From a virus, in the IMG/VR virus record IMGVR_UViG_3300045988_128600: a stretch of 64,000 nucleotides of DNA; one strand, given 5' to 3'. The notes under the pieces were generated by a model, which made no database searches, was not told where the DNA came from, and was given only the letters and a program-made list of their open reading frames with translations. How positions within the stretch are numbered: the first letter of the stretch is position 1; each line of letters starts with the position of its first letter. Of this stretch, positions 1 through 64,000 are shown one piece after another. Both the position numbers and the translations under genes were made by a program.

Positions 1-19
1 AAATGATGATCGGTAAATC

Positions 20-223
20 TCATTTATTTTCTCCTTCATCAGATTTATTAAAACAAAAATGTAAATATTTATTTAAATCAGGAAGATTACCTAATTTTGG
101 AGGTATATTAAATAAATAAGGTTTATCTCCTTTAGTAAAATCTAAAAAATTATTTAGAAGAAAATAAACTTTTTCTTTATATTCTTGATAAGTTTCAATC
201 ATAAATACTTTCTCCTTTTCCAT
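20..223 (-). CDS. hypothetical small protein, last gene of the left-end minus-strand operon
   Basis: 67-aa ORF ending in TGA; very AT-rich; no recognisable motif. Confidence 0.3.
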   Translation of the reverse strand: MEKEKVFMIETYQEYKEKVYFLLNNFLDFTKGDKPYLFNIPPKLGNLPDLNKYLHFCFNKSDEGENK

Positions 224-2273
224 CTAAATAATTCAAAAACCATTCATAAGTAGGTACATAACATAACTCATTATTAAGATAATTTAATAATGGATAAATT
301 TCATTTTTAATATCATTAAAATTAGTTATACATTCTCCTCTTAGAAGATTAAATTCAATTTTCTAATTTTTAATATCTTCTATAATTTGTTTATCTAAAT
401 TGCATAAATTAGGGATATTATTAAAATCTTCTTTATTATTATATAAATTATACATAGTATATAATATATAATAAATTAAAAGAAGAATTTTTTCTAAAAA
501 ATAATTATTTTCATATCCATAAAAAGAAGAATCTAAATCACTTACTAATTTTATTTCATTAATAATCCTATAAAGATTCCGTCTTAAAGTGCTTTGTTTG
601 CAATCTTCGTCAATATTTTCTAATTTTAAAATATCAATAAAATTAGCAAAAAATACAATTATTTTATTGATATATCCTGTAATTATCATATTAGAATTAG
701 AATGAGATAAACAATTAGGATTGTCTTCTAACTAAGTTATATAAAGACCCAGATTCTAATCTTCTAACTCATAAGATTCACCATAAATATCGCATCTATC
801 TAAGAAAATACTGTCTTCTCCAAAGAAAAATTTTGAATATTTTATATTATTCTTAATAAGAAAATCTCTTTTAAGAATTAAATTAATCTTTTCAACTGAC
901 TTATCAACATTAGCTATTTTAAATACACCAAAATCTTCCTCACTATGTTTTATTGAATTATATAAAATTTCTAGAACATTATCATTCGGAAATAAATCAT
1001 CAGAATCCCAAAATAATACATATTTATTAAAAGAATACTCTAATCCTAAATTACGAGTTAGACCGGGTCCTTTTCGTTCTAAATTTTTAAAAAAGAAACA
1101 AGGAAAACTCGCTTCATCAAATACTTCAATAAGTTTTTTATCATAGAAAGAATGGTCGCTAATAAAATATACACAACAGTCTTTTATAATTGTTTGAGTG
1201 GATAAATTATTATACAAATTAATAATTTGCTAATCATTCATATTATAATAAGGTATTATAATATCCATTTTTCCATCAATAAAACGAGTAAAACATTTTT
1301 TTAAATAATAAGTATTATATCTAAATTCAATTGGACATCTATTTTCTTTAAATAACTAATAATTTTCTAAAAAATTTTCTTTATCATTAACTAATTTTAA
1401 ATAAAAATCATAATCTCTAAAATAGGCGTCTTCCATTGGAACTATAAATTCTGATTTTGTATCATAATATTTGTGCCAAATCCAAGAAGCTTCAGACATA
1501 GTTCCATCACAATATTTACAAATATTTTTAGGTTTAAAAATAAAATTATGTAAATCATCTAAACTATTTATATCCTCTAACCGCAAATAATCACTTTCAT
1601 CTTCTGGAATATTTACATTATATTTTTTTCTATAAATATCCAAATGTGCAGAAAAAGGACATATATAAATTTTATAATTTTTTAAAGTAAAACAAGGTAG
1701 CTAATGCGGACATTTATGAAAATATACTTCATTTATATCAGTAGTTCCCGCTTCATTTACAAGCTATTGTCGCATAAATAATCTTGAATTATGATTAAAC
1801 CCTAAACCATGACTATCTAAATATTCTACCGCTTTATGATCAGTATATTTTCCATAAGTAGTAATATCAAATATTACTCCCATATCTTGATATTCTTTCT
1901 CATGTTTAAAAGCATCTTGTAAATGACACCCATTGCTTAATATTTTAATTTCTACTTTATCTTTTGGAAAAACTTCTCTAGCAATCTAACATATTTCAAA
2001 TAATTTTGGATGTAAAGTAGGCTCTCCACCTAAAATCATAAAAAGTTTTATATTTGGAATTTTTTTATAAGCAAAAGTAATTTGATTGCGAAAATCATCT
2101 AAATCAATATACCAAGGTTCTGCCAAGGGAGAAAAATGATTACATCCCGCGCAATTAAGGTTACAATGATCTACAATATGCATTTCTAAGCTAACACCAT
2201 CATAGACCGATTTCCACACTGGATTAGTATAAGGAGGAATCCCTTGATAATTTTTAGTTCTATCTATTTCCAT
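195..2273 (-). CDS. radical-SAM domain followed by a family-2 glycosyltransferase domain in one continuous amber-read-through frame (a fusion, or two adjacent genes that cannot be separated under recoding)
   Basis: ATG at 2273-2271 sits 5 nt after a GGAGGA SD. The N-terminus has CNLNCAGC (CxxxCxxC) and ILGGEPTLHP. The frame has only TAG (about 8) and no TAA/TGA until TGA at 195-197. From M at about 1268 the sequence reads MDIIIPYYN...GPGLTRNLGL...WDSDD, which are GT-A/GT2 motifs. Confidence 0.5.
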
Positions 2274-2835
2274 ATTTATCCTCCAAAACATTTATAATAT
2301 TTCCATCATAATTAACTAATTCTTTTATTTGACTATCTCTTTCCTATAAAAAACATTCCGTACAAATTTCATTTATATCATTTAAATCACTATGAAAAAA
2401 TTCACAACGATGTATTTTTCTATTTAACTATTCACAATTTTTATCACACTTTAAAATCTATTCTTCTTTATCGTAAATAATTGGATGTTCTTCTTCAAAT
2501 CGTAAAGTTAAATATAACTTAAATTCTAATTGTCCCTAACTTGAATATAACATCGTTCTATAAAAAATAGATTTTACTGTAGATTCAAACGTAAATTTTT
2601 GTTTTTGATTAAAAACTAATTCAATAATTTTTATATCTTTGTATTCTAAATCTTTTAATTGATTATACAGATAATTTAATGAAGAATATTTTATATCATT
2701 TGAATTATTTACAATTTTACAAAAAGTAATTTCTTTTGGAAAATTTAATCCAAAAACAATATCATTACATTCACGCTCGTCAAACTTTACTGATTTTAGT
2801 AAAATTTGACGAGCATTATATAAATTAATTAACAT
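2254..2835 (-). CDS. Cys-rich (CxxC pairs) hypothetical protein, TAG-recoded
   Basis: ATG overlaps the upstream TAA (TAATG). Under TAG read-through (5 TAGs) the frame stays open to TAA at 2254. Cys pairs CDKNCE and CTEC are present. It overlaps the start of the next gene by about 20 nt. Confidence 0.4.
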
Positions 2836-3143
2836 TAATAATTACGCCAATATCCAGGAATTTTATATCCTAAGAAATGACGATAAATTAAATAATCTTC
2901 ACTCATATTAGGATTTTCATCTTCATTACAATTATCACAATCACAATTATTGTTATCATTAATACTAGAATCAACAATTTTTTTAATTAAATTGTTAATA
3001 AGAGAATTGACTTCTTCATTTTCTCCATTATTTTCAATCCAATTTAAATAGATTACATATAATAAATCTTTGTAATCTCCAACATCAGATGGGTTAAAAG
3101 TGTCATCTAAATGTTGAATTTGTCTTTTCATTTCTTCAATCAT
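2835..3143 (-). CDS. small acidic Cys-containing protein (CDCDNC)
   Basis: ATG at 3143 overlaps the TGA of the upstream rSAM-SPASM gene (ATGA). It ends in TAA, which overlaps the next ATG. The position suggests a RiPP-recognition-element-like partner, but no motif proves it. Confidence 0.4.
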   Translation of the reverse strand: MIEEMKRQIQHLDDTFNPSDVGDYKDLLYVIYLNWIENNGENEEVNSLINNLIKKIVDSSINDNNNCDCDNCNEDENPNMSEDYLIYRHFLGYKIPGYWRNY

Positions 3144-4539
3144 TATAATACCCCAATTGACGGCATAAAGTAAGCCATTTTTCTTTATCGATTTCACTCT
3201 TAAAATAATTTTTTTCAACGGCAATTTGAGTTAACCCTAATTCACAATAGGTTTTTGCCAAGAAAGTTAAATGTGTTTTATGTAATTTACAAACACTTTC
3301 CCCAGGAACAAATAAATCACCTGTCGCTTCATATTGAGCGCCTAAGCATCCTTTTAAACAATAAGGATCAAAAGGACAAGTCGGACAACCAATATTCATG
3401 TGCGTATTATTCATTTTAATTACACTATACACAGTAGGATTAATAGCAGTAATACCAACTACTTTATCATCTTTTACATCAAGACGTCCGCCAAGGAACT
3501 GAGGATAAGAAGTTCTATGACAAGGCGCAAATTCAAAACTTGCTACATAAAAACAAGTCTAATGTGAAATCGCACAAGTATATTCTTCGCTATCCCAAGT
3601 AGAAGTTAATCCAAGAGGGTCATAATTGCCAAGACAAGGTAAAGAACATTCTTCTCCGTCTCCTAAAAAAATATGTCTTGCCAATTTATCTACAGATTCA
3701 CCATTTTTATGGAATCTTACTTCAAGCATATGAGTTAAAAATTCAAGATAATGATCTAGTTTTTCATCAGTCCATTCATCATTACGAACTTCCAGATACA
3801 TAGGTTGAAAATCATGAATATCTTCACCAGCAAGATTATATTTTTCATATTGTTCGTCCCACCAATCAAAATTCTTAATAGCACTCTCAATATTACTTGG
3901 AGAAATCATAGGGTGAATACCACAAGGATTTCTTTGAAGAAATTCAAGAATTTTAATATAATAACTATCATCTTTATCGCGCTCGCGCACGCTATTATAA
4001 GGTCCATCTACAGAACAAGAAAGGCTTATTTCCATATTAATAGTTTTAAATCTAGTTAAAAGTTCTTCCATTCTTTTAGCTTTTTTATCATTGGTAGCAA
4101 AACTAAAATTATTCGGCATTACAATACGAGGATGATTATTAAAAAGATTAGGATGTTCATCATACAATTCTTTATAATATTTAAACATTAATTCAAATAT
4201 TTCAAATCCAATATCATCATAAAATAAATCTCCAGCAAAAAGTTCCATTTCATGAAATAAAACTTTTCTTTCTTTAAAAATATAATTTAAAATAATATCA
4301 GTATTATGAATTAAAGTTTTATTATCAACCCGCTTTTCCATAGGGTAAAGCTTATCTCCATATCTTGCAACATAACAATATTCACATTGTTGATTGCATT
4401 CAGGTCTTATAATAAGCTCAAAAGACTCCCCATTAATCCAGTATCCTTCCTCTTGATGGTCCCTATTAAAAATATAATTATCTACAAATTTTTCAAAATA
4501 TTTATTATTATCTAATTGACAACCTTCACTAATATTCAT
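3136..4539 (-). CDS. radical SAM / SPASM-domain maturase (TAG-recoded, about 467 aa)
   Basis: CNQQCEYC (CxxxCxxC) near the N-terminus. One in-frame TAG at 3559 joins the rSAM half to a C-terminal GCPTCPFDPYCLKGC, which is exactly the SPASM CX2CX5CX3C pattern. The start is coupled to the upstream stop (TAATG). Confidence 0.65.
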
Positions 4540-6038
4540 TAATTACTTTCTCCTCTATATTCATTCATATTTTCAGTATTTTGGAACCACTCTTCTTCAG
4601 GTTTAAGTAAATTATTTTCTCTATCTACATACATAAATAATGCTGATTGAGTTCTTAAAGTACCTATACTTCTTAATAAAGCACTACCTGAAGAAATAAA
4701 ATTATTATAAGTACAAGCATCAATTTTTGTTGCAATTAATGCCAATCTTAATAATTTATCAGGATTATATTTGTAGATAGAGTTTAATTGATTACATTCA
4801 TTAAGCATTTGTAAAGTATTTACAGTCGCTTGAAACATGAATGGGAAGGAATGTGTTTTATACATATCATATTTATATATAACTTTATTAATATCTTCTT
4901 CACTATCAGTTAAAAGATTGATACAATCAGTTTTAGTACGACGAGTATCTTTTCTTAATTGCGCTCCAATAGTGCCATCATCTTTAACATTATTACCGTC
5001 AAGATCAAACATAAAGTTTTGGCAAGACATCATAGTACCATCATAAAGTAATTTTAATTCATTAAAATTACCACTACAAAAATTATTTCTTGAAGCTACG
5101 GTAATTGCTTCTTGATTTCCTTCCATAACTAATCGCATTAATTCTTGAGGTGTAATTGGACGATCTTCTCCAGTAAATCCATGTAAATCAGAAAATACTT
5201 CTTCATAAAGATGACGGTAACCAATAATAATACCAACTGGAAGATGTGGGTCATGAAAATCACTTACATCAATATTAACAAGACGTTGTAAAAAAGATTC
5301 ATACTCAATACGCTCATCAACTGATCCATCTCTTGGGTTCTCAGGGCAAATAGATACGCTACTATTTACTTCAACTCTCTAATTAAGATTAATATCAGCT
5401 AATTCGAATCCAAAATTATCTAAATCTTTATAATAATCATGAACTTTTTGAGTTGTATTAAGCTCATGAATTAAAGCTCCAGAAAGAACACCATGTAATT
5501 GAATAGATACATTTACATTATGAAATTTAATTTTATTTAATTCTTTAATTACAGTTGAAGCAGTTTCAAAGATTTTTTCATTATTGGCATTTCTAATATT
5601 ATTGGTTGAGTAAGTGCCATCGTAAGAAAATTGAACTTCTAAAGCAAGTTCATTATTTGCCAATTCATCAACTTTTTTAATAAAATTAACAGTTCTTTCA
5701 GGGAAATCCATCCCATTAGTAGAATAATCAATATGATTAATATTTGGGAAATAATTAAACCAATCTTCCAAATGATCAGTAAGAAGATGCAGGGTCAATG
5801 TAGGTTCTTGACCCCATAAAGTAAAACATTCTATTTTATATCTGTCAAGATTTAAACGCTTAAAAATACCTTTTACATTATTTAAAAAAGTGCCATCATT
5901 TAAAGCTTTAATAGTTTCATGTTGTAAATTTGCGGAGCAATTATTTAAAGTATTTTCAATAAGACAATATTTACAATGTAAATTACATCCACATGAAGAT
6001 ACTAAAGATACTGCTCTAATATCCATTTCTTTAAACAT
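4539..6038 (-). CDS. radical SAM enzyme (TAG-recoded, about 499 aa)
   Basis: SCGCNLHCKYC (CxxxCxxC) and GQEPTL (GGEP-like) motifs. ORFs 5379..6038 and 4539..5138 are in the same frame with only TAG between them. GGAG SD upstream of ATG 6038; ends TAA at 4539-4541. Confidence 0.6.
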
Positions 6039-6071
6039 TTATATTTATAAAACTCCTTTTTCTCAAAAGAA

Positions 6072-6851
6072 TTAAGAACGTGATCTACCAGCGCCACTAC
6101 GATTTGTACTATTAGAAGTATAAGCCCCTCTATAGGCTCCTCTATAAGTACTTCTATTACCATTATTACTACTATAATTAGAACTTCTTACTCCATTATT
6201 ACTTGAGTAATTAGCAGTATAATAAGTATAATTACTTGAATAATTTGAACTTCTATTGCCATTATTACTACTATAGTTTGAACTTTTATTACCATTATTA
6301 CTTGAATAATCAGAAGAACGTTGGGCATTATTACTTGAATAATAAGAGCTTCTTTGGGCGTCATTACTACTATAATAAGAACTTCTTTGGGCGTCATTAC
6401 TACTATAATAAGAACTTCTTTGTGAATTATTGCTTGAATAATTAGAACTATTATAACTATTATTGCTTGTATAATCCGCACCATTATAGCTATTATTGCT
6501 TGTATAATTAGCACCACGATAACTATTATTACTTGTATAATCTGCTCCATTATAAGCGCAAATACCATTTATAGTATCAAGTTTACTTCTAATTTCTTCT
6601 AAGGGGACTCGTTTCATAAGCTCACTAGCTCTTGGAGCGGTAAAATTAGAAAAAATAGCCTAAGTTCCTACATAAGAAACATTTCTTAAATTTTCAATTT
6701 CATTTTTTAAAGTAGTAATGTCACTTTGTCTCGCATGACGCTCCCCGTTTGAGGAAGCAGTCGTGCGAGTTTGAGAAAAACGAGTCTAAGCAGTATTTAA
6801 AGTATCATATAGAGCGCGAACATCGCTCCATGAAATACGACTACCAGCCAT
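6072..6851 (-). CDS. repetitive S/N/Y-rich protein with leader-like N-terminus; candidate substrate (precursor) of the downstream rSAM/GT enzymes
   Basis: ATG at 6851-6849. Two in-frame TAGs (6786, 6660) join a non-repetitive about 80-aa N-terminal part to tandem about 10-11-aa repeats (YTSNNSY(R/N)G, QRSSYYSSN(D/N)A, NGN(K/R)SSNYSSN). Ends TAA. Confidence 0.55.
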
Positions 6852-6864
6852 TTATATTCTCTCC

Positions 6865-7281
6865 TTAATTTACAGCCTCGGGAGTGTAAGTTATATTAAG
6901 TTCTGCTACAGTATTATAACTATCAGCATATGACTTATCTCCAATATCATTATTATATTCGAAGACCATCTCAGCGATATTGGCGATATTTTTTTCAAAA
7001 ACTTTTCTATAATCATTAGAAACAGTTAAATAATATACACCAATTTTAGCAATCTTTGAACGATCAAAATTGCTAATAAGATCAGCAGAAACTTTAGATA
7101 AATTTAAAGCTTCAACATCATAACCTTCTGAATATTCACGTAGTCTGAAAGCATATTTAACTCCATTGGTTTCTCCATTAATACTCGCAGAAAAAACAAC
7201 AGGACCAGTTATAATACTTTCATTTTCTTTACCTTCATTATCAGTAACAATCACCTTAAAGGTATTATTTAATTCAGCCAT
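6865..7281 (-). CDS. hypothetical protein (138 aa), first gene of the left-end late-type operon
   Basis: Perfect AGGAGG SD. No in-frame TAG. Ends TAA. Follows the strong terminator at 7416-7447. Confidence 0.5.
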   Translation of the reverse strand: MAELNNTFKVIVTDNEGKENESIITGPVVFSASINGETNGVKYAFRLREYSEGYDVEALNLSKVSADLISNFDRSKIAKIGVYYLTVSNDYRKVFEKNIANIAEMVFEYNNDIGDKSYADSYNTVAELNITYTPEAVN

Positions 7282-7415
7282 TATTAAAATTCCTCCTAAT
7301 AAAATAAATAGTCAGGATATCATATATCCTATTTTTATTAAAAATTTATTTTATTTTATTTTTTAATTTCGGTTAAACCTAACCATTTATCATTTTTACT
7401 AAATAAATAATAACA

Positions 7416-7447
7416 AAAAAAAAGAGTAATGTCAAATGACATTACTC
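7416..7447. terminator. bidirectional rho-independent terminator
   Basis: agagtaatgtca-aa-tgacattactct hairpin flanked by an A-run and a T-run. Sits immediately 3' of gene 7454..7759 on the minus strand. Confidence 0.6.
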
Positions 7448-7453
7448 TTTAAA

Positions 7454-7759
7454 TTAACTTAATCCCAATCTTGCCTTCAAATCGGCAATATTTTTCTTTT
7501 CATCTGTGGTGATTTCAATCGGGGTTTCTCCACCTGCGGTTGCCCCATCTTCAAAATTCAAAACATTTGAATCCGCGGTTGCACCTGCTTCACCGACCGG
7601 AGTCTTTGGGCATGTCATACTAATAGCAATCTGAATTCGCTCACCATTTTCATTAGCCCAAAGATAATACTTTTTATCTCGCTCGCCGATCCAATCAGCG
7701 CCAAATACTTCCGCCATTTTCTTAGCGATCTGTTCCTTAGCTACTGCGCCTTTGGCCAT
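7454..7759 (-). CDS. hypothetical protein
   Basis: 101-aa ORF ending TAA; no in-frame TAG. Confidence 0.45.
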   Translation of the reverse strand: MAKGAVAKEQIAKKMAEVFGADWIGERDKKYYLWANENGERIQIAISMTCPKTPVGEAGATADSNVLNFEDGATAGGETPIEITTDEKKNIADLKARLGLS

Positions 7760-7771
7760 ATCTAATTCTCC

Positions 7772-9223
7772 TTAACTAAAATTATGTATAAAGTCTTTTA
7801 AAGACCTAAAATTATTAACTTTTTCTTCACCAGCATCTCTAAAGCACCAAGGACATAAATACATATCAGTCCCTTTATGATAGTGAATATCTTCTGTATA
7901 ATATAAATTATTACAACATTCGCATCGTTTACAATAAGTATCCGCACAACTATCGCAAACTAATTCATTCTCATCACCTACGGAATTTGCTTCATCGAGG
8001 ATTATACGAGAACCGCAACAAGCGCAATAACCATAGTTATCGTCTTCGTTTACTCCATAACTAAATTCACAGTCTCCGCATCGCATATATTCTCCACTTT
8101 CAATTATAGTTTTACCGCATTGTAAGCAGGGAACATCACCACCAATAGACCAATGAGGAAGATCAGTCTCCAATGGATAATAATACAACTTTAAACTGTA
8201 AATAGGTAAATAGCAAGAAGAATAAAGCAAATCATTATATTGAAGAGTATGCTCGCCAATATCTCCAACAATATCACCAATAGGATATAAACGAGATAAA
8301 ATAGGAATCCATGTTTCAGATAGTCCAATAGTTTCTTCACCAAAAGGAGTAGAGCTCATCCTATTAGAGACAGTGTTAATACCTCCATCTACCCAATCAC
8401 GCAACTGAAAAGTCTTATCAAAAGTATTAATAATATCTTTAATCTTAATTAAAGCATTAGTTGTCATAAAAGGATATTGGCGACCAGCCATCAGACCGCG
8501 TCGTTTATCTTCCATGTAAAGAAGCATACGCCATTTCTTAGAATTCCAAAGAACATCTTCGGGAAAGTGCGGAAGTTTCTGATTCTCCGCTCCGCGCAAA
8601 TAGCAAATAAAAGTGCTTCTATCTACCATGTAAGATAAATTTCCTGCTCTATATTCGCCATCAAGCGCATGGCAAGAACGCCAATTGTAAGTATTTTCAC
8701 TCACGCTTAAAAAATCCAAAGGATGAACTGAGAAACATAGTGTTCCCTCAATCTTATCCTCTTGGATAATACGACTTGCATAATTTTGAATGTCTTCCAA
8801 AGAGCGCGGATTCTCTTCAAAATACTTAAAAGCCTTAACTAATTTCATTCCTCTTGGAATCTTTTTATCCTTATAAAAATAAGTATCTATAACTGTATTA
8901 TCAAAGAATCCTTCTTTATTTACTGAAATAAAATCCTTTAAGTCTTCATTATTATAAGTATAATTAATTGTTTCAAGAAACTCCTCAAGACGATGCTCTT
9001 TAGTTTTATCATCTAAAGAAAAAGATACTTTTTCCGGCCATTCATAAATTAAATGACCGTGAAAAAATTTAATTAAGTCTTTTTTGGCTTCGAGGAATCT
9101 TTCGAATAGTTCTTCTGTTTTTGGATTACTGATTCCTTGGGAGTAACTGATGACTTTGTTGAACTGTTCTCTAATGCTTTCGATGTCGAAGTCACATGAC
9201 ATTTGACTAATCCTCCAATACAA
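7772..9223 (-). CDS. hypothetical protein with C-terminal multi-CxxC zinc-ribbon region; paralog of 11710..13314
   Basis: Shares an HPLD(F/Y) motif and a WNSK(K/R)WR motif with 11710..13314. The start is uncertain: the TTG-called start overlaps the upstream gene by 150 nt, and the first ATG is at 9197. Confidence 0.5.
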   Translation of the reverse strand: MYWRISQMSCDFDIESIREQFNKVISYSQGISNPKTEELFERFLEAKKDLIKFFHGHLIYEWPEKVSFSLDDKTKEHRLEEFLETINYTYNNEDLKDFISVNKEGFFDNTVIDTYFYKDKKIPRGMKLVKAFKYFEENPRSLEDIQNYASRIIQEDKIEGTLCFSVHPLDFLSVSENTYNWRSCHALDGEYRAGNLSYMVDRSTFICYLRGAENQKLPHFPEDVLWNSKKWRMLLYMEDKRRGLMAGRQYPFMTTNALIKIKDIINTFDKTFQLRDWVDGGINTVSNRMSSTPFGEETIGLSETWIPILSRLYPIGDIVGDIGEHTLQYNDLLYSSCYLPIYSLKLYYYPLETDLPHWSIGGDVPCLQCGKTIIESGEYMRCGDCEFSYGVNEDDNYGYCACCGSRIILDEANSVGDENELVCDSCADTYCKRCECCNNLYYTEDIHYHKGTDMYLCPWCFRDAGEEKVNNFRSLKDFIHNFS

Positions 9224-10179
9224 TCTTTACAATACTCGCTGTGTGGGTTCGCAGGGTCAATTTCAAATGCCTCTTCACACTCCGCACACCATTCAACATT
9301 ACTGGGAATACAATCAGGGCAATAAAAACATGTATGTCCATCTAATCCCTTTACTGGAAATGTTTCATATTCACTAAATAACTGACCGCATCCTCTACAA
9401 TGAACGTAGAATCCATCACCATCAGTTGGAAAATTCTTACAAATATTATCGAACCAAATGTTATGATAATTACGATAATACTCAAAATTAGGGATATCTT
9501 TCTCTTGGAGCATGCGGATTACCTTATTAATCGTATCAAAAAGAGCACCCGCATTTAATGTTTCAATACGGTTATGTTCATTTTTATAACCTACTGAAAG
9601 ATTTACACCACAAATTTTCCATTCAGGGCATAAAACGCTAATATCACTAAACGTGCCAAAATCCTCTACAAATCCAAAAGATTCAATGTAATCAATGAAT
9701 TTAGGATTGTAAAGGTCATAAAACACACAATCATTTGTGCCCTGTCTGTCCAACTGAATAATATATTTCAGATCAGGAAACGGACACTCAAAATATTGTA
9801 ATACTAATGCTTCGGCGCCTAATCCACCAAGCTCTTCATCGGTGGTAAAAATAATAGAAGGGCGCAAAGACGTATTTCTCAAAATATGAAGAATCGCATA
9901 TACTCCTGCTCTATCATCTGCGCCAAGACCATCGGGCGACCAAAGCACATTTTTTCTTGTATCATAATATAAATCTTTGACCGGTTTCTCAAATACGGTA
10001 TCAAGATGAGCTACTAAAGCAATCGGAATATCGCCGACCGCACAAACATATTCTTTAGTAATAACTACTTCAGTATATTTAGATTTCAATACATCGGCAA
10101 CATATTCCCTTAACTCATCTTGCGTCGAGCGAACCAGATATTCAAATAACCAAAGTTCATTAGTTTTAAAACCTCTCAC
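9073..10179 (-). CDS. putative Zn metallopeptidase (M20/M28/M42-like) with C-terminal zinc ribbon
   Basis: AHLDTV (HxD), GADDRAG (bridging Asp) and TTDEELGGLGA (EE) motifs. C-terminal CxxC pairs. Confidence 0.45.
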   Translation of the reverse strand: MRGFKTNELWLFEYLVRSTQDELREYVADVLKSKYTEVVITKEYVCAVGDIPIALVAHLDTVFEKPVKDLYYDTRKNVLWSPDGLGADDRAGVYAILHILRNTSLRPSIIFTTDEELGGLGAEALVLQYFECPFPDLKYIIQLDRQGTNDCVFYDLYNPKFIDYIESFGFVEDFGTFSDISVLCPEWKICGVNLSVGYKNEHNRIETLNAGALFDTINKVIRMLQEKDIPNFEYYRNYHNIWFDNICKNFPTDGDGFYVHCRGCGQLFSEYETFPVKGLDGHTCFYCPDCIPSNVEWCAECEEAFEIDPANPHSEYCKDCIGGLVKCHVTSTSKALENSSTKSSVTPKESVIQKQKNYSKDSSKPKKT

Positions 10180-10230
10180 AGTTTATTCTCCTATCTTTTA
10201 TCTTATATTTATATTATAACATTATTTTTT

Positions 10231-10878
10231 TTATTTGTCAATTGAGTCCTCTTCCGCCTCGGGAATAGGATTATTCTGCTTACTTGCTTGAACGGCTTTA
10301 TCTATAACACGAGAAAATATAAATGCGGTTTCACAATAATGACACGTCCCTTGTCGTTGACAGCGCTGACCGCAATTGATGCGGTTGGGGCCAAAATCTT
10401 CGGGGATTCCACGATTATCCGCATTATAATTTAAATTGGTTAATAAAAGGTTTAGATTACCTTGCCAATGACCGCTTTGGTAGATATCCAAAAGCACAGC
10501 TTCTTTAGAAAGCGCAGGTTCGTCAAATTCTAAAGTTGAGACATATGTTCCATAATAATCCACATCTTCCGGTCGAACGTAGGAACCGCATATTCCATTT
10601 TCTCTTGGAAGGTTATCGTCATAGCATTTATTCGCAATCATACGAATTGGAACTTTTGCTTGCTGATTTAATTGTCTCAAATCAAACGTAAGCGGTGCCC
10701 CGATGAAAAGTTCGCTAACTCCAAGATCAAGGAGAACACGGACTTCTGCCCATGTAGTAGCAGGATAAGCGAAATAATACTTTATATCAATATTACATCC
10801 ATTACGAGTAAGCATATCTTCAAATGCTACAATAAGATCGACTTTATTCTTAAATGAATCAATCTCTTCCCAATTCAC
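10231..10878 (-). CDS. hypothetical protein
   Basis: 215-aa ORF ending TAA. Confidence 0.45.
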   Translation of the reverse strand: MNWEEIDSFKNKVDLIVAFEDMLTRNGCNIDIKYYFAYPATTWAEVRVLLDLGVSELFIGAPLTFDLRQLNQQAKVPIRMIANKCYDDNLPRENGICGSYVRPEDVDYYGTYVSTLEFDEPALSKEAVLLDIYQSGHWQGNLNLLLTNLNYNADNRGIPEDFGPNRINCGQRCQRQGTCHYCETAFIFSRVIDKAVQASKQNNPIPEAEEDSIDK

Positions 10879-11202
10879 TTCTTCGTTTTTGCGGATTCTG
10901 ATAATATATCGCTTATTGGGGAATTTCTAAATCATATCATACATAATGTTTATATCATTATAATTAACCATAAGCTCATCAGCCTTCTCGCGGACAACAT
11001 CAGGTTGACGCACAGAAACACAATATTTCAAATTATATCACTCCTTTATAATATAATTATAACAAAAAACTCCAATTTTGTCAAGAAAATTCTAAACGGC
11101 TTTTTACTTTTGGACTTTCGGTATGTGCGACCAGCACCGGTCGGAGCAGATAACAAGAAAAAATGGACTGAAAAATTTTCAGTCCATTTAATCATTTAAT
11201 GC

Positions 11203-11619
11203 TTAGTCCTCAGCGACAATCTTGCGATAAGCCACTTTCTTAGATGCCTTACCGCCATCAGCACCCGGAACGGAAACCTCAGTCTTCTCCGCGCGGTTCT
11301 CGCTCACAAGAGTGCGAAGTCGATAACTTGCCTTCTGTGCGGAGACATCCTCATTGCCAAGAGCCTTGACAATCTCAGGGATGGTCATAAACTCATCGTC
11401 ATAAAGAACATTATAAATCTGCTCAGTCAGTTCATCGCCCTCAGCACGCTTGGCGGCCGCACGCTCCTTAGCCTTGGCAGTCTTCTTGTCAAGCAACTCA
11501 ATCTCATGTTCACAAAATGCGATCACATCATCAGGATTATACTTGATCTCACCAGTCTTCATAGCCTCGATAATCGCGGTCAGATAGTCGCGCTTAGAAA
11601 CCTTAACTTCATTAATCAT
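11203..11619 (-). CDS. hypothetical protein, paralog family A (with 29741..30118 and 32307..32681)
   Basis: Shares the (E/N)HEIELL(D/A)KK motif and overall layout with the two early paralogs. Confidence 0.5.
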   Translation of the reverse strand: MINEVKVSKRDYLTAIIEAMKTGEIKYNPDDVIAFCEHEIELLDKKTAKAKERAAAKRAEGDELTEQIYNVLYDDEFMTIPEIVKALGNEDVSAQKASYRLRTLVSENRAEKTEVSVPGADGGKASKKVAYRKIVAED

Positions 11620-11709
11620 AATTTTTACCTTAACCTTTCATAAATAACAATTTTATTTTTAGGAAGTATTTCTTCCTTTACCTTACATAAATATTATATA
11701 TTATTTTTT

Positions 11710-13314
11710 TTAAAAAATCAAAGAAGGTCTTTGATTTGGGTTAGTGCCGTTAACCCAAGAAATAAATTCCTTTTCATTAATATCAAAAAGGTCTCTACCC
11801 TTTTTAGTGAGAGTTTCTCCATCGACATAATAATTGGAGCGCCAACCGTCTCTATCTTCTTCAATTTCACCAGTGAAGAAGGTTTTTACTTTTTTATCTT
11901 CACAACAATCCCAACAAATATCCACATAGAATCCAACTGGCTTCTTCTGGAATCGAAGGCGGATTTGCTTCATGTCATCATAATCTTTGCGGACTCTGCA
12001 ACAAGGACAAATTTCTGTGCTTTCATCATAACAATAAGCACAGTAAGTTTTTCCATCAACATTGTAAGTGTCATCGACATAAACAATATCGCCACACTTA
12101 TCACACTTTACCGCGCCGGAACAACTCGTGCAAATGACCATTTCCGCGTTATTCTCTCTATCATCGAGGAGAGAATCATCAAGAAGTTCTCCACAACACA
12201 TACACTCAGATTCACCCGAGTAGTTAAGATCAATGTTTTCGTCCGTAGGAATCTTAGTGGAAACGTAAGCATTATGCTCTGAATAAATATCGTTATACAT
12301 GAAATTGGTAACAAGATTGAAATAAATACTTCTATCAAGCTCACCAATAATATTATTACTGTAATTCTGAATCTTATTTAAATACTTGGTATAAGGACCA
12401 AAACCAAGATTCTGTTCAACGAGCTTTTTGATCCAAGCAAGACAAATGCTTTCAAGATTTTCATTACAATAAGGATAACCTTTAATACCAAGGATAAGAC
12501 TTTCGTCTACGATGAAAAGCTCACGCCAACGCTTGCTATTCCACATAACAGGCTTACCAACCTTATACCAAATTTCCATATCCTTATCAGATTTAAGGTA
12601 AGCTTCGAGGACAATGGGAGAATTCATCATCTCAACGGTTCCCTGACGATACTCGCCACCGCCATTCTGCCATCTCATACAAGAGTCCCAACCGCAATTA
12701 TTATCACTCATAGTGATATAGTCAAGAGGATGAATAGAAAGACAAAGTTCACCAGAAATATTTTTCTGATTAAGGAACTGAGAATGAGCGATACGGAACT
12801 TTTCATAGATATCGCGATCAATCTCCAAGATATCACTCATCTTACCAAGCATTTTGCTAAGCTTCATACCCTTATTAATCATAAGAGTTTTATCGTTGTA
12901 AGTGAATTTAAAAGATTCACCATCATAGATGTTGGACATTAAAGGCTCAACATCCAAAAGACTTGCCAGATTAAGATACTGAGTATTAGAGATGGTTGTC
13001 CTAAGATAAAGATCCCTTACCTTATTATTAAAGGTATTTCGGAATTCATATCCATCACTATTTCTACCGAAATAATCATAAAAATCCTCACTCATCTCTT
13101 CATAAGAACGAGAATAATTTACCTTACGAGAAATGATAAGATTATCTCCCAACATCTTATAAAGACTCTGTTTATTATAAGCCCAAAAGCGGAGAATGTA
13201 ATCGAGAGATGCCTTCATATCGGAACTATCTCCGCCAAGACCCGCAAAATTGCGGATATACCCTTCAATCTTTTCGCAATCTTCTTTGGAAAGGAGCTCA
13301 AATAAATTAGCCAT
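11710..13314 (-). CDS. hypothetical protein, paralog of 7772..9223 with C-terminal zinc ribbons
   Basis: 534 aa. Carries LSIHPLDY and WNSKRWR motifs shared with 7772..9223, plus multiple CxxC pairs. Confidence 0.55.
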   Translation of the reverse strand: MANLFELLSKEDCEKIEGYIRNFAGLGGDSSDMKASLDYILRFWAYNKQSLYKMLGDNLIISRKVNYSRSYEEMSEDFYDYFGRNSDGYEFRNTFNNKVRDLYLRTTISNTQYLNLASLLDVEPLMSNIYDGESFKFTYNDKTLMINKGMKLSKMLGKMSDILEIDRDIYEKFRIAHSQFLNQKNISGELCLSIHPLDYITMSDNNCGWDSCMRWQNGGGEYRQGTVEMMNSPIVLEAYLKSDKDMEIWYKVGKPVMWNSKRWRELFIVDESLILGIKGYPYCNENLESICLAWIKKLVEQNLGFGPYTKYLNKIQNYSNNIIGELDRSIYFNLVTNFMYNDIYSEHNAYVSTKIPTDENIDLNYSGESECMCCGELLDDSLLDDRENNAEMVICTSCSGAVKCDKCGDIVYVDDTYNVDGKTYCAYCYDESTEICPCCRVRKDYDDMKQIRLRFQKKPVGFYVDICWDCCEDKKVKTFFTGEIEEDRDGWRSNYYVDGETLTKKGRDLFDINEKEFISWVNGTNPNQRPSLIF

Positions 13315-13324
13315 ATCTTATCAA

Positions 13325-13385
13325 CCTCTTTTTAATATCTTTCTTAACTTTATATATATATTATAATATATTTTTTTATAAAAAT
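13325..13385 (-). promoter_or_regulatory. conserved AT-rich middle-type promoter/leader motif (one of about 8 copies)
   Basis: On the minus strand it reads TTTTTATAAAAAAATATATTATAATATATATATAAAGTTAAGAAAG, directly 5' of the gene start. Near-identical copies lie at about 11650, 15470, 18335, 21245, 23990 and 27575, and a weaker one at 10200. Confidence 0.45.
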
Positions 13386-13443
13386 AAAGAAAGCCCTTTG
13401 CGGTCAATCAAAGGGCTTTCTTGCGAAAGGGGTTTTATTATAT

Positions 13444-14796
13444 TTACTTACAAAGATTACCCATGAACATGAGCGGAAGAAGATCATCCGCGTTCTTGGA
13501 GTCCTTCATAAGGAAATACATCATCATAGGATTCTTAGAGAAATCCATACCACCCTGACCGCTCATCATAGAGAGCATCAGCATGGTGTTCATATCGAAC
13601 TCGCCACTATTCTCACTCATCATGAGGAAGGGGAGCATATTGCCGAACGGCGCATCCGGAGTCGGCGCATCAGAAGTCATGTTAAAGAGAGACACGACCT
13701 TCGTTGCGAAGTTGAAACCAAACGGAGACTTGGTAAGCAGAATCTTCTTCTCCTCACCGGCCTGCGGGTCAATCGCGGTCATACCGGTCTCAGCCACCTC
13801 AGTCACAAACATCGCCTTGCGGTTGTGAATCACAATGTCGCCGACCTTAACGTCCTTGATGGCAACCGGCATCTTGTAAAGGAACTTACCGCCATCAAAG
13901 TTGAAGATATCGACGTCGATAATCTCCTTACTCTCAGGGTTGTAAGAAACCCAAGTGCCATTCGCGTTCTTCACGGCCAGGCCATACATAGACATACGAA
14001 TGTTATCAGTGGTGCAGGGGCCAAAATCAAAATTAAACGCCTTCATTTTCTTATTTCCTTTCTTATTATCAACATTATTGTTAAATGTATTTTGTTCGTT
14101 CAAAACTTTATTGATTCGATCATCAATATAATCGTTATCAATCATAGCGCACTTATCTTCAATTGCGTCAATTCGACTACCAAGTGTAGTTGTGTTAGAG
14201 GTAGCGAGAGTAGTAGCGAAAATTGCGTTAGAATTAATCGAAGCAACCTTTCCAGTCATGCAATCGTTATCAGGAACTACCGTAATAGGTGTAGTATTTA
14301 ACTCTCCAAGAATCTTCTGGGCTTCTTCGTCAGAAATAGTCCACGCAGTGGAAAATTCTGTATTCCACCCCGTACACACTTTGGTATAATCAAGGTCATC
14401 GCGGGTTTTGCTTATATCGTTATTCTTTTCAACAGTCTTCTTTGCCTTACGCATCTTATATTCAAGAAACTTTTCCGAACATTCAATCGCATAATCATTT
14501 GTAAAAATATTACAAACATTATCAACTAAGTATTCACCAAAAGAACCATCAATACCGTCAGCAAAGAAAGAATTCATAATATAAGTATCAGGAAAAATAT
14601 CAAAGAAAATTTTACCATTAAGGTCAGATTTGACAACAATCCTAACACTATTTTTAGTAGTCTTTAATTTACGCCAAAAGACGTAATCAAGCTTATGATA
14701 CTTACCATCTTGAACTGCTTGACTAAATTTATCTAAGACTTTATCAAAGACATTAGGTGGGAATTTATAAGTTCCCATTACATTAGATTCAGCCAT
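13444..14796 (-). CDS. hypothetical protein (450 aa)
   Basis: Long uninterrupted ORF. A middle-type AT-rich promoter motif and a terminator hairpin flank it. Confidence 0.5.
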   Translation of the reverse strand: MAESNVMGTYKFPPNVFDKVLDKFSQAVQDGKYHKLDYVFWRKLKTTKNSVRIVVKSDLNGKIFFDIFPDTYIMNSFFADGIDGSFGEYLVDNVCNIFTNDYAIECSEKFLEYKMRKAKKTVEKNNDISKTRDDLDYTKVCTGWNTEFSTAWTISDEEAQKILGELNTTPITVVPDNDCMTGKVASINSNAIFATTLATSNTTTLGSRIDAIEDKCAMIDNDYIDDRINKVLNEQNTFNNNVDNKKGNKKMKAFNFDFGPCTTDNIRMSMYGLAVKNANGTWVSYNPESKEIIDVDIFNFDGGKFLYKMPVAIKDVKVGDIVIHNRKAMFVTEVAETGMTAIDPQAGEEKKILLTKSPFGFNFATKVVSLFNMTSDAPTPDAPFGNMLPFLMMSENSGEFDMNTMLMLSMMSGQGGMDFSKNPMMMYFLMKDSKNADDLLPLMFMGNLCK

Positions 14797-14949
14797 TTAG
14801 TCTCCTCTCCACTTCTCGTCGGATATATTCCATATCGCTATCCGTCAGAGTGAGTTCAGTCTGGAAACTTGTCGCGCCCGCACTAATTTCCTTGATAATT
14901 CTTTCAAGTTCCTCAGTGTGATTCGCATAACACATAAACAAATTATCCA

Positions 14950-15225
14950 TTACTCCATCCACTCCAATGTATCTTTATCGTCCCAAAAGAAATCAAACTC
15001 AGTATGCGCTTTGCCGTCCTTATCTTTCTTAATAAGGATATCCATCATATGAGCATGAATACCATCTTCGGGATAATCCATTTCCCAAATTTCACGAATC
15101 TTATAACGAGACTTGTGCGGAATGGCTAAATGAGTAATGAATTCCTCGGGAGTCCAAGTTTCAGTAGCCGTGCAGAACACCAAGCCATAGTGCTCACTAT
15201 GAATTGCGATTACTCTTTCAATCAT
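14950..15225 (-). CDS. hypothetical protein
   Basis: 91-aa ORF. Confidence 0.4.
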   Translation of the reverse strand: MIERVIAIHSEHYGLVFCTATETWTPEEFITHLAIPHKSRYKIREIWEMDYPEDGIHAHMMDILIKKDKDGKAHTEFDFFWDDKDTLEWME

Positions 15226-15460
15226 TGTTATCCTCTCCTAATATATCACAAATTGCCTGATGACTAAACGTAATTTTCGCTCCAAGATAAGGAACTGTTT
15301 CATCATCAGCGATAATAATTTCCACAAAAGCAATATCGTATTTATAAAAATATACAATACGCTTAATTGCTTCCAAGTAATCAGAGGCTACCATTACACC
15401 CTGAAAATCTTCCTTTTCTGGGTCTACTGCATGAACATGAGCTATGTAGTGATACTCCAT
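15218..15460 (-). CDS. hypothetical protein
   Basis: 80-aa ORF preceded by the middle-type promoter motif. Confidence 0.4.
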   Translation of the reverse strand: MEYHYIAHVHAVDPEKEDFQGVMVASDYLEAIKRIVYFYKYDIAFVEIIIADDETVPYLGAKITFSHQAICDILGEDNND

Positions 15461-15541
15461 AATAAATAACCTCTTTTCTTATTTTCTATATATATTATAT
15501 AATAATATTTATAAAAAATCAAAAAAGGACTTTTAATTTAT

Positions 15542-16213
15542 TTAATTATTGAATAAATCAGTATCAATGATGGCGAAATTCGCACGATGAATATATACCG
15601 CCTTATCATCAATCATTAACTGAGTAGTCTTAGGAAGATTCTTTGGAATATCCCAAGAGACATTATCCCCTACAAGCATACAAATGGGGTCGCCCATCTG
15701 AGACTGAATCACTACAATCTTGCTACCAGTATCCGCATTGTTCAAATTCTTAGACTTCAAATACCACCAAGAAAGATCCCAATAATCATTCCAACCGCGG
15801 TCGGTAGGCGCGGAAATGCTGGCTCCATTGCCACTATTAGTCGAGGCTTCCGCGGGAATATCTACATCATACTGAGTGAGACGGCTATCAGCAAAAACAA
15901 TAGTAGAACCGCAACTCTCAATACTCTTCCCATCAATATCGACGCTTACAATAGACGAAAGAGAATAAGAACTAACCCAATGACCATCCGTGCTATAAGC
16001 CCATTCCTTTACCTTATTGGGCTTAATGTCAAAGGTCTCACCTTCACATTGAAGCCACTGAGTGCCGTAGTTATCATAAAAGGTAGCAAGGAAAGAAAGC
16101 TTAACATCGCCGTCTTCCGGCTCAGCAGTAATTGTGGTTGCTTCTGGACCACCACATGCAGTCAATGAAAGGCAAAGGATAATCGCAATAATACCACAAA
16201 TAAATCTCTTCAT
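15542..16213 (-). CDS. lipoprotein
   Basis: Signal peptide MKRFICGIIAIILCLSLTAC with an LTAC lipobox. Confidence 0.55.
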   Translation of the reverse strand: MKRFICGIIAIILCLSLTACGGPEATTITAEPEDGDVKLSFLATFYDNYGTQWLQCEGETFDIKPNKVKEWAYSTDGHWVSSYSLSSIVSVDIDGKSIESCGSTIVFADSRLTQYDVDIPAEASTNSGNGASISAPTDRGWNDYWDLSWWYLKSKNLNNADTGSKIVVIQSQMGDPICMLVGDNVSWDIPKNLPKTTQLMIDDKAVYIHRANFAIIDTDLFNN

Positions 16214-16216
16214 AAT

Positions 16217-16390
16217 TTAATGCTCTTTTGGATTATTTTCCATATAATTTTTGATACGTTCACCATCGAATCGAGAGGGACATTTGAGACAAATATAACT
16301 ATCGTAATAGTCGCACCAGTGCTTCTCTGTCCCATCAGGATTCAGAGTTGGATTCAGCGTATCATACGCACAATACATTTTATCAGTCAT
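16217..16390 (-). CDS. small Cys-containing hypothetical protein (57 aa)
   Basis: ATG ORF read from the reverse complement; it fills the gap between flanking genes. Confidence 0.3.
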   Translation of the reverse strand: MTDKMYCAYDTLNPTLNPDGTEKHWCDYYDSYICLKCPSRFDGERIKNYMENNPKEH

Positions 16391-17109
16391 TATTTTACCT
16401 CACTACATCTTGTTAATGTATTAATCTTTACATTCTTGCGGACGTCTTGCGACTTCACAGTTCCGCGGATATGATAAGTATTCCCAACAGTCCAATCACT
16501 TTTGGAGGAAGTAATCCACATAAACTGATTACCATCAGCATCACTCATAGAATAAGCAATGGTATGACCATATTTGCTTTCAAGAGCATGCTTGTCATCA
16601 ATTTTCACGGTAATGTCAATGCGGTCGCCAATGTTGCCAACCCACTGAGCCAAACTCTCGTCATACACAAGGGCATCAACCGCGTGCTTTACCACTTCTT
16701 CACGATAAAGCTCACCATCTGCTCCACCAACCTTATCCCAATCAAGACGAATCGGTTCAACGTCTGCGGGAAGCGTGGGAATCTCATCACATGAACGGAA
16801 ATACCAACCCCACAACCGCGTATAACGCGCGGAACTCATCTTAAACCAATCATTCTCTTCATCACAATTACCTTTGAAAATCGTGATGTAGCCCGCATCG
16901 CCAAACCCAAGAACTTGACGATGCGGAGCCATCTTAGTTGCTACCTCTTGGGATTTTTCGGGGTAAAGCTTAGCATACTCCGCGTCTTCATACCATCTGA
17001 CTTGTCTCACATTAAGAGTTCGAGGATGCTGAACTTGAATATACTTTTTGCCACCGGAAATATAAACATCACCGATCACTTTATACGATTGAAAACTCGG
17101 AGCTACCAT
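16390..17109 (-). CDS. hypothetical protein (239 aa)
   Basis: Uninterrupted ORF. Confidence 0.45.
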   Translation of the reverse strand: MVAPSFQSYKVIGDVYISGGKKYIQVQHPRTLNVRQVRWYEDAEYAKLYPEKSQEVATKMAPHRQVLGFGDAGYITIFKGNCDEENDWFKMSSARYTRLWGWYFRSCDEIPTLPADVEPIRLDWDKVGGADGELYREEVVKHAVDALVYDESLAQWVGNIGDRIDITVKIDDKHALESKYGHTIAYSMSDADGNQFMWITSSKSDWTVGNTYHIRGTVKSQDVRKNVKINTLTRCSEVK

Positions 17110-17112
17110 ACT

Positions 17113-17400
17113 TTACACCTCCCACATACTAACTATGCTAAAATGTTTTTCATCCTCTAAGATATAAGCTTCAAGCGTTTCATATTTCTTAGAGTTATTA
17201 TACTTATTATATAGCTCAAAAGAGCATTTCATACTATCAAAATAATCTTCAATGGATAAATCGTGATAAACACAAGACCAAAGAAAATCATCATAAGTTC
17301 TTTCTTCATAAAAAGAAAGAAGCATTTCATATGCATCTGAAAGATCACCGCAAGCTAAAACGGGGCGAAATTCATCACATACTAAGTGAACTCTTTTCAT
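17113..17400 (-). CDS. hypothetical protein
   Basis: 95-aa ORF tiling with its neighbours. Confidence 0.4.
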   Translation of the reverse strand: MKRVHLVCDEFRPVLACGDLSDAYEMLLSFYEERTYDDFLWSCVYHDLSIEDYFDSMKCSFELYNKYNNSKKYETLEAYILEDEKHFSIVSMWEV

Positions 17401-17603
17401 AGGATTGTCTGCTCCTCAATATAATATTCATGGCTCTTGAACTGAATTGCGAAACCTTCGGTTGTAATATAGGGAGACCGCATTGCTTGAAGCTTGCTAT
17501 ACCAATCTTTCAAACTAGCGACCTCAGTCCACCACTTTTCCGGCTTAATGGTAAGATAAGAGCTGGTGAATCGCACGGTATCACTAAGGAATCGCCCATT
17601 CAA
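17397..17603 (-). CDS. hypothetical protein
   Basis: 68-aa ORF. Confidence 0.35.
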   Translation of the reverse strand: MNGRFLSDTVRFTSSYLTIKPEKWWTEVASLKDWYSKLQAMRSPYITTEGFAIQFKSHEYYIEEQTIL

Positions 17604-17790
17604 TGCCTTCCTCTACCTCTTCTAGGTCATAATCCTCAAAGGCATGACTATAACCGTCGATTACGTCATAAGCCATTCCCTTGCCAATATCATCAGCTTC
17701 TGCGACACTATCAACCTCAAAAACACCGCCAGTATTGATGCCGTGGAGTCCGCAATAGACGCTTTCATAAGCATAAATCATTACAACCAT
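17584..17790 (-). CDS. hypothetical protein
   Basis: 68-aa ORF. Confidence 0.35.
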   Translation of the reverse strand: MVVMIYAYESVYCGLHGINTGGVFEVDSVAEADDIGKGMAYDVIDGYSHAFEDYDLEEVEEGIEWAIP

Positions 17791-18047
17791 TAGATAGTCT
17801 CTTTATCAACTTCCATAATCTTTACATAGTAGTCGCCGTAGCCGTGAACGAAAAACCCATCAAACGAAGGCTTTTTACAATATGAGATAGACTTATTTTT
17901 TTCCCAACGTTCTTGCGCTTCCTTTTCTTTCTTTCGTCCTGCTTCAAAAGCCTTTTCCTCAGTAGAATAAAGGCTAAGCACCGCGGTATCATCACCGCCA
18001 AAACTATCATAATGATAACAAAGAGCATAAACAGTCATTAATGACAT
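17790..18047 (-). CDS. hypothetical protein
   Basis: 85-aa ORF. Confidence 0.4.
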   Translation of the reverse strand: MSLMTVYALCYHYDSFGGDDTAVLSLYSTEEKAFEAGRKKEKEAQERWEKNKSISYCKKPSFDGFFVHGYGDYYVKIMEVDKETI

Positions 18048-18322
18048 ACCTCCGTATAATAAGTTCCAAGAGAACCATCTGCGTTAATCCAAGAGACGAT
18101 CAGCACATAAACCATTTCGACGCCGATTGTATCGAAAACGCAGGGGATTTCAATGTTATACTCGCGGATTCGGCCCTCACCCTTAGCCTTGGAGAAAAGA
18201 ATCTCAACCGCGTTGGCGATATGAACGCCATCCTTAGAAACGAGCATTGTGTATTCATCATCTTCTGGATCAGTATACTTTCTACCAATCAGATCCCAAA
18301 GCTCTACATACATAATTTTCAT
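18038..18322 (-). CDS. hypothetical protein
   Basis: 94-aa ORF directly downstream of a middle-type promoter motif. Confidence 0.4.
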   Translation of the reverse strand: MKIMYVELWDLIGRKYTDPEDDEYTMLVSKDGVHIANAVEILFSKAKGEGRIREYNIEIPCVFDTIGVEMVYVLIVSWINADGSLGTYYTEVCH

Positions 18323-18410
18323 TTCCTTTCTTAACTTTATATATATATTATATTATATTTTTTTAATAAAATAAAATAAGGACTTATGAATTAACATAAG
18401 TCCTTATTAT

Positions 18411-19001
18411 TTAATGAACTGAATGAGCGTCGCCCATGTAATAAATAGTTTCGCCTACATCGGTGATTTCGCCACAAACGGTAATATAAGAGCCTTTCTT
18501 GGCGTCCTTAATGAAATCGTAAACATCAGAGCCCTTGTCCATACTCCAATGGATATTATCTAAGAGAGTAAAATCGTCAGGGTCAGATACAATGGTAAAA
18601 TATTTACCATCACTATCAACAACATCAAGATAACCTGATACCTGAATATACTTACCAGTATACTCTTCCTCAGCTTTGATAGGATAATCTTCTACCATAT
18701 CAATCATTTTAGAAAGAGATTCGGATGAATATTCCGCGGTTTCCTGCTCATCGATCTCTTCGCCTGAACCAACCGAACTTTGAGACGAGGCTCCCGCGCT
18801 TTCTACAATCGGAGTGCGGTATACAGTAGGTTCGGGATCGGGATTTCTGATAACATAATCAATCCCCGTAAAGATGATAAGCACAAGGAGAATATGGAAC
18901 CACGTCTTATCATAGAAAGGAATCTTTACATTGCCTCCACAAAACGGACAAACTTTTGACTTATCAGAAATGGGCTGACCGCAATGTTTACAAATAATCA
19001 T
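18411..19001 (-). CDS. membrane-anchored zinc-ribbon protein
   Basis: N-terminal CKHCG...CPFCG zinc ribbon, one TM helix, and a C-terminal globular domain. Confidence 0.45.
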   Translation of the reverse strand: MIICKHCGQPISDKSKVCPFCGGNVKIPFYDKTWFHILLVLIIFTGIDYVIRNPDPEPTVYRTPIVESAGASSQSSVGSGEEIDEQETAEYSSESLSKMIDMVEDYPIKAEEEYTGKYIQVSGYLDVVDSDGKYFTIVSDPDDFTLLDNIHWSMDKGSDVYDFIKDAKKGSYITVCGEITDVGETIYYMGDAHSVH

Positions 19002-19112
19002 TTTTATTCTCCTTACTTCAACTCAATAGGTTCAAGTCGATCGACATATTCTCCGGCGTAAATTCTCAACCAAGGATTCGCGCGATTAGCCTTTGCGCTC
19101 GCAAGGTCTTCA

Positions 19113-19418
19113 TTATATTCCCTGAATTTCTTTATAAAGTTCAGTCGCGCCAAGGTTGTTATCATTATCAGTATAATCCTGTTCAAGTCGCCATTCAAGA
19201 GCTTCTCGACGAGTTGTATACTTCTCGTAAAGAGAATCACTGTATACATTTTCATTGATAACCACAATAGTAGAAAATACCATTACGATTCCAAAGATAA
19301 TGGTGCCAGTGAAGCCAACAATCGAACTAATACAACCAAGAGCAGAATATTTATTCATACCCCAAACTGCGAGAGCGATAAAACCCGCAAGCGCAAGAAT
19401 AAAAACTACATAAAGCAT
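19113..19418 (-). CDS. membrane protein
   Basis: Two predicted TM helices. It overlaps an alternative ORF (19013..19267) whose start cannot be resolved. Confidence 0.4.
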   Translation of the reverse strand: MLYVVFILALAGFIALAVWGMNKYSALGCISSIVGFTGTIIFGIVMVFSTIVVINENVYSDSLYEKYTTRREALEWRLEQDYTDNDNNLGATELYKEIQGI

Positions 19419-19431
19419 AACTATCTTCTCT

Positions 19432-19638
19432 TTAATGAATAAAATATTGAATTACTCCATACACTCCTGATATGATTGGGAGCGTAGAGATTATAAGTAG
19501 CAAGCTTCCAGTAATGACACAAGTGTCAATTAAAAATGTATCTTCGGGAGCGCTTGCGCCGTCAGCAAGCTTGAAGATACATAAGGCAAGTCTTGCTATA
19601 ATTAATCCAAGAATAATTTCTACAATAAACTCTACCAT
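19432..19638 (-). CDS. small membrane protein
   Basis: 68-aa hydrophobic ORF. Confidence 0.4.
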   Translation of the reverse strand: MVEFIVEIILGLIIARLALCIFKLADGASAPEDTFLIDTCVITGSLLLIISTLPIISGVYGVIQYFIH

Positions 19639-19872
19639 ATATCCTCCTCCTTAATCTAAGTCATCGAACAAAACGGACAAAATGCCAAGAGCGCAAAAAC
19701 AAAGAATTATTGCTTTAAGCATAAAAGACTGACTGAATGAAACCGGCAAACAGGCAAAGCAACATGCCCATACCGCAGTAATAATACTTCTCTTTAAGAG
19801 ATATAGTATTATCATTCAGTAAATCCATATACATAAAGCCGAAAAATACTAATATGATAAATAGCATAATAA

Positions 19873-20607
19873 TCATTTCTCCCATATTTTTTTACCTCCT
19901 CGCTTCTGCTTTCTCTTGGTCGCAGTGTCAATCGTCTTTCTATGGACGCTCCCGATCTTCGCAGTTGGACCATTTTTCATGAACTGATTCAAGTTCAAAG
20001 GGGCGGGGCCAAATACATCTACACAAACATTCTTATGATAGATGTCCGTCTCTTTATGATTGTGGTCGTGGCCGTGAAGATCGAGAGCCCAGTCCTGCTT
20101 AATCGGTTCGTGAGAAAGCATAAGTTTCTCACCAATGATGAGCGCGCCCTCATATACTTCGTCAAAAAGACCATTGTCCGCGGAAACCTCCCAATATTCA
20201 AAGGGGGTGTGGAAATCAAATCCCGAATCAATAGAATATTTACAATCAGGATAAAGACGCTTCATTTCCATGAGCGCTTCGTTCTTTTGGTAGTAATCCA
20301 TAGAGAACTTCTTCTTGACGATTTTGCGCTTATAGTTTTCAGATCCCGCATCATGGTTGCCCTTGATAAGAACCTTATAACCGGCGCGCAGTTTCCGCAC
20401 ATAGGAGATCTTGCCTACATCACCTAAACAAAGAAGCACATCTTTCCGACCGGCTTTACTGTTTAAAAGTTTTACAAGGTCATCATCAGAAATGCGGTCG
20501 GGGTGGCCAATCCGCAAATCCGAATCACCAAAATGCCAATCAGAGGATACCCAGACCGTCTGACCGCCCCAGCGCGTATTAAAGATTTCATAAAGTCCAG
20601 GAATCAT
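19873..20607 (-). CDS. calcineurin-like metallophosphoesterase
   Basis: SDWHFGD (DxH), GDVG, GNHD and GHDH motifs. Confidence 0.65.
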   Translation of the reverse strand: MIPGLYEIFNTRWGGQTVWVSSDWHFGDSDLRIGHPDRISDDDLVKLLNSKAGRKDVLLCLGDVGKISYVRKLRAGYKVLIKGNHDAGSENYKRKIVKKKFSMDYYQKNEALMEMKRLYPDCKYSIDSGFDFHTPFEYWEVSADNGLFDEVYEGALIIGEKLMLSHEPIKQDWALDLHGHDHNHKETDIYHKNVCVDVFGPAPLNLNQFMKNGPTAKIGSVHRKTIDTATKRKQKRGGKKIWEK

Positions 20608-20618
20608 TTATATCCTCC

Positions 20619-20900
20619 TTAAAATGCGTAAGCATTAAATTTATACATATAGAACTCGCCGTCCATAAGAAGAAGTTTATCAACTTCTTTCTGATAATCT
20701 ACTTCTGTTCTCCACCAATCAGGTTTAGGAAGAGGGAGATCGAAGTATTCGATTCGCTGAGTTTCCATAACGTCTTCTTCGATCGCGCCTTCAAGGAAAG
20801 CAAGATATAACTCTTCCGCTTCTGCCTCAGAAATGTTGGCGAAGGTCCAAGACTTACTGGTCATTTCATCTTCAATTTTATAACAAGTAATTTCTTTCAT
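20619..20900 (-). CDS. hypothetical protein
   Basis: 93-aa ORF. Confidence 0.4.
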   Translation of the reverse strand: MKEITCYKIEDEMTSKSWTFANISEAEAEELYLAFLEGAIEEDVMETQRIEYFDLPLPKPDWWRTEVDYQKEVDKLLLMDGEFYMYKFNAYAF

Positions 20901-20911
20901 AATTATTCTCC

Positions 20912-21232
20912 TTACATTTCAATCGCATCAACGAAATCAATGAAAACATCATTTGCGACCTCGTTCATCATATCGAGGTAAGAAGAAAATCTCTTTGTCC
21001 ACTCACCGGTCATCTCACCGTGGTAAAGATACCAATCATAATCAGAATCTTTCTGAATTGTTTCGAACTGACGCTCCATAAGACTATCATCGACCATATC
21101 TCGACAATACTCCATAAACATTTCCTGCATATCAGCCTCGGATGCATTCAGGAAATAGAAATTATGGTCTCCGGCCGTATCACAAAGAATACCAATAGAA
21201 TGAGTTTTAATATTAGAATTAGAAGTAATCAT
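20912..21232 (-). CDS. hypothetical protein
   Basis: 106-aa ORF downstream of a middle-type promoter motif. Confidence 0.4.
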   Translation of the reverse strand: MITSNSNIKTHSIGILCDTAGDHNFYFLNASEADMQEMFMEYCRDMVDDSLMERQFETIQKDSDYDWYLYHGEMTGEWTKRFSSYLDMMNEVANDVFIDFVDAIEM

Positions 21233-21329
21233 AATTTTTATTTCCTTTCTTTACTTTATATATATATTATATATTATTTTTTATAAAAAATCAAAAAAGG
21301 ATTTGCGGTTTGCGCAAATCCTTTAAAGA

Positions 21330-21545
21330 TCAGAGAATGGGAGCATAATCATAATAAATAATCATATCTTCCAGTGCATCTTTGTAAAGTTTTGTATCAA
21401 ATTTATGACAGTGGAATCGTTTCTCAACATTCTCTTCGATCGCGGACATAGCGATTTCGAGAGCGTCAGACCCACTTACGTTTGTAGCACAATAAATCTC
21501 ATCACAAGGCGCGTCATAAACGAATAAGACAGGCATATACTTCAT
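21330..21545 (-). CDS. hypothetical protein
   Basis: 71-aa ORF. Confidence 0.35.
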   Translation of the reverse strand: MKYMPVLFVYDAPCDEIYCATNVSGSDALEIAMSAIEENVEKRFHCHKFDTKLYKDALEDMIIYYDYAPIL

Positions 21546-21603
21546 ATATTATTCCTCCATTAATTGATTTTACCCAAAATTTTTGTTATAATATATTTAG
21601 AAA

Positions 21604-21849
21604 TTAAAAGATTTCAACTGCGTCTTCAAAAAGATTGAGAAACTCTTCGGCAGTCTCAGAAGATACAAGAATACTTGTTGAAGCATTGAACTGCCAATCA
21701 ATGTAGATAAATGAGAGCGGACCACCGCCCGCTTCCGCGATTTCCTCCGCATAAGTTTCAGAATTTACGGGTCGAATTTCGACGGCATTAATATTGTTAG
21801 TATTAATAAGATACTTAGAACCGCGGAAGTTGTGTAAAATTACAATCAT
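21604..21849 (-). CDS. hypothetical protein
   Basis: 81-aa ORF. Confidence 0.35.
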   Translation of the reverse strand: MIVILHNFRGSKYLINTNNINAVEIRPVNSETYAEEIAEAGGGPLSFIYIDWQFNASTSILVSSETAEEFLNLFEDAVEIF

Positions 21850-22116
21850 CTAAATGCCTCCTCAGATACAAAATTTTTAAGTTGTCTTAGAATTGCGACA
21901 CCATCAGAATAACCATCATCAAAGACATACTCATAATGAGATTTATCATTCATATAAAAGTCAAGTTTTGTTTCAAAAGTTTCAGCAGAAATGCTGTCAT
22001 TATCTGAATTATCCTTGGCAATATGAGAAATAAGAACCATGACGATTTCATTTACGTTAAGAAAAGCGCGGTCGCCATTAGACATTTTAAAATAAATCAA
22101 TTCACCTTTGTTCATT
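21846..22116 (-). CDS. hypothetical protein
   Basis: Start placed at the ATG (MNKGEL) immediately after the stop of the upstream gene. The TTG-called longer ORF overlaps 22117..22716. Confidence 0.35.
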
Positions 22117-22716
22117 TTACTTCTCCACAATATAGTCTTTCGCCACGTCTGTTCCTTCTGGAATATAAAGATAAACTCGCGCTGATTTAGAACAGATAAA
22201 GAACCACTCTCTCCAATCGCCATAACGAGGGATGCGCTTTTCAGCGTGCGGAACCTGATTAGAGTAAACAACTACCGTATCATTCACGGGATAATTCTTA
22301 GTGCTTGTAATGCCATCAGCGCTAAGCGTAAGATAAGTGTAATAAACACTTTCACCTTCGAATGCGCGGTAAGTATAGATACAGCCATCATCATCCATAC
22401 TTGTTAGCTCTTGGGCTTCCGTAATTGTATAATCGTATTCGGAATAATCCTCTTTAACAGAAGACATTATAACTCCACCAAATAGACTTATGGTAAGATA
22501 AAGACAAACGCCGAGCCAAAAGGCGGGAATAATTTGACGGGGAATGTCAACGCGGTCGCGGTGAGACCAATTGCGGAAGTGCTTAGCTTTAGGATCGGAA
22601 AGAGTGCTGTAATAGCCATAGCTACAATATGCAGAATGAATGGCGAAAATCAGAAAAATAATTAAGGTCGGTAGAACAAATCCGCCCACCAGCGTTTTCA
22701 AGAAGAAGATAAGCAT
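22117..22716 (-). CDS. membrane protein
   Basis: N-terminal TM helices. Confidence 0.45.
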   Translation of the reverse strand: MLIFFLKTLVGGFVLPTLIIFLIFAIHSAYCSYGYYSTLSDPKAKHFRNWSHRDRVDIPRQIIPAFWLGVCLYLTISLFGGVIMSSVKEDYSEYDYTITEAQELTSMDDDGCIYTYRAFEGESVYYTYLTLSADGITSTKNYPVNDTVVVYSNQVPHAEKRIPRYGDWREWFFICSKSARVYLYIPEGTDVAKDYIVEK

Positions 22717-22730
22717 ATTTAAAAACTCCT

Positions 22731-23180
22731 TTAAAGAATAGGTTTAAGTTTATCGCAGTAATTGAAATCTCTCATACAACCATTTTCCTCAGTGAAACAA
22801 GAACAACCATTTTGGCAAGTATTACGAACAATGTCGGGATTACGGACATTCGTGATGGCTTGCATATTTCCAACGATTTCTCGCTTTTGGATCATTTTCG
22901 GTGTGTCGGGAGAAGCATCAAACGCGCAGTTCACATTTTGTTCACAATTTGCGCATGTGTTAAGTTTTGCCCAACATTTATCGCAATAAGTGTTGCCTTG
23001 ATCGTCGATGATCATTTGTTTATGGAAAATTGGAGTATGACATGCTTTACAAGTGTAATATTCACCGCAAAGAAAATTATCGCAGATCGCATGATTTGGG
23101 TCAATTGTGTTGCCTGTGATTTGACATAATCCGGTCGTTGGCCGGTAATAACCGCAGTTACTACAATAAAAAGTCATCAT
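22731..23180 (-). CDS. Cys-rich (multi zinc-binding) protein
   Basis: About 25 Cys in 149 aa, arranged in CxxC patterns. Confidence 0.45.
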   Translation of the reverse strand: MMTFYCSNCGYYRPTTGLCQITGNTIDPNHAICDNFLCGEYYTCKACHTPIFHKQMIIDDQGNTYCDKCWAKLNTCANCEQNVNCAFDASPDTPKMIQKREIVGNMQAITNVRNPDIVRNTCQNGCSCFTEENGCMRDFNYCDKLKPIL

Positions 23181-23431
23181 AGTAGTTTAGCAGAATATGG
23201 AGCATCTTCGCCGTCAAATTTTAGAATCTTATCGGCGAGTTCGCGGTTAACGCGCAAAGGACCATCGTCAAGAGGGGTAAATGCGACAGTGATAAGATTT
23301 TCGAAATATTCTCCTGCCCAACGGCCGGCTTCTGCGAGGGTTTCCGCGAAGATAAAACCGCACGTGAATTTATCTATTTTGTCGGAGTCGTCCCAATAAC
23401 GTGCTTCATAATAAACGGGGCATTGCTTCAT
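23177..23431 (-). CDS. hypothetical protein
   Basis: 84-aa ORF. Confidence 0.4.
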   Translation of the reverse strand: MKQCPVYYEARYWDDSDKIDKFTCGFIFAETLAEAGRWAGEYFENLITVAFTPLDDGPLRVNRELADKILKFDGEDAPYSAKLL

Positions 23432-23447
23432 ATTTATTTTCCTTTCT

Positions 23448-23786
23448 TTAAGAAATTGTAGAGATTAGAAAAATCTCGGGATCATCAAGGCTTTCGATGG
23501 GGATTTTAAGAAACTTTGCGTAAGCTTCCTTCATTGTGTTATTAAGGCGATAATATTCCTGCGGAGCGATGAAGATATTGTCGATGCGGACGGCCTGTCC
23601 CGATTCAGCTTCGCCGAGAACATAACCAAAGACCGGATTTTCATCGTTATCATAGTAGCTTGCGCGATGCCAATAGCCTTCCTCAGTAAGCTGTTCGATA
23701 GCCTCAGTCATATTATCATAGTTCTCAAGAAGGTTCTTGGGGACTTTATAGCCACATACGAGCTTAGAACCAAAATCAACAGACAT
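23448..23786 (-). CDS. hypothetical protein
   Basis: 112-aa ORF. Confidence 0.4.
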   Translation of the reverse strand: MSVDFGSKLVCGYKVPKNLLENYDNMTEAIEQLTEEGYWHRASYYDNDENPVFGYVLGEAESGQAVRIDNIFIAPQEYYRLNNTMKEAYAKFLKIPIESLDDPEIFLISTIS

Positions 23787-23787
23787 A

Positions 23788-23985
23788 TTACTTATCCTCC
23801 TTAAGAATAGAATTGATAAAAGTGCTATACTCAGTGGGTCTTACATAATATGCGGTTTTTATTTTATTATCCCAAAGAATCGTCATAAGCTTGTCAGACC
23901 CAGAATTTTTTACGCAAATTGACCGAATGAAAGTTGTATTGATGATATGAATTTGACCTTGATTATCAATAAGTTTAGCAAGCAT
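23788..23985 (-). CDS. hypothetical protein
   Basis: 65-aa ORF; first gene after the middle-type promoter motif at about 23990-24050. Confidence 0.4.
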   Translation of the reverse strand: MLAKLIDNQGQIHIINTTFIRSICVKNSGSDKLMTILWDNKIKTAYYVRPTEYSTFINSILKEDK

Positions 23986-24109
23986 TTTTTATCACCTTTA
24001 ATAGTTTTTCTTTATTTTATATTTATATTATATATTAAAATTTAATAAAAATCAATAAAGCGGTTTTGTCGCCCCAAGGTGGTATAAAGACTGGGTTTAA
24101 TGATCGGCT

Positions 24110-24235
24110 TATCAAAAATGGTCATTTTAAATGAAAATGGTCAAAATTTTCTATATGTTGGTCTAAAATTTCTATATTTTTGTCCGTTTTTTTCTATATT
24201 TCTGGTCAAAAAATGCTGATAAAGAGATCGGATAG
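24110..24235. repeat. cluster of direct repeats (GGTCAAAATTTCTATAT-like, x4)
   Basis: The sequences ggtcattttaaatg, ggtcaaaattttctatatg, ggtctaaaatttctatatt and tttttctatatttctggtcaaaaaatg follow one another directly. Confidence 0.5.
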
Positions 24236-24259
24236 CAAGTATAGAGGCGGATTAGGGCA

Positions 24260-24455
24260 AGGAAAACCGCGTTGGTAATTTTTCATAGTTGCTTATTTTC
24301 ATATAGATGTCTAAATTTTAAACAAAATAGGTAAAAATTTTAGGTAATTTTTCATAGTTCCCTATTTTTATTTAGAATTTGTAGGTAATTTTTAATAGTT
24401 AGCGATCGGTTTAGTTAGAATTTTTAAGAAATTTTTCATAGTTGCCTTTAAAAAT
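24260..24455. repeat. iterons, TAGGTAATTTTTCATAGTT x4, upstream of the RepA_N-like gene
   Basis: Four spaced copies of ggtaatttttcatagtt (or ...aatagtt) separated by about 50 bp. Confidence 0.6.
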
Positions 24456-24505
24456 ATACTTTGGGTAAAAATTGTTAAAATTACTATTTTAGATTTGAAG
24501 TATAT

Positions 24506-25156
24506 ATGAAGGAGGTGGAAGCGTTGCCAGTAGAATAGAAAAGATTTCCTGCTAATGTAGATATGAATATATTAACTTTTTTAAATAATAAGAAAATAAA
24601 TGGTGAATTATATGCTTATTTATAGAGTTTATCTGAATATAATGTTATTAGTAAATAGCATAATATTTATAAAACTTATGTATTGAAAAAATGGTTGCCA
24701 ATTCAAAGTAAGATGTGTCAAATGCTTGGTATTAAAAGTCCTAAAACATTAAAAACGCATTTGAATTATTTAATTGAACAAGGGTATATTATAGAAGAAG
24801 AAGATAGATATATATTACCTGAAATGGAAAATATATATTTTCTTATTCCTTTACATACATTAAGATATATAAATGATAACTGTAAAGAACATATTATAAA
24901 GATATATATTTATTTGGGATAGCGTTATAAATATGCGTTAAATAATGGAAGTTAGTATGAATTTACATTAGAGGAAATTGGAGAACATAGCGGTATAAAA
25001 GTTAAGAATAATAGCAGAGGTTATGAAATTATTAATAATGCTTTAACGTTTTTATAGAATTCAGAATTGATTGATTATGTTAGTTTTTTTGATGGATAGA
25101 TGTAGAAAAAGAAATTAACAAAATTTAGTTTTGAATATAAAAATTAGAATAGGTAA
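24506..25156 (+). CDS. RepA_N / DnaD-like replication initiator (winged helix), TAG-recoded
   Basis: AAGGAGG SD then ATG at 24506. With 7 in-frame TAG read as sense the product is about 216 aa. ELYAYLQSLS...WLPIQSKMCQMLGIKSPKTLKTHLNYLIEQGYI matches the RepA_N helix-turn-helix pattern, and a second wing follows (TLEEIGEHSGI). Ends TAA at 25154-25156. Confidence 0.5.
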
Positions 25157-25240
25157 TTTTTAATAGTTGCTTAATAGGCATTTTAGGTAATTTTTCATAG
25201 ATGCTTCGACTTAAATTAGGTAAAAAATCATAGATTATCT
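25140..25240. repeat. iterons, TAGGTAATTTTT(C/A)ATAG x3, downstream of the RepA_N-like gene
   Basis: Same motif as at 24260-24455, so the gene is bracketed by the repeat on both sides. Confidence 0.55.
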
Positions 25241-25264
25241 AAGTAATAAGTAGAGGGTGTTTCC

Positions 25265-25330
25265 TAAGTAGTTTGTATGATACAAATGATCGGCTTCGCC
25301 TCACTTTGTATCATACAAACATTTGATTTT
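25265..25330 (+). terminator. long-stem hairpin terminator
   Basis: gtttgtatgatacaaa ... tttgtatcatacaaac, a 16-bp stem, followed by a T-run. Confidence 0.5.
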
Positions 25331-25352
25331 TTTGTAAGAAAGGTAATGTAGA

Positions 25353-25916
25353 ATGAAAAAAGAAGAATGGTCTAAATTAATAGGTCATGGAATAAGAGAA
25401 GATACTTATATTTTGTTAGAAAGAATGCGTGGTGGGGAAAAATATAATGATATTATAAAAGACATAGATAATAATAGAGAGAAATATCATATAAAGAAGT
25501 ATACTGCTTTATCAAAAAGAGAAACAGTAGAGAAATATTTGTTAATAGCTAATAATGAAGAAAAAGTTAAATTAAATAATATAGAAAATAAACATGGTAT
25601 TTATGGAATATATATAAATAATATTTTGATTTATATTGGCAAAACTACTACTTCATTTAAAGTAAGATTTCAATAGCATAAACATTTTATGAATGTAGAG
25701 GAAAATAAAGATTATTTATATTAGATATTAAAATGTGCTAAATAGAATAATTAGATTATAACATTAAAACCGCTTATTATAGTAGAAGATTTAAAAGTTC
25801 AATATCCTATCAAAGATAGAGATTTAGATGCTATGGAGTTAGCCTTAATAACTTTATATAAGCCTTAGTGTAATAAAATTATAGATTTTTTTAAGAGTAA
25901 AAGGAGTAAAATATGA
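25353..25916 (+). CDS. GIY-YIG homing endonuclease, TAG-recoded
   Basis: HGIYGIYINNILIYIGKT is a canonical GIY-(10)-YIG. Five in-frame TAGs extend it to about 187 aa; it ends in TGA. Confidence 0.6.
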
Positions 25917-26164
25917 GTTATAGTTATACAGATATAAAAGGCGGAAAAGGCAATCTGTCTATTGTTAAATTTAGAAGAGGAACGCAAGAATAGTTTGATA
26001 AGTTGGATAAGACAGGTATGATAAAACCTGATTTATATATGAAAGATGATACTCTTTATTTAGTTATTCCTACAAATACAAAGCCAGTAGAGGTAGCATT
26101 TGACAGTGATAAGCCTGAATCAATAGAAGAAAATCCATTCTTACAAGATTCTATTTGCTATTAA
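25913..26164 (+). CDS. hypothetical protein (one in-frame TAG)
   Basis: ATGA overlap with the upstream stop; AAAGGAG SD. Confidence 0.35.
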
Positions 26165-26302
26165 TTAAAAATTATATTATAATATAAATAGTAAAGAAAG
26201 AAATAAAATTATCCGGGGTATATTATTTCTATATAGAGTAGGGGTATTTATTCCGGGGAGCATTTCAAAAAATAAAATGAAAGTAAGGATTTGAAAACTG
26301 AA

Positions 26303-26674
26303 ATGAAATTTGATACTAAAACCTTAAAAGAGAATAATGGAAAAAAGGTAGGCGTTTTCCGCAATTGGAATGTAATTGCAACTACTAAGAAAGAGTTCTT
26401 TAATAGGGAGAATACGCAAGGCGCTTATCTTATCTGGGACGATTGTAATAAGTTGGTTTTTAATGGTAAGGTTGTTGGTAGAATTGGTGAGCAGGGTAGG
26501 GTGGAATATATCGAAAGTGAATATAGATATGTGAGGCCGCAGACGACTTCGGACACGAGCGCCCTTGTTGATGTTGCTTCTGGATCGGAAGATGTGGATC
26601 TTAGCAAGCGCACACTTGCTGATGACATTCTTGATAATGCGTTTAAGACAAAGTTGGAAGAGCTTTTAGTATAA
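26303..26674 (+). CDS. hypothetical protein
   Basis: ATG (MKFDTK) with SD; 123 aa. Confidence 0.4.
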   Translation: MKFDTKTLKENNGKKVGVFRNWNVIATTKKEFFNRENTQGAYLIWDDCNKLVFNGKVVGRIGEQGRVEYIESEYRYVRPQTTSDTSALVDVASGSEDVDLSKRTLADDILDNAFKTKLEELLV

Positions 26675-26687
26675 GGAGGATATTATG

Positions 26688-26762
26688 AGTGGTATTATTT
26701 GGTTTTTAATTGGTGTAGCTGTTGGATATTGCATATGGAACGCTGGAAGAGATCGATAATAG
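26688..26762 (+). CDS. 24-aa hydrophobic mini-protein
   Basis: TAAGGAGGA SD then ATG; translation MSGIIWFLIGVAVGYCIWNAGRDR. Confidence 0.3.
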
Positions 26763-26914
26763 ATCTATATTGGTTGATTCGCTTCTGGATAACAATTAAA
26801 TGTTCGGATACTACGTATCCTCACTGTAAGGGGAAAAAGGATTAAATTATAAGAGACGGGTTGAAATCGTAGAAATATTAGTAGTTGTTAATATTGTTAA
26901 AATCACTAATATTG

Positions 26915-27018
26915 CTATTAAAAGTGTGAAAATTACTATTAAAAGTGTGAAAATTGCGAGAGTGTGAAAATTACTAAAATTGCGAGAGTGTGAAAATTAC
27001 TAAAATTGCGAGAGTGTG
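26915..27018. repeat. imperfect tandem repeats carrying GTGTGAAAATT x5 (unit about 22-26 bp)
   Basis: The unit actaaaattgcgagagtgtgaaaatt is repeated about 2.5 times, with variant copies upstream. Confidence 0.6.
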
Positions 27019-27068
27019 ATGCCGATCGGTTTAACCAATCACCAACCACATTTTCCCCGTCTCCGCTC

Positions 27069-27110
27069 TCCGAGCCTAAAAAAAAGAGAGACTTTTTTTA
27101 GTCTCTCTTT
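27069..27110. terminator. bidirectional rho-independent terminator
   Basis: aaaagagagact-ttttttt-agtctctctttt hairpin. Confidence 0.6.
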
Positions 27111-27180
27111 TTTCATATTAAGCAATTCTTGGTGAAATTGTCGATTCTTAGAATGAAAAATATCTCATCCGACACATTGT

Positions 27181-27558
27181 TCACTTATTGATGAAAGTAT
27201 TCAAAAAATCGGCAATTACATCATCATCGGTTCTCTTAACCTTCTTAACCTTTACTGGCTCACTCTTGGGAAAAAGCACGTCAAGAAGACCGTTAACCCC
27301 GGTCATAAGACCGTAAACCTCAGCAAAGATGGTCTCCACATCGGACGCGGTCAACGCGGAATCCTTGCAGCCATTAAGAGCGGCATACTCGTTAATCCGA
27401 TCGGCGATTTCCTGCGCGAGCGCGGTCTTCCGATCGGCCTGCTTGGTTTCCTTCTCCACCTGCTTAACCGCATCATTCAGAGACTTAGCCATTTCGTCCG
27501 CAATAACCTGAGCGTCCTCACCATTTTTCAGACGAGCAATAATATCATTCATATCCAT
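27181..27558 (-). CDS. hypothetical protein
   Basis: Start placed at MDMNDII, directly after the middle-type promoter motif and SD. Confidence 0.45.
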   Translation of the reverse strand: MDMNDIIARLKNGEDAQVIADEMAKSLNDAVKQVEKETKQADRKTALAQEIADRINEYAALNGCKDSALTASDVETIFAEVYGLMTGVNGLLDVLFPKSEPVKVKKVKRTDDDVIADFLNTFINK

Positions 27559-27878
27559 ATGAATACCTCTTTTCTTATTTTCTATATATATTATATACTT
27601 TTTTTTTAAAAATGTCAAGATTTTTTTGGACGAAAACATACGCGTGAAACAATGTAAGGGCGAAGCAATTTTTAATTAATCATAAAGGCATATGATCCTA
27701 CGCGAGCTTAAAAAAGTCTTTTTTTACTATTATAACATATTTTTTATAAAAAGTCAATTTTCGGGATTTTTTTGGGCCATATGGAGAGGTGCTAGAAGTA
27801 TGAAAAATTTTGCATATGGGCATACCGATCGGAAACTCGGCCCGCGACGTTCCACCGCGGGCCGGTCAATCCAGTGTA

Positions 27879-28493
27879 TTAGAGTTCTTGAAGCAACTCC
27901 AAAGTTTTTTCGTATCCATACTTATTTATCAATCGAGTTGTTTCAATTATAATTTCTTTTCGATTCATTAGCATCCATCTGGGGTTATCTTCCGGCGAAC
28001 CCCATCTAAGATTTTCTAATCTATTATCAGTGCGGTTTCCGTTAATGTGATCTATAATCTATTCTTCAAAATTAATATTTGGTTGCCAAGATTGTAATAC
28101 TATACGATGTAAATTATAATTCTAATTATTAATAGAAACTCTAACATACCCCTAATAAATTGTTCCTTTTAAAATTATTTTAGTCCGTTTATTCCTAACT
28201 CGACCTAAATTAGAAACTTCATAATTCTTAGAGCAATAAGTTTCTATCCATTTTTCTCCATCTAATTCTGTCGTATCACTTCTGCGAGTAGAAAATAAAG
28301 ATTTATCAACGTCTTGCTTTTCCGTGCGCTCAACGGTATAAACTGCTTTTGCTCCAATACCTGTTCTTGTAATTAAGAATCCTCGTTTTAATTGATTCTT
28401 ACAAAACAAAGGAAAATTTGCACTAATTGTGGAGATTGCTACTCCAAAATAATCTGCTAATTCTTGTTTATTCAAAATAATCAGTCCTTTCAT
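27879..28493 (-). CDS. HNH homing endonuclease (N-terminal HTH, NUMOD4-like, HNH_3), TAG-recoded
   Basis: N-terminal HTH (QELADYFGVAISTIS) and a WIETYCSKNYEVSNLGRVRN NUMOD4-like motif precede TAG at 28152. Reading 4 TAGs as sense reveals DHINGNRTDNR-x-KNLRWGSPEDN, which is the HNH motif. Ends TAA at 27879-27881. Confidence 0.65.
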
Positions 28494-28654
28494 TATTATA
28501 TAAATTTTGGGATTTCATAATTTTCTATTTTTGTCCAATAATTTTTTTGCAAAATTTGCTAAACCTATAATTATTCCAAAATTCCGCCCGGAGCGTCAGT
28601 GATCGGGCGGTCCATTATACCACGTTTTCCGATCGGTGTCAATAGGTAAAATGC

Positions 28655-28685
28655 ACAAAAAAATCAGCAGGTTTTAGTCAACCTG
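28655..28685 (-). terminator. rho-independent terminator
   Basis: cagcaggttgactaaaacctgctg hairpin followed by a T-run on the minus strand, 3' of gene 28698..29114. Confidence 0.55.
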
Positions 28686-28697
28686 CTGATTGAATAT

Positions 28698-29114
28698 TTA
28701 TGCAAGAAATGCGTTTACAATTTCATCGAACACCGTGGGGTTAATGTCCACATTAAAAAAACGGTCATTCTTGCGGAACGCTTTGGGGTATCGTCTAATC
28801 AGTTCCGCACGCAATGCGCTTTCCGCGCCTTCGGCGGGATAGTCCCCACAAGAACGGATTCGGTGAATTTCAACGCGCGTGATAGCATACTTTTTTGCAT
28901 ACTCGCCGATTTCATCACGCAAGCGCCCTATAACATCTTTTGCGGAAGTGCCTACTTTGTTAAATTCAAGTTCGTCGTTGTTGTAAAACTTAAAAAAGTA
29001 GACTGCTTGAACGTCTTTCAGGTTCTCGCCACAATTAGGCATAAACTCCATAGAAACGGGCGGTCTGCCGTCCTTAAATCGGCGTAGCTTAATAGTAATT
29101 TCTTCCATTAACAC
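28698..29114 (-). CDS. GIY-YIG-like domain protein (putative nuclease)
   Basis: VYFFKF-(10)-KVGTS, then downstream R and E residues; weak GIY-YIG-like pattern. It shares a 29-nt 5'-UTR element with gene 31390..32166. Confidence 0.4.
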   Translation of the reverse strand: MLMEEITIKLRRFKDGRPPVSMEFMPNCGENLKDVQAVYFFKFYNNDELEFNKVGTSAKDVIGRLRDEIGEYAKKYAITRVEIHRIRSCGDYPAEGAESALRAELIRRYPKAFRKNDRFFNVDINPTVFDEIVNAFLA

Positions 29115-29231
29115 AAAATCCTCTCTATTGATTGAGGTTTACCATCGTTCTCTCAACCATTATTTTTTGTACTTTTTTGCTTGTTTTCGGGTGAAAAACC
29201 GCATTTTTCAACGGTTTTTCACCCTTTTTTG

Positions 29232-29639
29232 TCAGTTTTTGGGCTTTCGCTTCTGAATCAGGGTCAATTCATAATCATTTTCGCCCACATGGAACGCAAT
29301 CATGCGCTCAATGTTCGTGATTTCCACATTTTCGCACGCATTTTCGCTGTTTTCACGCAAAAAAGTCGCAAGTTCAGCGATAATCGAGCGTTTTGTGGGG
29401 TTTTCCTTGCGCTGTCGCTTCTCAAACTTATAAGCGGTCGGCGCTTTGCGTGTTCCGGTCTTAGAATACTTGTTAGCTTCTTTGAGCTTTTCCGCGGACA
29501 GGTCAAAGTCTTTGGCGATTCCATGGTCAATGTCATCATCGTCCATGAGAATTTCTTTTGCTTCCTCGGCAGTACAATCCAACTTTTTCATTAGATTGTC
29601 AATCTTTGCCTGAAAGTCCTTTTCACTCATTTTAGGCAT
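29232..29639 (-). CDS. hypothetical protein
   Basis: 135-aa ORF. Overlapping plus-strand and alternative-frame ORFs were judged spurious. Confidence 0.45.
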   Translation of the reverse strand: MPKMSEKDFQAKIDNLMKKLDCTAEEAKEILMDDDDIDHGIAKDFDLSAEKLKEANKYSKTGTRKAPTAYKFEKRQRKENPTKRSIIAELATFLRENSENACENVEITNIERMIAFHVGENDYELTLIQKRKPKN

Positions 29640-29703
29640 TTTCTTTGCCCCCTTTCAAGTATGATTATAACACCGCCGTCAGCAAATGTCAAGAGGAAAA
29701 TGT

Positions 29704-29738
29704 GGGAGCGCCTAATTTTTTTTTAGGCGCTCCCCTTG
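29704..29738. terminator. bidirectional terminator
   Basis: gggagcgcctaa-ttttttt-ttaggcgctccc hairpin. Confidence 0.55.
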
Positions 29739-29740
29739 AA

Positions 29741-30118
29741 TTAACGCGCCATGCGGAAGTAGGACTTGCGCTTGTCCACAATCTTTTCCACCTTGTTGGC
29801 GTCAATCATCTGACGCAGAAGAGCGGAAACGCGCTGGTTGGTGAGGTCGCCCAGATCGTCCACATTCTTAATGAGGTCGGTCACGGTATACAGCTTGTCG
29901 GGGTTTGCGGTCATTTCAGCAAGGATAATGTCCTTGTAGCCGTCGTTGGCAATCTGATTCGCGGTCGGCTTCTTATCGCCCGCGTTCTTCTTGGCGAGCA
30001 ATTCGATTTCGTGGTTGATAAACTCAACCATAGCAGGGTCAGCCTGGACCTCGGACAGCTTGAGCAGAGCCTCGAAACGGTCGCGCTTGGTGAGCTTCTT
30101 AACAGTAGAAGTAGACAT
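29741..30118 (-). CDS. hypothetical protein, paralog family A
   Basis: About 60% identical to 32307..32681 over its length; shares the HEIELLAKKNAGDKKPTA motif. Confidence 0.55.
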   Translation of the reverse strand: MSTSTVKKLTKRDRFEALLKLSEVQADPAMVEFINHEIELLAKKNAGDKKPTANQIANDGYKDIILAEMTANPDKLYTVTDLIKNVDDLGDLTNQRVSALLRQMIDANKVEKIVDKRKSYFRMAR

Positions 30119-30169
30119 AGTATCAATTCCTTTCTTTGGCGGTAGGTCGCTACCCTTTTGATATTATTG

Positions 30170-30198
30170 AGTATACCACACTTTAGAGTGCTTGTCAA
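30170..30198 (-). promoter_or_regulatory. sigma70-type promoter TTGACA-N17-TATACT
   Basis: Read from the minus strand; it drives gene 29741..30118. Confidence 0.55.
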
Positions 30199-30647
30199 GA
30201 GGTTTCGCAAACTTTTCACACGAATTACCGCCCCGACCTGACGGATAATTTATTGTTTGTTGATTCAATCTATTTGTCAGCGGAAAACCGCGTCAAGGAT
30301 AGTTGGTTCAATCAAACTCACTTTCGCGTTCAACGTTTGGCTTTACAACGTGGTGTATTATGTTTACTTCCTATACTTTCTCAAGGTCGCGCGCCCTCGG
30401 ATTTCTTGGGCTACTCCCTCTCGACATTTTCTATTGTAGCACACTCGCTGGGATTTGTCAAGAGGGAATTTCAAATTTCTTTGAAAACGGGTCAGTTACC
30501 GAGTTATCACACCCATCAGCGAAGCCGTTTGGCAATTCACTGTTCCCTCCTGACATTATTCATTATAGCAGATTGCCCGTAGATTGCAATTGACAAAATA
30601 ACCAAATTACGGGAAAAAATTTTCTTCATTTTTGTGCAACTTTTCTC

Positions 30648-30676
30648 TTGACAAAATTGGCGGGGTGTGGTATAAT
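30648..30676 (+). promoter_or_regulatory. consensus sigma70-type promoter TTGACA-N17-(TGg)TATAAT on the plus strand
   Basis: Perfect -35 and -10 hexamers with a 17-bp spacer and an extended -10. It points opposite to the flanking genes. Confidence 0.5.
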
Positions 30677-30683
30677 GGAAAAT

Positions 30684-30790
30684 TCGGACCGCTGCGTACG
30701 CTGGCGGTCCGCCCATTTTATCACAAAAATCCGCATTTGTCAATAGGCAAAATAAACAAAAAAAACTGCCCATTTTTGGGCAGTTTTTTA
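30684..30790 (+). ncRNA. candidate about 105-nt sRNA (repeat-family copy E1)
   Basis: It starts downstream of the consensus promoter with a GC stem-loop (cggaccgc...gcggtccg). An A/U-rich segment follows, then the terminator hairpin ctgccca-ttttt-gggcag and a T-run. Confidence 0.35.
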
Positions 30791-30791
30791 T

Positions 30792-31037
30792 TTAGTCCAG
30801 CAGGTTGATTTCGCCGGGAATTGCGAAAGAATCAGCGTTCAATGTGTAGTTCCAGCCCGTGGCAAAAAATTCAATCGTTCCACACTCTCTGACGTAATTG
30901 TCTACTGACCGCCGAACGTTGTTCCAGAGGTCAGTCTGTCGGCTTTCCGCTCGGGCTTCCTTGACTTCCTTTATTTGGGCGATGAGTTCGTCCAGTTCCT
31001 CGTCAGTCATGCAATTAAAATCTAAATCCATTTTCAA
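30792..31037 (-). CDS. hypothetical protein
   Basis: 81-aa ORF. Confidence 0.45.
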   Translation of the reverse strand: MKMDLDFNCMTDEELDELIAQIKEVKEARAESRQTDLWNNVRRSVDNYVRECGTIEFFATGWNYTLNADSFAIPGEINLLD

Positions 31038-31339
31038 AACTCCCTTTTAATGGCTTTTTCCCACGCTTCACGGCCGAACTTTCCCTCGCGGTCTAACTTC
31101 TTGCCAATGTCTTTTGCGGTCAGCAGGTCAAGCTCGTCCGCAATCTCATCTTCAAAGTTTACCCAAGAGTCGTAAGTCTGAATAATGAGAACTTCATCAG
31201 CTTCAAAGACGCCACCGCACTCAGCGCAGATAATATAATCGTGGTCGATTAAAATACCCATGTGAGGGTCATTATCATCAGGGACTACAAAAAGGACTTG
31301 TTTAGCGTTCATGTGAAACACCTCTTTCATTTGATACAT
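31034..31339 (-). CDS. hypothetical protein
   Basis: 101-aa ORF; the promoter at 31341-31369 lies directly upstream. Confidence 0.45.
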   Translation of the reverse strand: MYQMKEVFHMNAKQVLFVVPDDNDPHMGILIDHDYIICAECGGVFEADEVLIIQTYDSWVNFEDEIADELDLLTAKDIGKKLDREGKFGREAWEKAIKREF

Positions 31340-31340
31340 T

Positions 31341-31369
31341 GATTATACCATAGGGAATAGGATTTGTCA
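31341..31369 (-). promoter_or_regulatory. sigma70-type promoter TTGACA-N17-TATAAT
   Basis: On the minus strand the element reads gggcTTGACAaatcctattccctatggTATAATcaa. Confidence 0.55.
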
Positions 31370-31389
31370 AGCCCTATTCCCTATTTTTT

Positions 31390-32166
31390 TTAGCTCATGT
31401 TTATCATGGGATTTTCCTTAATGTTTCGCATGAGCGCACGCTGAAACTCGGTCGGCTTGGGGCGTTCCACCGTGGGAGTTTTGAAAAGGGACTTTTCCAT
31501 TTTCTTGTGCTGTCGGACGCAATAGCGCAGAATCTCAACTTCAATGAGAACATCTTCTAATCCCGTGTGGGATTCATCAAAGCTGTCCTTACCGCTGATA
31601 AAGCGATAGAGAATTTCTGCGGTGAAACGGAGCTGTCCGTTCTTGGTCTTGTAGCCGTTCTTTTCGCAATAGTCGCGGTAAGTGGGCATTTTGCCGATAA
31701 CCTGACGTGCCATTTTCAACGTGTCCCAAATTTCGAGGTCGTAGGGGAAGAAATAGCGATACTTGCTTTTCGTGTCCCATCTTTGTGCGTTGTTGCAGGC
31801 GTTAAGGTCGAACCGCATATTGTGAGCGCACACAAAAGAGCAGTTGTAGCGCTCGACACATTCGCAAAACGCAAGACGAATTTCGTAAAGGTCAGCCATA
31901 ATGCGAATGCCGTTTTGAATATCCTCGACATAGCGAGGAATCTTGTTGGCATAGTATGCGGACTGCATGAGGTCGCGTTCGTAGCAGAAAATGTCGCGAT
32001 TCACAAAGGAATGAGTTTCATAAACATTTCCCTTGGAATCAATGACTGCCCAGCCGAAGTCGTAGGGAAGCACATTTGACATATCCAGCTTATTACCGTC
32101 CTGAATGGTGTTTGCGGTTTCCGTGTCCAGCATAATGCCGTAGTTTTTGCGCCTATCAATACCCAT
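31390..32166 (-). CDS. DnaQ-like 3'-5' exonuclease (DEDDh)
   Basis: IMLDTETAN (Exo I), CAHNMRFDLN (Exo II) and HTGLEDVLIEVE (Exo III, H-x4-D) motifs. Confidence 0.6.
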   Translation of the reverse strand: MGIDRRKNYGIMLDTETANTIQDGNKLDMSNVLPYDFGWAVIDSKGNVYETHSFVNRDIFCYERDLMQSAYYANKIPRYVEDIQNGIRIMADLYEIRLAFCECVERYNCSFVCAHNMRFDLNACNNAQRWDTKSKYRYFFPYDLEIWDTLKMARQVIGKMPTYRDYCEKNGYKTKNGQLRFTAEILYRFISGKDSFDESHTGLEDVLIEVEILRYCVRQHKKMEKSLFKTPTVERPKPTEFQRALMRNIKENPMINMS

Positions 32167-32306
32167 TTTATCGTCTCCTATTGGAAAAGTAGATTGAGGT
32201 TTACCATCGTTCTCTCAACCTCTAAATATAGTATAGCACTTTGCTATTGGTTTGTCAACAGTTTTTTTTGTGGGGCAGGGGATTTTTTATCCCCTGCCCT
32301 TTTCCC

Positions 32307-32681
32307 TTATGCGTGGGAGAAGTAGGACTTGCGCTTGTCAACCGTCTTGACAACCGTGCCTGCATCAATCATCTGACGCAGAAGAGCAGAAACACGCTGG
32401 TTGGAATACTCCGCAAGCTCGGGAACGCCCTTGATGAGGTCGGTCACGGTATACAGCTTGTCAGGGTTTGCGGTCATCTCGTCCAGAATGACCTGCTTCA
32501 CAGCGTCATTCTCCATCTGCTTGGCCGTGGGCTTCTTATCGCCCGCGTTCTTCTTGGCGAGCAATTCAATCTCATGCTCGATGAACGCCACCATGTCAGG
32601 ATTTGCCTGAACCTCGCTCATTTTGAGCAGAGCCTCGAAACGGTCGCGCTTGGTGAGCTTCTTAACAGTAGAAGTAGACAT
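32307..32681 (-). CDS. hypothetical protein, paralog family A
   Basis: Paralog of 29741..30118 and 11203..11619. Confidence 0.55.
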   Translation of the reverse strand: MSTSTVKKLTKRDRFEALLKMSEVQANPDMVAFIEHEIELLAKKNAGDKKPTAKQMENDAVKQVILDEMTANPDKLYTVTDLIKGVPELAEYSNQRVSALLRQMIDAGTVVKTVDKRKSYFSHA

Positions 32682-33184
32682 AGTATCAATTCCTTTCTGG
32701 TTTTTGAGACTGTCCTTGTCTTTGATGTAGTTATTATATCATAGGTGGCGCAGGTTGTCAATAGGTTTTGCAAATTTTTTTTAGGGGCGGTCGCGAGGTT
32801 TATTACTATACATCTTGTTTATACCTACCTTTATCTATAATCATAAACCAATTCATTTTACTAAACCAAATTAGTCTTTAAGGCGGTGGACGAGCATTAG
32901 AAGTCATCTTGTTTTTACCTCTCTCATTTGATGTATTCATTATACCCTACGTAGAACGGTTTGTCAAGGGGTTTTTCAAACTTTTTTTTTGAAAGTTTGT
33001 TCGGCACGCCACGCTTGGAACATTCCGTCGGATTTTGGTATAATGGTCAAGGGAACTGCCTTTCCGCAGGTCTTACTCTTTCCTCCTGACATTATGTAGT
33101 ATAGCAGATTGGTAATGATTTGTCTATTGGCAGAATGACCAAATAACGGGAAAAAATAAAATTGAAATTTGTGCAAAATTTCTC

Positions 33185-33213
33185 TTGACAAAAATGCTGG
33201 CAGGGTGTATAAT
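33185..33213 (+). promoter_or_regulatory. consensus TTGACA-N17-TATAAT promoter on the plus strand (repeat copy E2)
   Basis: Same layout as the promoter at 30648-30676. Confidence 0.45.
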
Positions 33214-33219
33214 GGTAAA

Positions 33220-33330
33220 TTCCGGTCGCAACATGCGTTAGCGACCGGCCAATTTTATCACATTTAAGGAACTTTGTCAATAGTCAAAGTAAACAAAAAA
33301 ATCTCCCCATTTTTGGGAAGATTTTCTTTT
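33220..33330 (+). ncRNA. candidate sRNA (repeat-family copy E2)
   Basis: GC stem-loop ccggtcgc...gcgaccgg, then the terminator tctcccca-ttttt-gggaaga and a T-run. Confidence 0.3.
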
Positions 33331-33604
33331 AGCCAATCACATTGACCTCGGTTTTGATAGGCGTTACCATCTTGTCGCGCGGGAACTCGCGAACCTGACC
33401 CGTTTCAAGATTCACCGCGTAGCAATACTGCGGGCCTCTCGACCGGACAAACGGCGTGTTGTTGTTGCTGTCAATTTTAAGATACATTCCCATACCGCTA
33501 CCATTGGAACGCAGAGTGGTGAACGTGCCACCGCTGAGAACGTTGATAATCTGGAACTGACCCTTAGTGCCAAAATTTACTTTCATTTTTATTTCCTCTT
33601 TCAA
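33329..33604 (-). CDS. hypothetical protein
   Basis: 91-aa ORF. Confidence 0.4.
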   Translation of the reverse strand: MKEEIKMKVNFGTKGQFQIINVLSGGTFTTLRSNGSGMGMYLKIDSNNNTPFVRSRGPQYCYAVNLETGQVREFPRDKMVTPIKTEVNVIG

Positions 33605-33915
33605 AATTCTTCTAAGAAGTGAATCGGTTTATGATTTGGTCTGAAAAATGCCATTCCCTCGGTATAAAGAGAATTAAACAAATCCGCAGACACTTCAAAC
33701 CATTCCGTGCCACTAATGCGATTGCCCAACTCACTTAAAGTCAGATGACAAGAATTTTCCATGTCTCGGCTTCCAGCGCAAGTGCTACGCATTATTGCTT
33801 TTGGATTATGGGTGTAATAGGTTTTACGACGATTTGCAAGGTTTTTAGTGCCGTCAGAATAGCCAACTTTAACCAAATGACTATTGGCTAAATTATCCAT
33901 CATCAAATACAGCAT
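33601..33915 (-). CDS. hypothetical protein; weak T5orf172/GIY-YIG-like signature
   Basis: VKVGYSDGTKNLANRR loosely resembles the T5orf172 motif; the resemblance is weak. Confidence 0.3.
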   Translation of the reverse strand: MLYLMMDNLANSHLVKVGYSDGTKNLANRRKTYYTHNPKAIMRSTCAGSRDMENSCHLTLSELGNRISGTEWFEVSADLFNSLYTEGMAFFRPNHKPIHFLEEF

Positions 33916-33922
33916 TTTTACC

Positions 33923-34066
33923 TCACAACAGATGGGTATTGACCCAATCTGCGGTCACAAGTCCGATTTCCTTAGAGACAACCGTTTCATAGCGGTAATT
34001 ACCGCCATCAGTTCGTCCGGTCACTTTGGCGAGAACGCCAAGGGTAAGCCAAAAATAAGGCATCAT
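33923..34066 (-). CDS. small hypothetical protein (47 aa)
   Basis: AAAGGGG SD then ATG, immediately after the stop of the upstream TM peptide. Confidence 0.3.
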   Translation of the reverse strand: MMPYFWLTLGVLAKVTGRTDGGNYRYETVVSKEIGLVTADWVNTHLL

Positions 34067-34071
34067 TTTTA

Positions 34072-34278
34072 TCACCCCTTTGAACCGACCGTAAAGAGCG
34101 AACGCAGAAGCAACAGAACAATCCAAATTGCGAGCGCCAGCTTCCACGAGAACACGATGACGAAAGTGCCGATTGCGGTGATACCAAGGGCGGGAAGAAG
34201 CCAACAGAGAAGCCAAACCAGACCAGAGGTAAGCAGGAACGAAATTGCGAGAGACAGCAGAATCAAAAGAACAAACAT
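34072..34278 (-). CDS. small membrane protein (2 TM)
   Basis: Consensus promoter at 34309-34337, then SD and ATG; strongly hydrophobic. Confidence 0.5.
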   Translation of the reverse strand: MFVLLILLSLAISFLLTSGLVWLLCWLLPALGITAIGTFVIVFSWKLALAIWIVLLLLRSLFTVGSKG

Positions 34279-34308
34279 TTTATTTTTTCCTTTTCATTTG
34301 ATGTATTT

Positions 34309-34337
34309 ATTATACCATTGGAGTAGGGCTTTGTCAA
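34309..34337 (-). promoter_or_regulatory. sigma70-type promoter TTGACA-N17-TATAAT
   Basis: On the minus strand the element reads gggcTTGACAaagccctactccaatggTATAATaaa. Confidence 0.55.
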
Positions 34338-34834
34338 GCCCTTTTCTCCAAAAGTTCCGAAAGTTTTTCGATAATGTTTACTGTGGTCGGGTCAATGGTA
34401 GCGCCCAAGTGCCAACCATTCCGAACCTTTTCATTATCGTCAACCAAGATGGACACGTCATAGCGGTCGCGCACGCTGTCGGCCTTAGTCGCGCCATACT
34501 GGACGCCGTGGAAGTGGTCATAGTGGAAGCCCTGTTCTTTAAGCCACGCGCGCTTTGCTTCACGCACGAGGTTTTTGTATTCCTCGCTCGAATCCTTAGA
34601 GAGCCAAGTAATGATATTGATTTCCCAGCCCTCGGCGCGGAGAAGTTCGCAAACCTCATTCAATTCAGCCATGTCACACATGGGGACGGCAGTTCGATAG
34701 GGCTTAGGGTTTTCCGAACGGAGAAGCGCGAGCCAATCCTTGACGCCGTAGAGGTCAGCGATAGTGCCGTCCATGTCAAAGTTAATGGAGCGTCGAGTGG
34801 CCACAACGTGGGACTTGATGTAAGTGATTTTCAT
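34334..34834 (-). CDS. HAD-superfamily 5'(3')-deoxyribonucleotidase-like phosphatase (NT5C family)
   Basis: INFDMDGTIADL matches HAD motif I (DxDG) as found in dNMP phosphatases. ILVDDN supplies motif III. Confidence 0.55.
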   Translation of the reverse strand: MKITYIKSHVVATRRSINFDMDGTIADLYGVKDWLALLRSENPKPYRTAVPMCDMAELNEVCELLRAEGWEINIITWLSKDSSEEYKNLVREAKRAWLKEQGFHYDHFHGVQYGATKADSVRDRYDVSILVDDNEKVRNGWHLGATIDPTTVNIIEKLSELLEKRA

Positions 34835-34846
34835 AGGTGCTTACCT

Positions 34847-34875
34847 CTTTCCTTTACTATGCTTGTATTATACCA
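34847..34875 (-). promoter_or_regulatory. consensus sigma70-type promoter TTGACA-N17-(TGg)TATAAT
   Basis: tgtcaa at 34870-34875 and attata at 34847-34852 on the plus strand; the spacer is exactly 17 bp. Confidence 0.6.
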
Positions 34876-34926
34876 CTATTGGATTTGCTTGTCAAGTGTT
34901 TTTTTTCAAAATTTTCGCGGTCTTTC

Positions 34927-35070
34927 TTAATACACGAAAGATAAGAAATTAAGCAAAATCAACACAGGAATAGCGTAAACGATATTGAAAGAGTCCCACC
35001 CGAGACTTTCACAGGAATAAGCAAAAATAAAGCCAAAAACGAGGCCGAAAATGCCGATTAAAATAATCAT
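34927..35070 (-). CDS. small membrane peptide (about 47 aa)
   Basis: GGAGGA SD then ATG (MIILIGIFGL...). Confidence 0.4.
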   Translation of the reverse strand: MIILIGIFGLVFGFIFAYSCESLGWDSFNIVYAIPVLILLNFLSFVY

Positions 35071-35330
35071 TCTAAATCCTCCAAGTGGCCGAAATGTTCG
35101 TTGATATGCCATTCAAGATAGGCATTAGTCGCAATCTGAATTTCTCTATCCAGCCAGTCATAAAAATCCTCGGGGTCGCGGGCCATGCGTTCATCAATGA
35201 TATCTTTGAGAGAAACGCGGTGAGCAAGGAATTCCGAAATATCAAGAGAATCCATAGAAGAAAGAAGCTCTTCCGCACATTCTCCGCGAGTAGAGAACTT
35301 TTCAGTAGAAAAATCGTGAGTGTAATACAT
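35067..35330 (-). CDS. hypothetical protein
   Basis: 87-aa ORF. Confidence 0.4.
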   Translation of the reverse strand: MYYTHDFSTEKFSTRGECAEELLSSMDSLDISEFLAHRVSLKDIIDERMARDPEDFYDWLDREIQIATNAYLEWHINEHFGHLEDLE

Positions 35331-35352
35331 TGTTTGTACCTCCTATGAGTAT

Positions 35353-35607
35353 TCAGAAAAGAATTTTACCAACAGTAGAGAAATTATTATCATCATTGAT
35401 ATAATATTCCTCTTCGTAGGTATTATACTCAATACTCCCAAAAGCGGAACAATAGTTCTTGATTGCTTCTACGACTTCATTCCACGCGGTCTCCTTTGCA
35501 CAAAGCCGTCTATGTTCAAGCTCATCGGCGATAACCAACTGTAAATGAGACAGGTCTTCGGCAGAGATTGTCTCAACAGGATTAGTAAGTAAATTCTTAA
35601 TTTCCAT
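35353..35607 (-). CDS. hypothetical protein
   Basis: 84-aa ORF. Confidence 0.4.
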   Translation of the reverse strand: MEIKNLLTNPVETISAEDLSHLQLVIADELEHRRLCAKETAWNEVVEAIKNYCSAFGSIEYNTYEEEYYINDDNNFSTVGKILF

Positions 35608-35725
35608 TTTATGTTCCCCTTTCCTTTACGGTAATCATAGTATAGCAGATTATTACATTCTTGTCTATTGGCAAAATGCCCAAATTCGGGAAAATAATTA
35701 GTTGGACTTTTGGCTAAATTTCCTA

Positions 35726-35754
35726 TTGACAAATTGCTGAGATGGTGGTATAAT
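35726..35754 (+). promoter_or_regulatory. consensus TTGACA-N17-TATAAT promoter on the plus strand (repeat copy E3)
   Basis: ATTGACAaattgctgagatggtgGTATAATgg. Confidence 0.45.
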
Positions 35755-35760
35755 GGAATT

Positions 35761-35870
35761 TCCGGCCGTGGCAGGCGCAAACGGCCGGTCATTTTATCAC
35801 ACTATTGGATTTTTGTCAATAGGCAAAATAGCTAAAAAATGAGGTGAATTTTCACCTCAAATTTTATCTG
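35761..35870 (+). ncRNA. candidate sRNA (repeat-family copy E3)
   Basis: GC stem-loop ccggccg...cggccgg, then the hairpin gaggtgaa-tttt-cacctc. Confidence 0.3.
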
Positions 35871-36045
35871 TAATAACGGGTAGTAATGGTTTTGAAAATC
35901 TGATAGATATTTTCATCTTCCATCAACTTTTGGATAAAAGCATCAGCTTTTTCTTCGGAATCAAAACTGATTCGATTTTCATAATACTGGTCCCAAGGAT
36001 TTTTACCGCTGTAATCAACCCGGAATGTCTTTTCAATTTCCATTT
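35866..36045 (-). CDS. small hypothetical protein (59 aa)
   Basis: ATG ORF with SD; it lies below the 60-aa cutoff of the ORF track. Confidence 0.3.
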
Positions 36046-36120
36046 TATTTGCCCCTTTTCTTTGATTCTTTTATTGTAGCACAAGGGACTTGTTTTGTCA
36101 AGTCCCTTGTGCTATTTTTT

Positions 36121-36573
36121 TTAACGTTCAGATACAATGCTGAGGTAGCGGACAATCATGTCCATTTCGCAACCCTTGTCTTGCTGGTCGCAAACCGCAT
36201 AACCCACAAGGTCGCCGTCCGCACAAATCGGGTAAACGCCATAAGTGTTATTGAAAACAAACGGCTTTCTTTCAAATTCCCATTGGGTCGGAACGTAGGC
36301 CGGATAGTTTTCCATACCCCGCAGTTTCACGGTAGTATCATAGATTGCGATAGGACGCAGACCGGAATTCGATGCCATTGTAATAGCGGTTCGCAGAGCT
36401 TCTTCGGTCAGCGAACCAAGCACCGAATACCTCTTGAAGCAAACGCAGTCGTTGTCTTCAATGAAGATTTCGAGCGGATCGCCCTCGCGAATCTTCAAAG
36501 TCCGGCGAATCTCTTTCGGAATGACCACACGTCCAAGGTCATCAATTCTGCGGACAATACCAGTAGCTTTCAT
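36121..36573 (-). CDS. AbrB/SpoVT-family (swapped-hairpin) DNA-binding regulator
   Basis: The N-terminus MKATGIVRRIDDLGRVVIPKEIRRTLKIREGDPLEIF matches the AbrB N-domain consensus. About 100 further aa follow at the C-terminus. Confidence 0.65.
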   Translation of the reverse strand: MKATGIVRRIDDLGRVVIPKEIRRTLKIREGDPLEIFIEDNDCVCFKRYSVLGSLTEEALRTAITMASNSGLRPIAIYDTTVKLRGMENYPAYVPTQWEFERKPFVFNNTYGVYPICADGDLVGYAVCDQQDKGCEMDMIVRYLSIVSER

Positions 36574-36637
36574 TTTAATTTTCCCCTTTCATTTGATACG
36601 TTAAGTATAGCAGAATAAAAGGCTTTTGTCAAGCCCT

Positions 36638-37117
36638 TTATTCAAGATTTTTGCTTTCGTAAGCAGAAATTTTTCCGTTGCAGGTATGCGCGATTTCCTT
36701 AACTGCTTTTGTCTGCTCTTGCGTGGAACAGTAGCAATTAAACATAATCCACTTACCCGCATAGAAATAATTACACGGAATGTCATGGTCAGTTACCATT
36801 AACTTCACAATATCGGCGTTATAGTCCGCGGAAACAGCAAATTCAATTTTCCATAGCTTATCTTTACGCGCTTTCTCTTCAATCCACTTGACAAGGTAAA
36901 CGCCTACGAAATTACAAATGGCAGTAATAGCCATTTTCAACCAGATGGGCATACCGTCCGCGGAAGTCAGCACAATCACATAGGAATAAAAACCATAAGT
37001 GATAGCATTGATAAAAGATGCGCTAAACTTCCCACCGTTGACAGTCAAGATGCTTTTGATAGTTGACAGAATCACATTCACCGCCGTGCAAAGCGCGAAC
37101 AGAAGAATTGTATTCAT
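36638..37117 (-). CDS. membrane protein
   Basis: Several TM helices in the N-terminal half. Confidence 0.45.
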   Translation of the reverse strand: MNTILLFALCTAVNVILSTIKSILTVNGGKFSASFINAITYGFYSYVIVLTSADGMPIWLKMAITAICNFVGVYLVKWIEEKARKDKLWKIEFAVSADYNADIVKLMVTDHDIPCNYFYAGKWIMFNCYCSTQEQTKAVKEIAHTCNGKISAYESKNLE

Positions 37118-37362
37118 TCTACCACCTCAATATCGCAGTAAATACAGTCGGTAATATCGACGTATTCCTCAAAGTTCATTCTTTTATCGTCGCGGTGTGT
37201 AAAGTCGATGTAGGCATCTTTACCGCGAAGATTATTCTCTTCATTATATGCGCGAGTGGCATTGTCAAAAGCCTTAATAGCGTCAGCTTCATTATAAACC
37301 ACCACTTCTTTGACTTCCAGAGCATCATACCAAATAGTATATTTCTTTTTCATTATTATCAC
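37114..37362 (-). CDS. hypothetical protein
   Basis: 82-aa ORF. Confidence 0.4.
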   Translation of the reverse strand: MIIMKKKYTIWYDALEVKEVVVYNEADAIKAFDNATRAYNEENNLRGKDAYIDFTHRDDKRMNFEEYVDITDCIYCDIEVVE

Positions 37363-37577
37363 CCTTTCCTTTTTCTATTATAATAATATCATATTATAAT
37401 AGAAATGTCAATAGAGAGTTTTTAATTTACTCTTTTAATTTTTCTAATAAGTCATCAGCACATTCATAGCTGATACTTCTGCGGTCGCACTCGTTGGACA
37501 AAGGACAACAAGCGCAGTCGTTAAAGGTTTCCGTCCAAGCGCGCAACCAGTCAATCAAGCGCAAAGTATTAACTTCC

Positions 37578-37880
37578 TCATACATTGTTTTCAGTCTCCT
37601 TTACTCGGACAAAAAAGACCTTGTTATAGATTTTCGTCGCTTTAAGGTCAATCCAAAAATACACATTTCCACATACTCGATAGATTTTACAAGTCTCTCC
37701 GCTGACCTTTTTGACTTCCTCAAATTTCTCTGGCGTAGTGGGGTGGAAAACCGTCAGTTTAAGGAATATGCAATAGAAAGATAAAGGAACAAAGCCGATA
37801 ATCAGAGCAATCCATGCGAGAACGTCAGTTAAAGTGTTTTCCCCATTCGCACCATTCGTCGGTGATTGTAGCGAACGCAA
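37578..37880 (-). CDS. hypothetical membrane protein
   Basis: Contains a TM segment. A 32-aa hydrophobic mini-ORF (37825-37923) lies just upstream on the same strand. Confidence 0.35.
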   Translation of the reverse strand: MRSLQSPTNGANGENTLTDVLAWIALIIGFVPLSFYCIFLKLTVFHPTTPEKFEEVKKVSGETCKIYRVCGNVYFWIDLKATKIYNKVFFVRVKETENNV

Positions 37881-38150
37881 TACCCACGCAAAATGCGAGA
37901 ATCAACCAATACCATGCCACCATTATTTTATTCCCCCTTTATTTGTTGTATACATCTTACCACATTATAGGATTTTTGTCTATTGGCATTTTACACAAAA
38001 ATTCGTGCGAAAATTTGTTGAACTTACCTCTTGACAAAAAACTCGGCGCGCCACAATCGTCCGCGCGCCGACAATTTTATCACATTCAAGGAACTTTGTC
38101 AATAGTGAAAGTAAACAAAAAAAATCACCCAAATTGGGTGATTTTTTCAT

Positions 38151-38342
38151 TTAATTTTCTACGGCTTCGAGGTCGGCGAGAATGGGAACGAGCTTGTCTT
38201 CAAGAAGCGCGACACGCTCAATCATTTCATTTGCCTCTGCACCACCCGACGGGTATCTCTTCTGAATACCGTATCGAGCCATTCTGCACACCGTTTCAAC
38301 AACCTCGCTCAGTTTCTCATTTTTCATTTTTCTTATCTCCAT
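38151..38342 (-). CDS. hypothetical protein
   Basis: 63-aa ORF. Confidence 0.4.
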   Translation of the reverse strand: MEIRKMKNEKLSEVVETVCRMARYGIQKRYPSGGAEANEMIERVALLEDKLVPILADLEAVEN

Positions 38343-38438
38343 TCAATTTATTTTTGGAAAGGGTGGCGGTTGTTTCAGGCACAACCGCCAAAGCCATAGG
38401 AAAGGGGGAGAAAAAACACGAACAAAAGTTCGGTTTTG

Positions 38439-38690
38439 TCAAGAGATAATGAGTTCTGCACCGTAGATGGGGAGAACCAAGTGTTTTGGACTGAAACAGT
38501 CAAGAGTGTAATTATCCAAATTGAGAGCGTTCCATTCATCTGCTCCGGTGTCGTCATTGACCTCTAAAGAGGTTTTAATGTAATAAGTGTCTCCGGTGGT
38601 GGCAGGGGCTTGAAAAACCATACCCTCGGGAATATCTTCAAACGGAACAAGTTTATTGCTATGTTTAACAGTAATTTTCATTTCATTCAC
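38439..38690 (-). CDS. hypothetical protein
   Basis: 83-aa ORF. Confidence 0.4.
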   Translation of the reverse strand: MNEMKITVKHSNKLVPFEDIPEGMVFQAPATTGDTYYIKTSLEVNDDTGADEWNALNLDNYTLDCFSPKHLVLPIYGAELIIS

Positions 38691-38838
38691 CCTTTATAAT
38701 AGTATTTGTAAGCCCATTCGATGATTTCATGGCTTGTGGTAGTCCATTCCTCTTTGGGGCTATCGAACTTTTCCGCATACTTTTTGATGTAGTTATTATA
38801 CTCCATGCGTGCGGTGTCGTATGCTCCAATAGCCACAA

Positions 38839-39039
38839 TTAAAGCGTGCTTCGCTTTTCGGCGTCAGAGACGGCTTTCTTGCGGTCAGCGCCATCGGGGT
38901 AGAGGTTAATCACTCCTACGCGCGTAATGACTTGCCTTGTCTTTTCATAAAGGCGGTCGCGTGTTTCCCATACTTCATAAAGCGCATCGTCCGCGCGACT
39001 TTCATAAGGGTTGAAAGGCTTCTTTTTCTTACCGAACAT
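38839..39039 (-). CDS. small basic protein
   Basis: Start placed at MFGKKKKPF; the longer TTG-called ORF overlaps the upstream gene. Confidence 0.35.
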   Translation of the reverse strand: MFGKKKKPFNPYESRADDALYEVWETRDRLYEKTRQVITRVGVINLYPDGADRKKAVSDAEKRSTL

Positions 39040-39367
39040 TTTTCTTTTTCTCCTTTTCCTGTTTATTCCACATTCTATCAAAGAACGCATTTGCGAGAAC
39101 ACGCTTGTAAAGGTTATCAGGCATGGGGCGCTCGCCGTGCTTATTTCTCCAAATCGCGGTGATTTTATCAATATCCGCGATATAGGCTGTAATGAGCGTG
39201 CCGTCCTTGGCGCTACGGATAAGAAGAATACCGGTTGTAGTGATAGTGTAGAGAACATCGTCCTCAACGCTGTCGATATACGGTTCGCCGATTCCTACAT
39301 TATCGTAGATGAAGAGCAGGCGGTCAATGCGGTCTTGCGTAGCATGTTTTGACATTTTGATAAGCAT
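39029..39367 (-). CDS. hypothetical protein
   Basis: Start moved to the ATG (MLIKMSK) downstream of promoter 39405-39433 and the AAGAGG SD. Confidence 0.4.
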   Translation of the reverse strand: MLIKMSKHATQDRIDRLLFIYDNVGIGEPYIDSVEDDVLYTITTTGILLIRSAKDGTLITAYIADIDKITAIWRNKHGERPMPDNLYKRVLANAFFDRMWNKQEKEKKKNVR

Positions 39368-39404
39368 TTGTTTTACCTCTTTCTTTTCCTCTTGGATTGA
39401 TTGT

Positions 39405-39433
39405 ATTATACCATATGGGGAGGGGCTTGTCAA
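39405..39433 (-). promoter_or_regulatory. sigma70-type promoter TTGACA-N17-TATAAT
   Basis: On the minus strand the element reads gggcTTGACAagcccctccccatatggTATAATaca. Confidence 0.55.
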
Positions 39434-39450
39434 GCCCCTTTAATATAATT

Positions 39451-39597
39451 GTTCCCCATTGTGGTAGCGCTCATATTCCGCTTCAAGGAAGTCGAGAATA
39501 GTTTCAAAGTCGTCTGCGTCTGCGGGGTCTGCAAAGACCTTTTCAAGGACTTCGTTAGTGTGTCTGTTGTAAACTCGAACCATATCCATTTTACTTA
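39451..39597 (-). CDS. small acidic protein (about 49 aa)
   Basis: Promoter 39620-39648 (TTGACA-N17-TATAAT), AAGAGG SD, then ATG (MDMVRVYN...). Confidence 0.35.
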
Positions 39598-39619
39598 CCT
39601 CTTTCTTGATTGTATATGT

Positions 39620-39648
39620 ATTATATCATGCGAAAGGGCTTTTGTCAA
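39620..39648 (-). promoter_or_regulatory. sigma70-type promoter TTGACA-N17-TATAAT
   Basis: tgtcaa at 39643-39648 and attata at 39620-39625 on the plus strand. Confidence 0.55.
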
Positions 39649-39794
39649 GCCCTTTTTATCAGAAATGATAATTTCTGATGATGGCGTCGAACTTGGGAGC
39701 ATATTTAATTTCCATGGTGTTTCTCCCTTTCCTTTATTGTATCTTTATTGTAGCATATAGGGCTTGTTTTGTCAAGCCCTATATGCAATTTTTT

Positions 39795-40103
39795 TTAGCA
39801 GTAAGCCAGATTCCCGCGTGCCCAGCCATATACGCTGATTTGATTGCACGCCTTGCCAATTTCAAGCGCCTGCTTCTTGGTCTGCACCCTCTTGGACTTG
39901 TCAACATAATAGATGCCGTTCGCAAGCCACACACCGCAGTTTCCGTCGAAGTCCTTAACCGCGTTGATAGCTTCGCGGGCGGTCTTACATTCAACGCCGT
40001 TGGTAGCGACCTGCCAGCCGGACTTGTAGTTGACTTTTTTGCCATATTTGAGGGTCATGCCGTCATTTTCTGCGAGCTTACGAATAGAACGAATGTTAAT
40101 CAT
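39795..40103 (-). CDS. hypothetical protein
   Basis: 102-aa ORF with a long 5' leader that includes a GC stem-loop (repeat copy E5). Confidence 0.45.
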   Translation of the reverse strand: MINIRSIRKLAENDGMTLKYGKKVNYKSGWQVATNGVECKTAREAINAVKDFDGNCGVWLANGIYYVDKSKRVQTKKQALEIGKACNQISVYGWARGNLAYC

Positions 40104-40368
40104 GTTGTAAATCCCTTTCCGGTTTGGTAGGTTTTCCTTCCCTTACTGTGATTATAGTATAGCACCGATTCGGGATTCTGTCTATTGACATTATGCACAA
40201 AGATTTGCCATAAAAATTGTTGAACTTGCCTATTGACACAAAATTCCGGCCGCGCCTGGCGTGCACGGCCGGCCGATTATACCACAAAGTTTTGAAATTG
40301 TCAATAGTCAAAGTAAACAAAAAAATCTCCCCATTTTTGGAGAGATTTTTAATTCAAAAAATTTAATT

Positions 40369-40668
40369 TTAACCATCAACATAAACGATAAGGACATCAT
40401 TTTTGGCTTTCAAACCGCTGACCGGTAGTCCCAGCACCCATTCTTCGCTTGCGCCTAAAACATCGCCGTTCAGAGTCATGCGACCTTTGCGGTCTTTGAG
40501 ATAGCGACCGCAAGTGTTTTCATTTATCACTTCGATGCCGTTCCCCTCATAGAACATCAGCGCGCCTTTTACCAGACCAATCACATTTTTAACCATGCCC
40601 AAAGTCATTTTTGTCAACCTCTTTCGTTTTAATGTTGTTCCCCTTGGAACAATTATAGTATAGCACAA
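40369..40668 (-). CDS. hypothetical protein
   Basis: 99-aa ORF. Confidence 0.4.
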   Translation of the reverse strand: MCYTIIVPRGTTLKRKRLTKMTLGMVKNVIGLVKGALMFYEGNGIEVINENTCGRYLKDRKGRMTLNGDVLGASEEWVLGLPVSGLKAKNDVLIVYVDG

Positions 40669-40760
40669 GGTGTAGCAAAAGTCAACTTAAATTTTGGGAT
40701 TACCAATAGGTAAAATGTATAAAAAACTCGGCAGGATTTTGTATGTCCTGCCGAGTTTTT

Positions 40761-40955
40761 TTAGTCTTCCCAACTCTCGATGACTTCGCCGGTCATTGCA
40801 TCGATGATGTCAACCGAGAGGACGTTGTCTGCGTCCATGAACTTCTGCCCGAGGGCATATGCGTTTTCCTGTCCTGCGACAGACACTTCATAGCGATAGC
40901 GGTTGTTATCGCCAGCCTTGTAATTGTAGTAGTTGATAGAAACAATAAATAACAT
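40761..40955 (-). CDS. hypothetical protein
   Basis: 64-aa ORF. Confidence 0.35.
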   Translation of the reverse strand: MLFIVSINYYNYKAGDNNRYRYEVSVAGQENAYALGQKFMDADNVLSVDIIDAMTGEVIESWED

Positions 40956-41059
40956 TTGGTTTATCCCCTTTCTTTTTATACTCTTATTATACTATAGATT
41001 CAGGATTTGTCAATAGGTTTTTGAAAAAAGTTTGAAAAAAAATAAGGGCGTTTCCGCCC

Positions 41060-41317
41060 TTATTCTTCATAAATAATAATATTATTTTGTAGCAGTTTCA
41101 CGCGAGAATCTTCACAAAAGTGATAGGTAAAACTCACGGAGAGGTGTTTGAGAAATTCACGTCTCCATGTGCGGGACTTCGGCTCTAATTCAAAGAGAAT
41201 GTAAAGCGTTTCTTCTAACCGGTCGAGGAAGTTTTCAGTGTCCGCGACGTTGAATTTGCCCGCGAATTTCGGAATAGGATTAGAAGTCCCAACAGTAATA
41301 ATGTTGTAAGTTGTCAT
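41060..41317 (-). CDS. hypothetical protein
   Basis: 85-aa ORF. Confidence 0.4.
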   Translation of the reverse strand: MTTYNIITVGTSNPIPKFAGKFNVADTENFLDRLEETLYILFELEPKSRTWRREFLKHLSVSFTYHFCEDSRVKLLQNNIIIYEE

Positions 41318-41509
41318 GGAAAAATCTCCTTTTCATTTGATGTATTTATTATACATGATAGTGTGGAACTTGTCAATACTTAAAATAGAAAAAAGAGAAG
41401 TTTTTCAACTTCTCTTTTTCAGTTTCTTTTCTGCCCATTCAATGAGCGCGCCCGCGGCGATTGTCCCAAGGTAAATGAAAAGTAAAACTAAACCGTCATG
41501 CATGCTCAT

Positions 41510-41692
41510 TTAATATTCCTCCACATACTCAGTAAAAACAAGCTCCCAGTCAGGGCCAAGATCCGGAGCTTTGCAGTATCGTGACTGTCGAATGTCATGC
41601 TCATTAGTAATTTTGTTGATAAACTCGAATTCATACATTTTTATTATCTCCTTTTCTTTACTGTACCAATAGTATAGCAGATAACAGGGCAT
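41510..41692 (-). CDS. hypothetical protein
   Basis: 60-aa ORF. Confidence 0.35.
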   Translation of the reverse strand: MPCYLLYYWYSKEKEIIKMYEFEFINKITNEHDIRQSRYCKAPDLGPDWELVFTEYVEEY

Positions 41693-41726
41693 TTGTCAAT
41701 ACCATTTATAAAAAAATGTACGAGGT

Positions 41727-42044
41727 TTAATCCTCGTACATTTCCATTAACGATTTGATTTTTTCGATTGCATTTTCAATTTCTTCTACATAGTCGGCCT
41801 GCTCCTCATTTGCGCGCATGGCCTGTTCATATGCGTCATAGATAGCTTCGCACTGTTCACGGGTGTAGTCTTCTTCTGGAGCGTGTTCCATGGTGACGAC
41901 TGTCGTCCAAGCGAGCGTTTCCTTATCGTCAAGGTCATCGGCTTTTTCCGTGGCAGTGGTAAGCTCATGTTCGAGGCGCGTTTTTTCGAGCGAGAGGGTC
42001 TTGAGAAAATCCTTGTTAGTCATTGTGGTGTATCTCCTTTTCAT
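41727..42044 (-). CDS. hypothetical acidic/coiled-coil protein
   Basis: 105-aa ORF. Confidence 0.4.
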   Translation of the reverse strand: MKRRYTTMTNKDFLKTLSLEKTRLEHELTTATEKADDLDDKETLAWTTVVTMEHAPEEDYTREQCEAIYDAYEQAMRANEEQADYVEEIENAIEKIKSLMEMYED

Positions 42045-42338
42045 TTGATACCTTTATTATACCACTTCTGGACTGAATGTCAATAGGTTTTTGAAAAAAA
42101 TATTTATTCATCAGGGCTGTATAAATATTCATGTATAAATATTCATTTTCGGGTGTATAAAGGTGACTGGCATAATGCACAAAATGGTTTCAAAATTTTT
42201 GTGCAACTTGCCTATTGCAAAACTCGGCCTGCTGACTTGCGCAACGCACGTCAGCGGGCCGGCCAAGCCAATGTGTGAATATGCAATGAATATTCATATG
42301 AATATTTATGAATCAAAATGAAAAATGGAGAGAGAGAC

Positions 42339-42701
42339 TTAATAAGCCTCTCTCCACACCTTGATTATTTCATCATCTGCTATATCATCTGTGTCATTAT
42401 CGTTTATCCACAAAAGCAGAAAATCATTATCATCAATGGTCATATTCTCAACTTCCCATTGGTTGCCACGTTCGTCCAGTAGCGTGATGGTGTTACCATT
42501 TCGGGAAGCGACCTCTGCACCGATAAAGCGTATGCTTCCTTTCTCTGTGCCAGCGCCGCACCATTCATCTAATGCGGTGAGGTCGTAGGACTGGGGTGCT
42601 TCCTCACAGGCTTCCGCGGTTGTGTGGTCGTGGAATCCGAAGAAAGACACGGAGAGAATGATGGCAATGGCCATGGTGATGATTTTGGAAACGTTTTTCA
42701 T
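42339..42701 (-). CDS. secreted protein (signal peptide)
   Basis: The N-terminus MKNVSKIITMAIAIILSVSFFG is hydrophobic and is followed by a cleavage-like site. Confidence 0.45.
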   Translation of the reverse strand: MKNVSKIITMAIAIILSVSFFGFHDHTTAEACEEAPQSYDLTALDEWCGAGTEKGSIRFIGAEVASRNGNTITLLDERGNQWEVENMTIDDNDFLLLWINDNDTDDIADDEIIKVWREAY

Positions 42702-42724
42702 TTTGTTTTACCTCTTTCTTACTT

Positions 42725-42868
42725 TATAGGTTAGTGGCGATAGTGACAACAGCAATAAGCATGAGCGTGCTTGAGACAGCTTTACCTACATTCTTGCTAT
42801 CTATGGCATAGACAAAATTATATGCGCTTATAGCGGTAAGCACAATAATAGCAGCAATGATAGACATG
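42725..42868 (-). CDS. small membrane peptide (47 aa)
   Basis: ATG ORF with 2 TM segments, below the ORF-track cutoff. Confidence 0.3.
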
Positions 42869-42897
42869 GCATATGCTCCCCTCTTTGAGCGAGTGGG

Positions 42898-43248
42898 TTA
42901 AACCCACTCGCTAAACAATGTCTTGATATAGTCGTCATGTAAATCACCGGGAAGCTGGTCAATTCCGCATTTGTATGTGTTCAGAACAGTTAATTTGTTC
43001 CCAACACTCATGTTCTCGCGCTCAAATTTGGCCTGTTCTTCAACGGTCATAAAATACCCGCTATAATTATAGATGTCACCAAATTCGGCATCATCTATAA
43101 TATAGTCTACCACGGTGAAGCGCGTGTCAATCCATGTTTTAGCGATCATGGACATAATATCTGCGCGTTTACGCCAGTCCTCACCAAGGACATAAGACAA
43201 GGGCTTGACAGGAATAACGCCGTCGAGAAGAGTCTTGATAGTAGACAT
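42898..43248 (-). CDS. hypothetical protein
   Basis: 116-aa ORF. Confidence 0.4.
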   Translation of the reverse strand: MSTIKTLLDGVIPVKPLSYVLGEDWRKRADIMSMIAKTWIDTRFTVVDYIIDDAEFGDIYNYSGYFMTVEEQAKFERENMSVGNKLTVLNTYKCGIDQLPGDLHDDYIKTLFSEWV

Positions 43249-43326
43249 AATGTGCCTTTCCGCGCTATTGTGCGCTATCGTATGTGTGTGTAGGTATGCA
43301 CCGCGAGGGGCGAGGGCACAAGGCCC

Positions 43327-43629
43327 TCACTTATTCGCGGTGGTGGGAAGCACCTGAGCGGCACGGGCAGTCGCGGCCTTGGGATACTTTGCAAGGCACT
43401 CGGCATACAGCTTGGGCGCTTTAGTCTTAAAGACTTTCGTATCGAGGCCGCCTGCGTTCATGCCACCGGCGCGAATCTGCACGGTGTACTTGTTTTCGGC
43501 GGTGTAAACCGTCGTGCCGGTCAACTCACTATCGGCGCGGAATTCGGCCTTGAGTTCTTCTAAACGTGCGCTCAATTTTTTAATCTGTTCGGAGAGTTTG
43601 CAAATCTCTTTAATTTTGTTGTCGGTCAT
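43327..43629 (-). CDS. hypothetical protein; first gene of the leftward early block
   Basis: Start placed at MTDNKIKEI with SD. Sits in a GC-rich segment. Confidence 0.4.
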   Translation of the reverse strand: MTDNKIKEICKLSEQIKKLSARLEELKAEFRADSELTGTTVYTAENKYTVQIRAGGMNAGGLDTKVFKTKAPKLYAECLAKYPKAATARAAQVLPTTANK

Positions 43630-43911
43630 AATTAAAAACCCCTTGTAATGTATTTGCCGTTCGGTATTGTGTCGCTCGGCATGGTCAAATAGTAGCAGAT
43701 TCGACCACGGAATACAAGTGGCGGATTGCACAAAGATTTGTTTGTACGGGGGTCTGTTTTTGTGCAGTTTGACGGGCGCGGCACCCTTGCATCATACCTT
43801 TGTATTTTTATTCACTCAAGAATGAATAAAATCTGCATAGAGGGGGGGTGTATTTCAGGAAAAATAAATTTTTATTTATTGTTTTTTCTTTTGCCTGGTC
43901 AAAACGCAATC

Positions 43912-44085
43912 TAAATCAATTTTCAATTTCAAATTACGAAGAATAATTTTCAATTTCAAATTACGAAGAATAATTTTCAATTTCAAATTACGAAGAATAA
44001 TTTTCAATTTCAAATTACGAAGAATAATTTTCAATTTCAAATTACGAAGAATAATTTAAAATTTCAAATTACGACTTCTTTTTTC
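43912..44085. repeat. 28-bp tandem repeat TTTTCAATTTCAAATTACGAAGAATAAT x5.5
   Basis: Five exact copies plus a degenerate sixth, placed between the divergent leftward and rightward transcription units. Confidence 0.85.
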
Positions 44086-44165
44086 TACCTCTTTTAGGCT
44101 TCTCACCCCACATAAAAGTGTATAATCCAGAAGTAGCAGAATATGTAGCTTTCTGCTGATACTTT

Positions 44166-44549
44166 TTAGCAGCTGCCTTCAAGGGGTTGAGGGGTTTCCG
44201 CATTTAATTTTTCCTCCATATATTCGATTAATTTATCTTTATATTTACAACTATCAATATATCTATTAATATATTTTTCCATTAAATGCTCTAATACATA
44301 TTTGTATTTATTTAACTGGTATTCTTCTTGTTCTTCTTTAGTGCTTAATTGGGCCTTTTCCGCGTCTGATAAAGGTTTATAAGTAATTGTTCTTGACCCA
44401 TTATCCTTTTGCTCAATACGTATTGTTTTAAATAATTTCCAATCTCTTACAAAAGGGTCTTTATCTCTTGTTGCGTTAAAATATTCTTGTTCTAATCTAA
44501 ATATTACCGCGTCTATCCCTCTTACTTCAAAAGGCTGGTTCCATCCCAT
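44166..44549 (-). CDS. hypothetical protein
   Basis: Start placed at MGWNQPFEV; ends TAA. Confidence 0.35.
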   Translation of the reverse strand: MGWNQPFEVRGIDAVIFRLEQEYFNATRDKDPFVRDWKLFKTIRIEQKDNGSRTITYKPLSDAEKAQLSTKEEQEEYQLNKYKYVLEHLMEKYINRYIDSCKYKDKLIEYMEEKLNAETPQPLEGSC

Positions 44550-44922
44550 CTTCAATATCCTCCCATTCAAATGTTCCATCATCTAATTCATATACAAATG
44601 CTTGTTTATAAAATGATGAAACAATTCCATCATTTGCAATTCCTTTTGGACTATTTTTTGCATCATGGAAACAATTATAAACAATTAGTCCTTGCGTTTC
44701 ATATCGTGAAAAATCTACTGCCCTTCCCTCAAAATCATAATTATAAAATATGTTTAATAATAGCATACACTCATATTGCGCGATTGGCCATTTATTCAAT
44801 TCTTTTTGCTAATTTGCCATTTTTTGGTACAATACCCAAAAAGCTTTTCTATATAACCATAAAAAAAGGAGTGATGCTACTAACGCACAACTCAATAATA
44901 CAATAAAAATAATTTCCATAAA
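44527..44922 (-). CDS. TM-anchored hypothetical protein, TAG-recoded
   Basis: MEIIFIVLLS... (44809..44997) and 44527..44799 are in the same frame, separated only by TAG at 44809-44811. Confidence 0.4.
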
Positions 44923-45057
44923 TACTCCTTTTCTTTTTCTTATAATAATAATAAAATAAAAATAAAGAAATGTCAAATCATGGGTGTGATTGGGCAAAAG
45001 TTATTTGTTTTGTTAAAAAAATTTTTAAATATAAAAAGAAAAAATTTTAAATGAAAC

Positions 45058-45086
45058 TTGACAAAAAAAATTTTTTCGAGTATAAT
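45058..45086 (+). promoter_or_regulatory. consensus sigma70-type promoter TTGACA-N17-TATAAT for the rightward unit
   Basis: cTTGACAaaaaaaattttttcgagTATAATat, then GGAGGT SD and ATG at 45111. Confidence 0.55.
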
Positions 45087-45110
45087 ATAAATATAGACTG
45101 GAGGTAAAAA

Positions 45111-46166
45111 ATGATAAAACTTGATTATTCTTTACAAACTCCAGAAGAAAGAAATCAATTAGTCGAACAAATTTTGGCTGACAATCCAGATCCGCCTGAA
45201 AAGTATTTAGAAATTTTAGCAGACTATTTGGTTCTTTGTATGGAGAAACAAGAAAAAAAGGAGAAAAAATTATTAACTAATAATCGTATGGCTACAGTTA
45301 ATAAGCGTGAGACTTCTTTTGAAGGTCTTGTTTCCCAACTCGAAAATGGCGAAGATGGAATTTATAATTTAATTACAGATAATAGAAATACAATATTTCA
45401 ACCACATATTACAATTACAAAAAAAGATTTAGAAGAGATACCAAGTTTAAATTAGTTAAGAGAAGCCATTAATGTTTGGGAGGCTAAATTAAAAGTAACA
45501 GAAGGCAGAGATGCTTTTGTTATTAAAAAGGCTCTTATTGAAATGCGTAAAGATTAGTATGTTATGAAAAATGCTTATCGTCGTCCAATAGTGCCTACAA
45601 AATTAACCAGATCAAAGTCTTATATTCCATTAGATGATAAAACATTTATTTTTGATGATGATGGGTTTCCTATTCCTGATGGAATTAGTTTATTAAGACC
45701 TGAAATATGTTCTGCGGTTTTATGTAATTATTCCCGATTAAAGCAAGATAGTTGGGGTGAATACGATAAAGACTTATGGTATTTAATGGAGGATTTTGAT
45801 AAGCTTTGTGATAAAGCTTTAGCTAATTATCCTCTTTATGATAGAATCGTTGAATATAAAATTGATGGTTTACAAAATATTGACATTCAAGAGAAAATAC
45901 AAATGGAATTTGGTATTAAGCACAGTCTTGAATATATTTCAAGTTTATGGCGTAATAAAATTCCAAAATTAATTGCTTCGACTGCGGAAGATGAATATTT
46001 AGATAATTATTATTTAAATGTTGAAAAAGGTAAATATAAAAAATGTAGTCGTTGTGGTAAAATAAAATTAGCTCATAATAAATATTTTAGTAAAAATAAA
46101 ACAAGTAAAGATGGCTTTTATAGTATTTGTAAAAGTTGTCGAAATTCTAAGGTCAAAAAATCTTAA
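45111..46166 (+). CDS. hypothetical protein with C-terminal zinc ribbon (possible late regulator), TAG-recoded
   Basis: ORFs 45111..45455 and 45564..46166 share a frame and are joined by 2 TAGs. C-terminal CSRCG...CKSC. Confidence 0.45.
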
Positions 46167-46215
46167 TATTGTCCTTTTGTTTATAATAAATAGTTGAAAG
46201 GAGAATATTTTATTT

Positions 46216-47403
46216 ATGGCTGAAACATATTATTGCGAAAAATGTAATCGCACAATGAATGGCACGGAATTCTATTCATCTAATAATTTAGAAAAATATC
46301 CTAATGATGGTAAATTTCCTGTGTGCAAAAAATGTATGACAATGCACGTCGATAATTGGAATCCAGATACTTATTTATGGATTTTACAAGAAGCGGATGT
46401 TCCTTATGTTCCAGATGAATGGAATAAATTAATGGAAAAATATGGGCGCGATCCGCAGTCTATAACCGGTATGACAATTATTGGACGTTATTTGTCAAAA
46501 ATGAAACTCAAATAGTTTAAAGATTATCGTTGGAAAGATACAGAATTTTTATAGTAGATGGCGAATAATAAATTAGAGCAAACTATGAAGCGTCAAGGAT
46601 ATGATGCTCAATAGATTGCAACCGCTATTGAAAAAAGTTCTATTGCTATTCCAGAAGGAGAACTAAAAGGACCGGTTTATGCTCCACCACCTAATGCCCC
46701 TGCGGAAGATTATTTCGCACAATAGAGTGGTGAAGTGGAACAAGAATTAGACTTAACTGATGAAGACCGCACTTATTTAAGACTTAAATGGGGCAAGACT
46801 TATAAACCTGAAGAATGGGTTAAGCTTGAATAGCTGTATGAAGAAATGATGGCTTCTTATGATATTCAAGGTGCCGGACATAAAGATACGCTAAAATTAA
46901 TATGTAAGACATCTTTAAAGGCAAATCAATTGATCGATATTGGTGATATTGAAGGTTTCCAAAAGATGAGCAAAGTATATGATAGCTTGATGAAGTCTGG
47001 TAAATTTACCGCTGCTCAAAACAAAGCAGAATCAGGTGAATTTATTGATTCAATTGGTGAATTAATTGAATTGTGTGAAAAAGAAGGATATATTGAAAGA
47101 TATTATGTTGAATAGCCACATGATAAAGTGGATTTAACTATTCAAGATATGCAACGTTATACTCGTACTCTTATTGAAGATGAAACTAATATTAGCACAA
47201 TGGTAGAAAAAGCTTTACGCGAAAATGCTAAAGAAGATGAAGAGAAAGCAAAGAACGCGGAAAGCGATATCGTTGATGATGCTGATTTAAGTATTGAAGA
47301 ACTTGAAAAAACTATTAAAGATAGTGATTACGCGGATTTTGAGGAATTTAAAGAATAGGAGTCCGCGCGAGATAATGAGTTCTTATAGGGTTTGGATAAA
47401 TAA
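46216..47403 (+). CDS. hypothetical protein upstream of the terminase (possible small terminase subunit), TAG-recoded
   Basis: The pieces 46216.., 46846.. and 47128.. share a frame and are joined by about 8 TAGs. N-terminal Zn ribbon. Ends TAA, overlapping the terminase ATG. Confidence 0.4.
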
Positions 47404-49142
47404 TGGCATTACAAGATTTACTGTAGTTAAATGATAGCCGTAAAAAAATAGGTCTATCACCGGAGCGAGTAGAAGCGGTAATGCCTACTATCCGCAAATA
47501 CGTTGCCTTTTGGAGAGAATATCCTGATTTATTTGTAGATTTTATGGTGCGAGGAAGACGCACTGAAATAAAAGATGGAGAATTTAATTTTTATTTTTAT
47601 TAGAGAGTATTTCTCCGTTCTGTTATGCGTTATTAGTATGTTTACGCGGTTTTCCCTCGTGCTTATTCTAAATCATTCTTGTCTGTTATGGCATTAATGA
47701 TTAGATGTATTTTATACCCTGGTGCGCATTTGTTCGTTACTTCTGGAGGTAAAGAACAAGGTGCTAGTATTCTTCATGATAAAGTTCAAGAAATATGTGA
47801 ACTTATTCCAAGTTTTAATCGAGAAATTGATTGGAGCCGAGGAAAAACTCTTGAAGGAAAAGATAAAGTTAGATATGTGTTTAAAAATGGTTCAGTTTTG
47901 GATAACCTCGCAGCTCGTGAAAGCACTCGTGGTCAGCGTCGTCATGGTGGACTAATGGAAGAATGTGTTGGTATTGATGATGCCATTCTTCGTGAAGTTA
48001 TTATTCCTGTTATGGCAATTTCTCGTAGAGCTAAAGATGGCACTACTAATGAACAAGAGCCATTAAATAAATCACAAATCTATATTACTACTGCTGGTTA
48101 TAAGGGCACATTCCCTTATGATAGACTTATTGGTTTCTTAGTTCGTATGGTGACTTAGCCCGATCGTTGTATGATATTAGGCGGAACATGGCGAACTCCT
48201 GTTGCGGTAGGATTACAAAGTAAAACATTTATTACTGACCAAAAGAATGAAGGAACTTATAATGAAGCTTCATTCGAACGTGAATATGAATCTAAGTGGT
48301 CAGGAACTGTTGAGGATGCTTTCTTTAATGGAGAGCATTTTGATAGAAATAGAAAACTATTATAGCCTGAATATGAAGCTTCTGGGCGCGCGGGCGCACA
48401 AGCTTATTATGTACTTTCTGTAGATGTAGGTCGTAAGGGGTGTGATTCGGTAGTTTGTGTATTTAAAGTAACACCACAAGCTCAAGGTCCAGCTATTAAA
48501 TCATTAGTAAATATGTATACTATGTCAGATGATCATTTTGAAGATTAGGCTATTAAATTAAAGAAATTATTTTATAAATATAAAGCTAAAACTTTGGTTA
48601 TAGACGGTAATGGTTTAGGTATTGGACTTTTGGATTATATGGTAAAATCTCAAAATGATGAAGATGGTGAATTTTTACCTGATTTTGGTGTTGAGAATGA
48701 TGATGATGGATATTATAAAAAATATCGCACACCAAATACTCAATTTGATGCTATGTATGTTATTAAAGCAAATGCTCCAATAAATACTGAATGTCATGCT
48801 AATGCTCAGACTCAATTACAAGCGGGTAAGGTAAAATTCTTAATAGATGAGAGAACAGCTAAAGAAAAATTATTAGCTACTCAAAAAGGTTCAAAAATGA
48901 CTTCTGAACAAAGGGCAGATTATTTAAAACCATTTACTCTAACCTCCATATTAAAAGAAGAAATGATGAATTTACGCGAAGAAAATGAAGGTATTAATAT
49001 TATCCTAAAATAGGCAAATCGTGGAATTCGTAAAGATAAATTTTCGGCTTTTGAATATGGATTATATTATTTAAAACTTGAAGAAGATAAAAAGAAAAAG
49101 CGTAAAAAGTTTAATGCGGCTGATTGGTGCTTTTTAAATTAA
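47403..49142 (+). CDS. terminase large subunit, TAG-recoded
   Basis: Four same-frame pieces (47403.., 47679.., 48171.., 48594..) are joined by about 7 TAGs, giving about 579 aa. The segments YVLSVDVGRKGCDSVV and LVIDGNGLGIG are terminase ATPase/nuclease-like. The position before the portal gene fits. Confidence 0.6.
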
Positions 49143-49154
49143 GGAGGGTGGAAA

Positions 49155-49511
49155 ATGCGTGCTTCAAGAGGAGAAATTAAAATTGAAGAAATCTTAGAAG
49201 AAGCAGGACTACCTTTTAAAATGGAATATATCTTTCCAGATTTAAAAAGCCCAAGCGGGCGTCCGCTTCGTTTTGATTTTGTTATATTTGATGATGATGG
49301 AAAAATTGATTTCATTATTGAGTATTAGGGAAAATAGCATTATGAAGCCAGTTCTAAATTTGGCGGAAAACGCGGTTTATACCAGTAGCAATATAATGAT
49401 AATCAAAAAAGACGTTTTTGCGCTTTACATGATTTTAGATTAATAGAGATTCCATATACCGACGAAAACCTTATTTCTTATGATTATATAATGAAATTAG
49501 CAGGTTATTAA
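49155..49511 (+). CDS. small PD-(D/E)xK-like nuclease-fold protein (Vsr/DUF559-like), TAG-recoded
   Basis: RFDFVIFDDDGKIDFIIEYQGKQH gives a D...E-x-K-like core; 3 in-frame TAGs. Confidence 0.35.
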
Positions 49512-49524
49512 AGGAGGTGGAACT

Positions 49525-51174
49525 TTGGATACGCAAGATCGTAATGATTAGATTCACGCTAAAGGTTTTGATATTTATAATAGTCGTTATGAATATAATT
49601 ATAATGACACTATGGATTATGCCAATAGAAAAATAAAAGTTGGCACAAAAACTTTAGATGATGCTATTTTAAAACTTGGTGATTATAGTAAGATTAGATA
49701 CCCAGGTCAAACTCGTATTATCACGAAACCCGATGTGCTTCGCGCACTAGCAGAAAGAGATTTAAATGCTTTGCGATATATTTCTAATCTTTATTATGAT
49801 ATAAGTGGTGTATATCAACGAGTTTGTAATTATGTTGCTTTTTTATACCGCTATGATTGGTATATTGCAGCCGAAACTTATGATGATAATGTAAAAGAAG
49901 AAAAAGTTTTAAAAGATTTTTATAGAATGTTGAATTATTTTGATAATAGTTATATTAAAAAGATTTGCGGAGATATTGCTTTACAAGTCGTTAAAAATGG
50001 ATGCTATTATGGATATATAGTTCCTTCAGAGAAAAATCTAATTTTACAAGAGTTGCCAGTTAGATATTGTAGAACACGTTATAGTGTAAATAATACTCCA
50101 GTTGTCGAATTTGATATGCGATTTTTTGATACTTTTAGAGATATGAATTACCGTTTAAAAGTATTAAAATTATTCCCAGAAGAATTTGCTAAAGGTTATG
50201 TTTTATATAAGCAAGGAAAACTTGCTTTAGATGATGCGGTTGGATGCTAGCATACTGGTAGTTGGTATGTTCTTGAGCCAGAAAATTGTATTAAATTTAA
50301 TATTAATAATAGTGATGTTCCTATTTTTGTAAATTCCATTCCTACTATTATGGATTTAGATGCAGCGCAAGATCTTGACCGCAAGAAACAAATGTAGAAG
50401 TTGCTTAAAATTTTAGTCCAAAAGCTCCCAATGGATAAAAATGGTGATTTAATATTTGATGTTGATGAAGCCAGAGATATCCATAATAATGCCGTTTAGA
50501 TGTTATAGAGGGCTATTGGAGTAGATGTTTTAACTACATTTACTGATGTAGATTCTATTGATATGTCTGATAAGAATACTACTACAACGACAGATGATTT
50601 AGCTAAAGTTGAACGTAGTGTTTATAATTCGTTAGGTATTTCATAGAATTTATTTAATACTGATGGTAATATGGCTTTAGAAAAATCAGTGTTAAATGAT
50701 GAATCTACAATAAGAAGTTTAATTTTATAGTTTAATATATTCTTTAATAGAATTATTGAAAAAAAGAGTAGTAATAAGAAATATAATTTTAGATTTTATT
50801 TATTAGAAACTACTCAGAATAATTATCAAACACTTTCTAAAATGTATAAAGAACAAGCGCAAATGGGGCAATCAAAACTATTGTCTTAGATTGCTCTTGG
50901 ACATTCATAGAGTTTTATTCTTAATGCAGCTCATTTTGAAAATGAGATTTTACATTTAAGTGAAATTATGATTCCTCCTCTTATGAGTTCTACTATGGGT
51001 AGTGAAGATATTTTGAGTTTAAAGGGTTCATCATCTAATAATAAAACTCAAAATAATTCAGGAAGTTTAGGTTCTGGAACTACTAAAGCTTCTAATGGCG
51101 AGGCGGGACGTCCGGAAAAACCTGATGATTAGAAAAGTGAAAAAACTATTCAAAATAAAGAAGCAATGAAATAA
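49525..51174 (+). CDS. portal protein (putative), TAG-recoded
   Basis: About 549 aa once about 11 TAGs are read through. The position follows the terminase. AAGGAGGTG SD, then a TTG start. Confidence 0.5.
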
Positions 51175-51183
51175 GGAGGATTT

Positions 51184-52770
51184 ATGAAACATACAAGTAT
51201 TAAATTAAATACACCTTGTGAGTTTATAAATATAACTCCTGTAAATCCTTTAATTTCTAAATGCCAAATTAAGGTTTGTTATGTAGATGATAAACCTAAT
51301 CGTAATAAAAGCGTAATTACTAAAGATGTAGCGACTGAGATGGCTAATAGTCTTCCAGGCAGTCCTATTGTTGGCTTTTTTAACGAAAATACCGAAGATT
51401 TTGAAGAACATAATAGGATAATTGAATTATCTAACGGCGAATTTAGAATGAAAGATAATACTCGCCCTTATGGTTTTGTTGATCTTGGAGCTAAAGTTTG
51501 GTTTTAGAAATTTTTGGATGATGGTGTTGCCGAACGTGAGTATTTAATGACTGAAGGTTATTTGTGGACTGGTTAGTATCCTGAATGTAAACGTGTAGTT
51601 GATAAAGGGAATAATCATTCTATGGAGCTTGATGAAAAAACATTAAATGCTACGTGGGCAAAAGATAGTAATGGAAAGCCTTAGTTTTTTATTATAAATA
51701 AGGCAATTATTTCTAAACTTTGTATTTTGGGAGAAGAAAATGAACCTTGTTTCGAAGGCTCCCAAATCAATGTGAATTTTTCATTCGATGATGGTTTTAA
51801 GAACACTTTGTTCTCCATGATGAATGAACTTAAAGAATTTATGAAAGAAGGAGGACCCAAAGTGTTTACACAATATGCTGTTGAAATTGGCGATAGTTTG
51901 TGGAATTCTCTCTGGTCTTATGTTGAGACTAAGTATCCTGGCGAGCCTAGTAGTTATTGTTCTATTTATCGCATTGAAGGCGTTTATGAAGATGCTGGAC
52001 AAAAGTTTGCTATTCTTCAAAATAGACAAGACCAAAAATATTATCGCATGGACTTTTCTCTTACCGATGTAGAAGGCTTTGTTCCTTCTGACGCTTTAAC
52101 TGAAGTAACTAAGTCTTATACTCCGGCAGCAGAGCCTCAGTTTGCTCTTGCTGATGTTGAAGCTTTTGAGACTGATTATGCTTCAAAGAAAAAGGCTGAG
52201 GAAGAGGACAAAAATAATAAATCTAATGGCCAAAACCCTGATAATAAATCAGAGGGCAATGATAATAAAAAGAACCCTGATAATGGGGAACCCTCTAATA
52301 AGTCTGATAAAGGCGACAATGGCGAGAATGATGATGATAAAAAGAAAAAGAAAAATTATTCTCTTGAGGACGTTGTTGAATATACTGAACTTAAAGCTCA
52401 GTATGATGAATTACAGACTAAATTCGCGGCTCTTGAAACTGAAAATAATAGCTTGAAAGAGCAAATTGCTCCACTTGCTGAATTTAAAAATGCCGCTGAA
52501 AAGAAAGATAAAGAAGATATGATTGCTAAATTCTATATGCTTTCTGATGAAGATAAGGCTGATGTTGTTGAAAATATTGATAAATATTCTCTTGATGATA
52601 TTGAAGCTAAATTATCTGTTATTTGTGTTCGCAACAAGGTGAGTTTCGACCTTGACGAAAATAATAAGCCCAATGGTGCTACTACTTTTAATTTGAACAA
52701 TAATGGTTCAGAAGATGATGATATGCCCGCTTGGGTGAAGGCGGCTTTTGCTACCGCCAACAAAAATTAA
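51184..52770 (+). CDS. scaffold-like protein with acidic/coiled-coil C-terminal half, TAG-recoded
   Basis: 51184.. and 51727.. share a frame and are joined by 3 TAGs. The C-terminal half is a K/E/D-rich coiled-coil-like region. Confidence 0.4.
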
Positions 52771-52787
52771 TAAGGAGGACATACTAA

Positions 52788-53705
52788 ATGTTTAAAGACT
52801 TTTTGAATAAGAATCTTCCTATTAAGTCTCAGGCAAAGTATGTTGAGTTTGGTTACGGTCAGGTCGAGCCTAATCACCTTTCCGCACAAAGAAATGCTCA
52901 AATCTATGCTCAACTTCCCGCCAATAAAGACATTGAGATTCTTGAAAACGGTCAGTTTGTAAAGTATGACTATGCTGCTAATAATAACGGTGTCGGCGAA
53001 GTCAACTTCACTGGCGAAGGCGAATGGATGCTCGTTTATAACGAGATTAAACTTTATCGTGATCATTATGATGGCAGTAAGCAGTGGGATTGCGAATTTG
53101 CTATGATTAAAGATGACTATCAGGCTCGTGTTTATAGCCCTTATGATTGGGAGCATACCGAGGTTGAATATGGTGGTCGTTTCTGGAATGGTGTTGATGA
53201 AAAGGGTCAAACCTATAAGTTAATCAATCAGACTGTTTCCGCTGATCAAGGTTTAAAGACTGTTACTATTGCTGGTCGTGTTTATGATGTTGATGAAACC
53301 GGCAAGTTTACTTATGATGGTAATGAATATACTCTTGATAGTAATCATCAGGTTGCTAATGTTCCTGTAAAATATTACTATGATAAGCTTCTTACTGATG
53401 TTCCTGATATGTATGAAATGAATTGGACCGCTGATCCATATCATAAGTTAGGTATTTATCATGAGAAGTTCATGGAATCTGGCACTTCTATGGTTCCTCG
53501 TGTATTTAAGACCATGATTGGTGATCTTTATACTACTAATATGATTAATGAAGAGACTCTTGCTGTTGGAGATAAGCTTTCTCCTTCTGCTGCTACAAAG
53601 GGTATTCTTAGCAAAACTGGCGACGATTCAATGACCTGGCAGGTTGTTAAGGTTTATACTATGCCTGATGGTCAAAAGGGCGTCAAGGTAATGCGTATTA
53701 AGTAA
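52788..53705 (+). CDS. head protein (no TAG codons)
   Basis: 305 aa, uninterrupted, ends TAA. Confidence 0.4.
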   Translation: MFKDFLNKNLPIKSQAKYVEFGYGQVEPNHLSAQRNAQIYAQLPANKDIEILENGQFVKYDYAANNNGVGEVNFTGEGEWMLVYNEIKLYRDHYDGSKQWDCEFAMIKDDYQARVYSPYDWEHTEVEYGGRFWNGVDEKGQTYKLINQTVSADQGLKTVTIAGRVYDVDETGKFTYDGNEYTLDSNHQVANVPVKYYYDKLLTDVPDMYEMNWTADPYHKLGIYHEKFMESGTSMVPRVFKTMIGDLYTTNMINEETLAVGDKLSPSAATKGILSKTGDDSMTWQVVKVYTMPDGQKGVKVMRIK

Positions 53706-53722
53706 GAAAGGAGAAAAGGATA

Positions 53723-54829
53723 ATGTTAGATAAAAATAATTTAATTGCTCTTATGAAGCAAGTTGCTAAGGCTGATCCTTCTGCTCCTGTTGCTTATAGT
53801 TATGAGGGAAAAAATCTTAGTTATGAAGCCTTAAATGAAACTCTTCGTAATGAAATGAATGAGTTGGCTGGTACTTACGCTCTTTATCGTGAAAATAAGA
53901 ATCTTATTTTCTCTATGATTGAGCAAACTCTTGATGAGGTTCTTCCTAAGAAAGTTATTCAGCAATATGATCAGTTTGCTGAGGTTAAGACTTTCGCTCA
54001 AGGTGATAAACCTATTTTCCGTCGTCCTCTTAATAATCGTGCTCGTGCTAAGCAGTTTGTAACTCGCGTTGGTCTTGCTGGTATTTATGAAGTCTTCAAG
54101 CTCGGACCTAAAGAGAATGAAGCCTTCGAGGTACGTACTAGCGCTATCGGCGGAGCTGCTCAGATTGGCTTCGAAGAGTTCCTTGATGGTCGTGTTGATT
54201 TCGGTGAAGTAACCAAGATCATCATGGATGGTATGGATGAACTTATTTATAAAGAAGTCGCTGCTGCTCTTAGATCTTCTATTAATCAGCTTCCTCCTGC
54301 TAACCGCGTTGCGGCTGCCGGATTTGATGAAGCTGCTATGGATCGTTTGATCACTATTGCTTCTGCTTATGGCACTCCTACTATTTATTGTACTTATGAG
54401 TTCGCTGTTAAGATGATTCCTCATGAGGCTTGGAGATATACTGAAGCTATGAAGAACGAGCTTTGGAATAATGGTCGTCTTGCTACTTACAAGGGCACTA
54501 AGGTTATTATTCTTGAGCAGGGCTTTGAAGATGAAACCAATACTCGTAAGGTTATTGATCCTGGTTATGCTTGGGTTATTCCTACGGGCACTGATGGTAA
54601 GCCTGTAAAGATTGCTTTCGAAGGTGGCACTATTGTTGACGAGTTCAACAATTATGATCGTTCTCGTGAGATTCAGGTTTACAAGAAGGTTGGCGTAGTT
54701 TGTATGCTTGCTAATAACATCTGTGCTTATGTTGATACTTCACTTCTCGGTCAGATGTATACTTGGAATTATGATGGAGTCACCGGTAAGGTTGTCACTT
54801 ATGATGGCCGTCTTGATGGCAAGATTTAA
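53723..54829 (+). CDS. major capsid protein (putative; no TAG codons)
   Basis: 368 aa, followed by a strong terminator, and located downstream of the portal and scaffold genes. Confidence 0.5.
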   Translation: MLDKNNLIALMKQVAKADPSAPVAYSYEGKNLSYEALNETLRNEMNELAGTYALYRENKNLIFSMIEQTLDEVLPKKVIQQYDQFAEVKTFAQGDKPIFRRPLNNRARAKQFVTRVGLAGIYEVFKLGPKENEAFEVRTSAIGGAAQIGFEEFLDGRVDFGEVTKIIMDGMDELIYKEVAAALRSSINQLPPANRVAAAGFDEAAMDRLITIASAYGTPTIYCTYEFAVKMIPHEAWRYTEAMKNELWNNGRLATYKGTKVIILEQGFEDETNTRKVIDPGYAWVIPTGTDGKPVKIAFEGGTIVDEFNNYDRSREIQVYKKVGVVCMLANNICAYVDTSLLGQMYTWNYDGVTGKVVTYDGRLDGKI

Positions 54830-54848
54830 TTTAATATAAATTATTCCA

Positions 54849-54885
54849 TGGGGAGAAGGGATTAAAACTCCCTCTCCCCATATTT
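54849..54885 (+). terminator. rho-independent terminator
   Basis: tggggagaaggga-ttaaaact-ccctctcccca hairpin, then a T-run. Confidence 0.65.
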
Positions 54886-54916
54886 TTGTTTTATGAGTAA
54901 AAGGAGAAATTGAATA

Positions 54917-55510
54917 ATGATTAATAATGAAGATATTTATAATGTAAAAAATAGAAGCACTAGCGTAGTTGTTTATACTATTCCTGATACAAATTTGCGT
55001 CGTGAATTTGCGCCTGGTGAAACTAAGCGTATTCCATTTGGTGAGCTAGAGAAATTAACTTATCAGGCAGGCGGCCGCGAATTAATTGCTAATTTTTTAC
55101 AAATTTTAGAGCCAGAAGTAACTCATACTCTTAATGTTCATACTGAACCTGAATATAATATGTCAGAGCAACAAGTTGCTGATTTAATTCTTAATGGCTC
55201 ATTAGATGCTTTCTTAGATGCTCTTGATTTTGCTCCTATTGGAATTATTGACTTAATCAAGAATTTATCTGTTAGCCTTCCTATTACTGATATTAATAAG
55301 CGTAGAGCTTTGAAGGAAAAAACTGGGTTTGATGTTGATAAAGCTATTGCTAATGATATCGCTAGTAAAGAAGAAGATACTATTGTAGAGAAAGAACCGG
55401 CAGCTAAGCGTCGTGTAGTAAGAGAAGAACCTACTACTCAAGGTCGTCGTACAAGCGGTTCTGGATATAAAGTAATTAATAAAACCGAGGAAACTTCCTC
55501 CAAGAAATAA
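54917..55510 (+). CDS. virion-associated hypothetical protein (no TAG)
   Basis: 197-aa ORF. Confidence 0.4.
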   Translation: MINNEDIYNVKNRSTSVVVYTIPDTNLRREFAPGETKRIPFGELEKLTYQAGGRELIANFLQILEPEVTHTLNVHTEPEYNMSEQQVADLILNGSLDAFLDALDFAPIGIIDLIKNLSVSLPITDINKRRALKEKTGFDVDKAIANDIASKEEDTIVEKEPAAKRRVVREEPTTQGRRTSGSGYKVINKTEETSSKK

Positions 55511-55529
55511 TTTATAGGAGGGCGATTAA

Positions 55530-56102
55530 GTGGGAACATTATTCTCAACTGTTTATAATCGCTTTCTAAACAAGGTTACTGATGATATGTATCTGGAATT
55601 GACTCCTGAAGATACTCTAAGAGATTTATAGAATCTTATAATAGATGCTATTCCTGGATTTGAATTTCCGCGAAAAAATCTTTTAGATTATAATTTAGAT
55701 GTCGCTACTATTAATGAATCTGACGCTATGCCGGATGATTTTATTGTAGGAACAGTATGGGGGGAACTTCCAGAGCCGGGTGAAGAACCTCAAGTTTTAG
55801 TTGATAGATCCAGTTTTAATTGTGATCTAACTGAAGAAGAAATTAATATTTTAGCTATTTTAATGATGTGCGGTTGGACGCAAAGACAAGTCACTTCAAT
55901 TGAGAATACTCGAATGAAATATAGTGGCTCTGATTTTAAATTTACTTCTTAGGCAAATCACCTATCAAAGTTATTGAATTTATTAGGTGAATGCCAAAGA
56001 CAATCTCACCATATGTAGCGTTTATATAAACGCAGACGTTTAAATAATAAAGGTGAGTATGAATCTAATTGGGATGTATTTAAAAGTCGATATGATTACT
56101 AA
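55530..56102 (+). CDS. head-tail joining-region protein, TAG-recoded
   Basis: AGGAGG SD then GTG; 3 in-frame TAGs; ends TAA. Confidence 0.4.
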
Positions 56103-56395
56103 ATATAATTTTGATATTCCAATAGAGAGCATAAAAGTAAATTGCTTGCGCTTAACCAATCAATTATGGAAATTAATTCCAATGCGCGAAAATAATGAAG
56201 ATTGGCATAAATAGCTAGAAACTGTTATAAATGAAATTGTGGGGTTTAGTGTGATTTTTAGCGCTGAACCCCTTTATTTATAGTTATTAAACAAACTTGA
56301 GGGATTATAGAATCAAGATACTGATTTTAATTTTTACCGTAAGACTGTATTTGAAACTATCAGTCTTTTATAGGAGATAAATTATGGCGTCAGGG
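56092..56395 (+). CDS. hypothetical small protein, TAG-recoded
   Basis: An ATG frame bridging the neighbouring genes, with 4 TAGs. Confidence 0.25.
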
Positions 56396-57448
56396 TTTGA
56401 TTATAGTAGTAAGCAACCTTTTAGATTATAGCAAGGTCGCTTAGGAATTTATGATAAACCACCCTTTGAAGGTAGCCCTGTTGAAGGCGTTAATTATATG
56501 GCGGTTCGGCTCGGTCAAATGGGCGGAAACCGCCAACAAGAGCGTATGATTTTATCTAAACGTAGAAGTTTAGATAGGGCAGTATGGAATTCATACCAAG
56601 CCGCGGAAATTATTAAATAGGATGCGGAATATAAAAAACCTATTAGGTGTTTGATTAATCCTAATAAATTAAAATAGGATTATGATGACAAGATTTTATC
56701 TGTTGGAAATGAATATTAGTTTAAACCAGGAGATATTTTTGAATGGTGTGGAACTAATACCTATTGGATTTGTTATCTTTAGGATTTGACTGAATTAGCT
56801 TATTTTAGAGGAGATATTAGAAAATGCTCTTATAAAATAAATTGGGTAGATGAGGGAGAGAAAAAGTCTACTTATGCAGCAATTCGCGGTCCTGTAGAAA
56901 CGAAAATTAATTATATTCAAAAACATGAAATTAGTGTAGATATTCCTAATTATTCATTAAATATTTTGATGCCTAAGAATAAAGATACTTTGAGTTATTT
57001 TAAGCGGTATACAAAATTTTATTTAGATAGTTAGGATGACGGAGATAATTTAATTTGTTGGCGTGTTGAAGCTGTAGATTCTATAAGTATGCCTGGTATT
57101 TTAGAAGTCAATGCGACTGAATATTATATTAATGAGTAGGAAGATAATTTAAATGATAAGACTGTTGGTTCTTTAATTGCGGAACCGATTGATCCGAATC
57201 CTACGACAACTGATATTATAGGAGAAACATTTATCTTTCCAAAGAAAAGTTATACTTATTATTTTGATGGTGAAGTTGTTTTAGAATGGAGCATAAAGAA
57301 TAATAAGAAGTTGCCGGTTTCTTTAAAAATTATTAAAGAAGCAAAAAAACCAACAGTTGAAATAAGTTGGACTTCTGGATATAGTGGATAGTTCGATTTA
57401 TTATATGGAGATTATAAAAAAACGATAATTGTTCAATCATTGTTTTAA
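56384..57448 (+). CDS. structural protein, TAG-recoded (about 354 aa)
   Basis: TAGGAG SD then ATG; about 9 TAGs; ends TAA. Confidence 0.45.
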
Positions 57449-57463
57449 GGAGAAAAAGGTGTT

Positions 57464-58045
57464 ATGAAGATTGATGGAGTAAAGATTCCTAAATCTAGTT
57501 TCTTATCTATGGAAAAGGATTTAGAAATTGTTGTAAATCATTTATGTAAAAATGAAAGATTAAAACGTTTATTGTATTATACTACCCCAGATGCTATAGA
57601 CAAGCCAAATCTGAGTGATGAACAAATGATTTAGTTATTTAAGAAAAATATTAAATTAATTCCTAAATTATATGTTGATGGTAGTGTTTTAAATTATGTC
57701 GTAATTAGTTTTGATAATTTTATTCCTAATGATACAAATCCAGAATTTAGGGATAATATTATTGAATTTGATATAGTTTGTCATTATGATTAGTGGCATT
57801 TAAAAGATTATTAGTTGCGTCCTTATCGCATTGCTGCGGAAATAGATAGTATGATAGATAAAACACATTTAACAGGTATTGGAAAATTGGAATTTCTTGG
57901 TGGCAACCAAATTATTTTAACTGATGAATATGCTGGTTTATGTCTTATGTATACTGCTATTCATGGAGAAGAAGATAAGAAATTTATGCCAAATCCCAAT
58001 GATGAAGAAAGATTTTTAAAAGACTTTTAGGATCGAACTAAATAA
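57464..58045 (+). CDS. structural protein, TAG-recoded
   Basis: 4 TAGs; ends in the TAATG overlap with the next gene. Confidence 0.4.
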
Positions 58046-58770
58046 TGGATTTACGTTTAGGCTTAATGTGCGGAATTGATTTACCAATACCAGAACTTTA
58101 GGCTACAATTCATTAGCCAAAGATAAAAGAGATTGCTTTTGTCGGTGAAAAAGATTTCTTCCTTGGGGTTCAATGTCTTTGTATTGATAAAAATATAATA
58201 GCCAATTAGGGCGAAAGTCTTTTAGTTAATACGAATAATTTTTAGATATTTATGACAATGATGAAAGAAAAAGAGATGGCTGAAAAAAAAGATTCAGTCA
58301 TAAATGTTTTTTCTCTTATATTTCCAAAATATAAAACTTTATTTACTCCAAGATCTATCATTTTACAAAGTGATACTTAGATAATGATTGATGATTCAAA
58401 TTTTGAAATTCTTTAGGAATATTTAAAGGAAATATTTTGTTTTAAATCTTCTATGTCTCAAGAGCTGGGTTTTAACCCTGCTAATGATACTGCTAAAAAA
58501 ATTGCAGATAAATTAATGAGAGGTAGATAGAGAGTTGCTGAATTAAATGGTTCAGCTAATGTTAGTATATTTAGTTAGTATCTTTCAATGCTTACTGTAG
58601 GTTTAGATTCAATGTCTCTACAGGATTTAATGGATTTAACAATGTTCCAACTTTTTGACCTTGTTGAAAGATATTAGCTTTATATTAATTGGGATATTGA
58701 TATTCGGTCAAGGCTAGCGGGCGGAAAACCTGATGGCAAACCGGAGAACTGGATGAAAAATATCCATTAA
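58045..58770 (+). CDS. structural protein, TAG-recoded
   Basis: About 11 TAGs; about 241 aa. Confidence 0.4.
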
Positions 58771-58794
58771 ATTTATTAAGGAGGAAAATAACCT

Positions 58795-59793
58795 ATGAAA
58801 TTTGGTGTTCGCGAAATTTGCGATGTCGTTTTAAAGGCTAAGGCAACTCAAAAGGTTGGTAATAAAATCTTTTATAGAAATGAGCCAGTTATTTATTTCG
58901 ACACTTTAAAAACTTCCAGCATGGAAGGCGCTGCTACCACTGTATATGCACAGGGAGGACGCGGTAATGCTCGTTTAGTAGCCTGGGAAGGTGAGCGTAC
59001 TGTTACCTTTACAATGGAAGATGCTCTTATTTCTCCAGAAGGTTTCATGATTCTTTCTGGTGCTGGTCTTGTTGAAGCAAGTGCTACTAGTACTATTAAA
59101 CAGCACGTTACTGAAACTGTAGATAAATCACAAATTGATAGTACAACCACTGAAGGACAAGTTACTATTCGTGTTTCTAAAAAGCCCTATCTTCCAACAG
59201 ACGAACAAGAGAATTTTGCTTATGTTATGTTTGTCAAAGATGGCGAAATTATCACTGAGCCTTTTATTCCTGTCCATGAGGAGTTAACTGCTAAGACAGA
59301 TACTAACGGTAATGAATATTTTGAATTAACTCTTAAAACTCCACATGATGATTATATTGCTGGTACAGGTAATTATACTTTTAATGAAAAGAATGGCCTT
59401 CCAGCGGCTGCAGCATATGATAGTGCTATTGTTGATTATTATACTGAAAAGGCTAGTGGCGCTCAACAGATTGAGATTACTGCTGATAAATTCGGTGGTA
59501 ACTATTATCTTGAAGCCTCTACTTTATTCCGTGATCAAAATGGTGTTGATATGCCTGCTGAATTTATTATTCCTAACTGCAAGATTCAGTCTAACTTCAC
59601 CTTCACAATGGCTTCTTCTGGTGATCCTTCTACTTTCACCTTTACTATGGATGCTTTCCCTGATTATACTCGTTTTGACCACAGTAAGAAAGTTCTTGCC
59701 GCAATTCAAATTATTGAGGAAGGCGGAGCTAGTGACCTCCATCGTACTATGACTGCTCACGATGAGGCTCACAATGCTTCTTTCACTGACTGA
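58795..59793 (+). CDS. major tail protein (putative; no TAG codons)
   Basis: AAGGAGG SD; 332 aa; located upstream of the chaperone and tape-measure genes. Confidence 0.4.
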   Translation: MKFGVREICDVVLKAKATQKVGNKIFYRNEPVIYFDTLKTSSMEGAATTVYAQGGRGNARLVAWEGERTVTFTMEDALISPEGFMILSGAGLVEASATSTIKQHVTETVDKSQIDSTTTEGQVTIRVSKKPYLPTDEQENFAYVMFVKDGEIITEPFIPVHEELTAKTDTNGNEYFELTLKTPHDDYIAGTGNYTFNEKNGLPAAAAYDSAIVDYYTEKASGAQQIEITADKFGGNYYLEASTLFRDQNGVDMPAEFIIPNCKIQSNFTFTMASSGDPSTFTFTMDAFPDYTRFDHSKKVLAAIQIIEEGGASDLHRTMTAHDEAHNASFTD

Positions 59794-59966
59794 TGATTAT
59801 TAAAGGTAAACGTTGGAACATCCAAAAGAAAACTGAGGAAGTAAAAAACAACAATACCAAGAAAGAGAAAAAAGCTGTTAAATCTATCAAGGTTCCTGAA
59901 GAACCTGTGATTTCTGAAGAAGAAATTGATGAGGTCAGCAAATTCTTTAATTTAGATAAAGAATAA
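59793..59966 (+). CDS. small basic protein
   Basis: ATGA overlap with the upstream stop; 57 aa. Confidence 0.3.
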   Translation: MIIKGKRWNIQKKTEEVKNNNTKKEKKAVKSIKVPEEPVISEEEIDEVSKFFNLDKE

Positions 59967-59968
59967 TT

Positions 59969-60010
59969 TTATGGGAGAGAATAGAAATATTCTCTCCCAT
60001 TTTTTTTATT
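59969..60010 (+). terminator. rho-independent terminator
   Basis: tgggagagaata-gaaa-tattctctccca hairpin, then T8. Confidence 0.65.
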
Positions 60011-60031
60011 TAGAGAAAAAGGAGAGATAAT

Positions 60032-61138
60032 ATGAATTCGTTATAGAGAAGTATTAAGGCCAGTCCAAGAGAAATGAATACAGAAGATTTTTTAAAGAAA
60101 TCTTATGAATTTACAAAAAGAAGTATGAGTTAGAAATTAAGAGCAAGAGATACTTCTGAAAAACAAGCTAAAAAATTAGAAGAATTCTTTCAAAGTATTC
60201 AAAATAGATAGCTTGGAAATCCTATCGAAAATATCCAAATGAGTGAATTATTAGATGCTTTAGAATAGATTAATCCTTAGCTTTTTAATTCAATGAAATA
60301 TTTATTTACTACGCCAGATAACTATGGAGATTCTAATGATGCGCATGGTAAATATTTTGAAGGGGTTATTGCGGAAGCGGTTGCCACTGCGGAGAATTAT
60401 TTTGCTGGTAATAAAACTATGACTATAAGTGGAAGTAGTAAAAAGGCTGGAACCGCATCTGTTAATCTTATAGATTTAGCAAAGGATTTAGATGAAGATA
60501 CAAAAAATCTAATGAATGATATTTATTAGAAAACTGCCCAAGAAATGAAAAAAGATAGTGAAGCTGCCTCTTCTATGATAAAAGGAGTTTCTGGCAAAGC
60601 GGATATTATAGGAATTTAGTAGAATTATACAATATAGAAAACTAGCCATTTAGAATTAGATGAAGAAATTTATGATGCTTTATTAAATGCTACTTTTACT
60701 GCGAAAAATTATATGTCTAACACTTAGATTGAATTAGGATCTACTAATCCTTTTCGTGTTTTTATGACTATGATTCCTCTTGGAGGAGCTACAAGTAAAA
60801 TTTAGAGATATTACCGTATGTTGGCTTGTAAATAGAAGCACTTTCCTGATAAGCATCCTGATGCACCAAAGTATTTTTATAGATTAAGAGCTATTTATGA
60901 ATTAACTGGTGGAAAATCTAATTATACTAATACTGTATTAAATAAGCTAATAGGTGGAAATTATACTAAATTTTTAGTTTTAAATTTATAGGGACATATA
61001 AGAGTTATTCCTACTTAGAGTGTCATAAAAGAGCTTATTGACAATATTGATGATGATTAGTTTAATAAAGATATAGATTGGCAAAAGGCTTTATATGGAC
61101 GTATTAGGATTAATCAAAATAAATTTAGTGAAATTTAA
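60032..61138 (+). CDS. tail-region protein, heavily TAG-recoded (about 15 TAG)
   Basis: AAAGGAGAG SD then ATG; the frame is open to TAA at 61136 only if TAG is read as sense. Confidence 0.4.
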
Positions 61139-61140
61139 AA

Positions 61141-61169
61141 TTGACTAAATAGAAAATTTTTTGTATAAT
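61141..61169 (+). promoter_or_regulatory. sigma70-type promoter TTGACT-N17-TATAAT
   Basis: Lies directly upstream of the AAGGAGG SD and ATG at 61197. Confidence 0.45.
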
Positions 61170-61196
61170 ATAATAAAGAGTAAAAGGAGGCTAATT

Positions 61197-61730
61197 ATGG
61201 CTAAAATTTCATATACTAAATTAGGAATTGGCAAGGAAGAATTGAATAAAGTTCAGACTGTAGAATATAATGATCAGACTATTGAAGTAAAGCAATATCT
61301 TCCAGTTGCAGAAAAGAGTGAATTAATTACTCGTGTATTAAATAATTCTGTAGATGAAGACAATGGATATTATAATCTTTTAAAGATGGATATGCATCTT
61401 GCGCTTGAGATTGTTTATGCTTATAGTAATATTAATTTTACAGAAAAGCAAAAAGAGGATTCAGCGAAGCTTTATGATATGCTCAATGCTTCAAAGGTGC
61501 TTAATCTTATTATTGGTCTTATTCCAGAGGGGGAGTTTTATTATTTAAATAAGACTGTCCATGAAATGGCTAATAATATTGTGGCTTATCGCAATTCCGC
61601 AATGGGAATTATGGAGCGCATCACTACTGATTATAGCAATTTAAATTTTGATGCTAGCACGATTCAAAAAGAGCTTGCCGATCCTAATAATATGACTTTA
61701 TTGAAAGATATTCTCACTAAATTGGGCTAA
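61197..61730 (+). CDS. tail assembly chaperone-like protein (by position; no TAG)
   Basis: 177 aa, immediately upstream of the tape-measure gene. Confidence 0.35.
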   Translation: MAKISYTKLGIGKEELNKVQTVEYNDQTIEVKQYLPVAEKSELITRVLNNSVDEDNGYYNLLKMDMHLALEIVYAYSNINFTEKQKEDSAKLYDMLNASKVLNLIIGLIPEGEFYYLNKTVHEMANNIVAYRNSAMGIMERITTDYSNLNFDASTIQKELADPNNMTLLKDILTKLG

Positions 61731-61782
61731 TTAAATTATTTAATTTAATTAATTTTTTAAAGTCATTAGAGTAATGGGGATA

Positions 61783-61825
61783 AGAGTATTTTATTACTCT
61801 TATCCCCTTTTTATTTTTATTTTGC
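61783..61825 (+). terminator. rho-independent terminator
   Basis: ggggataagagta-ttttat-tactcttatcccc hairpin, then a T-run. Confidence 0.6.
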
Positions 61826-61859
61826 AAAGTAAAAATTAAGAGAGAAAGGAGATTTTTTG

Positions 61860-64000
61860 ATGGCTAAACAATTAAATAGTTATCAAGTTAATTTACAATT
61901 TAATGCAAATACTACATAGGCGAAAATGCAATTGCAGGATTTGCAAACGACTCTTGATGCTATTATAAAAGAATCTGTGGCGGGAGTCTCTAAAGGAGAT
62001 TTTAATTTAACTAAAAGATTAAATGAAGCACAGATAGCGGCATCAAAACTACAAACCATTTTAGCTCAAACTACTAATGTAGAAACGGGAAAAATGGATT
62101 TAACAAGATTTTCTCAATCTTTAAAATAGAGTAACTTAGATTTAAAAAAGATATAGAGTAGTTTACTTGAGCTTGGGCCTTCTGGACAAAAAGCTTTTAT
62201 GTCTTTAGCTCAATCTATTGTTGAAGCTGATGTTCCATTAAAAAGAACAAATTTATTAGTTTCTGAATTATGGACAACTTTAAAGAACACAGCTCGTTGG
62301 TAGATTTCTTCTAGTGCATTGCATGCATTTATGGGTACTATTCAATCTGCTTATGGATATGCTAAAGATTTAAATGAATCTTTAAATGATATTCGTATTG
62401 TTACTGGACACAATATTGAATATATGGATAAATTTGCTGAAAGAGCAAATAAAGCGGCGAAAGCATTAAATGCTACTACATTAGATTACACTAATGCTTC
62501 TTTAATTTACTATCAATAGGGTTTAAGTGATGAAGAAGTAGAAAAAAGAACAGATATTACTGTTAAAATGGCTAATGTCATTAAACAAAATGCTGATATT
62601 GTTTCTGATCAATTAACTGCGATTTGGAATAATTTCTATGATGGCTCTGACTCTCTAGAACATTATGCTGATGCGATGGTGCGCTTAGGTGCAGATACCG
62701 CATCTAGCTCTGATGAAATTGCTGGTGGTCTTGAAAAATTTGCGGCAGTTGCTAATACAATTGGTTTAAGCTTTGATAATGCAGCGGCTGCATTGGCTAC
62801 TATTACTGCTACAACTCGTCAAAGTGAAGATGTAGTAGGTACTTCTTTAAAGACTATTTTTGCTCGTATTCAAGGTTTAAAATTAGGCGAGACCTTAGAA
62901 GATGGTACTACTTTAAATCAGTACTCACAAGCTCTTGCAGCTGTTGGAGTTAATATTAAAGACTCCAATGGACAATTAAAGGATATGGATATCATTCTTG
63001 ATGATTTGGGGCACAAATGGTCAACAATTAGTAAAGATCAACAGGTAGCTTTAGCTCAACAAGTAGCTGGTATCCGTCAGTACAACCAATTAATTGCTTT
63101 AATGGATAATTTTGATTTTTATCAAGAAAATATTCAAAGAGCAAAAGAAGCAGATGGTTCTTTACAAGAACAAGCTGATATTTATGCTGAAAGCTGGGAA
63201 GCTGCTCGTGATCGTGTGCGTGCAGCAGCCGAAAGTATTTATGATGATTTGATTAATGATAAATTTTTTATTAGTTTGTCTGATGCGATAGCAGGAGCTT
63301 TAGATGCTATCGATAAATTGATTAGTTCTATAGGAGGTCTTCCAGGAGTAATTGCAGCTCTTGGAATGATATTTACTAAAGTGTTTAAAGTTCAAATGGG
63401 CGAGGGCGTTAATAATTTAGTTTTTGGCCTTTAGTCTTTAATTGGACTTACAAAAAAGAGTGCAGTTTCTCTTAAACAAGAAGCTTATAATCGAGCTTCT
63501 AATATGGCTTTTGATACTGGTACTGAAGTTGGAGATAGGTAGGGAGAATCATTAAAATAGACTTTAGACTTAAAGAAAAGAATATATGATATATCTGAAA
63601 ATATTACAAAAGAGGAAAGACAATAGCTTGAAGGGTTAATTGAAATTAATCGAGCTTATAATGAACAGGCTATAAAAGCAGCTCAAAAAAAAGATTAGGC
63701 TAGTGAGAATCTTCAAAATACTCGCATGGATCTTAGAGCGCGCATAAGAAGAAATTCTGCCACTGGAGAAGTAGAGAAAAATTTAAATACTTTTGGAAAT
63801 GTTCAATAGCAAATGAGTGGAATTATTAAAACTGGTTTGCGAGGAAGTAAAGCTTTAGATGGACTTAATAAAGCATTAAAAGAAGGAAGTTCATTAGGAA
63901 AAGCTTTTGAAGGTAGAATAAATACAATTCAGTAGGCTTTAATTAAAGTAGATAGATCTAAAGCAGCTGAATCTATTGGAAATTTTGCTGAAGAGTTAAA
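61860..64000 (+). CDS. tail tape measure protein (partial, continues beyond the window), TAG-recoded
   Basis: ATG at 61860; more than 700 aa within the window and more than 12 TAGs. The central region (YAKDLNESLNDIRIVTG...GLSDEEV...) resembles the tape-measure core domain. Confidence 0.6.

What the first reader, a model, noticed from the sequence alone, without database searches (positions are those of the whole stretch)
30556..42300. Family of about six ~230-bp intergenic repeat cassettes with GC-rich stem-loops, three with plus-strand consensus promoters and terminators: candidate sRNAs or RNA regulatory elements
Related cassettes occur at about 30556-30800, 33095-33330, 35625-35880, 37930-38160, 40150-40350 and, diverged, 42140-42300. 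All six share a conserved 8-bp-stem GC hairpin (for example cggaccgc..gcggtccg, ccggtcgc..gcgaccgg, ccggccg..cggccgg), the blocks ttttatcac and ttgtcaatag(g/t)caaa(g)taaacaaaaaaa, and a terminator hairpin. Copies E1-E3 also carry a perfect plus-strand promoter, TTGACA-N17-TGgTATAAT, directed against the flow of the protein-coding genes. The downstream block ttgtcaata doubles as a minus-strand -35, TTGACA-N17-TAAAAT, reading into the GC hairpin. The result would be about 105-nt plus-strand RNAs (5' GC hairpin, A/U-rich single-stranded segment, terminator). In E4 and E5 the hairpin instead sits in the 5' leader of the downstream gene. Similar GC hairpins occur at 27838-27866 and 28590-28616. Possible roles are antisense or trans-acting sRNAs, RNAP-binding antitermination (put-like) sites, or processing sites.
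Basis: seen in the sequence. Interest (0 to 1): 0.75.

Follow-up and report, generated by a model that had tools for sequence, protein, structure and literature searches.

The report
Repeated promoter–hairpin–terminator cassettes in phage
The early-gene region of an uncultured gut phage is divided by a repeated control cassette: a terminator, strong promoters (sometimes two facing each other) and a conserved GC hairpin at their start sites; this is a new variant of phage promoter/terminator modules, and a family of trans-acting small RNAs is not demonstrated.

Summary
Seven related cassettes (E0-E6) plus one lone hairpin lie at 27.8-42.4 kb, and about 200 copies occur in related uncultured gut (Clostridia-associated) phage contigs.

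Read in gene (minus-strand) direction, a cassette is:
- sense terminator T;
- A/T-rich upstream block and promoter P1.
- a 27-nt GC hairpin starting 2-4 nt after P1's -10;
- in E1-E3 only, a perfect convergent plus-strand promoter P+ ending 7-8 nt from the hairpin;
- promoter P2 and the gene.

The hairpin is a real selected structure: 90.5% paired against 28-43% in slid controls, compensatory changes between orthologues, and conserved, oriented loop bases. It scores poorly as a terminator and is not in Rfam.

P+ is conserved (67 of 72 unique copies match 12/12) and always antisense. A defined ~100-nt RNA is not conserved: only 45% of P+ cassettes have a plus-strand terminator, the same as cassettes without P+. 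The "seed" blocks are explained by P1.

Best reading: transcription-unit boundary cassettes whose hairpin is a promoter-proximal stem-loop (5' cap or pause), with P+ competing with P1. Function is inferred, not shown.

The parts
27838..27864 (.). Lone GC hairpin (Hx) of the same family. In relatives it abuts the E0 P1 promoter. Here it is separated from E0 by an AT-rich insertion.
28541..28700 (-). Cassette E0: hairpin 28584-28610; P1 28642->28614 (TTGACA-17-TATAAT, with TG); sense terminator T0 28664-28689. There is no functional P+: the plus-strand boxes are spaced 13 nt apart.
30540..30800 (-). Cassette E1: P2 30589->30562; hairpin 30685-30711; P1 30743->30715; bidirectional terminator T1 30766-30783.
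30648..30676 (+). P+ of E1: TTGACA-17-TGgTATAAT, 12/12 match. The predicted RNA runs from about 30682 to 30790, about 105 nt.
33075..33335 (-). Cassette E2: P2 33126->33098; hairpin 33222-33248; P1 33280->33252; T2 33302-33321 (sense d-score +33; plus-strand d-score -12).
33185..33213 (+). P+ of E2: 12/12 match, no TG extension. The predicted RNA is about 105 nt if it stops at T2, which is leaky.
35615..35870 (-). Cassette E3: P2 35667->35639; hairpin 35762-35788; P1 35819->35791; T3 35840-35859 (sense only).
35726..35754 (+). P+ of E3: 12/12 match with TG. The next competent plus-strand terminator is 36077-36114. The predicted RNA is therefore about 350 nt and antisense to the 59-aa gene at 35864-36043.
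37920..38160 (-). Cassette E4 (type II): P2 37982->37954; leftover plus-strand TTGACA 38031-38036 with no -10; hairpin 38044-38070, followed on the minus strand by GAGUUUUUU (best terminator score of any hairpin, d -5.7); P1 38102->38074; T4 38125-38141.
40130..40360 (-). Cassette E5 (type II): P2 40184->40156; leftover TTGACA 40233-40238; hairpin 40246-40272; P1 40304->40276 (12/12); T5 40326-40345.
42140..42360 (-). E6, a partial relative: upstream TTGTGCAA/TTGCAA block, a 37-nt hairpin at 42225-42261, no P1 or P+, and T6 at 42325-42359. It is flanked by AATATTCAT-type repeats.

Best explanation
The cassettes are compound transcription-control modules that mark the boundaries of the early transcription units of a virulent-type phage of Firmicutes (Clostridia).

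Layout:
- Each module ends the upstream unit with a sense terminator T.
- It restarts transcription from two tandem sigma-A-type promoters, P1 and P2.
- All cassette promoters belong to one paralogous 'super-consensus' family with four shared features: a TTGTGCAA-type upstream block, CTATTGACAAA, a 17-nt spacer, and TGnTATAAT followed by GG.
- The 27-nt GC hairpin is encoded exactly at the start zone. P1 should start about 3 nt inside the stem. P+ should start 1-3 nt before it.

Inferred role of the hairpin:
- Transcripts from either promoter begin with a stable stem-loop.
- This stem-loop would act as a 5'-terminal protective cap against 5'-end-dependent decay by RppH and RNase J1.
- Because a short U-run follows it on either strand, it would also act as a pause or leaky terminator.

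Inferred role of P+ in E1-E3:
- The perfect convergent promoter P+ overlaps P1 sterically; the two -10 boxes are about 38 bp apart. Only one can be occupied at a time.
- P+ would therefore throttle P1 by promoter competition and pause-enhanced occlusion.
- It would also oppose read-through from the upstream unit.
- Its product is a non-coding antisense transcript of variable length: about 100 nt in E1 and E2, and about 350 nt in E3.

Shown: the anatomy, the conservation, the base-pairing and the geometry. Inferred: the start sites, stabilisation, pausing and interference.
For: - Promoter and terminator maps: 27 near-consensus minus-strand promoters, three perfect plus-strand ones, and a sense terminator at every cassette.
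- About 200 copies in related contigs, with fixed geometry: an 8-bp stem and 11-nt loop; P+ -10 ends 7-8 nt from the hairpin; the hairpin is 2-4 nt from the P1 -10.
- Covariation: 90.5% of cells paired against 28-43% in slid controls; 60 double-change cells against 18.5 in shuffles; 0 of 500 shuffles reach the observed value.
- Orthologous E1 and E2 copies keep flanks at 92-96% identity. Their stems change by compensatory double substitutions and their loops drift to 57-69% identity.
- The hairpin is kept with P1 only (52 unique cassettes), with P+ only (10) or with both (62). It therefore goes with a promoter start, not with one particular RNA.
- The hairpin is a poor canonical terminator on both strands, with median d-scores of -30 to -47.
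- P+ is under strong constraint, with 67 of 72 unique copies at 12/12. It is antisense to the coding strand and never leads an ORF.
- P2 transcripts start with a conserved SD-like AAUAAUGUCAGGAGGGA. This fits a general use of 5' stabilisers.
- Literature: BsRppH needs at least 2 unpaired 5' nt, and 5' stem-loops stabilise mRNA (PMC3997798). Overlapping promoters compete, and a weak terminator enhances occlusion of a convergent promoter (PMC6593788).
Against: - There is no transcript evidence of any kind. Start sites are inferred from promoter geometry.
- A simple protective hairpin need not keep stem positions 1, 3, 6 and 7 or the oriented loop bases C3, C7, G8 and Y9. These point to sequence-specific recognition that this model does not explain.
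- Eight of 21 hairpins found by a hairpin-only scan have no adjacent promoter. Some of them are the sense terminator of the upstream gene.
- In type II cassettes P1 is followed at once by a near-competent terminator (E4), which looks wasteful.
- Type II cassettes keep a plus-strand TTGACA with no -10 box, which is unexplained.
- G.U pairs show no strand bias, 8 on plus against 10 on minus. An RNA role on a given strand is therefore not demonstrated, and a DNA-level role is not excluded.
Confidence: 0.42

Rival explanations
1. The hairpin is a specific binding site for a phage or host factor on the nascent RNA. This could be a nut/put-like antitermination site or another promoter-proximal control site. 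P1 (and P+) polymerases that transcribe it would be modified, or their short attenuated transcripts would be released until the factor appears.
For: - The sequence conservation is oriented and not mirror-symmetric: stem C-S-G-S-S-C-G-Y and loop nnC...CGYnn, while the other positions covary or drift.
- The position immediately downstream of strong early promoters is fixed.
- Each unit ends in a strong sense terminator that such polymerases could override.
- In type II cassettes the hairpin is followed by U4-U6, resembling the short-transcript arrangement at lambda PR'-tR'.
Against: - No boxA-like linear motif and no two-stem put architecture was seen.
- No RNA-binding or antiterminator protein was recognised among the conserved neighbouring proteins.
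- Each unit already has its own promoters, so read-through is not obviously needed.
- P1 should start inside the stem, which truncates the site.
Confidence: 0.2
2. One reading: E1-E3 encode trans-acting or antisense small RNAs of about 105 nt. The hairpin and the A/U-rich segment would be the functional body.
For: - P+ is a perfect, conserved promoter.
- The predicted E1-E3 plus-strand RNAs fold far better than shuffles, with z-scores of -5.5 to -6.9.
- Stand-alone units of P+, hairpin and terminator exist without P1, for example at L092 3220 and 6826.
Against: - The conserved 'seed' blocks are P1's -10, -35 and upstream block, and the spacer between them is variable.
- A plus-strand terminator is present in only 28 of 62 cassettes with both promoters and 2 of 10 with P+ only. 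That is no more often than in cassettes without P+ (22 of 52).
- The low folding energies come from the hairpin and from T alone.
- There is no Rfam family.
- The hairpin persists without P+.
Confidence: 0.1
3. The hairpin is a back-up terminator or attenuator for sense transcription, a second terminator behind T. P1 starts inside its stem so that P1's own transcripts escape it.
For: - On the minus strand every class has AAA at -5 to -3, which gives a U-run after the hairpin.
- In some relatives (L156, L157) the same hairpin is the terminator of the upstream gene.
- E4 and E5 score near threshold, with d-scores of -5.7 and -15.6.
Against: - The median d-score is -30 to -44 on the minus strand, and no hairpin among the 62 type I cassettes scores above 0.
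- The U-run is separated from the stem by 2 purines.
- T alone already scores +18 to +50.
Confidence: 0.12
4. The element acts at the DNA level. Candidates are an extruded hairpin or cruciform, or a single-strand promoter or priming or recombination site like plasmid sso or F Frpo, formed by pairing of the P+ and P1 arms.
For: - As single-stranded DNA, the whole cassette folds into a long hairpin that pairs the two -35 boxes and the two -10 boxes, with z-scores of -3 to -4.9.
- Type II cassettes keep the plus-strand TTGACA that would pair with P1's -35.
- There is no G.U tolerance on either strand.
- Mosaic breakpoints fall inside cassettes.
- Literature on sso: PMC8860593, PMC5703833.
Against: - Both promoters are complete in duplex DNA.
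- The spacers of the two arms are not complementary (7 of 17 positions in E2, read).
- No single-stranded stage is known for tailed dsDNA phages of this kind.
- The elements are confined to 15 kb of the genome.
Confidence: 0.07
5. The cassettes are only duplicated promoter and terminator modules. The hairpin has no function of its own.
For: Most conserved blocks are promoter or terminator elements.
Against: - Compensatory changes occur among close orthologues and across distant phages.
- Across 80 unique cores, 93% of stem pairs are Watson-Crick.
- The distances to both promoters are fixed.
Confidence: 0.03

Closest known systems
PeSL (promoter-early stem-loop) composite terminator/promoter cassettes of T4-type phages (PMC2839356, PMC4122927)
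   Same: - Repeated intergenic modules in a region of small, variable early genes.
- Each has a stem-loop terminator just upstream of an A/T-rich block and a near-consensus sigma-70-type promoter, then an SD and a start codon.
- They are associated with indels between close relatives.
   Different: - No sequence homology, and a different phage group and host phylum.
- PeSLs have no conserved hairpin downstream of the promoter, no convergent antisense promoter and no tandem second promoter.
- A recombination role was only partly examined here.
5'-terminal stabilising stem-loops and SD-like 5' stabilisers (E. coli ompA, B. subtilis aprE leader, phage SP82 polypurine stabiliser; reviewed in PMC3997798)
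   Same: - A stable stem-loop within 0-3 nt of the predicted 5' end.
- A Firmicute setting with 5'-end-dependent decay.
- P2 leaders carry an SD-like element near the 5' end.
   Different: - Here one palindromic hairpin would serve two convergent transcripts.
- It has conserved, oriented loop and stem bases that a mere cap does not need.
- Stabilisation is untested.
Convergent or overlapping promoter pairs with transcriptional interference in phages (186 pR/pL, lambda PR/PRE with tR1 pause-enhanced occlusion; PMC6593788, PMC5001618), and small antisense RNAs from face-to-face promoters (P22 sar, lambda oop; from my own knowledge)
   Same: - Face-to-face promoters close enough to compete.
- A weak terminator or pause element lies between them.
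- A short antisense transcript is produced.
   Different: - Those are single switch loci controlling lysis and lysogeny or one gene. Here the arrangement is repeated 3-7 times per genome at unit boundaries.
- Both promoters here are near-perfect, and the transcripts overlap only in the hairpin.
lambda nut / HK022 put antitermination sites (from my own knowledge)
   Same: An RNA hairpin encoded just downstream of early promoters, with terminators further downstream.
   Different: - No boxA/boxB consensus and no two-stem put fold.
- Many copies per genome.
- No partner protein was identified.
Single-strand origins (ssoA and related) and F Frpo single-strand promoters (PMC8860593, PMC5703833)
   Same: - An imperfect palindrome of about 110-120 nt whose stem carries -35 and -10 boxes.
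- A GC-rich apical hairpin with a conserved loop motif.
- Gram-positive host RNA polymerase.
   Different: - The promoters are complete in duplex DNA.
- The arms are complementary only at the boxes.
- No single-stranded stage is known.
- CS-6 (TAGCGT, as I recall it) is matched only partly and only in some copies.

Membership tests
PeSL-type composite terminator/promoter cassette | A stem-loop terminator immediately upstream of an A/T-rich block and a sigma-70-type early promoter, repeated in intergenic spaces | tested here: met
   T0-T5 have sense d-scores of +18 to +50. Each is followed by an A-run and by P1 matching 11-12 of 12.
PeSL-type composite terminator/promoter cassette | Located at indel or replacement boundaries between close relatives | tested here: inconclusive
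   Some breakpoints fall in cassettes: 35837/36118, 30465/30543, and the 27869-28603 insertion in E0. Others fall at other promoter modules. This was not quantified.
PeSL-type composite terminator/promoter cassette | Homology to, or occurrence in, T4-type phages | tested here: not met
   There is no DNA match in 50,697 phage records. The structural proteins resemble Enterococcus, Lactococcus and Bacillus siphophages.
Independent small-RNA gene | Own promoter | tested here: met
   P+ matches 12/12 in E1-E3 and in 67 of 72 unique relatives.
Independent small-RNA gene | Own conserved terminator giving a defined length | tested here: not met
   A plus-strand terminator with d above 0 occurs in 28 of 62 and 2 of 10 P+ cassettes, against 22 of 52 without P+. 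In the window, E1 scores +39, E2 -12 and E3 -39.
Independent small-RNA gene | Conserved single-stranded segment not explained by other functions | tested here: not met
   The conserved blocks coincide with P1's -10, -35 and upstream block, and the spacer between them is variable.
Independent small-RNA gene | Match to a described RNA family | tested here: not met
   Rfam gives 0 hits at the gathering score. Below threshold there are only terminator-driven hits.
Intrinsic terminator (the GC hairpin itself) | A stable stem directly followed by a U-tract (d'Aubenton-Carafa d above 0) | tested here: not met
   All window hairpins score d below 0 on both strands; the best is E4 on the minus strand at -5.7. 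Family medians are -30 to -47.
5'-terminal stabilising stem-loop | A stable hairpin within a few nt of the transcript 5' end | tested here: inconclusive
   The geometry fits. The -10 to stem distance is 7-8 nt for P+ and 2-4 nt for P1, and dG is -14 to -21 kcal/mol. The start sites are predicted, not mapped.
5'-terminal stabilising stem-loop | A measured increase in transcript half-life | not testable with these tools
   This needs reporter or decay assays.
nut/put antitermination site | boxA plus a boxB hairpin, or the two-stem put structure | tested here: not met
   There is a single 27-nt hairpin, no conserved linear box beyond promoter elements, and no Rfam match.
nut/put antitermination site | Read-through of downstream terminators that depends on the site | not testable with these tools
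   This needs transcription assays.
ssoA/Frpo single-strand promoter | A long hairpin in single-stranded DNA that places -35 and -10 in duplex | tested here: met
   DNA folds of E1-E5 pair the boxes, with z-scores of -3.0 to -4.9.
ssoA/Frpo single-strand promoter | The promoter exists only in the folded single strand, and the replicon has a single-stranded stage | tested here: not met
   Both promoters are complete in duplex DNA. The spacers of the two arms are not complementary. A single-stranded stage is unknown.
Type I toxin-antitoxin / par-like convergent pair | A small hydrophobic toxin peptide encoded by the mRNA that the antisense RNA overlaps | tested here: not met
   The upstream proteins are hydrophilic. 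The highest 19-aa hydropathy is 0.4-1.4 for those upstream of E1, E2, E4 and E5, and the 59-aa product upstream of E3 is also hydrophilic.

The most novel reading that the evidence does not exclude
The oriented 27-nt element AAAWT-CSGSSCGY-nnC...CGYnn-RCGSSCSG would be an undescribed cis-regulatory nucleic-acid motif. It would be read by a phage or host factor on RNA or on extruded DNA. Placed at the start of super-consensus promoters, it would control early transcription across a large clade of uncultured gut Clostridia phages, by antitermination, timed shut-off or programmed promoter competition. The P+ hairpin RNAs would be abundant functional products.
Probability: 0.25. Interest if true: 0.75.

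Novelty: new variant of a known kind. Interest (0 to 1): 0.55.

Why it matters
If the inferred roles hold, these cassettes would be a compact, portable design for insulating and tuning many small early operons in Gram-positive phages. Each would combine a terminator, two tandem promoters, an optional antisense promoter and a shared start-site hairpin. The design is reused hundreds of times in an abundant but uncultured group of human-gut phages.

It offers a defined, testable hairpin motif with clear covariation. It offers a natural set of near-perfect sigma-A promoters with 5' elements that could be useful for Firmicute synthetic biology. It also offers a possible Gram-positive counterpart of T4 PeSL-mediated module shuffling.

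If the hairpin proves to be a factor-binding site, it would open an unknown layer of early transcription control in Clostridia phages.

Tried and rejected
- Rfam at gathering and at relaxed thresholds gave nothing but terminator look-alikes. A tRNA scan found none.
- Near and distant DNA searches of cultured-phage records gave no match.
- A G.U wobble strand test looked plus-biased in 36 sequences (16 against 6). The bias vanished with 80 unique cores (8 against 10), so no strand assignment is made.
- The hairpin as a canonical terminator is rejected by d-scores.
- A type I toxin-antitoxin or par-like reading is rejected because the upstream proteins are hydrophilic.
- P+ as an mRNA promoter is rejected. 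No ORF or RBS follows it, and neighbouring genes converge on it.
- The long single-strand hairpin (sso/Frpo-like) forms in silico. It is an automatic result of two similar convergent promoters, and the spacers do not pair.
- A search for a conserved RNA-binding partner among neighbouring ORFs found DNA-binding-like and unknown proteins only.
- The ORF-poor 229-nt stretch downstream of E1 does not fold significantly better than shuffles, with z = -1.9.
- An ORF-length test of coding strand was ambiguous for most loci.

Full report
**Observation**

- A seventh full copy, E0, lies at 28541-28700.
- A lone hairpin lies at 27838-27864.
- Partial copies lie near 40.7 and 41.35 kb.
- E6 is only a partial relative, with a 37-nt hairpin at 42225-42261 and no adjacent promoter.

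The repeats are far beyond chance.
- The two-block pattern with up to 3 mismatches occurs 10 times, against 0.03 expected.
- The region holds 92 promoter-like sites, against 37 +/- 6 in shuffles.
- The only three perfect (12/12) plus-strand promoters in 17 kb sit at the same relative position in E1, E2 and E3.

**Context**

- The window is phage DNA. It has no tRNA genes and no Rfam hits.
- Structural genes lie on the plus strand from 45 kb onward.
- The 28-43.7 kb block holds small, mostly unknown genes on the minus strand, with higher G+C than the rest of the window.
- A virion protein is 40-45% identical to proteins of Enterococcus EF1-like, Lactococcus and Bacillus phages.
- The same cassettes occur in contigs binned with Clostridia, Oscillospiraceae and Lachnospiraceae MAGs. 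The host is therefore most likely a gut Firmicute.
- No cultured phage record carries the cassette.

**Anatomy, read in gene (minus-strand) direction**

1. The stop codon of the upstream gene.
2. Terminator T, with sense d-scores of +18 to +50.
3. An A-run and a TTGTGCA/TTTAC-type block.
4. P1: CTATTGACAA, a 17-nt spacer, then TGaTAAAAT or TATAAT.
5. 2-4 nt.
6. The GC hairpin.
7. AAUUU or AGUUUUUU.
8. In E1-E3 only, the reverse complement of P+.
9. A conserved TCCCGAAATT/TTGTGCA-type block.
10. P2: TAGACA or TTGCAA, a 17-nt spacer, then TGCTATACT or TGCTATAAT.
11. The leader with its RBS, then the gene.

The 12 nt between them vary freely among copies.

E4-E6 equal E1-E3 minus about 24 nt that held the P+ -10. 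They still carry the plus-strand TTGACA 6-7 nt before the hairpin.

**Relatives**

Data sources:
- A pattern scan of viral contigs and one of genome contigs, followed by nhmmer, gave about 200 copies. These reduce to 138 unique cassettes.

Cassette classes among the 138 unique cassettes:

| Class | Unique cassettes |
|---|---|
| P+ and P1 | 62 |
| P1 only | 52 |
| P+ only | 10 |
| Neither | 14 |

Geometry is tight:
- The hairpin is mostly an 8-bp stem with an 11-nt loop.
- The P+ -10 ends 7-8 nt before the hairpin.
- The P1 -10 begins 2-4 nt after it.

With the usual 6-8 nt between -10 and start, P+ would start 1-3 nt before the stem and P1 about 3 nt inside it. This is an inference.

Promoter matches:
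- P+ matches 12/12 in 67 of 72 unique copies and keeps an AAAWTGCTGG spacer motif.
- P1 matches 11-12 of 12 in all 114 copies.

A hairpin-only scan, which is not biased by promoter patterns, found 21 further paired hairpins in low-GC flanks:
- 7 have P+ only, 4 have P1 only, 2 have both and 8 have neither.
- Some of the last group serve as the upstream gene's own terminator.

P+ is antisense to the neighbouring genes wherever the coding strand is clear, and it never leads an ORF.

**The hairpin is a selected structure**

In 36 sequences picked through the P1 promoter:
- 90.5% of cells pair, against 28-43% when the partner column is slid.
- 8 of 10 pairs show changes on both sides.
- There are 60 double-change cells against 18.5 in shuffles, and 0 of 500 shuffles reach the observed value.

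Among close orthologues of E1 and E2:
- The flanks are 92-96% identical.
- The loop falls to 57-69% identity.
- The stems change by compensatory double substitutions, for example CGGACCGC/GCGGTCCG to CGGCCCGC/GCGGGCCG.

Across 61 unique 27-mers the consensus is C-S-G-S-S-C-G-Y, then nnC(R)(K)nCGYnn, then R-C-G-S-S-C-S-G.
- Stem positions 1, 3, 6 and 7 are conserved.
- Loop bases C3, C7 and G8 are conserved.
- Stem positions 2, 4, 5 and 8 covary.
- The pattern is oriented, not mirror-symmetric.
- AAA at -5 to -3 on the plus strand is kept in every class.

The acting strand could not be called. An apparent plus-strand G.U bias in 36 sequences disappeared in 80 unique cores, with 8 on plus against 10 on minus.

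**The hairpin is not a good terminator**

With the d'Aubenton-Carafa score, every window hairpin is negative on both strands:
- The best is E4 on the minus strand at -5.7.
- E5 on the minus strand scores -15.6.
- E1-E3 score -36 to -63.

Family medians are -30 to -47. The T hairpins score +18 to +50 in the sense direction.

**The plus-strand RNAs**

What the sequence predicts:
- E1 gives about 105 nt ending at T1, which scores +39 on the plus strand.
- E2 gives about 105 nt ending at T2, which scores -12 and should be leaky.
- E3 gives about 350 nt. T3 works only in the sense direction, and the next plus-strand terminator is 36077-36114. This RNA is antisense to the 59-aa gene at 35864-36043.

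Family-wide, a plus-strand terminator occurs in 28 of 62 cassettes with both promoters, 2 of 10 with P+ only and 22 of 52 without P+. Termination of the P+ RNA is therefore not specifically selected.

The low folding energies of the predicted RNAs (z = -5.5 to -6.9) come from the hairpin and T. The P1 leaders show no extra structure, with z = -0.4 to -1.1.

Stand-alone units of P+, hairpin and terminator do exist, at L092 3220 and 6826. P+ is therefore not a by-product of P1.

**Most likely mechanism**

I read the cassettes as unit-boundary control modules.

Shown:
- A terminator sits at every cassette, followed by tandem sense promoters.
- A selected hairpin sits at their start zone.
- Half of the copies carry a conserved perfect antisense promoter.

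Inferred:
1. Transcripts from P1 and P+ begin with the stem-loop, which protects them from 5'-end-dependent decay in a Firmicute. BsRppH needs at least 2 unpaired 5' nt, and 5' stem-loops and SD-like elements are known stabilisers (PMC3997798). P2 leaders carry a conserved SD-like AAUAAUGUCAGGAGGGA near their 5' end.
2. The hairpin plus its short U-run acts as a pause or leaky terminator.
3. P+ and P1 have -10 boxes about 38 bp apart, so they cannot be occupied together. P+ would then throttle P1 by promoter competition and pause-enhanced occlusion, as described for overlapping and convergent phage promoters (PMC6593788). It would also oppose read-through from upstream.

Left unexplained:
- The oriented conserved loop and stem bases.
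- The retained TTGACA in type II cassettes.
- P1 firing straight into a near-terminator in E4.
- Hairpins with no promoter next to them.

These keep a factor-binding model (nut-like or other) alive at about 0.2. The attenuator, trans-acting sRNA and DNA-level models get lower odds.

**Comparison with known systems**

- The closest kind is the PeSL terminator/promoter cassette of T4-type phages (PMC4122927). It shares the logic of a terminator, an A/T block and an early promoter, and the setting among variable early genes. It has no start-site hairpin, no antisense promoter and no homology.
- Other partial parallels are 5' stabilising stem-loops, convergent-promoter interference in 186 and lambda, P22 sar and lambda oop (from my own knowledge), nut/put sites, and sso/Frpo single-strand promoters (PMC8860593, PMC5703833).
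- Each of these fails at least one defining feature tested here. Details are in the membership table.

**Verdict**

- The sRNA interpretation is partly supported: promoter yes, defined conserved sRNA no.
- The element is a new variant of phage promoter/terminator cassettes. It contains a new, well-supported hairpin motif of unknown function.

Noticed in passing
window 43891-44101: About seven tandem copies of a 27-bp unit, AATTTTCAATTTCAAATTACGAAGAAT. They lie at the divergence point between the minus-strand early block and the plus-strand genes. They look like iterons and are a candidate origin.
   Followed up: no
window 27870-28603: An AT-rich insertion of about 735 bp carrying a 113-aa HTH plus NUMOD4 ORF (28152-28493, a remnant of a homing-endonuclease type). 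It is absent from relatives L010 and L038. It separates hairpin 27838-27864 from cassette E0.
   Followed up: partly
window 29189-29224, 31351-31383, 32273-32299, 36077-36114, 39753-39786: Hairpins that lie right after minus-strand genes have their T-run on the plus strand only. Several enclose the -35 of the next sense promoter in their loop. They would stop antisense (plus-strand) transcription, or they combine an upstream A-tract with a hairpin of unknown role.
   Followed up: partly
window 30147-30183, 30410-30446, 30539-30575, 33075-33111; ORF-poor stretches 30220-30540 and 32780-33075: Four copies of a promoter followed by a conserved leader, AAUAAUGUC(A/G)(G/A)GAGGGA, which is SD-like and close to the 5' end. 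Two copies head stretches of about 300 nt with no conserved ORF, lying between cassettes E1 and E2 and the paralogous 124/125-aa genes. A similar unit in L051 (9500-9620) ends in a terminator. These are candidate small minus-strand RNAs or long structured leaders. The fold of 30200-30428 is not significant, with z = -1.9.
   Followed up: partly
window 29741-30118 and 32307-32681: Two paralogous 125/124-aa proteins, 77% identical at the DNA level, each downstream of a type I cassette. They form the most widely shared early protein family among cassette-bearing loci (38 loci). By eye, the C-terminus looks like a winged helix. There is no Pfam, PDB or NCBIfam match. They are candidate regulators.
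   Followed up: partly
window 36121-36573: A 150-aa protein with a SpoVT/AbrB-type N-terminal domain (TIGR02851 1.7e-28; PF04014). It is conserved in 23 loci. It is a host-like transition-state or sporulation regulator encoded in the phage early region.
   Followed up: partly
window about 42105-42150 and 42270-42320: E6 is flanked by direct repeats of TGTATAAATATTCAT and by an 18-bp perfect palindrome, AATATTCATATGAATATT. These look like operators and may form the master control region of the early block.
   Followed up: no
window 29130-29158 and 32193-32221: An exact 29-nt repeat, GGTTGAGAGAACGATGGTAAACCTCAATC on the minus strand. It lies in the 5' leaders of the 138-aa gene (28698-29114) and of the 258-aa DnaQ-like exonuclease gene (31390-32166).
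   Followed up: no
L051 9064-10659: A close relative carries a 1.6-kb replacement at window position 39444-39697. It holds three small genes, a unit of P+ and hairpin without P1, and a short promoter-to-terminator minus-strand unit. This is an example of module turnover next to cassettes.
   Followed up: partly
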